NCBI GenBank assembly: GCA_963837175.1
Contig: CAWIMJ010000045.1
Coordinates: 1 to 23,550, forward strand
From: an uncultured Nitrososphaeraceae archaeon
Lineage (GTDB): Archaea > Thermoproteota > Nitrososphaeria > Nitrososphaerales > Nitrososphaeraceae
DNA length: 23,550 bases
Direction of reading: 5' to 3'
Shown: piece by piece, positions 1-23,550 of the stretch
How the letters are laid out: each line of letters starts with the position of its first letter
How positions within the stretch are numbered: position 1 is the stretch's first letter
Position numbers and translations under genes: made by a program
Notes under the pieces: generated by a model
Databases searched by the model: none
What the model saw: the letters and a program-made list of their open reading frames with translations, nothing else
What the model was told of the DNA's origin: nothing

Positions 1-468
1 ATCGTAGTTAGCAATTGTAAGAGCATTAACAACATGCCTGACACCTATACCTTTTCTCTTAACTAATTTGTATAACATTAGAAATGGGTCGATATCGCCT
101 TTAATCTCTTCATAAACCATAATTAGATTGTATAATTGTTTTAGCTTCCAATAATCTTTGTAGAATTTAGTTGCCTCTGATTCTCCCAGGTTTAATGCAA
201 CAACTACTTCTAATGGAGTCTTACCTTCTGAAAAGAGTTTGTAGGCTTGGGCAGATAGAGACAAGTGTTGTTCTTTTTCCTTCGCAGCATCATCATTACA
301 TTGTTCTTCTTTTAATCCTTCAGTCTTCTCTTCCATTACCTTATTCAAAATAACTCCTATATCACGTGGAGATATTCTTGCCTCCTTAGATATTTCACGA
401 TAGGTTTTGCCCTGATTGTAAAGCTCTAGTACAAGTCTTTCTTTTTCCTGTCTAGTTAATATCGTCAT
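1..468 (-). CDS. HTH + coiled-coil hypothetical protein (partial, 3' end beyond the window)
   Basis: Manual translation from ATG at 468 is open to base 1: MTILTRQEKERLVLELYNQGKTYREISKEARISPRDIGVIL...SAQAYKLFSEGKTPLEVVVALNL...ATKFYKDYWKL. It has an N-terminal HTH and is homologous to the broken gene at 8921-9901. It is absent from the ORF track because it has no stop in the window. Confidence 0.85.
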   Translation of the reverse strand, partial: MTILTRQEKERLVLELYNQGKTYREISKEARISPRDIGVILNKVMEEKTEGLKEEQCNDDAAKEKEQHLSLSAQAYKLFSEGKTPLEVVVALNLGESEATKFYKDYWKLKQLYNLIMVYEEIKGDIDPFLMLYKLVKRKGIGVRHVVNALTIANYD

Positions 469-512
469 TATCTTGTACCTTCAAGAAATATAGTATGATG
501 GAAGCTTAAAGC

Positions 513-608
513 TGTTATTGTTATCACTTGTTATCATTTGCTACCAGTTTTTGTTATCATTGCTACCTTCCCGTTACCTCTGTTATCATCTGCTTCCAAT
601 TGTTACCA
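513..608. repeat. Phased array of ~9 TGYTAYCA-like octamers next to the promoter of the HTH gene
   Basis: Units start at 519 tgttatca, 529 tgttatca, 539 tgctacca, 552 tgttatca, 561 tgctacct, 572 cgttacct, 581 tgttatca, 591 tgcttcca and 601 tgttacca, plus a partial unit at 513. A TATA-like CTTTAAG lies on the minus strand at ~504-511. Confidence 0.8.
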
Positions 609-771
609 ATGCACAGTATTTGGATTCACGTCAGTAGTAGCAAACTGTCATATATGCATTAACTATTATGATGAATTTCTTTTGTAATTAACTCTACACA
701 TAATTTACATCATCTTGTACTTACGAATTGCACTATGACTTTATAGATATAGAGGTAAAAGAAGTATGCAA

Positions 772-951
772 AATATCCCCGGTATAACGGGTATCACCGG
801 ATTGATAAATTTAAGCGTGAATTTATCCATTCCTAGCCGGTGATATATGACTTATTGGAATATAATATCCCCGGTGATATCACCGGTCGCTTTGGGCTAA
901 AATTGAGCGTGATTTATAACTCGCCGGGGATTCGGGGATACCGGCGATATT
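772..951. repeat. 180-bp iteron/palindrome element, copy A (putative replication origin)
   Basis: Three 9-mers of the TATCVCCGG type at 774-800, an inverted unit at 837-845, the perfect palindrome CCGGTGATATCACCGG at 871-886, and three inverted units at 924-949. A TTGAGCGTGATTT-like box occurs at 811 and 903. Confidence 0.85.
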
Positions 952-1141
952 ATACATATTTTCATAGTTCGGGCGCTAATGTATTGTTAATACTCTATTG
1001 ATATTAGCTACAATTGGTCTAACCTGCGTTTACCTAGCCGGGTTCAGTCGGGTTTGGTCCCTGCATGTAAAAGGGTTCACCTGCTGCCTATTTAAAGGCT
1101 GCTTGAAACCTAATAACGTTCCAGCATAAGAATTATTTTCG

Positions 1142-1539
1142 TTATTGGATGTAAGATGTTGGTGCATTGACATGGGATGTTGTAACATTTGAACCTGGGA
1201 CCTTTGCTTTACCAAGGCTTAATTCCTTAATCAAGTTGCCGTCTCCATATCCCGCCCAAGTCTCTCCATCTTTTACACTTAAATTTGAATAATCATAAGA
1301 AGTGCTATTAACGGCCATATTATAGTTCCTAATCATAGCAAGATTTCCTAGTTCTGGAAACAAGCCATTTTTTAAATTAAAGGTAATTCAACTTGACCTA
1401 ATGCTTTCAGCTTGTTCTTTATTATGCTCTTTATCTTATATTCATAAGATGTGGACAGTTGAGTTTTTCCTGAAAACCAGTCCATTTCAGTCTTTTTTAA
1501 TAGTGATGGTTTAATAGAGAGGTGAGTTTGCTGTGCCAT
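1142..1539 (-). pseudogene. Frameshifted ORF reading through a tRNA 3' fragment; possible N-terminal fragment of an att-split (SSV1-type) integrase
   Basis: ATG 1539 gives MAQQTHLSIKPSLLKKTEMDWFSGKTQLSTSYEYKIKSIIKNKLKALGQVELPLI with a stop at 1372-1374. A frameshift near 1375 joins it to ORF 1142..1363, whose LGKAKVPGSN is the translation of tRNA anticodon/T-arm sequence. The integrase assignment is inferred from this architecture. Confidence 0.45.
1187..1218 (-). tRNA. tRNA-Thr(GGT)-like fragment (anticodon loop to T-loop), truncated; att-like
   Basis: Minus strand reads GCC TT GGT AA AGCAA AGGTC CCAGG TTCAAAT: anticodon loop, 3' anticodon stem, variable loop, 5' T-stem and T-loop. The 3' T-stem and acceptor strand are missing. 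Confidence 0.65.
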
Positions 1540-1751
1540 TTACATATCCATTTTCTTAGAAGCTCACGTTTATCTTTTCGGTATATGTTTGTTAATTTGA
1601 GGAATAATAGATATTGCAATAATAAGAGCAGTAAATTCCAACTTTTAGCGCTAAGCTTTTTGAGCCTTCTCTAACGCACGTTGACTTGATACCTTGACCA
1701 CAGGAGGAGCATTTAGCCATAGATACGTTTTGGCCTTATGGCTTTCTATTA

Positions 1752-1785
1752 AAGTCAACGCTATGCCAGCCTGAGCTACCAAGGC
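1752..1785 (-). tRNA. tRNA-Thr-like 5' half (acceptor strand, D-arm, 5' anticodon stem), degenerate
   Basis: Minus strand reads GCCTTGG TA GCTC AGGCTGGCA TAGC G TTGAC TT, with a TATA-like TTATATATA ~20-27 nt upstream (1803-1812). No T-arm follows. Confidence 0.6.
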
Positions 1786-1871
1786 GCTGCCATGTAACAT
1801 AAATATATATAATAAAGAACAATATTTCTTTGTCTTATAACTTTAAATCATAGAAGACATTATCTTTTTCG

Positions 1872-3332
1872 TTGAGGTATACAAAAGGTCACATCATTAT
1901 ATCTTTTCTATTACTTTTAGTTTTAATTTTAATATTAAGCTTCCTACCAATAATAAATCTAGCACAAGCTTCTAGTTCTTCTGATTCTTCTTCTAGCACT
2001 AGTTCTAGTTCTACAGATGATATCCCTACCACAATTCATAATACAAAGTCTAAACCTCTACCGGGAGGACCTACACTTAATGATGCTAATCTAAACTTAG
2101 AACAGATCTTTACTGGACTTGATCATCCTACCAGTATGGCATTTGTAGGTCCAAATGACATTTTAGTGACAGAAAAAAATACAGGTGTGGTAAAGAGAAT
2201 CATAAATGGTCAATTAAATCCGGAAGCACTTCTTGATGTAAGTGTTGCTAATCTAGCTGAGAGAGGAATGTTAGGAATTGCTGTATCACAACATGAAAAT
2301 GGCACTACTTATGTTTTCTTATATTATACGGAATCTAGCAGCGCAACAGATGGTGATGATGTTGATTCAGAAGAAAATGTATTAGGCAATCGTCTTTACA
2401 GATATGAATTAGTAGACAATCAGTTAGTAAATCCAAAATTACTTTTGGATCTTCCAGCGCATCCACCACCAGGTAGAGAAAATGCTGAAAGAGCGCATAA
2501 TGCTGGTAAGGTAATGATCGGCCCTACTGATAATTATGTATACGTTGGTATTGGTGATGTTATAGGTTATAGAGGACAAGCTCAGAATGTTCTTGATGGA
2601 GCACCACTTGATGGAACTAGCGGCATACTTAGAGTGACACAGGATGGTCAGGTACAACTAAATCCTCCACTAGGATCCACACAGCCAATGAGTCCTTACT
2701 ACTATGCCTATGGTATACGTAATACTTTTGGAATGGACTTTGATCCTATGACTGGAAAATTATGGGATACAGAGAACGGCCATGAATTTGCAGATGAAAT
2801 TAACCTAGTTGAACCGGGATTTAATAGTGGATATTCAAAGATTGAAGGTTTTGTTAAAGATGCAATTAAAGAAGTTTCAGAGGATGATTCAGAGGAAGAT
2901 TCTTCATCAGAGACAACAACAACAGCAACAACAGCAACAACAATAAATCCTGCTACTGATTTAGTTAATTTTGGTGCAAATAGCCAATATAGCGATCCAG
3001 AGTTTGTTTGGACTGCAACACTTGGTGTAACTGCACTTAAATTTCTCAACTCCGATAAATTAGGAAAACAATACCAAAATACTATGTTCATAGGTGATAC
3101 TAATCTTGGCTGGCTCTATAATTTTAAATTAAATCCTGAAAGAACAGGATTGTTGTTTGCTGCTGGTAGTCCGCTTACAGATAAAATTGCAGATACTCCA
3201 GATGAAATGCAGGAAACAATATTTGGAAAAGGATTTGGTGTAATTACTGATATACAAGTTAGCCCGTATGATGGTAGTTTATATGTTCTTACTTATGGTG
3301 GATCAATCTATAAAATATATTCTTCTCTATAG
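1872..3332 (+). CDS. Secreted PQQ-dependent glucose/sorbosone dehydrogenase family protein
   Basis: Hydrophobic N-terminal signal, GLDHPTSMAF, ERGMLGIA, HNAGKVMIGP, YAYGIRNTFGMDFDP, LWDTENG and DEINLVEPGFNSG motifs. Ser- and Thr-rich linkers. Confidence 0.92.
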   Translation: MRYTKGHIIISFLLLLVLILILSFLPIINLAQASSSSDSSSSTSSSSTDDIPTTIHNTKSKPLPGGPTLNDANLNLEQIFTGLDHPTSMAFVGPNDILVTEKNTGVVKRIINGQLNPEALLDVSVANLAERGMLGIAVSQHENGTTYVFLYYTESSSATDGDDVDSEENVLGNRLYRYELVDNQLVNPKLLLDLPAHPPPGRENAERAHNAGKVMIGPTDNYVYVGIGDVIGYRGQAQNVLDGAPLDGTSGILRVTQDGQVQLNPPLGSTQPMSPYYYAYGIRNTFGMDFDPMTGKLWDTENGHEFADEINLVEPGFNSGYSKIEGFVKDAIKEVSEDDSEEDSSSETTTTATTATTINPATDLVNFGANSQYSDPEFVWTATLGVTALKFLNSDKLGKQYQNTMFIGDTNLGWLYNFKLNPERTGLLFAAGSPLTDKIADTPDEMQETIFGKGFGVITDIQVSPYDGSLYVLTYGGSIYKIYSSL

Positions 3333-3579
3333 AATAGGTATAACAGAGCCAGTGTAGTTTTTGTCTAATAATAATTCATGACAACAGATACTTCATTTTC
3401 ATTGGTGTCTGATTTGCAGATATATATAATAAAGTATTGACATATAATTTTTTAGATTGATTTGACCTTGAAACATCTACTTTCTTCTTATAGTAACGCT
3501 TTGTAAAGTACTATAGTTTGATCACCTTTGAGAATGCAATATAAAAAATCAAAATGACAGCATAAAATAATAACACGAA

Positions 3580-3820
3580 GATGCAAAATAATAATATACC
3601 AAGAATAACTCCTCTACTCTACTAGCAGTCTCAATCCTAGGCAGCAGTGATGGAAGTTGCAAACTGTCAATAGCTTTAGTACTAGCGTCCACAATTATAC
3701 AGCAAGCAAATGCACAGAGTACAATTTCAAGTTCGAACAAAAACAGAAGAACAAATGCAGGTACGCTACTGGAAGTACTGTCTGTCTATCTTTCCATTTA
3801 ATAGCTATAAAGCCTTAGAT
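3580..3820 (+). pseudogene. Possible broken small secreted peptide gene
   Basis: One frame gives a signal-like IALVLASTIIQQANAQ and another gives YNFKFEQKQKNKCRYATGSTVC. No single intact ORF covers both. Confidence 0.3.
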
Positions 3821-3868
3821 AGATCATTGTCATCGTCAGAGAGAAATAAAGAAGAACAAGAAGAAGAG

Positions 3869-4015
3869 ATGAGAAATAACAAGATCTCATACCTTTGCAG
3901 CAAGTGTGGAAAGACTTTCGCAACGAATCAAAATGCATTGAATCACACAAACGATTATCACAAAAGCAAGAACTCCAAAGAATTCACAGACCACCTGATG
4001 CAAGAAGAATGGTGA
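3869..4015 (+). CDS. Small C2H2 zinc-finger protein (48 aa; likely start at ATG 3869 rather than 3710)
   Basis: YLCSKCGKTFATNQNALNHTNDYH matches C-x2-C-x12-H-x4-H. Confidence 0.6.
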   Translation: MRNNKISYLCSKCGKTFATNQNALNHTNDYHKSKNSKEFTDHLMQEEW

Positions 4016-4303
4016 GAAGAACAAGAAGAAAACAGAAGTAGAATAAGAAAGAAGGGATCCTAAAGAACTTCTCTTCTATCTTAATATCGTATAACGAAAA
4101 AAGATGTAGTGCACCAATTCATTGTCAGGTTGCCATGTATGATATCTATCAGGGTTACCGTTATTTCTCCAAAATTCTAGTAATTCTAATCTACATGATG
4201 TATTCGTCAAAGGTAGGAGGAATAGCCAAGTACTAAATAATAATAATAATAATATTGTTACAAATCTGGAGAAAACAACTACTACTATTATTTCATTTGT
4301 TAT

Positions 4304-5908
4304 TTAGTAATTGCTTCTAATTTCAATTTCTTTTGCTGCAGGAGATTGTCGCATACTTGAATAGGGATAATTTTTGAAATTATACTTAGTTTTGTCATCT
4401 GGAACAAGTCTGTCTATTGTTTGTGAATCATTATAGAGTGATTTCATTAGGATAGTGGAACGTTTGTCATTAGTTCCTGATATAATCTTCATAAACCCTT
4501 GGTCGGCAACAAGAATATATCTTTCACTTTTGAGCGGCCTTCCGCTGAACATTCCTTTTTCATAAAAGGGCTTTGTCAAAGCCGTGTCTGGGCATCGGAA
4601 AATAAATTGGAGATGCTACCAATGTTACCGGATTGGTATTGTTAGTATCATCATCTTTATTCGGTAACTTTTGAACAAGTACAGCCAATGCTTTATATGC
4701 AGCTGAATTTACATTTGTCATAATTAGCATAGTAGTAGATACCAACCCAAAAGTTATAATTCCAGAAATTATAGCAAATGGCAATATTTGCTGAAGCTTA
4801 TAATAATATTTCTTCTTGATAATTATTCTTATTTTATCTGGTAGCTCTACAAGAAACCTAGATGCTGCAATACAAAATGCAGGAATTAGCGGCATCAGGT
4901 GAAATGACGAAACATAGCCTATAAAATAGAGAAATATGAGAAATGGAATAACCCACAACAAAAGAAAGAAATCTCTCTTTACTGCTCCATAAATCAAGCC
5001 AGCTATGCTAAGTACAAACAAGATAGGATCTATCTGAAGAAAGGTGTGTAGTGTTCTACTTAATGGACTACTTGGTCTCTCCGTCGTTTGCCATAAGATA
5101 CCATGTTTCCATTGATCAAATTCTCCAATCACCATGGCATGAGCAGGCCAAATTAGTGGTATTAAAATAACAGGAATAAACCATAGTCCAAGATTTCTTA
5201 GTTTATGACCATTAGTATTACTATTATTATAAATTAGAAATCCTACTAACGGAATCATTGTAAAGACTGGAACTTTTGTAAAGATTGACAATCCTAAAAA
5301 TGCGCCAGAAAGTAAAATCATAGAAATTGCTTTATATCTAAGAGAGTTATTGTTGCTGCTACTACCATTGTTGTCCTTTTCTTTTGTTATCTTTAAATCT
5401 TTTAAGTAAACTGCCAATAGTATTGACGTTAGAAGGAAAGGCACTTGAATTGTCTCTAAGAATATCCTTCTAAAAAACCAACCATAAGGCATTACTGCAA
5501 AGAGAATAGCTGCAATTAAAGCAAGATTTCTGTTATGGTATCTATGCTCAGTTATCTTATAAATAAGAAAAGTATCAGCTACTGCAAGTATTCCCATCAA
5601 GACTCTTGGAGCAAGGTAAAGCATTTGTACCTGAATGTAGTACATTATCACTACCATCACCACTACCAGTATTATCAGAAGGATTCAATAATGAATCAGG
5701 ATAACCAACAATTCCTAATACACCTGCCAAGAAAATTTGTCCAAAATATGGAGCTCGCATAGCGGGCTAGCGGGTCTATCCCTGTACCATCCAAAATAGA
5801 CATTGCCTTTCGCATATAATGACCTTCATCAATATGCAAAGAAGGATATCCTAAAGGATTCCAAAGATGAGTAAATGCTGATAAAGCTAGTGGTATAGCC
5901 AGTAGCAA
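4304..5908 (-). pseudogene. Membrane glycosyltransferase, GT39/PMT/ArnT-like (GT-C fold), split by three frameshifts
   Basis: ORFs 5696..5908 (LHIDEGHY), 5575..5760 (PYFGQIFLA), 4560..5663 (multi-TM; RRIFLE, LSIFTKVP) and 4304..4579 join into one protein with shifts near 5762, 5645 and 4570. The true start is uncertain. Confidence 0.8.
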
Positions 5909-6521
5909 GATGCTTTTTTGCCGGATGTTAACCCTAACATATTGACTTAGGTGCAGAGATTATACTTACTACTCTATGGTTATTTTTATATGTTTTTACA
6001 TTTTTTGGCAATTAAAGCAAATCATATCTTCATATGATTTAAAATTAAAAGTAGCAAAACTTGTTTCCATATTTGCTTCTTCTGATCTTCTTAAAGAATT
6101 GATAACAAATAAAAAGATAATTCTTTCTTTTCCTTGGATAGCTAACAGAAGCAAAAGCATGAATTCAGGTAGATTCATCATCATAATAAACAATCAAGCA
6201 CTTAGTCTAAGTATCAAATTATTCATCTACAAATATTGTCCTACTTATTAGGAGACGGAAGATGTTGTGTAGACTTAAATTAAGATACTTAACTTATTAT
6301 ATTAGCAAGAACTAGAACTTGGATTGTAGAATTATTTTAATCTAATCTCTATTATGAGTAGATTTGCACATTCAAAGGTAAGAGAGTATAAAATTGTTCG
6401 TTGGGAAGTAATAAGAATCAAATAGAGATTATATATTTACTTTTAGTTTTTCTGTTGACATAATCTGTATAACTATATTATAAAGATGGCACTAGTAATA
6501 ATAGTAGAGCAATAGTAAGAA

Positions 6522-8013
6522 ATGCCTTCCTTTCCTTTTGCATTGATATCAGTCTTTAGAGTAACTACACTATACCTCATCATTATTCTAACTTCACTAT
6601 TAACATCGCCAATAGGATATAATGATATTATTATTACTTATGCTCAGGAAGAGATTGAAGGTGTTAATGCTTCTATTAGAGGAGAAGAAGAAGAGGAAGA
6701 ACTACCATATATCAAAGATCCTAATTTAGGAGTAGAATTAGTTTCCAAAGGACTTGAATTCCCTACTTCTATGGCATTTTTAGGTCCAGACGATATATTG
6801 GTTTTAGAGAAAGAAAAAGGTACAGGTACAGAGGATTGTTAATGGTAATATGTTACTAACTCCTGTTCTTACCGTTAATGTTGCAACTGAAGTTGAAAGA
6901 TGTATGTGCGGAATTGCTGTGTCAAAAAATGATAGCAATGGGAATGTATATGTTTTCTTGTATTTTACTGAAGCAGGTGGAAGTAGTGTCAGTGATTTTA
7001 GTAGTGAGCCTGTAGGTAATCGTCTTTATAGATATCAATGGGTAAATGATCAATTAGTAAATCCTAAACTCTTACTAGACTTACCAGCAACACCTGGACC
7101 ACGTCATAATGGAGGTGTAGTTATGATAGGTCCGGATAATAACGTATACGTAATAATTGGAGATGTTGATGGTCATCAAACTCAAGCTCAAAATATAGAA
7201 TCTGGAGAAGAGCCTGACGGAACTGGCGGTATACTTAGAATTACTCAGGATGGTAAACCGGTAGTAAGTAGTGTTAGTGGTGGTGATGGTGGTATTCTTG
7301 GTAATACTTATCCACTTAACCTATACTATGCATATGGAATACGAAACAGCTTTGGATTTGATTTTGATCCTGTAACTGGGAATTTATGGGATACTGAGAA
7401 TGGTCCAGGCTATGGAGATGAGATTAATTTGATAGAACCTGGATTTAACAGTGGATGGTTAGAAATTACAGGTTTTCCATCATCTTCTTCTTCTACTTCT
7501 ATTGAAGACGACGATGATGATGGATTTAATCCTGATGAAGATTTAGTTAGCTTTGATGGAAAAGGAAAGTACAGTGATCCCGAATTTGAATGGACTTTTA
7601 CTTTAGGACCTACTGCACTAAAGTTTCTTAATTCAGATAAATTGGGAATAGAGTATGTAAATGACATGTTTGTGACAGACGTAGTTACTGGAAGAATTTA
7701 TCATTTTGATTTGAATGAGGACAGAACAGAGCTAATTCTTTCCGGCTTGTTAGCAGATAAAGTCGCTGAAACAAGAGATACTGGTATAGAAAATATATTA
7801 TTTGCAGAAGGGTTTGGTGGAGTTACAGATCTAGAATTAGGTCCTGATGATGGTTATCTTTATGTTGTTTCGCTTGGTCATGGAGCAATATACAAGATTC
7901 TTCCAGCTGCCAATGTAATTCCAACAACTAATGCAGGAGGAGAAGAAAATAAGGATATCAAAGGAGTAGAAGAGGAAGAAGAGGAAGAAGAGGAAGATAG
8001 TGACGAAGATTAG
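6522..8013 (+). pseudogene. Second PQQ-dependent glucose/sorbosone dehydrogenase family gene, one frameshift near 6826
   Basis: 6522..6842 (signal peptide, GLEFPTSMAFLGPDDILVLEK) and 6850..8013 are paralogous to 1872..3332. Removing one G from ggtacaggtacag restores EKGTVQRIVNGNML. Acidic C-terminal tail. Confidence 0.88.
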
Positions 8014-8324
8014 AATAAAAAGGGTAGGGAGATGGGTGTTTTGAAAAGTTATCTAAACGATGAATCCTTCGTTTTTCCCTCCTAGAGATGGAGAAAAGGA
8101 CTAGCTAGCTGTTATTCTACCACTCAGCAATTTGTCTTACTACATGATAAGTTTCTGGCTCTTCCTATTCCGTAGATATCACTTTGATTAGGTTGGCTGA
8201 TAATGGGTGACGGCGATTATACAATACAAATCATTGTTATATTTCAGAGGCTTTGTATGGTAATCATTACCATTTGCTACCAGACTTTATATAGTCCTTA
8301 ATACCCATTAATAATGTATTTAAA

Positions 8325-8795
8325 ATGGAATATGATAGATCAAAAAATGAAAGCAGCACTGTAGGATCAAATAGTGCAACTCATGCATTTGACACAGTAA
8401 GAGAAAATTTTGTTAGAGCAGTAGATCAGATGGCAAGTGTTCAACCACAATATACACAAGCAATCTCTAATCTTCAGCTAGATTATATCCAGGCGGCAAA
8501 GAATGTAATAGAGACTACAATTTCAGCTCAAAAGCAATTGGTAGGAAGTTGGAACATCCCAGTGTCAGGGCCATACACAGAGCAATTTACAAGACAATCA
8601 AATGAAATTACTAACAACACATTAAGAGCACTTGACATTAACAACAAGCTAGCAATCAATGCAGTAGACGCAGCAAGAGAGAATCTGAAAGTCTGTAGTA
8701 GAGCAGTAGATGCAGCAACAGAATTTAGCAATAATATCGCAAAGGCCTGTACAGCCTTCTCTACGGATCAACAGCAACGATTTTCCAAGCAGTAA
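8325..8795 (+). CDS. Alpha-helical hypothetical protein, possibly phasin-like
   Basis: 156-aa A/N/Q/T-rich amphipathic-helix pattern with a TATA-like TTTATATA at ~8286-8293. The phasin resemblance is inference only. Confidence 0.65.
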   Translation: MEYDRSKNESSTVGSNSATHAFDTVRENFVRAVDQMASVQPQYTQAISNLQLDYIQAAKNVIETTISAQKQLVGSWNIPVSGPYTEQFTRQSNEITNNTLRALDINNKLAINAVDAARENLKVCSRAVDAATEFSNNIAKACTAFSTDQQQRFSKQ

Positions 8796-8920
8796 AAACT
8801 AACTTCTTTCTAATTTTTTAGAGTATATTTTCAATATTTAATTCATTTCAATAGTTTAATCTTTAGTTTTTATTCTTACTCTTCAATAAGCCATTTTTTT
8901 GTTAGTCAAATAAAACTTCA

Positions 8921-9901
8921 TCAGCAGCCATTATTACATTTGTTAGACTGCACGAAACATATTTGACTGGTTACATCATTCTGTACTGTATCATAAAGTC
9001 TGTTAGCTTCGTCTAGTATCATGTCTCTATAATCTTCAATATGCTGCAATGATGATTGTTGGATTGGTACTGATGATAATGATGCATTATCTACTATAAG
9101 ATCATTATATTTGCCAGAGTTCCGTCTTATTGCTTCAATAACTGATGCAAGAGCAAAATGTAAGAGTACTTTACCATCTGTAAGAAACTTACTAACTTCT
9201 TCTTCAACAGTCTTCTTAATTTTAACATATTCTCTGTCATCACCCTTAAAGCGGGTTATAAGAGCTTCTAATCTTGACATTTCATTATTGATATTTTCTG
9301 CCTCTTGTCTTTTGCGTTCACACAACATATTATAGGAATTCAGTAAAGCCTTAGTGCTTGCTATTTCATAATTCAAGGTGTGCAAATAGTTCTCCGTTTC
9401 TTCCCTTGTGCTTTGCATCTTGTCTACTTCATCTTTGGCCTGTTCATAGAGACTTTCCATATAGGGAAGTTTGTAAATAGCAATCTCTACAGCATTAACT
9501 ACTTGCTCAATGCTCATGCCTCTTTCCTTTACTAGTTGTTTGTATAACTTCAAAAATGTCCCTAGTTTACCATTTGTCTCTTTGAATATCGAATTGAGTA
9601 TATGCAGTCGATTTAGTCTCCAATATTCTCTGTACATCTTGGTTACTTCTGGCTCTCTCTGGTTAGTGTGACGGCGACTTCTACTGGTCGCTTACCCTTA
9701 GAATAATTCGTAAGCTCTACTAGACGTCTCTTCTTGCTGTTGCTGATGTTTATTTTGAAGCCGTCTGGATTCTTCTTCCTTTATGATAACGTGTATGTCC
9801 CGTGGTGAGATGTGTTCTATTTCTGCTATTTCAGCGTAGGTCTTATGCTGGTTGAAATATAGATCTATTACCTGCTTTCTTCTATCTTCCGTAATCTGCA
9901 T
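8921..9901 (-). pseudogene. HTH + coiled-coil protein, paralog of 1..468, with two frameshifts
   Basis: 9698..9901 (KTYAEIAEIEHISPRDIHVI...SSRAYELF), a bridging frame SKGKRPVEVAVTL, and 8921..9637 (MYREYWRL...FLKLYK...VVNAVEIA) align collinearly with the 1..468 protein. Shifts occur near 9700 and 9658. Confidence 0.8.
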
Positions 9902-10165
9902 TTATATCAAATAGTATAGATAATCGATCCTTAAAAAAGGAACGTTTTATGATACCATTTACTTTAATCTATATTTCTTTATTACCATCTACTTTCTTCT
10001 TTACAGTATTCTTCTTAAAACAATACAGTGTGAGCAGCTTTAAGATTTACATTATAAAATATCAAATCAATAGCATCTGCATATGCTGATTCAAAGGATC
10101 AACAGCAATAACCAATCAATGTTCATAATTAGATTTTCTGCAGTGAATTAGAGAGAGGTACGTAT

Positions 10166-10333
10166 AATATCACCGGAATCACCGGTATCGCCGGACTAAT
10201 AAATTTGAGCGTGATTTATCCAGTTTTAGCCGGCGATATATAACTTATTAGAATATAATACCCCGGTGATATCGCCGGTAGAATTGAATCTTAATTGAAC
10301 TCAATTTTGAGCATTCCGGGAATTCGGGGATAC
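10166..10333. repeat. Iteron/palindrome element, copy B (last unit missing)
   Basis: tatcaccgg-aatcaccgg-tatcgccgg at 10168-10194, inverted unit at 10230-10238, CCGGTGATATCGCCGG at 10263-10278 and two inverted units at 10316-10332. Box TTGAGCGTGATTT at 10205 with a degenerate copy at 10295. Confidence 0.85.
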
Positions 10334-10487
10334 ACAATGTATTTCACACAACAATAGATTAAATTCTAACAAGCAGGATTGTTACAATTATTCAGCTAGA
10401 CTAATGATGTATCTATCTATACATATATATCAAAAAAAATAAATGGTAGGTACACAGGTTTAGGATTCGCAGTTACAATATCTCCTC

Positions 10488-10845
10488 TCAAGCAGCAGGC
10501 ATGATATTGTAACGAGTTTCCTTTCCTGAACCAATCCTTTGAACTTTGAGCAAGCTATGTCCTTCACTTAGGTAGGCATCGATTTGTTCTGATGTTCTCT
10601 TACTTACAGTCCAGTACTTTTCATACTCCGGATTATTGGGGTCTTGTATTATGTATTGGAATCTCGACTTTTCTTCCATCAAATTCTTTCTCTACTGGCT
10701 GTATTTTCTCTGCATCAAATATCCAATTTGACTTCTCGCCAGGTTGTGGATTGAAGAATTTGCTATCTTTGTTTCTTAGTTCTGCATTGCGTTGAAGATT
10801 TTGTCTCGCTTTTTCACTTAATTCTTGTTCTTTCTGACTTGACAT
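10488..10845 (-). pseudogene. Putative ssDNA-binding (OB-fold-like) protein, one frameshift near 10665
   Basis: 10633..10845 (FFNPQPGEK...EFDG) joins 10488..10682 (RFQYII...KYWTVSK...LKVQRIGSGKETRYNI). The beta-rich pattern resembles phage/plasmid SSBs and the gene lies just downstream of the helicase-like gene. Function is inferred. Confidence 0.5.
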
Positions 10846-10951
10846 ATTCTATTCACTATTTCCTTTGTTCGTTTGGTTTTAGGCAAATTAGCATGACCCA
10901 ACCACGCCATACGAGGAGGCTTTGCCATAATGTGGTCATATTTCTGTGGAA

Positions 10952-13021
10952 TCACTTTGATTGTCCTTTGCATAGATGTTGTTTCATGAACCAAATATCC
11001 CCTTTTAGCTTACAGTTTTGACATGCAAAAATGTCGGAATGTCCTAAACGATGGATAGGAAGAGGAGAAGAAGTATGGATAATATCCCCGGAATCACCGA
11101 TATCACCGGATTGCTCACTTTGTGCTTGATTTTCAATATTTTCTTCCGGGGATATGTCCGGTGATATTGAACCGGTATCCCCGGTGATATCGCCGGGATT
11201 TTCAAGCCGAAGTTGTGCTTGATTTGGGTCTTCCGGTGATACCGGGCATTCCGGCGATATCTTCCGTATCTCTATTAGTGTTGTATTAGTTGAGCTATCT
11301 TTTGGTCTTTCTATTATGATTCCTATCTCTCTAAGATTTGTTGTGATTTCATTTAATCTACGGCTTAAAATGTTAGGAGCTTTAGGCCACAGATTGCTTC
11401 TTGTATCTATTTTTAGTTTTTCTGCAGCCTGCTCTAAATCATATAGTAGTTCGCTAGATGTACCTCTCCATATTCTACCGTCTTCTCCTTTCTTTAATTC
11501 TACAAATTTTATTATAGCAGTTGCGATTAGGCTGGATTCTAATGCTTTATCATTTTGTGCAGCAATATTTTTGTAGTATGCATTAAGAAACGCATTTTCT
11601 GGATATCCTAAGCATCTAGATATCACCTCACAAATCTCAGCCCAGTCAGCCATACGTGGATATTTTTTTAGCTGTACTTCTTTGAGTCTGTTTAATACTT
11701 TAACTAATGAATCAAAGATAAATCCCAAGACTTGTGGCTTTATTCTGTCATACTGTTTCCATAAGTGCTTCAGCTTACGTTTCTTCTCTTCAGGTATCCG
11801 TTTTAGATGTAAGATTAGTCCTCTCTCTAAAAGGTCTGGTCTTGTTGCTGCTACGTTTATTCCATTAAAACCCACGCATCTTCTAAATCTATAGATAAAG
11901 TCATCATCGTCTGAGTATAGGATTCTCTTTGAAAAGCCGTTACCAGTCACAGCTCTACATAACACATCAGAGATCCATGGTGGAATTTCTGAGACATTAT
12001 CATAATAAGCTATAAAGTTATGTGATAATTGTTGTACTAACTCTGCAACTTCTTTTGGAAACGACAGAGTAAGAGCTCCACATGGGTCCACTAGTGTCTT
12101 TATGAACTCCTGGAATGTCGATTTTGCCGCTCCCTGTTCACCATGAGGAATAAGAGCAGTTTTTGGAATATCTGGCGGTATAAATAAGGCTATGGTGTAG
12201 ACTTCAGCTAGAATTCTGTTTTCCTTATCATCCTTTGGTAAATTAGTAAGGTCCATAAATTGGGAGAATATGTCTTGAGGATATTTCTTTGTAGGATAGA
12301 CTTGGGGTAATTGGCTTCTATATCTCTTAAAGAGAATAGTTGATGAAGAAGATGAAGATGATGATGAAAGAAATCCATGCTTCTCAATCTTCCAGCCATT
12401 CTTTGTTATCTTTACAATCTCCCAGTTTTTATTGGTTAGATCATAGTAAATGACATTATCATCATCGTTTGCATCAGGATCTGAATCAATGTTACCAGCG
12501 ACTCTTACCTCAAGCTTTCTCTCATTATATAGTTCCTCTGCTTCCATTTTCAAAATAGTTTGAATTCGTGCAGCATCATCATTATTTAGCAGAGGAGATG
12601 GTGATGACAATGTTGTGTCACCTATAGTATCATATTCTTCTTGGTCATCAAAATTTTCTGCATCTAATAACTTCTCCTGCTGCTGTTCCTTTCTATAACC
12701 ATAATAGGCTTTAACAATCCAATCCTTAAAGCGGTTACTTCTGATTGGTATCGTTTCTATATGATCTCTTACTTTAATTGCTGCATATGGCTCACCAATC
12801 TGATCAACAAAAAGTTCTAGACATTTACTTTTAATTACTCCAAGTGCATCTTGAGCTTTGGTAATATTCTGTTTTTTATTTTCCACTCTTCCATTCTTCT
12901 TGTCTTTCTTTTCTTTCCTATTATTGTCATTTGTATTTGGTCTAGCAGGAGAAGTATTATTACCAGCGCTGCTACCAAAAACTTTGCCAACTAAACCATC
13001 GATGGAGGAAGAAGACGTCAA
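10952..13021 (-). CDS. Replication-associated P-loop ATPase/helicase (SF3/AAA+-like) with a C-terminal Zn-binding motif
   Basis: Walker A GEQGAAKST, Walker B-like IAYYDNVS, motif-C-like GFNGIN, and RPDLLERG. A wHTH-like segment (WRGTSSELL...WPKAPNILSRRLNE) and a terminal CQNC...HLC follow. No primase domain was recognised. Confidence 0.75.
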   Translation of the reverse strand: MTSSSSIDGLVGKVFGSSAGNNTSPARPNTNDNNRKEKKDKKNGRVENKKQNITKAQDALGVIKSKCLELFVDQIGEPYAAIKVRDHIETIPIRSNRFKDWIVKAYYGYRKEQQQEKLLDAENFDDQEEYDTIGDTTLSSPSPLLNNDDAARIQTILKMEAEELYNERKLEVRVAGNIDSDPDANDDDNVIYYDLTNKNWEIVKITKNGWKIEKHGFLSSSSSSSSSTILFKRYRSQLPQVYPTKKYPQDIFSQFMDLTNLPKDDKENRILAEVYTIALFIPPDIPKTALIPHGEQGAAKSTFQEFIKTLVDPCGALTLSFPKEVAELVQQLSHNFIAYYDNVSEIPPWISDVLCRAVTGNGFSKRILYSDDDDFIYRFRRCVGFNGINVAATRPDLLERGLILHLKRIPEEKKRKLKHLWKQYDRIKPQVLGFIFDSLVKVLNRLKEVQLKKYPRMADWAEICEVISRCLGYPENAFLNAYYKNIAAQNDKALESSLIATAIIKFVELKKGEDGRIWRGTSSELLYDLEQAAEKLKIDTRSNLWPKAPNILSRRLNEITTNLREIGIIIERPKDSSTNTTLIEIRKISPECPVSPEDPNQAQLRLENPGDITGDTGSISPDISPEENIENQAQSEQSGDIGDSGDIIHTSSPLPIHRLGHSDIFACQNCKLKGDIWFMKQHLCKGQSK
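11081..11261. repeat. Iteron/palindrome element, copy C, in frame within the helicase-like gene
   Basis: Triad at 11083-11109, inverted units at 11146 and 11158, CCGGTGATATCGCCGG at 11181-11196 and an inverted triad at 11233-11259. Box TTGTGCTTGATTT at 11120 and 11213. It encodes the ISP..SP../GD..GD.. low-complexity tail. Confidence 0.9.
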
Positions 13022-13428
13022 GGTTCAAACCTCACTCTTAGATTTCTGACTATATTGAGATGATAATAATCAAAATCTAAATTTTCAAAGATACGTCCTA
13101 CAGCCTGTATTATCACATATTGTAGGGTTTCATGACAGGAAATGATACTTTCAATTTGCTTTCTTACTTTTGGTGTTAAATCTCGGATATTTATAACAAA
13201 TTCTGGTGATGGCCTTGCAATTGGAATCCACTTCATAAGTTCCCTGGCTTGTCTATAATATTTCTTAACTGGTATTGATCTGCCGTTCTCTTCAATAGTA
13301 ATACTTTCTGTAGTACGAGCCAGATTAAGGAATACTTCATCAACTATGCGTTCGATAGTCCATATTTCTTCTTGTTTGTCTTTTTCTTGTAATGCTGCCT
13401 GAGGTGTATTCTCTGATATAGTATTCAA
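13018..13428 (-). CDS. Hypothetical protein in the element operon
   Basis: 136-aa ORF with 4-bp start/stop overlaps with both neighbours (13425-13428 and 13018-13021). Confidence 0.75.
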   Translation of the reverse strand: MNTISENTPQAALQEKDKQEEIWTIERIVDEVFLNLARTTESITIEENGRSIPVKKYYRQARELMKWIPIARPSPEFVINIRDLTPKVRKQIESIISCHETLQYVIIQAVGRIFENLDFDYYHLNIVRNLRVRFEP

Positions 13429-13640
13429 TTCACATCAGTTCCTTCGCTCTTATTGGAAATTCTCAGTAGAATTCCTTCTTCTGTAGCTTCTTCTTCAAGC
13501 CAAGTTTCATCATCAATACACAAGCGCTTGACTAAAGATTCATGAATTACTACAAAGTTGATATCGGCAATGCTATGAACCTTTTTCTTAGGATTAGTAG
13601 TAGAGTAACCTTTATTTTCCTTAAAAGTGTAATTTGTCAT
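13425..13640 (-). CDS. Small AbrB/SpoVT-like DNA-binding protein
   Basis: The pattern FVVIHESLVKRLCIDDETWLEEEATEEGILLR resembles the swapped-hairpin AbrB fold. ATGA overlap with the upstream gene. Confidence 0.6.
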   Translation of the reverse strand: MTNYTFKENKGYSTTNPKKKVHSIADINFVVIHESLVKRLCIDDETWLEEEATEEGILLRISNKSEGTDVN

Positions 13641-13885
13641 GTGGATGATTCACCCTCTCTTCTAGGGATGGTGGTTGTTGCAATCGTTGTAGTCTGTCCG
13701 TGGCTACCAACCTTAGCAGACTGCAACGATTCAATTTTGTTTTCGAAAATTTTGACATTCCTTCTGCAGGATGGACAGGTCGCGTAGTAAACGAAGCGGC
13801 CGAGGTACATCCAAGCGTATCCGCAGTTTGAATTTGGACAGCGAATCCAGCTGCCTTTTTGAGACTCTTTGTTCTTATTGACCAT
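13637..13885 (-). CDS. Small zinc-ribbon protein, first gene of the element operon
   Basis: CPNSNC-x13-CPSC motif, with TATA-like sequence in the 13886-13954 divergent intergenic region. Confidence 0.75.
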   Translation of the reverse strand: MVNKNKESQKGSWIRCPNSNCGYAWMYLGRFVYYATCPSCRRNVKIFENKIESLQSAKVGSHGQTTTIATTTIPRREGESST

Positions 13886-13954
13886 TCCTCTTATGCTTAT
13901 GTATATTTCGATATATAAGGGCCATATAGCTTACTATATAGTGCACTAATCTCT

Positions 13955-14582
13955 ATGCAAAGATATAATGAACAATTAGGAAATCTACAACAAGAAATAC
14001 TAAAGCACATATTTGAATGTGATAAGATAGAGACAGTCAGCCATTTAGCCAGGTCTCTAAAACGTAAACAACCTACAATTTTCAAGAGTGTTCAATTACT
14101 ACATAAATTCAATTATTTAGAGTCAAAATTAAATACACGTTATTATACTCCTGGCGGAAAAGAGAGGGAGATAGCAGCAACTGAAAAAGGTGTGGAGAGC
14201 GATTACTTTAGGTATTCCTCTTGACCGAATTGAAATTTACCACCAAAATTATAAACCCTTCACATTTTTAAATGTAGAAAATTTAGGCTATATCTGGAAA
14301 ATATTAAATCCATATAATAAACGACAACTTATTGTTAAGAAGGCAATGCACTATGCATTAGATAACAACTATTTTGATAAAGGAAAATTTAGATGTTTAA
14401 ACCAAGATGAATCAGAGAAACTTAAACTATTCATTGCATTAGAATGCGTTAAGTCGTCAATAAACGAAGTCTCTACCTTAAAGTCATTTATAGATAAATA
14501 TGGTCTAGACAAAATCTTCTTAAAGAAACATTTAACCAAACAAAAGCAATATCTTGATTCACTAATTAAGACACTGGATTGA
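13955..14582 (+). pseudogene. Winged-helix (MarR-like) regulator of the element, one frameshift near 14190
   Basis: LQQEILKHI...TVSHLARSLKRKQPTIFKSVQLL...ATEKG wHTH in 13955..14224 continues in 14190..14582. It is divergent from the replication operon. Confidence 0.7.
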
Positions 14583-14594
14583 CTTTTCATTTTG

Positions 14595-16013
14595 CTAATT
14601 TTCCTTGAGTATTTCTAATAGTTTGGCCGGGTTCTTTAGTAAATTCATGATCTCCTTCTGCGCTTCTTGCATAAACAAGATTTGTTCTTTTAGACCTTGA
14701 ACTTCTGTATCTTTCTGATTCTCTAAAGTTTCATTATAAGCATCATATGTTAATACCATCCTGCATTTAGCACAGAACTTGCTATCTGGTTTATTTGGTT
14801 CATTGCAATTAGGACATTGTTTTGGTTTTAATGCATCTGTTAGATTCTGATCTTTTGTAACTATTCCATATGCTTCTAATAGACTTTCACTTGCTTCATT
14901 TCCAAAATAATGTAAGTATTTCAAATGCATATGTGATTCTGGTGACCAGCCTGAAAATAACCGTAAAGTATGCTCTTTTAGAATTTTGGATTTCTCTGTT
15001 ATACTAGAATGTCTCCTAATATAGGGATTCCATGGTTTCTTTAATAGTTCTTTTATCTCTTGTTTATCTTCTTCTGGAATATCTCCTCTTCTTTCTTCTG
15101 CTGTTGCTACTAATTTTGGAAATAATCCTTTCTTATAATTATCATAAATCTTAGTGAGTGTTTTAGGTTTTAGACGTCTTCCTATACTCTTAGCATAACC
15201 ACAAATTAATGGAGCATTAAGATTTCCTTGTTGTGGATGTTCATCTATCCAATCTTTAACAAAAGGAATAGAATCTATTAGCGGGATAGTTCTACTGCCT
15301 GTCTTCCCATTTACAAGGACCTCTGCATATTGTTGTCCTGCGCTTGTAGTTTTAAAAGTAATATCTTTAAGTCTTAGTTTTAGAATTTCATGTGGTCTAC
15401 ATCCTGTATCTCTTGAAATCATATGATAACATTTATCACGTTTACTAGGACAGTATTTTAGAAATAAAAGGTCATCTTCCATAGTCCATAAATCACTTGG
15501 TTTGTAAATCGAAGTTTCTTTTCTTCTTAATTGAAGGATATTTTCTACTACTTGAGGCTTTACTCTTTTATGCGGTTCAATATCAGGATAATATAACCAT
15601 TTGAAGAATTTAATCAGTAAAACAGTATATTGATTATAAGTTCCAATCCATTTGTGCAAAGGGTCAGAGTTTTCAGGTTTGCGGTAACTATCAAGAAATA
15701 ACAAAATATCTTCTCTCAACATTTCTTTGAATGATTTCTTGTTATGATAAAACTTTGATAATTGGGTTAATACGTTGATATAATTTCTCTTATGATTATC
15801 TGAAAGATTAACCTCTGTTATGGTATTTAATATAAACTCTACAATAGCGATAGCGTTCTCTTTTGATACATTTCCTAAAAGGTTAGTAAATCGTGGTTCT
15901 AAACCTTCTGTTATTAGATTGATTTTTCTTTCTTCGGAATACGAATCCCCATAACGAGAATATCGTCTATTATCATATTTTGCATTTGCAGTTGTAATAT
16001 TATTATCAATCAA
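14595..16013 (-). CDS. Tyrosine recombinase/integrase with C-terminal zinc ribbon (SNJ2-like architecture)
   Basis: TGCRPHEIL (catalytic R), GKTG (K), PYIRRHSS (YxxRH), GWSPESHMHLKYLH (W and Y), then CPNC...CAKC and a short coiled coil. Confidence 0.9.
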   Translation of the reverse strand: MIDNNITTANAKYDNRRYSRYGDSYSEERKINLITEGLEPRFTNLLGNVSKENAIAIVEFILNTITEVNLSDNHKRNYINVLTQLSKFYHNKKSFKEMLREDILLFLDSYRKPENSDPLHKWIGTYNQYTVLLIKFFKWLYYPDIEPHKRVKPQVVENILQLRRKETSIYKPSDLWTMEDDLLFLKYCPSKRDKCYHMISRDTGCRPHEILKLRLKDITFKTTSAGQQYAEVLVNGKTGSRTIPLIDSIPFVKDWIDEHPQQGNLNAPLICGYAKSIGRRLKPKTLTKIYDNYKKGLFPKLVATAEERRGDIPEEDKQEIKELLKKPWNPYIRRHSSITEKSKILKEHTLRLFSGWSPESHMHLKYLHYFGNEASESLLEAYGIVTKDQNLTDALKPKQCPNCNEPNKPDSKFCAKCRMVLTYDAYNETLENQKDTEVQGLKEQILFMQEAQKEIMNLLKNPAKLLEILKEN

Positions 16014-16181
16014 CCTGTTCTCTTTGTTATTAAAAGAGACTAATAAGGTAGTATTCCAAACTATATTACAATAATGTAATAACGCATATACTATAATTTG
16101 TCAGAAGAGGCCTCTATTATTCTATATGTGTAAAGTAATAGTAGTATCACTAGCAGTAGTATAAGGTTATTACTTTTGTAA

Positions 16182-18476
16182 CTATCCTTTTGTTGTTGTT
16201 GCTGTTGTTGTAGTTCTTGTACTAGTAGTAGTAGATGGCATGTACACTTCCTTTTGATCTTTGTCTGAATAGATTTCCTCCTCCTGTCCTTTCTTTGTTG
16301 ATTTTCTCACTCCAAACTTTGGCTTATACCTTCCAAGTAATAGTGAGTTTCCAACTACAGTTACAGAGCTCATTGCCATTGCAAGACCTGCTAGCATTGG
16401 AAGCCATCCAAATATTCCTACACCAAGAAAAGGTACTAATGCGCCTGCAGCGATTGGAATCAAACCTGTATTATAAACAAATGCCCAAAATAGGTTTTGT
16501 TTTATCTTTGACACTGTCTTTCTTCCAAGATCAAGTGCTGTGACAACATCCCTCAGATCATCTTTTATCAGTATAATTCCTCCGGTCTCTTTGGCAACAT
16601 CGGTACCAGAACCTATTGCTATTCCTAGATCAGCTCTTGCTAATGCAGGTGCGTCATTAATACCGTCACCTACCATTGCAACTACTTTTCCTTCTTCAGC
16701 TTTTAGTTTAGAGATTACTTGTTCTTTTTGTTGTGGCAATACTTGAGCAATAATCCTACTAATACCGAGTATGGATGCAACTGCTCTGGCAGTTCTTTCA
16801 TTATCTCCTGTTAACATAATTACTTCTATTCCCATTGATTTTGTAAGTATATCAATGGCCTCTTTTGCATTTTCTTTTATAGTATCTGCTAGAGCGATTA
16901 TTCCTGCAAGTTTCTTATCAATCGCAACAAGAGTAGCTGTTTTTCCTTGAATTTCAAGTTGTTTAAGAGTTGTATCTAGGCTTTCAGTAACTGGTATATG
17001 ATTATTATCCATTATTAGTTTTCTATTTCCAATAATAATTGTATGATCTGCATATACTGCTCTAAGACCATAACCCGATACAGCTTCAAATGAATCTGGA
17101 TTTGATACCAGAATTCCCTTTTCTTTAGCATAATTAACAACTGCTTGACCTAGAGGATGTTCTGATCCTGATTCTGCAATTGCAGCAAGCCTAAGCAATT
17201 CATTTTCACCTATTCCAGACAAATCCACTATATCAGTTACAGACGGCTTACCTTTTGTCAAGGTCCCAGTTTTATCAAATACTATTGTATTTACTTTCCT
17301 TGCAATTTCCAAATACTCTCCTCCTTTAAATAGAATACCATTTTCAGCTCCTTTTCCAGCACCCATCATTAACGCTGCAGGTGTAGCTATTCCAAGAGCA
17401 CAGGGACATGCTATGATTATTACAGATACAAATGCCAAAAGTGAAAATGTCAGTCCTATATCACCAATAAAATACCATCCAAGTCCTACTCCTACCGCTA
17501 TTGCTAAAACTGCTGGGACAAAGTATTTAGCAACTTGGTCTACTAACCGTTGCATTTGTGCCTTTCCTGTTCGTGCTTCTTCAACTAGCGTGATAATCTG
17601 CGAAAGTACAGTATCCTGTCCTACTTTTGTTGCTTTGACTTTCAGCAGCCCACTTTTGTTGATAGTAGCACCTATAACTTCGTCGCCTTTAGATTTATCT
17701 ACTGGAATACTTTCACCTGTTATGGCTGATTCATCTATAGAAGAAGAACCGTCTATCACAATTCCATCAGTCGGTATTCTTTCTCCAGGTCTTATAACTA
17801 AGACATCACCTTCTCGAATCTGTTCAACAGGTATTTCTATCTCCTGCTGCTTCTCATCCTCCTGCTCTTCATTTTTTCCTTTTTCTCTCCTTATTACCCT
17901 AGCCATTCTGGGCTGAAGATCAAGTAATTTTCTTACCGCACTGGATGCTTTCTCTTTAGTTCTTGTTTCAAGTAATCTTCCAACTAATATTAAGGTGATA
18001 ATAATTGCTGCAGTTTCAAAATACACTGATTCAAATGGAAAATATCCAGGAGCCATAGTAACTATTGCACTATATAAATAGGCAGCAGTTGTTCCTATTG
18101 CGATAAGTGTATCCATATTTGATGCCCTAGCCTTAATACCGTCCCATAAACCTCTATAGAATCTCCAACCTATCCAAAACTGTAAAGGAGTAGCTAATGC
18201 TAGCATTATATAATTACTATAATGCATAAAAGCCATAGGAAAGAGAGCGCCAAACTGTGCAGGAAACATATGGGGTAAGGTAAGAATTACCAAAGGTATT
18301 GTTAGTGCAATGCTTATAGCAACATAGATCTTTAGTTTTCTTAGTTCTTTTTCAGGCTGAGTAAACTCCTCTAGGCATTGCTTACTGCAAAAGTAATATT
18401 CTCTTCCATCTTTATTATACCTTATAGAACTGGGCTTTTCTTCTACAAACATTCCACAAACAGGATCTTTAGCCAT
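16182..18476 (-). CDS. copA: Cu(I)-translocating P1B-type ATPase with N-terminal YHS/TRASH domain
   Basis: DPVCGM...YYFCSKQC, TGES, CPCALG, DKTGT, SEHPL, GDGINDAP, TM7 YN and TM8 MAMSS. Confidence 0.95.
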   Translation of the reverse strand: MAKDPVCGMFVEEKPSSIRYNKDGREYYFCSKQCLEEFTQPEKELRKLKIYVAISIALTIPLVILTLPHMFPAQFGALFPMAFMHYSNYIMLALATPLQFWIGWRFYRGLWDGIKARASNMDTLIAIGTTAAYLYSAIVTMAPGYFPFESVYFETAAIIITLILVGRLLETRTKEKASSAVRKLLDLQPRMARVIRREKGKNEEQEDEKQQEIEIPVEQIREGDVLVIRPGERIPTDGIVIDGSSSIDESAITGESIPVDKSKGDEVIGATINKSGLLKVKATKVGQDTVLSQIITLVEEARTGKAQMQRLVDQVAKYFVPAVLAIAVGVGLGWYFIGDIGLTFSLLAFVSVIIIACPCALGIATPAALMMGAGKGAENGILFKGGEYLEIARKVNTIVFDKTGTLTKGKPSVTDIVDLSGIGENELLRLAAIAESGSEHPLGQAVVNYAKEKGILVSNPDSFEAVSGYGLRAVYADHTIIIGNRKLIMDNNHIPVTESLDTTLKQLEIQGKTATLVAIDKKLAGIIALADTIKENAKEAIDILTKSMGIEVIMLTGDNERTARAVASILGISRIIAQVLPQQKEQVISKLKAEEGKVVAMVGDGINDAPALARADLGIAIGSGTDVAKETGGIILIKDDLRDVVTALDLGRKTVSKIKQNLFWAFVYNTGLIPIAAGALVPFLGVGIFGWLPMLAGLAMAMSSVTVVGNSLLLGRYKPKFGVRKSTKKGQEEEIYSDKDQKEVYMPSTTTSTRTTTTATTTKG

Positions 18477-18522
18477 ATATTCTACATGAGACTATAGAAA
18501 AACAGATGTATAAGTCTAGACC

Positions 18523-18536
18523 TTTACAATTGTAAA
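18523..18536. promoter_or_regulatory. Perfect 14-bp palindrome, candidate copper operator
   Basis: TTTACAATTGTAAA sits mid-way in the 106-bp divergent copA/regulator intergenic region. Confidence 0.6.
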
Positions 18537-18582
18537 AATATAATAGACCATCTGACTAAAGAAATGTGTGCATATATAGTAG

Positions 18583-19143
18583 ATGCCTTTTCAATTAGAC
18601 AATTATGACATATCTATCCTAAGAGCACTATTAAAGGATGGTCGTAAATCATTTCGTGAGATCTCTAGAGAAACTGGCATAACAACACCAACTGTTAAGG
18701 CAAGATTCAACAGGCTTGTCAATGTGGGATTTATAAAAGCAGTATCTCCAATCCTTAATTTTGACATAGTGGAAGAAGGAAGTATTGGCAAATCAGAATT
18801 AGAAATTAAGAACAACAAGAAAAACAATAATCAAGGTGCTGAGGCAATGAAAAAAGATGAAGATGAAGAATGGATAAAGGAAAACCGAAATGGTCAACCC
18901 AAATATCGAAATCAAAATCAGCAAAAACAACAACTGCAAGATGCCAAATTCAAAATCAAAAAAGGAATGAAAATCAAGTTAGATTGCGAATTTTGTAAAG
19001 GACCCATTTTAGGTACTCCTCACTTATTCAGGTTTGCAAATTATGAGCGATTTTTCTGTTGTACTGAATGCAGGGCCGCATACAAGAAAAAATATGCAGG
19101 AAGAATAGAGTCGATAAAAAGAAGGTTTGAAGGAACAGAATAA
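18583..19143 (+). CDS. AsnC/Lrp-type HTH + TRASH domain copper regulator (CopT/CopR-like)
   Basis: LDNYDISILRALLKDGRKSFREISRETG N-terminal HTH and C-terminal CEFC...FFCCTEC. Divergent from copA. Confidence 0.88.
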   Translation: MPFQLDNYDISILRALLKDGRKSFREISRETGITTPTVKARFNRLVNVGFIKAVSPILNFDIVEEGSIGKSELEIKNNKKNNNQGAEAMKKDEDEEWIKENRNGQPKYRNQNQQKQQLQDAKFKIKKGMKIKLDCEFCKGPILGTPHLFRFANYERFFCCTECRAAYKKKYAGRIESIKRRFEGTE

Positions 19144-19222
19144 TAACAGGCTTCTAATAAATCCATGTTCGATATGATGGCTCTGCTGCTACTGATATGC
19201 AACTATGAAATACTGGTGTTGT

Positions 19223-19369
19223 TCAGTATCCATATTTGCTCGGGTTCTGGTCAAACTGACTTTTACAGTGTGCAGAACATAGATAGATTTTCTGTCCATT
19301 TACTCCTGAAACATGTTGTGCTTTCTTTTCATCAACCATCATATTGCATACAGGGTCTTTTTGTGCCAA
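19223..19369 (-). CDS. 48-aa YHS/TRASH metallochaperone (CopM-like)
   Basis: Manual translation from TTG 19369 gives MAQKDPVCNMMVDEKKAQHVSGVNGQKIYLCSAHCKSQFDQNPSKYGY, similar to the CopA N-terminal domain. It is below the ORF-track length cutoff. Confidence 0.88.
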   Translation of the reverse strand: MAQKDPVCNMMVDEKKAQHVSGVNGQKIYLCSAHCKSQFDQNPSKYGY

Positions 19370-19418
19370 TCTATCTATAGTAAATTAAACAGAAATATAA
19401 CACCATATGTTTACAAAT

Positions 19419-20522
19419 GTGCATTGTTGCATAACTCATTAATCTCTATGCGGCGTTACTTTTTGAAGCTATTTTCTTGTAATAAATGTATTGTATAATA
19501 ATGATGCTTTTAGCATCATTTCCTTAACCATGTTTGAATATTTCCTTGCTGATACACATTTTCCAAACATCCTTTTAATGGATGGAAGAGAATACTACTG
19601 TCTCTGCTACTACCCATCTGTATCCATACATAACCATACATAACTAACACTATCCTTTCCATTTTTCAAAATTTTTCAGCTGTTGTATAGTACAATAATA
19701 TTTCTTAGATGAGAATAGGTTATCTTGTCGGCAGACGAATTCCTCCTTCCTTACCTTGATTGGCAGCAGCTTCAATGCCATTATTATCAAAAAGATATCT
19801 GAAATTCTCATTATTATCATAAGCCCTTCATCTGCAATCACTCTTTTTTTTACATCGTTATTCTCAGCAGCATTTTCTATCAGCTTCTTTATTTAGCACC
19901 ATCATTCCATCATATGTACTTCTTTGGTTGTAACTTCTAAGGATACAATTTTTCTTTTTCTTGATATCTACTGCGACATGTATTTTGAGGTATCCTTTTC
20001 TTATATTCCATTTGTGAGCTAACCACCACTCTCCTCCTCTATTAGTTACCTTGATCCCAGTACTATCTAATAATACTAATACTATGACAATATCATTTGC
20101 TATTCTTTTGTTAATTCTAATATCTAGTTTGTTTAGTCTTCTTTGTTTATTGTACTGTAATCTGGAATAGAGCGTATTTTACTACCAGTATATACTCTCT
20201 AACAACACCTTCAGTCTGTCTGTCTATATGATGGTAAATGAAAATATGCTCCTCATATAACCAATCAAGCAATTGAACAAAAGAATTTGGATATCTATAG
20301 GATGTACCACCACCTTCCTTTCCTTACCATTATTCATATTGTCAAATTCATTATCCCAGCTATCTATCAATAACATCAAAATCCAGAATTACCTCTCCAC
20401 GTCTGACTAATGATTCATTATAGTTATCCCAGTTAACCACTATAGTTGTCATTATAATATCTAAGCTAAATCCAGCTAGGTCAGTTCATACTTACAGAAG
20501 AGTCAGTTATACAACAATGCAC
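19419..20522 (-). mobile_element. Degenerate IS5-family insertion sequence (~1.1 kb)
   Basis: Terminal inverted repeats GTGCATTGTTGCATAACT (19419-19436) and AGTTATACAACAATGCAC (20505-20522) match at 17/18. The flanks tttacaaat and tttccaact (7/9) may be an eroded target duplication. Confidence 0.85.
19469..20452 (-). pseudogene. IS5-family DDE transposase pseudogene
   Basis: Frame-hopping translation gives NWDNYNESLVRRGEVILDF, PDYSTI, DSTGIKVTNRG(G)EW, KGYLKIHVAVD, AD/GAYDNNENFRYL, IKVRK, YGYRWVVAET..FSSI/KRMFG and MMLKASL(L)YN. It has many frameshifts and stops. Confidence 0.88.
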
Positions 20523-20781
20523 TTTCCAACTATAATTTGCTTCTCTTATTGAAAAAATATGTTGAATTATTAAAGCTTTTATTAAATTTGAGAAATAATA
20601 TAATAGTAAGCGTATACACCCGCTGGGTTAGTAATTCTTAATGATTTTGTGTCTTTAATGTGAATTGGGCTATAAATTCTGTCAATTTGGTTCAAGTACT
20701 TCCGTAATCCGGTGATTTGCAGTTACCAGTCGACAAAGTTTTTAGATAATATCTTTTAAAATGGCCTAATGGAGTTGACTA

Positions 20782-21272
20782 ATTACTTATAAATCACACA
20801 GCAGGCTTAACCTATTTTGGAATTGTCATTAGTTATCTTGTAATAGGATATGTGAATACCCCAGTTATAGCACAGAGTGGGACATCTAATGAAACAGAAC
20901 CTAACAATTCCTCTGATTATACTGCATTTGGAGTATTCGTATTCATTGTTATTATTGTAGGAATAATATGGAATTTAACACACAGGACAAAAAAACGAAG
21001 GTACTTTCCAGCCGACGTCAAAAGGGAAGTGTTAAAGGATCAAAATTACAAGTGCTCCATTTGCAAAAGAAGTACAGGAGTATGGGACTATGACCATATA
21101 GATGGTAACAGAACTAACAATGACATATCTAATTGTCAAGCATTGTGTCCAAATTGTCATGCTAAAAAGACAAGGGGGATTCTTGGAGCAGAAGTCGTCT
21201 AAGCGTGGGATAGTACTTATTGTATTAATTATTTTGATATTCTTAGCAATGATTGCAATTATTTATAGTTAG
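20782..21272 (+). CDS. Membrane-anchored HNH endonuclease domain protein (start uncertain; probable frameshift near 21186)
   Basis: CSIC...DYDHIDGNRTNNDISNCQALCPNCHAKKT follows the TM FGVFVFIVIIVGIIW. A signal-like stretch lies upstream in frame, and a second TM (GIVLIVLIILIFLAMIAIIYS) in a shifted frame ends at TAG 21270-21272. Confidence 0.75.
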
Positions 21273-21803
21273 AAAGACAGCATTAGTTGTTGCAAAATCT
21301 ATGCAGCTGCCAACTGCAATAAGAACTTAGAATTCTTCAACTTCTCCTCCATCTATATTACTATTAGGGAATAATGCTAATGTAGGGATTATTGATGGAA
21401 TGCTAATATTGATACCGCTGAGAGGAATGTTATAACAAGGGTTATCTTTCTGTAGATTTTCAAAGGCATTTTAAAGATAAGATTACACTAATATTTATAA
21501 TTGTTATATTAAAGTATTCATTCCATTCATTTCAACTCAAATCTTAAAGTAATCAAATGGAAGAGTTTTACGAATGTTCCTGTTTAGAAGATATTAGATG
21601 AAATCAGACAGTAAAAAATGGTATCAATTGGTATCAGTAAAATGTAAGTCTTTTAAAGCTGAATTATTTATAGAAGTAGGGCTAAAATGCAAGTCTTGTA
21701 TATAGATGCATTAAACAGGTATTCAATTAAACAAATTAACAAAACTTATTTCATACTTAACATGTTTATATTAAACCATTATCTAGGAAGAGTTTGTTAT
21801 TCT

Positions 21804-22782
21804 CTATGGTGAGAATATGATGATATTGTCATCATTGCGATCTGTTAGATATATTTTACCATCCGAATCAACATCCAAATCTATATTATCAGAGCTATCG
21901 AATTGGGTACCAGCATTTATTTGCTTAATGAATTTTCCATTATTGTCAAATTCCTGAATACGACTGTTGCCTGTATCAGCGACAAACACATTGCCAGAAG
22001 GATATTGAACTGTCATGCCTGTTGGGTTGTGAAATTGGCCCGGTCCTGAACCAAGAGATCCCCACATCGTAATTAATTTACCTCCAGCATCAAACTTCTG
22101 AATACGATTATTGCCAAGATCAGCCACAAACAAGTTACCAGAAGGATCTACTGCGATTCTCCCAGGATTATTAAATTGGCCCGGTCCTGAACCAAGAGAT
22201 CCCCAAGTAGATACAAATAAGCCATTGGTGGTAAATCTTTGAACCCGATTATTCCCCAAATCTGTTACATATACATTTCGCTTAGCTTCATCCTCATCAA
22301 TTCCTATTGGACTAGATAACTGACCTGGACCACTTCCAGGAATACCCCATTGACCAATGAAAGTGCCATTGTTAGTAAATTTCTGAATTCGATCATTGCC
22401 GGTATCTGTTACATATACATTTCCACTTACATAATTAATAGTAATCCCTAAAGGGTTATTAAAATGACCTGGACCACTTCCAGGAATACCCCATTGACCA
22501 ATGAAAGTGCCATTGTTAGTAAATTTCTGAATTCGATCATTATCCGAATCAACAACAAACACATATCCTTTAGGATCAATAACAATGCCTGCTGGATCGT
22601 CAAATTGACCAGGAGCTGATCCAAGAGAACCCCATGTCGTTACCCTACTATCTTGTCCATTAACAGAGGCAAAGGTACTCTGCTAACACAATTGCTGCTA
22701 AGGTAAATACTGCCGCAGAATTAACCATTTTATTGGATGATAAAACTCTTATTTTACCATAAAACAATGTCATTTTCAACAT
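21804..22782 (-). CDS. Secreted NHL-repeat beta-propeller protein (frameshift near 22680 separates the signal peptide)
   Basis: Repeated WG..GSGPGQF..P.GI....GNVYV.D.GN.RIQKF units. The frame is open upstream to ~22683, and the signal MVNSAAVFTLAAIVLA is in another frame (ATG 22728, 22773 or 22782). Confidence 0.85.
22321..22541. repeat. Exact ~77-bp direct repeat inside the NHL gene
   Basis: tgacctggaccacttcc...gaattcgatcatt starts at both 22321 and 22465. A second ~33-bp pair starts near 22032 and 22173. Confidence 0.85.
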
Positions 22783-23114
22783 TTTGTAAATATTCACATA
22801 CTTAAATAATTATGGTTACTAATCTCAACAGGAATCTACTTTCAACACGGATATCTATACTAATCTCACCTCATCTCTAATTTTTGTTCTTATGTAGTTC
22901 TCCCGGGTGGCAAAATAGAGTCAATTCCATCCTGCATCCGACCGAACTCGATATATAATTTATTATATAATAGTCATGAAGACATAAAATTTATAGGAAC
23001 CTCATTTCGCTAGCCTTAGTTTTGATTGAACCCAATTTTGATGTCTTGTTATGGCATTACGTGCCTAACCTCAGGGAATATAGTGGATAAGCTTATTCCA
23101 ACATAATACCTACG

Positions 23115-23550
23115 TTAGCTAGGTGGCGTTGTAGTCGATAGAAATGTATTCATTATTTTACCCATCTCTTCCGGATATTGATCCGGTGCTGCATGACCTG
23201 CACCTTTGATCTGTACAAGCCAGGCTCCTGGAATCTTTTCTGCAATCTTTAAAGAATTGACATGTGGCTCGTAGAAATTATCCTCTGTTCCAGTTATGAT
23301 CAACGTGGGTTTATCCAATTTCGCAAGCTCATCACAAGCACCACTCCAGTTTGGATTGTCCTCCCAATGCTTTCCTACATTATTCTGATTATTTGCTACC
23401 TCAGGGGGCAAACCAGGCTTCAGCTGTTGTAATGAAGTAATGTTTGCTGGAATGTCAACAGATTCAGGATGTAGTTTGATCCATGCTGATCCTAATGAGG
23501 CAGATACAAGCGATTTTATTTCCTCTGCAGTGAGTGGAATATTATTTAGA
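23115..23550 (-). CDS. Alpha/beta hydrolase, C-terminal part (5' end beyond the window)
   Basis: PTLIITGTED and GAGHA catalytic Asp/His motifs. The frame is open to the window end. Confidence 0.88.
   Translation of the reverse strand, partial: LNNIPLTAEEIKSLVSASLGSAWIKLHPESVDIPANITSLQQLKPGLPPEVANNQNNVGKHWEDNPNWSGACDELAKLDKPTLIITGTEDNFYEPHVNSLKIAEKIPGAWLVQIKGAGHAAPDQYPEEMGKIMNTFLSTTTPPS

Follow-up and report, generated by a model that had tools for sequence, protein, structure and literature searches.

The repeated element of about 220 bases found in this stretch of archaeal DNA is probably an iteron array of a Rep initiator-helicase, most likely its replication origin, and the copies that stand apart from the helicase are probably orphaned origins derived from the 3' end of rep. 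These free-standing copies are most likely orphaned, largely decaying versions of the array rather than a proven satellite. The stretch we analysed (the window, 23,550 nucleotides, G000:C45:1-23550) starts at the contig start and contains three copies of the element. One (C) lies inside the rep gene, and two (A and B) stand alone upstream of genes for HTH/coiled-coil proteins. The features of the window are as follows.

1..468, minus strand: HTH/coiled-coil gene A, subfamily 1, first 156 codons; the rest is lost at the contig start.
469..707, minus strand: conserved upstream part of the ~1.5-kb HTH unit; homology to other units stops at ~707.
745..967, no strand assigned: element A, a free-standing, dyad-symmetric iteron array (BLAST boundaries).
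968..1090, no strand assigned: distal extension, common to copies E, L032, L038 and L041 (repeat comparison).
8921..9901, minus strand: HTH/coiled-coil gene B, subfamily 2, a pseudogene.
10154..10333, no strand assigned: element B, free-standing, with its last distal iteron truncated (BLAST boundaries).
10363..10951, minus strand: tail of the element that bears the helicase, holding two small ORFs, p64 (10488-10682) and p70 (10633-10845).
10952..13021, minus strand: D5-like SF3 initiator-helicase (Rep), 689 aa (from the ORF, homologues, a structural model and Foldseek).
11061..11277, no strand assigned: element C, an iteron array within the Rep ORF (BLAST boundaries).
13018..16013, no strand assigned: rest of the presumed autonomous integrated element, comprising small ORFs (13018-13428, 13425-13640, 13955-14224, 14190-14582), a small Zn-finger ORF (13637-13885) and, on the minus strand, a tyrosine integrase (14595-16013).

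The three copies lie where the first-pass annotation had placed them, and the element is far above chance. The word ATCNCCGG has 24 sites in the window where 0.51 would be expected, a count that 0 of 100 shuffles reach, and 23 of the 24 sites fall inside A, B and C. Across the 3.81-Mb genome (35% G+C) there are 162 exact units, and the 6-9 found per 200-bp element amount to a ~1000-fold enrichment. Units are 8-9 nt long with a period of 9 nt. Unit maps of A, B and C place short repeats on either side of a centre, running in opposite directions, and the element profile matches each copy on both strands (a reverse-strand self-match). In element A the units lie at 775, 793, 837, 867/871/879, 924, 932 and 941, and the centre at 845-866 is AT-rich (TATATGACTTATTGGAATATAATA). 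All free-standing copies have such an AT-rich centre; the in-gene copies C, F and L086 have two further units instead.

Several early observations on the likeness of these copies hold up. All three copies share one orientation, as had been proposed for A and B, and the distances to the HTH genes, first put at ~300 and ~265 bp, measure 277 bp (A) and 253 bp (B). A is indeed closer to B than to C: BLAST identity is 77% over 182 nt for A-B and 70% over 206 nt for A-C, the B-C match is limited to 64 nt, and core-column identities are 73% (A-B), 62% (A-C) and 60% (B-C). The common spacer and shortened TTCGGGGATA unit reported for A and B are seen in their alignment, and the word ATC[ACG]CCGG is common to A, B and the Rep-embedded C. 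Element B is 86% identical to a further copy, D, on contig C8. Three points need correction: gene A is cut by the contig start, gene B is a pseudogene, and C does not merely adjoin the helicase gene but lies inside its ORF, at about aa 580-655.

Read in frame, element C is a peptide linker (...SPECPVSPEDPNQAQ..GDITGDTGSISPDISPE..NQAQ..SGDIGDSGDI...) whose motif is conserved among homologues. The Rep protein has a Walker A motif (GEQGAAKST) and, further on, a putative winged helix (~aa 522-587) and a Zn ribbon (655-689) joined by a disordered linker (591-653). An AlphaFold model (pLDDT 73, pTM 0.68) gives the linker a pLDDT below 35, with folded domains on either side. Helices at 522-535 and 549-565 and strands at 568-571 and 583-587 are consistent with a winged helix, an assignment that draws on features of the whole model. 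By sequence the helicase has no Pfam or PHROGs match, and searches of the PDB by sequence and by profile return chance-level matches only. Foldseek finds 54 PDB matches to the model at E <= 0.001, the best being ASFV PrimPol, SCCmec Cch, NrS-1, SaPI5 PriRep, poxvirus D5/E5 and PriRep1 (E 1.6e-5 to 4e-4). On this model, the cognate initiator has a D5-like SF3 helicase fold. Because the Zn-ribbon tail past the linker stays in frame, as it does in 9 of the 15 homologues shown, the array is translated. Copy F also sits within a helicase reading frame, in this case that of a truncated helicase, and is down to 3 strict units.

An indication that the array acts as DNA comes from distant relatives of the helicase. 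At 9 of 16 distant helicase loci one 8-mer recurs 4-7 times in both orientations and at matching offsets (~+90, +140-160, +188, and at +232/241/250 a triplet spaced by 9 nt). Which word it is depends on the lineage: CGACGATA, ATCGTTCG, ATCGTCAA, ATCGTCCA, AGGCGATA, GGACGGTA, AACGATAT or ATCGTCCG. In segments of equal size elsewhere in each distant gene, the top 8-mer occurs at most 2-3 times. Mononucleotide shuffles sometimes equal the top 8-mer count, with AT-only words, so the argument rests on the identity of the word in both orientations and on its position, not on count alone. Six of the 16 loci have no linker repeats, and the arrangement is therefore not universal. Since the forward/inverted layout is kept while the word is lineage-specific, we infer a DNA-level Rep-binding array, probably an origin. 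To judge from sequence, the window's putative initiator has opposed repeats directly after its body, the arrangement of SaPI and SCCmec-type systems, and the 9 distant loci are alike in this respect.

The free-standing copies form one clade with 100/100 support, separate from the in-gene copies. The clade is confined to this genus, where 6 of 7 sampled genomes have it; its members are A, B, D and E here, plus at least 13 copies spread over five congeneric genomes. At L032, L035, L038 and L041 a decayed Zn-ribbon tail lies between element and HTH gene, which indicates that the free-standing copies derive from the 3' end of rep. The first-pass annotation had recognised no helicase remnant beside A, and a family HMM is likewise blank there and in the distal flanks. 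The first-pass annotation would have taken A and B for simple remnants if decayed ATPase genes always flanked them; A has no such remnant, and the Zn-ribbon remnants at other copies come from the tail of the gene rather than from its ATPase body. Applied to a six-frame translation of the genome, the HMM recovers only the intact gene, a fragment on C49 and a weak match on C6 (E 0.009).

Sequences around the copies reveal few common edges. The block that the window's helicase element has in common with relatives begins at 10363, which leaves B outside; window 10363-11231 is 84% identical to G041:C36, where the identity of p64 and p70 is 86-90%. The distal extension of A closes with a 30-nt motif (1050-1079), of which the genome has 7 copies and which marks a repeat-family junction; it is the only common boundary feature found among copies. 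Searches around the helicase element and copy E yield no att direct repeats, only chance 10-14-mers, and locus E has no empty site among five congeners, which match its dispersed repeats without synteny. Neither defined ends nor signs of excision are thus apparent at the sequence level. Short soil-metagenome contigs from four sequencing runs likewise gave no excised or circular form, though contigs of this kind could hardly reveal one. A MITE reading, with terminal inverted repeats and target duplications, was considered too; the feature noted for it was the dyad symmetry of the element. BLAST, as the sole source, also places tRNA-like fragments just distal to the array; neither Rfam (E <= 1) nor ARAGORN reports an RNA gene in the window.

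The neighbouring HTH genes are a family of their own. Gene A has weak HTH Pfam matches and 75% identity to an intact copy at C34:76724-77677. Four direct TGTTATCA repeats lie upstream of it at 519-588; the window holds 6 matches to this word, compared with 1.47 expected, and 4 of the 6 fall within 469..707. Gene B is interrupted by two in-frame TAA codons (9698-9700, 9692-9694), and one stretch of it can be read only in another frame; with stops read through, it is 67% identical to a copy on C29 over 239 aa. The two proteins are clearly diverged, as first noted (38% identity over 151 aa). In its model the HTH protein consists of helices alone, three HTH units leading into a long coiled coil. 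A fold search gives no match at E <= 0.001, and its weak matches (E 0.014-0.1) are to bipartite DNA-binding domains and Cbp1. The name 'transposase' attached to the gene is an automatic source label only. A Tc1/mariner- or IS630-type transposase was considered and rejected: the model has no DDE/D domain, and no Pfam transposase family matches.

Each of this genome's 4 free-standing copies is accompanied by an HTH gene of the same orientation that starts 200-475 bp away, as are 15 of the 18 non-helicase copies that could be assessed in six congeneric genomes. This pairing had led the first-pass annotation to suggest that element and gene may be one inherited unit that borrows a helicase and an integrase. 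In its full form this would be an active non-autonomous satellite, an origin plus a DNA-binding protein, using the Rep and integrase of the autonomous element. In D, L082, L084 and L085, element, tail and HTH unit follow one another without interruption as a homologous module of about 1.9 kb, and the copies occupy different genomic sites, their distal flanks differing beyond 100-240 nt in all pairs but L033/L035. The same word in A, B and C would give the free-standing copies a cis site that matches the resident Rep gene, and SaPI-type satellites use a like Rep and origin. Iterons are also better kept than spacers: across 15 free-standing copies, identity is 0.90 in iteron columns, 0.75 in spacers and 0.68 in flanks, a difference that may be inflated because iterons anchor the alignment. 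Against this reading, 16 of the 20 HTH genes of this genome whose N-terminus is present are without the element. Most family members thus lack it, an outcome that the first-pass annotation had itself named as refuting, and these element-less genes carry different upstream repeats of their own. Elements beside subfamily-2 and subfamily-1 genes are up to 93% identical, whereas the proteins are ~40% identical, and the HTH subfamily labels are intermixed on the element tree; element and gene are therefore not inherited as one unit. Module HTH genes are not kept intact across copies; of 15, at least 10 are disrupted or cut short (B, D, L032, L033, L034, L038, L039, L044, L045 and L105). As for borrowing, the shared iteron word agrees with a borrowed helicase, but five module-bearing congeneric genomes, all draft assemblies of 40-470 contigs, yielded no intact one, and the searches gave neither flanking att repeats nor a sign that the integrase is used. 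We consider an active satellite unlikely.

Two further explanations interpret the repeats differently. They could arise as a side effect of an acidic, repetitive peptide linker (SPE.., GD..GD) and have no cis role, the free-standing copies being neutral pseudogene scraps; that the region is coding in C, that the peptide motif is conserved, that the 9-nt period is a multiple of three and that F has eroded within a truncated helicase would all fit. Yet the word also recurs as its reverse complement, which specifies peptides unlike those of the forward word, and from lineage to lineage the two orientations change in step; a linker predicted to be disordered has no fold that would need preserving; and non-coding orphans keep G+C-rich units better than spacers in a 35% G+C genome. 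This makes the peptide account very improbable. The array might instead be another kind of cis site: a partition or regulatory site of the HTH/coiled-coil protein, a recombination site, or a host decoy that titrates Rep against incoming elements. [quoted passage not shown] Against it, most HTH genes have no array. In other genera, moreover, the array goes with Rep genes rather than HTH genes, an HTH gene lying within 1.5 kb at only 1 of 29 helicase loci. Such a role is accordingly doubtful. In a search of two other genera for free-standing arrays of other iteron types, with one query each, good matches in genus g13 all lie at helicase genes or pseudogenes except the orphan-like L099 near a contig end, and genus g14 gave none. 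There is a small but real chance that the orphan arrays still work, either as minimal satellites that fire with an incoming matching Rep or as host decoys giving incompatibility-type immunity; if they are working parts, the better conservation of iterons than of spacers would be the footprint of selection.

Returning to the array as a Rep origin with orphaned descendants, we propose the following course of events. A D5-like SF3 Rep of integrated plasmid- or virus-like elements in this archaeal family would recognise the array. In the working gene the array lies right after the putative C-terminal winged helix and is translated as a disordered linker to the Zn ribbon, with triplets of 9-nt units at both ends facing each other and a palindromic pair in mid-array. 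Judging by analogy from the Reps of SaPI and SCCmec, hexamers of Rep may use the winged helix to bind both half-sites and open up the DNA in between. The better conservation of iterons than of spacers in the free-standing copies fits the origin model too, with the alignment caveat given above. Against the origin model, the centre of the in-gene copies is not AT-rich, which may make the candidate melting site ambiguous, and the five congeneric draft genomes with orphan copies yielded no intact helicase. The orphan ancestor would have been the 3' end of a rep gene stripped of the helicase body and of two central units, leaving an AT-rich centre, and this remnant may have come to adjoin an HTH/coiled-coil gene. 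Either this cassette or just the array and a short distal extension could then have spread to many sites within the genus, often among piled-up remnants of integrated elements, with most cassette HTH genes decaying.

If this is true, an archaeal Rep family writes its origin into its own translated, disordered linker, in words that co-evolve by lineage. It would be a natural case in which a putative protein-binding array and a protein-coding sequence occupy the same bases. The arrays offer concrete 8-9-nt candidate sites and about ten natural specificity variants, each with its own Rep, and the orphan arrays could serve as a test case for satellite or decoy behaviour. To our knowledge, ammonia-oxidising archaea of this kind are still without genetic tools, and an origin function, if true, would supply parts for a vector system. 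No replication origin is known to have been defined for the integrated elements of ammonia-oxidising archaea; a full-text literature search combining 'Nitrososphaera' with 'iterons' found nothing. Integrated elements of Thaumarchaeota are described as having an integrase, AEP/S3H (primpol-S3H) Reps, integration at tRNA genes and tandem arrays at re-used sites (Krupovic et al., 2019, PMC6563490). In its accessible portion, this survey of the elements of ammonia-oxidising archaea names no origin and mentions neither in-rep iterons nor orphan arrays; the phrase 'origin of replication' is absent there, and 'iteron' appears in a reference title only (PMC6563490).

Among known systems, the Sulfolobus plasmid pRN1 is comparable in that its ORF904 is an archaeal plasmid Rep of primase-polymerase plus helicase design. 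Sequence downstream of its rep is reported to be essential for replication; as far as the accessible account goes, the pRN1 origin lies outside the ORF, unlike the present array, and an in-ORF iteron array is not described (PMC4234260). The window protein has at least 453 homologues; longer ones share the pRN1 design, with a PrimPol domain (PF09250) in 10 of 120 among the matches listed. P4 carries, at a distance from its origin, a second array of the same iterons (crr), to which its primase-helicase binds. The distance of B from C, 0.7 kb, recalls ori/crr, but B is no copy of C (60% of core columns), belongs to the orphan clade and lies outside the block common to relatives.

In lambda O, the origin iterons fall in a linker between two domains. 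Origin iterons within the initiator's own reading frame are a likeness between lambda ori, as described in the accessible part of the source, and the window Rep (PMC4488673). Lambda O differs in not being a helicase, and lambda ori consists of four 19-bp iterons in direct orientation next to an AT-rich stretch, without a dyad. SaPI origins lie immediately downstream of rep, with opposed iterons flanking an AT-rich centre, and the C-terminal winged helix of SaPI Rep binds these iterons, according to the accessible text of two reports (PMC9371898, PMC7581432). The window Rep resembles SaPI5 PriRep, PriRep1 and SCCmec Cch in fold and, as far as those descriptions reach, in having a putative C-terminal winged helix with two opposed sets of iterons directly after it; the AT-rich centre recurs in the orphan copies. 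Differences are the units of 8-9 nt with a 9-nt period, the archaeal host, in-gene copies without an AT-rich centre, and an array that is not intergenic, the ORF continuing to a Zn ribbon. By analogy, these comparisons point to an array comparable to the SaPI origins or to lambda ori in gene O.

Six full-length copies of a palindromic, iteron-bearing element are present in the draft genome (3.81 Mb, 58 contigs, about 35% G+C, with contig C45 being the entire window). They were located by BLAST of the element against its own genome.

Full-length copies of the element (BLAST)
C45:745-967, copy A
C45:10154-10333, copy B
C45:11061-11277, copy C
C8:88431-88653, copy D
C34:76230-76457, copy E
C49:25207-25419, copy F

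A repeat finder returned the three window copies as direct copies of one element (759-941, 10153-10333 and 11068-11251; repeat families D3 and D5). A profile of all six recovers the identical six loci in a genome search (E <= 1e-60), with an additional partial match on C16. The profile also matches the opposite strand of every copy (E 1e-10 to 1e-20), which makes the element a large but imperfect palindrome. Read in the window sense, three units with a 9-nt period lead through a spacer to one inverted unit; a centre, a palindromic pair, a second spacer repeating the first, and three inverted units with the same 9-nt period follow. For the unit, ATCNCCGG, the window holds 24 occurrences where 0.51 are expected, 23 of them within A, B and C. 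Genome-wide there are 162 exact units (0.04 per kb), while each 200-bp element holds 6-9. The first-pass annotation placed A and B upstream of paralogous HTH/coiled-coil genes in like orientation, and this is confirmed: the gap to the start codon is 277 bp for A (codon at 468) and 253 bp for B (codon at 9901), with both genes on the minus strand. Its description is correct but for three points: the contig end truncates gene A, the paralogue beside B is a pseudogene, and C lies inside a gene.

That gene is the 689-codon ORF at 10952-13021 (minus) encoding the Rep helicase. The array is read through as ...EIRKISPECPVSPEDPNQAQLRLENPGDITGDTGSISPDISPEENIENQAQSEQSGDIGDSGDIIHTS..., and downstream of it the Rep frame continues into HRLGHSD..C..C......H.C. 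Linker motif and Cys/His tail are both in frame in 9 of the 15 Rep homologues inspected, and thus the array is translated. The Rep sequence had no match in Pfam, PHROG or PDB. Metagenomic relatives are plentiful (453 at E <= 0.001 from 8000 candidates scored), and 10 among the 120 matches listed are longer proteins with a PrimPol domain (PF09250). Within the archaeal family, Rep matches occur in 67 of 201 sampled genomes and 13 of 18 genera, a tally that counts one weak match in an unpublished genome (G160). An AlphaFold model from 27 sequences (pLDDT 73, pTM 0.68) comprises a folded body, then a winged-helix-like unit (about residues 522-587), a linker at 591-653 (pLDDT < 35) and a small C-terminal domain. 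In Foldseek the body falls among D5-like SF3 primase-helicases, its top matches being ASFV PrimPol, SCCmec Cch, NrS-1, SaPI5 PriRep, poxvirus D5/E5 and PriRep1.

Other genera provide evidence that the array matters as DNA. We extracted the DNA matching Rep residues 560-689 from 16 helicase loci. Nine carry one 8-mer 4-7 times, in both orientations, at offsets resembling those of C (about +90, +140-160, +188, and a 9-nt-spaced triplet near +232/241/250). The words are lineage-specific: CGACGATA, ATCGTTCG, ATCGTCAA, ATCGTCCA (twice), AGGCGATA, GGACGGTA, AACGATAT and ATCGTCCG. Of the remaining seven loci, one has a weak word in 3 copies and six lack any. Equal-size windows elsewhere in each helicase gene hold any 8-mer at most 2-3 times. 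Mononucleotide shuffles average about 2 copies and occasionally reach 5-9 with AT-only words, so the count by itself is not the argument. Rather, the peptides encoded by a word and by its reverse complement are unrelated (SPE-type as against GD-type), and yet the two orientations switch jointly between lineages while their positions stay constant. Selection on the binding sites of one protein would predict such a joint change; selection on a disordered peptide would not.

Known replicons offer parallels. SaPI Reps are described as self-loading helicases whose C-terminal winged helix binds iterons; these iterons lie directly downstream of rep, flanking an AT-rich centre in opposite directions (PMC9371898). 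SCCmec Cch2 is likewise reported to bind repeats right downstream of the gene that encodes it (PMC7581432). Copy C appears to follow the general design of the SaPI and SCCmec systems, but differs in that the reading frame runs on through the array. In having the array inside the rep frame it resembles lambda, whose ori lies within gene O (PMC4488673). The joint word change and these parallels lead us to read C as a putative Rep-binding array and probable origin, serving an integrase-bearing element that extends from about 10363 to about 16013.

The helicase element shares a block with two remnants in another genome, G041. This block begins at 10363 and runs p64, p70 (both small ORFs), rep tail, C, with 84% identity over 891 nt. 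Copy B, whose last unit is truncated, stops at 10333, and nothing like B occurs at the corresponding place in G041; B and its pseudogene therefore adjoin the element and are not part of it. No att sites could be defined for the helicase element. Directly beside the integrase lies the gene of a P-type metal ATPase (764 aa, minus, within 16182-19143), which also adjoins an AsnC/TRASH-domain regulator. A 7.5-kb contig of run X8 spans 14710-19445 and differs left of 14710, so the integrase end and the ATPase, though not the helicase side, are linked in another population.

The free-standing copies group apart from the in-gene ones. In a tree of 18 copies, two clades each receive 100/100 support, one of 15 free-standing arrays and one of three in-gene arrays (C, F and a G041 remnant); the partial L036 and the later-found L105, L106 and L109 were left out of this tree and of the conservation count below. 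All free-standing copies have lost two central units, giving an AT-rich centre, and their rep homology extends about 20-45 nt past the iterons on both sides. At L032, L035, L038 and L041, tblastn detects the Zn-ribbon tail of Rep (aa 616-687, 31-55% identity) between element and HTH gene, and copy D has a spacing as long as in these copies (472 bp). The absence of a helicase remnant noted beside A proved general for the helicase body, of which even a family HMM detected nothing next to the free-standing copies. We conclude that the orphan array type came from a rep 3' end and then multiplied, and is not fresh helicase scrap at each site. In runs X7 and X8, contigs from soil and from 'organism A' join about 11056-11058 to about 759-760, so that the Zn-tail region of rep passes, over 17-19 intervening letters, into an array like A. 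Other populations may have a rep with an array of the A type or, with matching at 90% likeness, the join may be a repeat artefact.

Distally, the free-standing copies have in common an extension that comes in two variants and measures 100-240 nt; the DNA past it is unrelated, except that L033 and L035 share more. The extension beside A ends at a 30-nt motif found seven times in the genome (window 1050-1079, C1:14574, C5:64598, C17:26506, C18:46964, C34:96526 and C36:41233; <= 6 mismatches). In the window this motif, which may be an att core, is the junction with another repeat family that has further members at C34:96.4 kb and C29:15.3 kb. Past that family lies a 32-nt piece 91% identical to the anticodon and T-arm portion of the genome's tRNA-Thr(GGT) (window 1187-1218), stopping right after the T loop; 550 nt beyond it, a 15-nt stretch matches the 5' end of the same tRNA (about 1771-1785). 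These tRNA-like pieces (1187-1218 and about 1750-1786, minus strand), at which neither ARAGORN nor Rfam called a tRNA, look like old integration junctions. The whole distal side of A looks like piled-up junctions from integrated elements that re-used one site, as has been described in this phylum (PMC6563490).

The first-pass annotation proposed that element and HTH gene are inherited as one satellite unit. Seen from the element, the two are strongly linked. A search in which all candidates were scored gave matches at 17 places in 5 of 6 other genomes of the genus (13 good free-standing copies, 2 helicase-3' remnants with p70 and p64, and 2 degenerate solitary pieces); 194 genomes from 17 other genera gave none. 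An HTH gene starts 200-475 bp away in the same orientation at 15 of 18 assessable non-helicase copies, including four in the present genome; the exceptions are L040, L106 and L109. L035, at a contig end, stands outside this count. The HTH unit common to copies covers about 1.5 kb (-240 to +1300 from the gene start) within unrelated flanks. Seen from the gene, most family members stand without the element: 20 of 30 HTH loci in this genome retain the N-terminus, and in only 4 of these 20 (A, B, D and E) do the 500 bp upstream contain iteron units. Copy F is 3.4 kb from an HTH gene. Elements beside subfamily-2 genes (B, L034, L040, L044 and L045) are 75-93% identical to those of subfamily-1 neighbours, and the two sets are intermixed on the tree, yet the proteins are about 40% identical; element and gene do not have a single common history. 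Moreover, the HTH genes beside arrays are mostly dead: gene B has two in-frame stops, those of D, L033, L038 and L039 have frame changes, those of L032 and L105 are truncated or rearranged, and those of L034, L044 and L045 retain 29-47 codons. Overall, support for the satellite idea is partial. Outside the genus, only 1 of 29 helicase loci has an HTH gene within 1.5 kb, and two queries in two other genera revealed no comparable spread of orphan arrays.

The HTH family has > 1200 metagenomic relatives, hypothetical proteins of Nitrososphaerota. The modelled protein combines three HTH units with a long coiled coil and has no catalytic domain; its only matches are weak ones, to bipartite transposase DNA-binding domains and the CRISPR-repeat-binding protein Cbp1. 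Four direct TGTTATCA repeats (window 519-588) lie 50-120 bp upstream of gene A, the word matching 6 times in the window against 1.47 expected, and similar TTA(T/C)CAT words precede gene B; such repeats may be the HTH protein's own operator. The genome holds two other repeats. Tyrosine-recombinase N-terminal fragments form a second multi-copy family (C8:87743-88378 and about 12 other contigs); one ends 53 nt from element D, and others lie just upstream of HTH genes (C25, G041:C15). A segment of 360 bp (C34:78559-78920; L087:10559-10920), which encodes a membrane protein in a 111-codon ORF, has dozens of matches among those listed, over the five congeners, and lies 1-2.5 kb beyond the HTH gene in three module copies. 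Elsewhere in the window, glucose/sorbosone dehydrogenase-like paralogues (1872-3332 and 6522-8013) are 73-76% identical in DNA over several stretches, the second being split into ORFs 6522-6842 and 6850-8013, and tandem 141-144-bp repeats at 21804-22634 (families D1, D2 and D6) encode an NHL-type beta-propeller protein.

The orphan arrays might still be in use, as satellites or decoys, though we hold this less likely. When the 15 free-standing copies are aligned, iteron columns reach a mean pairwise identity of 0.90, other element columns 0.75 and 40-nt flanks 0.68, although the iterons anchor the alignment, so that their value may be inflated, and the copies are mutually related. G+C-rich words should decay first at 35% G+C, so this conservation hints at constraint. 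In copy F, by contrast, which sits within a truncated helicase, decay has left 3 strict units. A decoy has precedent in lambda, which ectopic origins are reported to arrest (PMC4488673). Against this stands the search for a partner: no intact Rep was found in the five congeners with orphan arrays, whose draft genomes may lack episomes.

On balance, we lean towards a reading in two parts: a Rep-binding, origin-type array in the translated linker of rep, and, in A and B, a genus-specific lineage of orphan arrays that travels with HTH genes and has largely outlived them. The natural specificity variants make the array reading directly testable by binding assays. Among known kinds, the system approaches both the SaPI-type pairing of Rep with its origin and the lambda-type origin inside an initiator gene; what would be new is a variant that combines them.

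Follow-up and report, generated by a model that had tools for sequence, protein, structure and literature searches.

Iteron or stem-loop origins lying 3′ of a gene for a primase, a helicase and a winged helix are already known from SaPIs, from pRN1 of Sulfolobus, and from the Streptomyces theta plasmids pFP11 and pWTY27, which together with pFP1 are repA/repB-plus-iteron replicons. In the available parts of two sources (PMC9371898; bioRxiv 10.64898/2026.10.17.759575), SaPI Rep proteins are described as binding iterons directly 3′ of their own ORF through the C-terminal winged helix, and the SaPI ori as 6-12 short iterons after the rep ORF, arranged in opposed sets with inverted iterons around short AT-rich spacers. 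ORF904 of pRN1 combines prim-pol, SF3 helicase and winged-helix domains, and the pRN1 origin is described as a stem-loop of about 100 nt just 3′ of the replication gene, necessary and sufficient in cis and kept among relatives in structure, not in sequence (PMC4234260, available portion). The RepA proteins of pFP11 and pWTY27 are stated to bind their own iterons, and that of pWTY27 was found by EMSA and footprinting to bind an inverted repeat of direct repeats of about 105 bp (PMC3583192, available portion).

The stretch of DNA analysed here (the window, 23,550 nt) belongs to contig CAWIMJ010000045.1 of assembly GCA_963837175.1, from an uncultured Nitrososphaeraceae archaeon. A 180-bp element in this window probably serves an integrated archaeal mobile element as its replication origin and would be bound, melted and fired by the helicase of that mobile element. 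This analysis established the layout, the placement at the end of the gene throughout the protein family, the constraint at the DNA level, and the fold likeness of the protein to self-loading helicases. The features of the window are as follows.

1-468, minus strand: HTH-coiled-coil gene adjoining copy A, running off the contig end
772-951, plus strand: copy A, an orphan, non-coding tail copy, with the HTH-coiled-coil gene about 300 bp downstream
8921-9901, minus strand: HTH-coiled-coil gene adjoining copy B, split into ORFs 9698-9901 and 8921-9637
10166-10333, plus strand: copy B, an orphan tail copy with a shortened right iteron set, with the second HTH gene about 265 bp downstream
10488-10845, minus strand: a pair of short ORFs, of 70 and 64 aa, that follow the helicase gene and belong to the element backbone
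10952-13021, minus strand: helicase-like ATPase of 689 aa with a deviant Walker A (GEQGAAKS), a putative self-loading initiator helicase
10952-11062, minus strand: its small C-terminal zinc-finger-like domain (aa 654-689) and the stop codon
11063-11245, minus strand: its disordered linker (aa 593-653, pLDDT <50), encoded by the iteron array
11252-11479, minus strand: its winged-helix domain (aa 515-590), the presumed iteron reader, aligning in AF2 models to the C-terminal domains of 7ola and 7pds
11081-11261, minus strand: copy C, an array of two iteron/box units within the helicase gene, in its 3′ part; the intact element's candidate origin
11083-11109, plus strand: left iterons of copy C, three tandem 9-mers (TATCCCCGG, AATCACCGA and TATCACCGG)
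11120-11132, plus strand: box 1 of copy C, TTGTGCTTGATTT, whose minus strand encodes NQAQ
11146-11196, plus strand: inner iterons of copy C, two inverted 9-mers and the central palindrome CCGGTGATATCGCCGG (11181-11196)
11213-11225, plus strand: box 2 of copy C, TTGTGCTTGATTT, 16 nt past the palindrome
11233-11259, plus strand: right iterons of copy C, three inverted 9-mers
14595-16013, minus strand: tyrosine recombinase with a C-terminal zinc ribbon, at the right-hand end of the integrated element and adjoining the host copA gene

A sequence-only reading of the window had reported three copies sharing one layout with fixed spacings; all three were found where it placed them, and their motifs and distances were checked and agreed. 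Each copy starts with three forward TATCNCCGG-type 9-mers (774-800 in A, 10168-10194 in B and 11083-11109 in C), followed after exactly 10 nt in every copy by the first box (811-823, 10205-10217 and 11120-11132, respectively) and then by an inverted 9-mer (837-845, 10230-10238 and 11146-11154), to which copy C adds a second one at 11158-11166. The central palindrome, CCGGTGATATC[AG]CCGG, lies at 871-886, 10263-10278 and 11181-11196, and exactly 16 nt separate it from the second box (903-915, 10295-10307 and 11213-11225), which in copy B reads TTGAACTCAATTT, a form with three mismatches to the consensus first proposed and the commoner one among orphan copies. After a gap of 8 nt (A and B) or 7 nt (C), the array closes with a right set of inverted 9-mers, three in A and in C and two in B. 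The terminal inverted arms of the element are 42 nt long and 79% complementary. The spacers of 35-37 nt have an AT content of 0.58-0.76 against 0.65 for the window, and by this comparison no long central AT-rich region lies between the iteron sets. An Rfam search with the element matched no family.

When both strands of the 3,810,681-bp genome were searched, 162 ATCNCCGG sites were obtained, nine of them within copy C (including three forward at the left and three reverse at the right). Clusters of at least four sites within 250 bp were formed by six elements only, which together hold 42 of the 162 sites, and the element is therefore not a product of chance. The count of three copies was thus too low for the genome, the extra ones, D to F, lying at C8:88439-88638, C34:76240-76438 and C49:25218-25419. 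The three copies of the window are not equivalent: C alone is part of an intact replicon, whereas A and B are tails without a helicase. The gene for the 689-aa ATPase is the sole intact copy in this genome.

Copy C lies within the coding sequence of the 689-aa ORF, where it specifies the linker between the winged-helix domain and the small zinc finger; through this overlap with the gene, the array is translated as well, into a disordered linker peptide. The coding sequences of the peptides ISPE and SGDI are mutually reverse complementary, the repeat period differs between the arms (9 nt versus 12 nt), and proline is encoded by CCG at five of seven positions in the tail versus one of 29 in the remainder of the helicase gene (Fisher p 3e-4). 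A single-strand fold of copy C, in which the outer iteron sets pair, gave -85.2 kcal/mol (z -7.55), and copy A folded as DNA gave z -3.17. In phage lambda, the origin iterons likewise lie inside the gene of the initiator, O, and encode the linker between two domains; lambda O, however, is of an unrelated family and is not a helicase, and its array is in the middle of the gene, next to an AT-rich region.

For aa 240-600 of the ATPase, AF2 gave a model with pLDDT 93.9. Its best fold matches were the SaPI5 primase-helicase 7ola_A (Z 14.8 over 267 aligned residues at rmsd 4.3, model 1-338) and PriRep1 with dsDNA (7pds; Foldseek E 2.5e-7; Z 13.2 over 291 aligned residues, model 1-352 with the winged helix included). 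Additional matches were the NrS-1 C-terminal region, AsfvPrimPol, MCM, Cch and D5; no helicase-domain structure of ORF904 was among the fold matches. As modelled, the ATPase and winged-helix part is closest in fold to the SaPI self-loading primase-helicases. The 689-aa protein matched no family in Pfam, NCBIfam or PHROGs and showed no primase domain there, and a search of PDB sequences with a profile built from 18 family members retrieved no Rep or PriRep at E up to 1; the likeness of the model to SaPI Rep is one of fold only. The zinc-finger-like C-terminal domain is retained in homologues P0006, P0007, P0009 and L043-L045.

The locus shares with SaPI Rep/PriRep a helicase core followed by a C-terminal winged-helix domain, opposed iterons, two or more per side, where the rep ORF ends (overlapping the ORF in copy C, following it in SaPIs), and integration with an own integrase. 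It differs in the iteron length (9 nt versus 5-7 nt), in having no counterpart of the central AT-rich region of about 100 bp, in an array that lies inside the ORF and encodes a linker with a zinc finger after it, in the archaeal host, in a protein without a primase part, and in the absence of detectable sequence similarity. The plasmid collection searched for homologues, which does not include pWTY27, contained pFP11, whose ORF at 25356-27077 is homologous to the ATPase (tblastn E 3e-51, 30.5% identity over aa 191-596) and adjoins a bifunctional primase/polymerase gene. Nine AGGGACGC-type iterons lie 550-800 nt downstream of this homologue (GCGTCCC at L170:4260-4520, five forward and four reverse). 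pFP11 thus resembles the locus in having a RepA-candidate homologue, putatively the RepA that was assayed, beside a primase/polymerase gene, and iterons of about 10 nt in both orientations, but its array is non-coding and lies beyond a small gene, and the primase gene is missing in the window. Like pRN1, the locus is part of an archaeal element, and by computed folding copy C could form a large stem-loop near the 3′ end of the replication gene; the pRN1 stem-loop, in contrast, is non-coding, starts 54 bp past the stop codon and has no iterons defined.

Archaeal and bacterial homologues of the ATPase carry an array of identical two-unit layout at the same location. Their iterons are lineage-specific, 7-9 nt long, and change in concert in both arms: YATCTCCGG in L042, ATATCGTC in L070, CATCCTCACC with the central palindrome GGTGAGGATCCTCACC in L062, ATCCTTGTCAC in L066, CCGCCTCC in the Methanothrix plasmid pH6Ac, and CTTGTCAC in L130 and L142, where the array is non-coding. 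The array is coding in some homologues and non-coding in others; that of pH6Ac lies, like copy C, upstream of a further coding domain, and non-coding arrays of the same layout are present where the homologue ORF ends early. Against 300 synonymous shuffles, the inverted repeats of 27 of the 45 tails rank above 99% or more (18 did not pass), and those of 30 of the 45 exceed every upstream window of their own gene. Among the short-tail homologues, 11 of 21 have an array directly 3′ of the ORF that beats all 200 shuffles, and 10 failed. For 46 of 95 loci, the window with the strongest inverted repeats is at most 450 nt away from the stop codon, versus about 17% by chance (binomial p 1e-12); the other 49 did not pass. 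The box, which may be bound by a second factor as first suggested, is retained in Nitrososphaerales lineages with differing iterons, but it also corresponds to the conserved peptide QNxAQN. Homologues occur on small plasmids (32 records) and are found fused to Prim-Pol+PriCT_1, PriCT_2, Toprim or DUF3854, Prim-Pol being present in the longer homologues P0004, L072 and L090. The sequence-only reading had named, as evidence that would count against it, ATPase homologues that lack the element or keep it only at the amino-acid level; the homologues carry it, and its conservation is at the DNA level. The iterons co-vary between the arms, beat synonymous shuffles and are non-coding in some homologues.

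Tyrosine recombinase homologues lie upstream of helicase homologues in L073, L079, L080 and L082, an orf64 homologue lies 3′ of the helicase gene in L076, and the stretch of the small ORFs, the zinc finger and part of the element is 84% identical to G005:C36. Host-like DNA begins at about 16065-16313, and no orc1/cdc6 gene was found among the window ORFs scanned. With an integrase 3.3 kb distant, the array could instead serve recombination, as an attP whose arm-type sites are used by the neighbouring tyrosine recombinase or as a resolution site; the orphans would then have arisen through integration and excision beside HTH genes. Homology breakpoints do cluster at the element borders (near 960-967 in A and D, within the right iterons in B and L033, past box 2 in L035 and L036), the orphans always lie by the same gene family, and the left junction holds an insert that varies in length (38 bp, 242 bp or 3.1 kb). 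We nevertheless consider this improbable: copy C is whole in the integrated state, the integrase end has no second copy, the same arrays also accompany helicase homologues on autonomous plasmids and in bacterial loci, and the protein fold is tied to origin-binding helicases.

The strong fold of the copy C RNA strand (-85.2 kcal/mol, z -7.55) and the conserved gene-end position would also suit a long hairpin at the mRNA 3′ end that terminates, stabilises or pauses. This appears quite improbable, because each arm is built from direct repeats in tandem, with a number and period that are not those of the other arm, an arrangement for which a hairpin has no need, and because in copy C and pH6Ac a further coding domain follows the array, so that a terminator there would shorten the protein. 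Proteins of relatives are, moreover, reported to bind such arrays as DNA (PMC3583192 and PMC9371898, available portions).

The HTH-coiled-coil family has more than 25 loci in the genome, and full-length relatives of the gene by copy B have 339-374 aa. Copies A, B, D and E each precede a member of this family by 265-490 bp, always in one orientation; every orphan adjoins this same family, is colinear with the helicase tail and keeps remnants of the zinc-finger-coding flank, and stop-ridden orphans retain the layout. Orphan copies are present in five of six other genomes of the genus, and no intact helicase gene was found in the five other genus genomes searched; since orphans persist there, their conservation cannot be credited to the 689-aa protein. 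That persistence, the fixed placement and the even conservation along the element are what would be expected if the orphan copies were operators or promoter regions of the adjacent gene, bound by its HTH protein. This explanation, which concerns the orphans only, is hardly probable: most HTH loci have no element, including C25:1233-1952 and C34:89153-89824, which match the upstream region of A up to position 691-713; the orphans are colinear with the helicase tail and keep its flank; and certain iterons have decayed, as in L030 and L033 (e.g. CCGG to CCAG or CCGA).

Copies A, B, D and E are probably non-coding orphan tails, that is, relics. The spacers had been said to diverge while the motifs persist, but 13 aligned orphan-type copies are 80-88% alike throughout, with spacers not notably more diverged. 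The argument from the stop codons in copy A to DNA-level conservation is accordingly weak, as young relics are evenly alike over their full length; the conservation itself stands through the homologues. A MITE was rejected for the orphans, which have terminal inverted arms, as the borders carry no duplication and every copy lies by one gene family and is colinear with the helicase tail.

That the array has no DNA function and is a by-product of a repetitive acidic/serine peptide tail is already largely refuted and very improbable: the tail is indeed disordered and of low complexity, and Ser/Asp/Glu-rich repeats are partly self-complementary by the genetic code, but synonymous shuffles that preserve the peptide lose the repeats in 27 of 45 tails, rare CCG codons are in use, non-coding arrays of the same layout occur where the ORF stops early, and stop-ridden orphans keep the layout.

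Under the preferred reading, copy C would be the origin of a small integrated element whose backbone runs from the integrase through the small ORFs to the helicase. The 9-nt iterons would form two head-to-head units, each of forward iterons, a spacer of about 35 nt with a box, and reverse iterons, and would be read by the winged-helix domain of the element's own helicase. By analogy with the SaPI Rep/PriRep helicases, helicase rings may form on the array, and strand opening may follow in the modestly AT-rich spacers or in an extruded stem-loop. Copies A, B, D, E and F would be tails remaining after loss of the rest of the helicase gene. The earlier proposal of a DNA-level cis site and origin bound by the 689-aa ATPase is well supported by comparative evidence, whereas its view of the element as an undescribed kind does not hold. 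What is new is the overlap of the array with coding sequence, the host group and the breadth of the family.

It is possible, though rather unlikely, that the orphans are live sites, either origins of helicase-less satellites that carry nothing but the HTH-coiled-coil gene and are activated in trans by any intact helicase of this element family entering the cell, or decoys kept by the host to soak up the initiator. If so, this would explain whole iteron arrays in five of six genus genomes, none of the five searched having an intact helicase, and the decoys would mean immunity or incompatibility against the element.

The three copies of the ~180-bp element that the sequence-only reading had placed in the window (A, 772-951; B, 10166-10333; C, 11081-11261) were real, with the layout and spacings claimed for them. 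In the left part, three forward TATCNCCGG-type 9-mers (iterons) are followed after exactly 10 nt by the box, a short motif that stands twice in each element; in the middle, one or two inverted 9-mers after the first box lead to the palindrome CCGGTGATATC[AG]CCGG; and in the right part, the second box begins exactly 16 nt after the palindrome and is followed, after 7-8 nt, by three inverted 9-mers (two in B). No Rfam family was matched within the window. The source genome (3.81 Mb, 34% G+C), whose contig C45 is the entire window, contains 162 occurrences of ATCNCCGG, 42 of them within six elements, and clusters of at least four ATCNCCGG within 250 bp were found genome-wide in these six elements only. 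The count of three was correct for the window, and the total for the genome was raised to six (A-F) by the following copies.

Additional copies of the element in the source genome
C8:88439-88638, copy D
C34:76240-76438, copy E
C49:25218-25419, copy F

In a search of 60 other genomes, the element was present in five of the six belonging to the same genus and in none of the 54 outside it.

Copy C lies within the ORF of the 689-aa helicase-like ATPase (10952-13021, minus strand) and reads there as ...KISPECPVSPEDPNQAQLRLENPGDITGDTGSISPDISPEENIENQAQSEQSGDIGDSGDIIHTS..., with the box as peptide NQAQ. The codons for ISPE and those for SGDI are mutual reverse complements with a one-base shift, so the inverted iterons give rise to peptide repeats of two kinds. 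The full-length AlphaFold2 (AF2) model placed residues 593-653, which are disordered, between the winged helix (~515-590) and a small zinc-finger-like end (654-686). Proline is encoded by CCG in five of the seven proline codons of the tail vs 1/29 in the remainder of the gene (Fisher p 3e-4), and in 2/29 of copA, the comparison gene. Judged from these codons, it is the DNA word rather than the peptide that is kept in the tail, and the peptide is dictated by the array, ISPE pairing with SGDI, VSSE with SDDT and SPS with GEG. The stretch is a clear case of a predicted protein-binding array and a coding sequence in one. In lambda O, the origin overlaps coding sequence.

The 689-aa protein matched no family in Pfam, PHROGs or NCBIfam, and a PDB sequence-profile search with its family returned nothing relevant. 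Loci of relatives were gathered in a locus search with 6 query sequences. With an E cut-off of 0.001 the family numbers 16,679 representative proteins, and with one of 1e-30 it still numbers 7,021. The longer members carry N-terminal Prim-Pol+PriCT_1, PriCT_2, Toprim or DUF3854; members occur in 29 of the 301 genomes of the class (the present genome counted in), in many bacterial phyla and on 32 plasmid records. At one homologue locus (L048, G014:C226), the frame continues for >900 aa into family B DNA polymerase-like sequence with a DxxSLYPS-like motif; this could reflect either a fusion or a frame that runs on through an adjacent gene.

The ATPase core was poorly modelled in a first full-length AF2 prediction (18 sequences), which gave weak D5/E5 rows in Foldseek (E about 0.06) and was superseded for the fold search by a domain model of aa 240-600 (88 sequences, pLDDT 93.9). 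The best fold match was the SaPI5 primase-helicase (7ola_A; Z 14.8, rmsd 4.3, 267 residues aligned, model 1-338), and PriRep1 with dsDNA (7pds) was matched at a Foldseek E of 2.5e-7 (Z 13.2, 291 aligned, model 1-352). Further matches were the NrS-1 C-terminal region, AsfvPrimPol, MCM, SCCmec Cch and poxvirus D5. The MCM rows scored nearly equal, and the core is therefore read as a general replicative AAA+/SF3-like fold; the matches to SaPI, NrS-1, ASFV and Cch also spanned the winged helix.

The two-unit layout recurs at the 3' ends of the homologues with an iteron specific to each lineage, and within each array the forward arm always agrees with the reverse one, which explains the peptide pairs VSSE/SDDT, SPS/GEG and ASP/GDA in distant homologues.

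Iterons of representative homologue loci
L042: YATCTCCGG
L070: ATATCGTC
L062: CATCCTCACC, with central palindrome GGTGAGGATCCTCACC
L066: ATCCTTGTCAC
L055: [GT]CTCACC
pH6Ac (autonomous 12-kb Methanothrix plasmid): CCGCCTCC, in an array that encodes a mid-protein linker

For the tail test, 37 loci without the winged-helix anchor pattern and 21 with tails <20 aa were removed from 103 complete-ORF loci, leaving 45; the 21 were analysed separately. Exact inverted 7-mer pairs exceeded at least 99% of 300 synonymous-codon shuffles in 27 of the 45 tails (18 did not), and 30 tails beat every equal-length upstream window of their own gene (15 did not). In the short-tail group, 11 of the 21 loci had arrays within the 400 non-coding nt past the winged helix that exceeded all 200 mononucleotide shuffles, which preserve base composition only; 10 did not. 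At two loci (L130 and L142), CTTGTCAC 9-mers are arranged as three forward, a spacer, three to five reverse, one forward, a spacer and two reverse, which is the layout of the window's element in a wholly non-coding form. In a scan of 95 loci with no prior placement, the related ones among them not being independent, the strongest 300-nt inverted-repeat window lay at most 450 nt from the stop codon in 46 vs ~17% by chance (binomial p 1e-12). In one genus (g2), five homologues have no tail iterons, and the strongest inverted-repeat window lies right at the stop codon in four of them. From the comparison of these loci, two head-to-head iteron units at the gene's own 3' end appear to be the rule across the primase-helicase family in bacteria and archaea.

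Several features of the motifs were recorded besides. Among the iteron cores of the helicase homologues, the ATCNCCGG of the window is an outlier; a core around GCGTCC is common to four unrelated bacterial homologues (L097, L107, L111, L091) and plasmid pFP11 (L170:4260-4520), and many other iterons centre on CGTCA or TGTCAC. A 'TNTR' wing of the winged helix accompanies CCGG iterons and a 'GxR(I/K)IK' wing TATCGTC iterons, a pairing that is confounded by relatedness and was set aside as evidence. The box corresponds to the peptide QNxAQN (DNA about AAAATCARGCACAAAAT on the coding strand; window 10205-10217, 11120-11132 and 11213-11225) and is kept across Nitrososphaerales lineages with differing iterons (L042, L062, L066, L070); a shared factor might act there, it might serve as a start site, or it might be no more than a conserved peptide.

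Similar arrangements are described for characterized replicons. The SaPI Reps are self-loading initiator helicases, whose C-terminal winged helix reads 6-12 oppositely oriented iterons directly downstream of the rep ORF (PMC9371898; bioRxiv 10.64898/2026.10.17.759575). Supplementary Figure 1 of the 2026 preprint depicts the final 12 residues of prirep next to the iterons, so that SaPI5 may already have such an overlap. The Streptomyces plasmid pFP11 has a primase/polymerase gene and, next to it, a gene for a homologue of the 689-aa protein (30.5% identity over aa 191-596, E 3e-51); a AGGGACGC-type iteron array, with 4-5 per orientation, lies 550-800 nt downstream of the homologue. According to the report on these plasmids, the replication loci of pFP11, pFP1 and pWTY27 consist of rep genes and an iteron, the iteron is bound by RepA of pFP1 and pFP11, and the footprint of pWTY27 RepA covers a ~105-bp inverted repeat of 7-8-bp repeats in both orientations (PMC3583192); the homologous ORF of pFP11 is likely this RepA. 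In pRN1, a ~100-nt stem-loop 54 bp past orf904 is described as needed and sufficient in cis (PMC4234260), and copy C can fold into a pRN1-like stem-loop. By analogy with SaPI Rep, the iterons would be bound by the winged helix of the helicase, two head-to-head units would load the helicase rings, and the DNA would open within the spacers or the box, or else where a stem-loop is extruded. Copy C contains no long AT-rich region. The ~180-bp array is proposed as a candidate origin, with the 689-aa helicase as its presumed reader.

The remaining copies have no intact helicase gene. All reading frames of copies A, B, D and E are interrupted by stops, yet these copies are colinear with the helicase tail and remnants of the zinc-finger-coding flank; copy F corresponds to a 3' piece of a second helicase gene (aa 511-666, 64% identity) and is likewise riddled with stops. 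In the five other genus genomes searched, two of them 76% and 85% complete, only helicase tail fragments and no intact gene were found, and the helicase body had no DNA-level match. The right-hand ends vary among copies (B, L033, L030, L035, L036), which fits independent deletions ending at a palindrome. Motifs and spacers were evenly conserved among 13 orphan copies, with no clear contrast between them, and some CCGG cores had decayed. The neighbours of the orphans are ordinary host-type genes. We rather favour the view that the orphans are relics. They may possibly be live satellite origins or decoys. It is also possible that they are operators of the HTH-coiled-coil gene, 265-490 bp upstream of which A, B, D and E lie; some loci of this gene share the upstream region and lack the element. 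In most orphan copies, the second box is turned into a small palindrome, AATTGAACTCAATT. Copy D has on its right a tyrosine-recombinase ORF (C8:87743-88378), which is truncated, reads towards D and ends ~60 codons before it. In another genome, G005:C36:64481-65362 and 99054-99933 (L157, L158) form a segmental duplication ~34.5 kb apart, each with a truncated element copy, a zinc-finger remnant and the two small ORFs, at 83-84% identity to window 10363-11231, together with the same genes for DUF1348, Rieske and thioredoxin-like proteins.

The right end of the integrated element lies roughly near 16065-16313. One 1,905-nt sequencing-run contig departs from the window sequence at 16065, a weak hint of the right border. 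A comparison of the integrase end (15951-16330) with the left part of the window turned up chance 11-mers only and no convincing direct repeat. The best sequencing runs (all contigs) contained at most 0.22 of the sampled window words, and four contig runs compared with the window matched it in short, dispersed pieces and showed no circular junction. Four of the helicase-homologue loci L042-L150 have an integrase homologue upstream of the helicase gene. The HTH-coiled-coil gene was rejected as a part of the element after tblastn found no homologue in these loci, which are from other lineages. This gene (339-374 aa when whole) occurs in the window at 1-468 and 8921-9901, at >25 loci in the genome and many times in each genus genome, with identities of 38% to 90%; its HTH matches IS630 and sigma-70 region 4 weakly, and the gene beside copy B is split into two ORFs. 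The window also contains paralogous glucose/sorbosone-dehydrogenase-like genes ~4.6 kb apart (1872-3332 and 6522-8013), the second interrupted between ORFs 6522-6842 and 6850-8013. Short repeats at 527-703 (alone on C13, C25, C29, C41 and C54; 74-82% identity) and 1040-1300 (C29 and C34; 88-93%) recur in the genome, which is a mosaic of such modules.

The candidate origin had been called undescribed. Its kind is known, namely an iteron or stem-loop origin that sits where a primase-helicase-winged-helix gene ends, and three aspects are new: the overlap of the array with coding sequence, its presence in integrated elements of ammonia-oxidising archaea, and the spread of the arrangement over a huge family that has no name in Pfam, NCBIfam or PHROGs. 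For the integrated elements of ammonia oxidisers, no described origin was found; the main survey, its supplements aside, names replication proteins and not origins (PMC6563490). No earlier description of the arrangement was found in this Thaumarchaeota iMGE survey or in the literature searched on iterons, coding region and primase-helicase, a claim on which the supplements may bear. The ~180-bp element and its presumed reader provide a concrete origin candidate for the integrated elements of ammonia oxidisers. If the 3'-end rule holds, the sequences of plasmids and islands, in their thousands, would reveal origin and specificity, and the rule would yield shuttle-vector parts for archaea that have no genetic tools.
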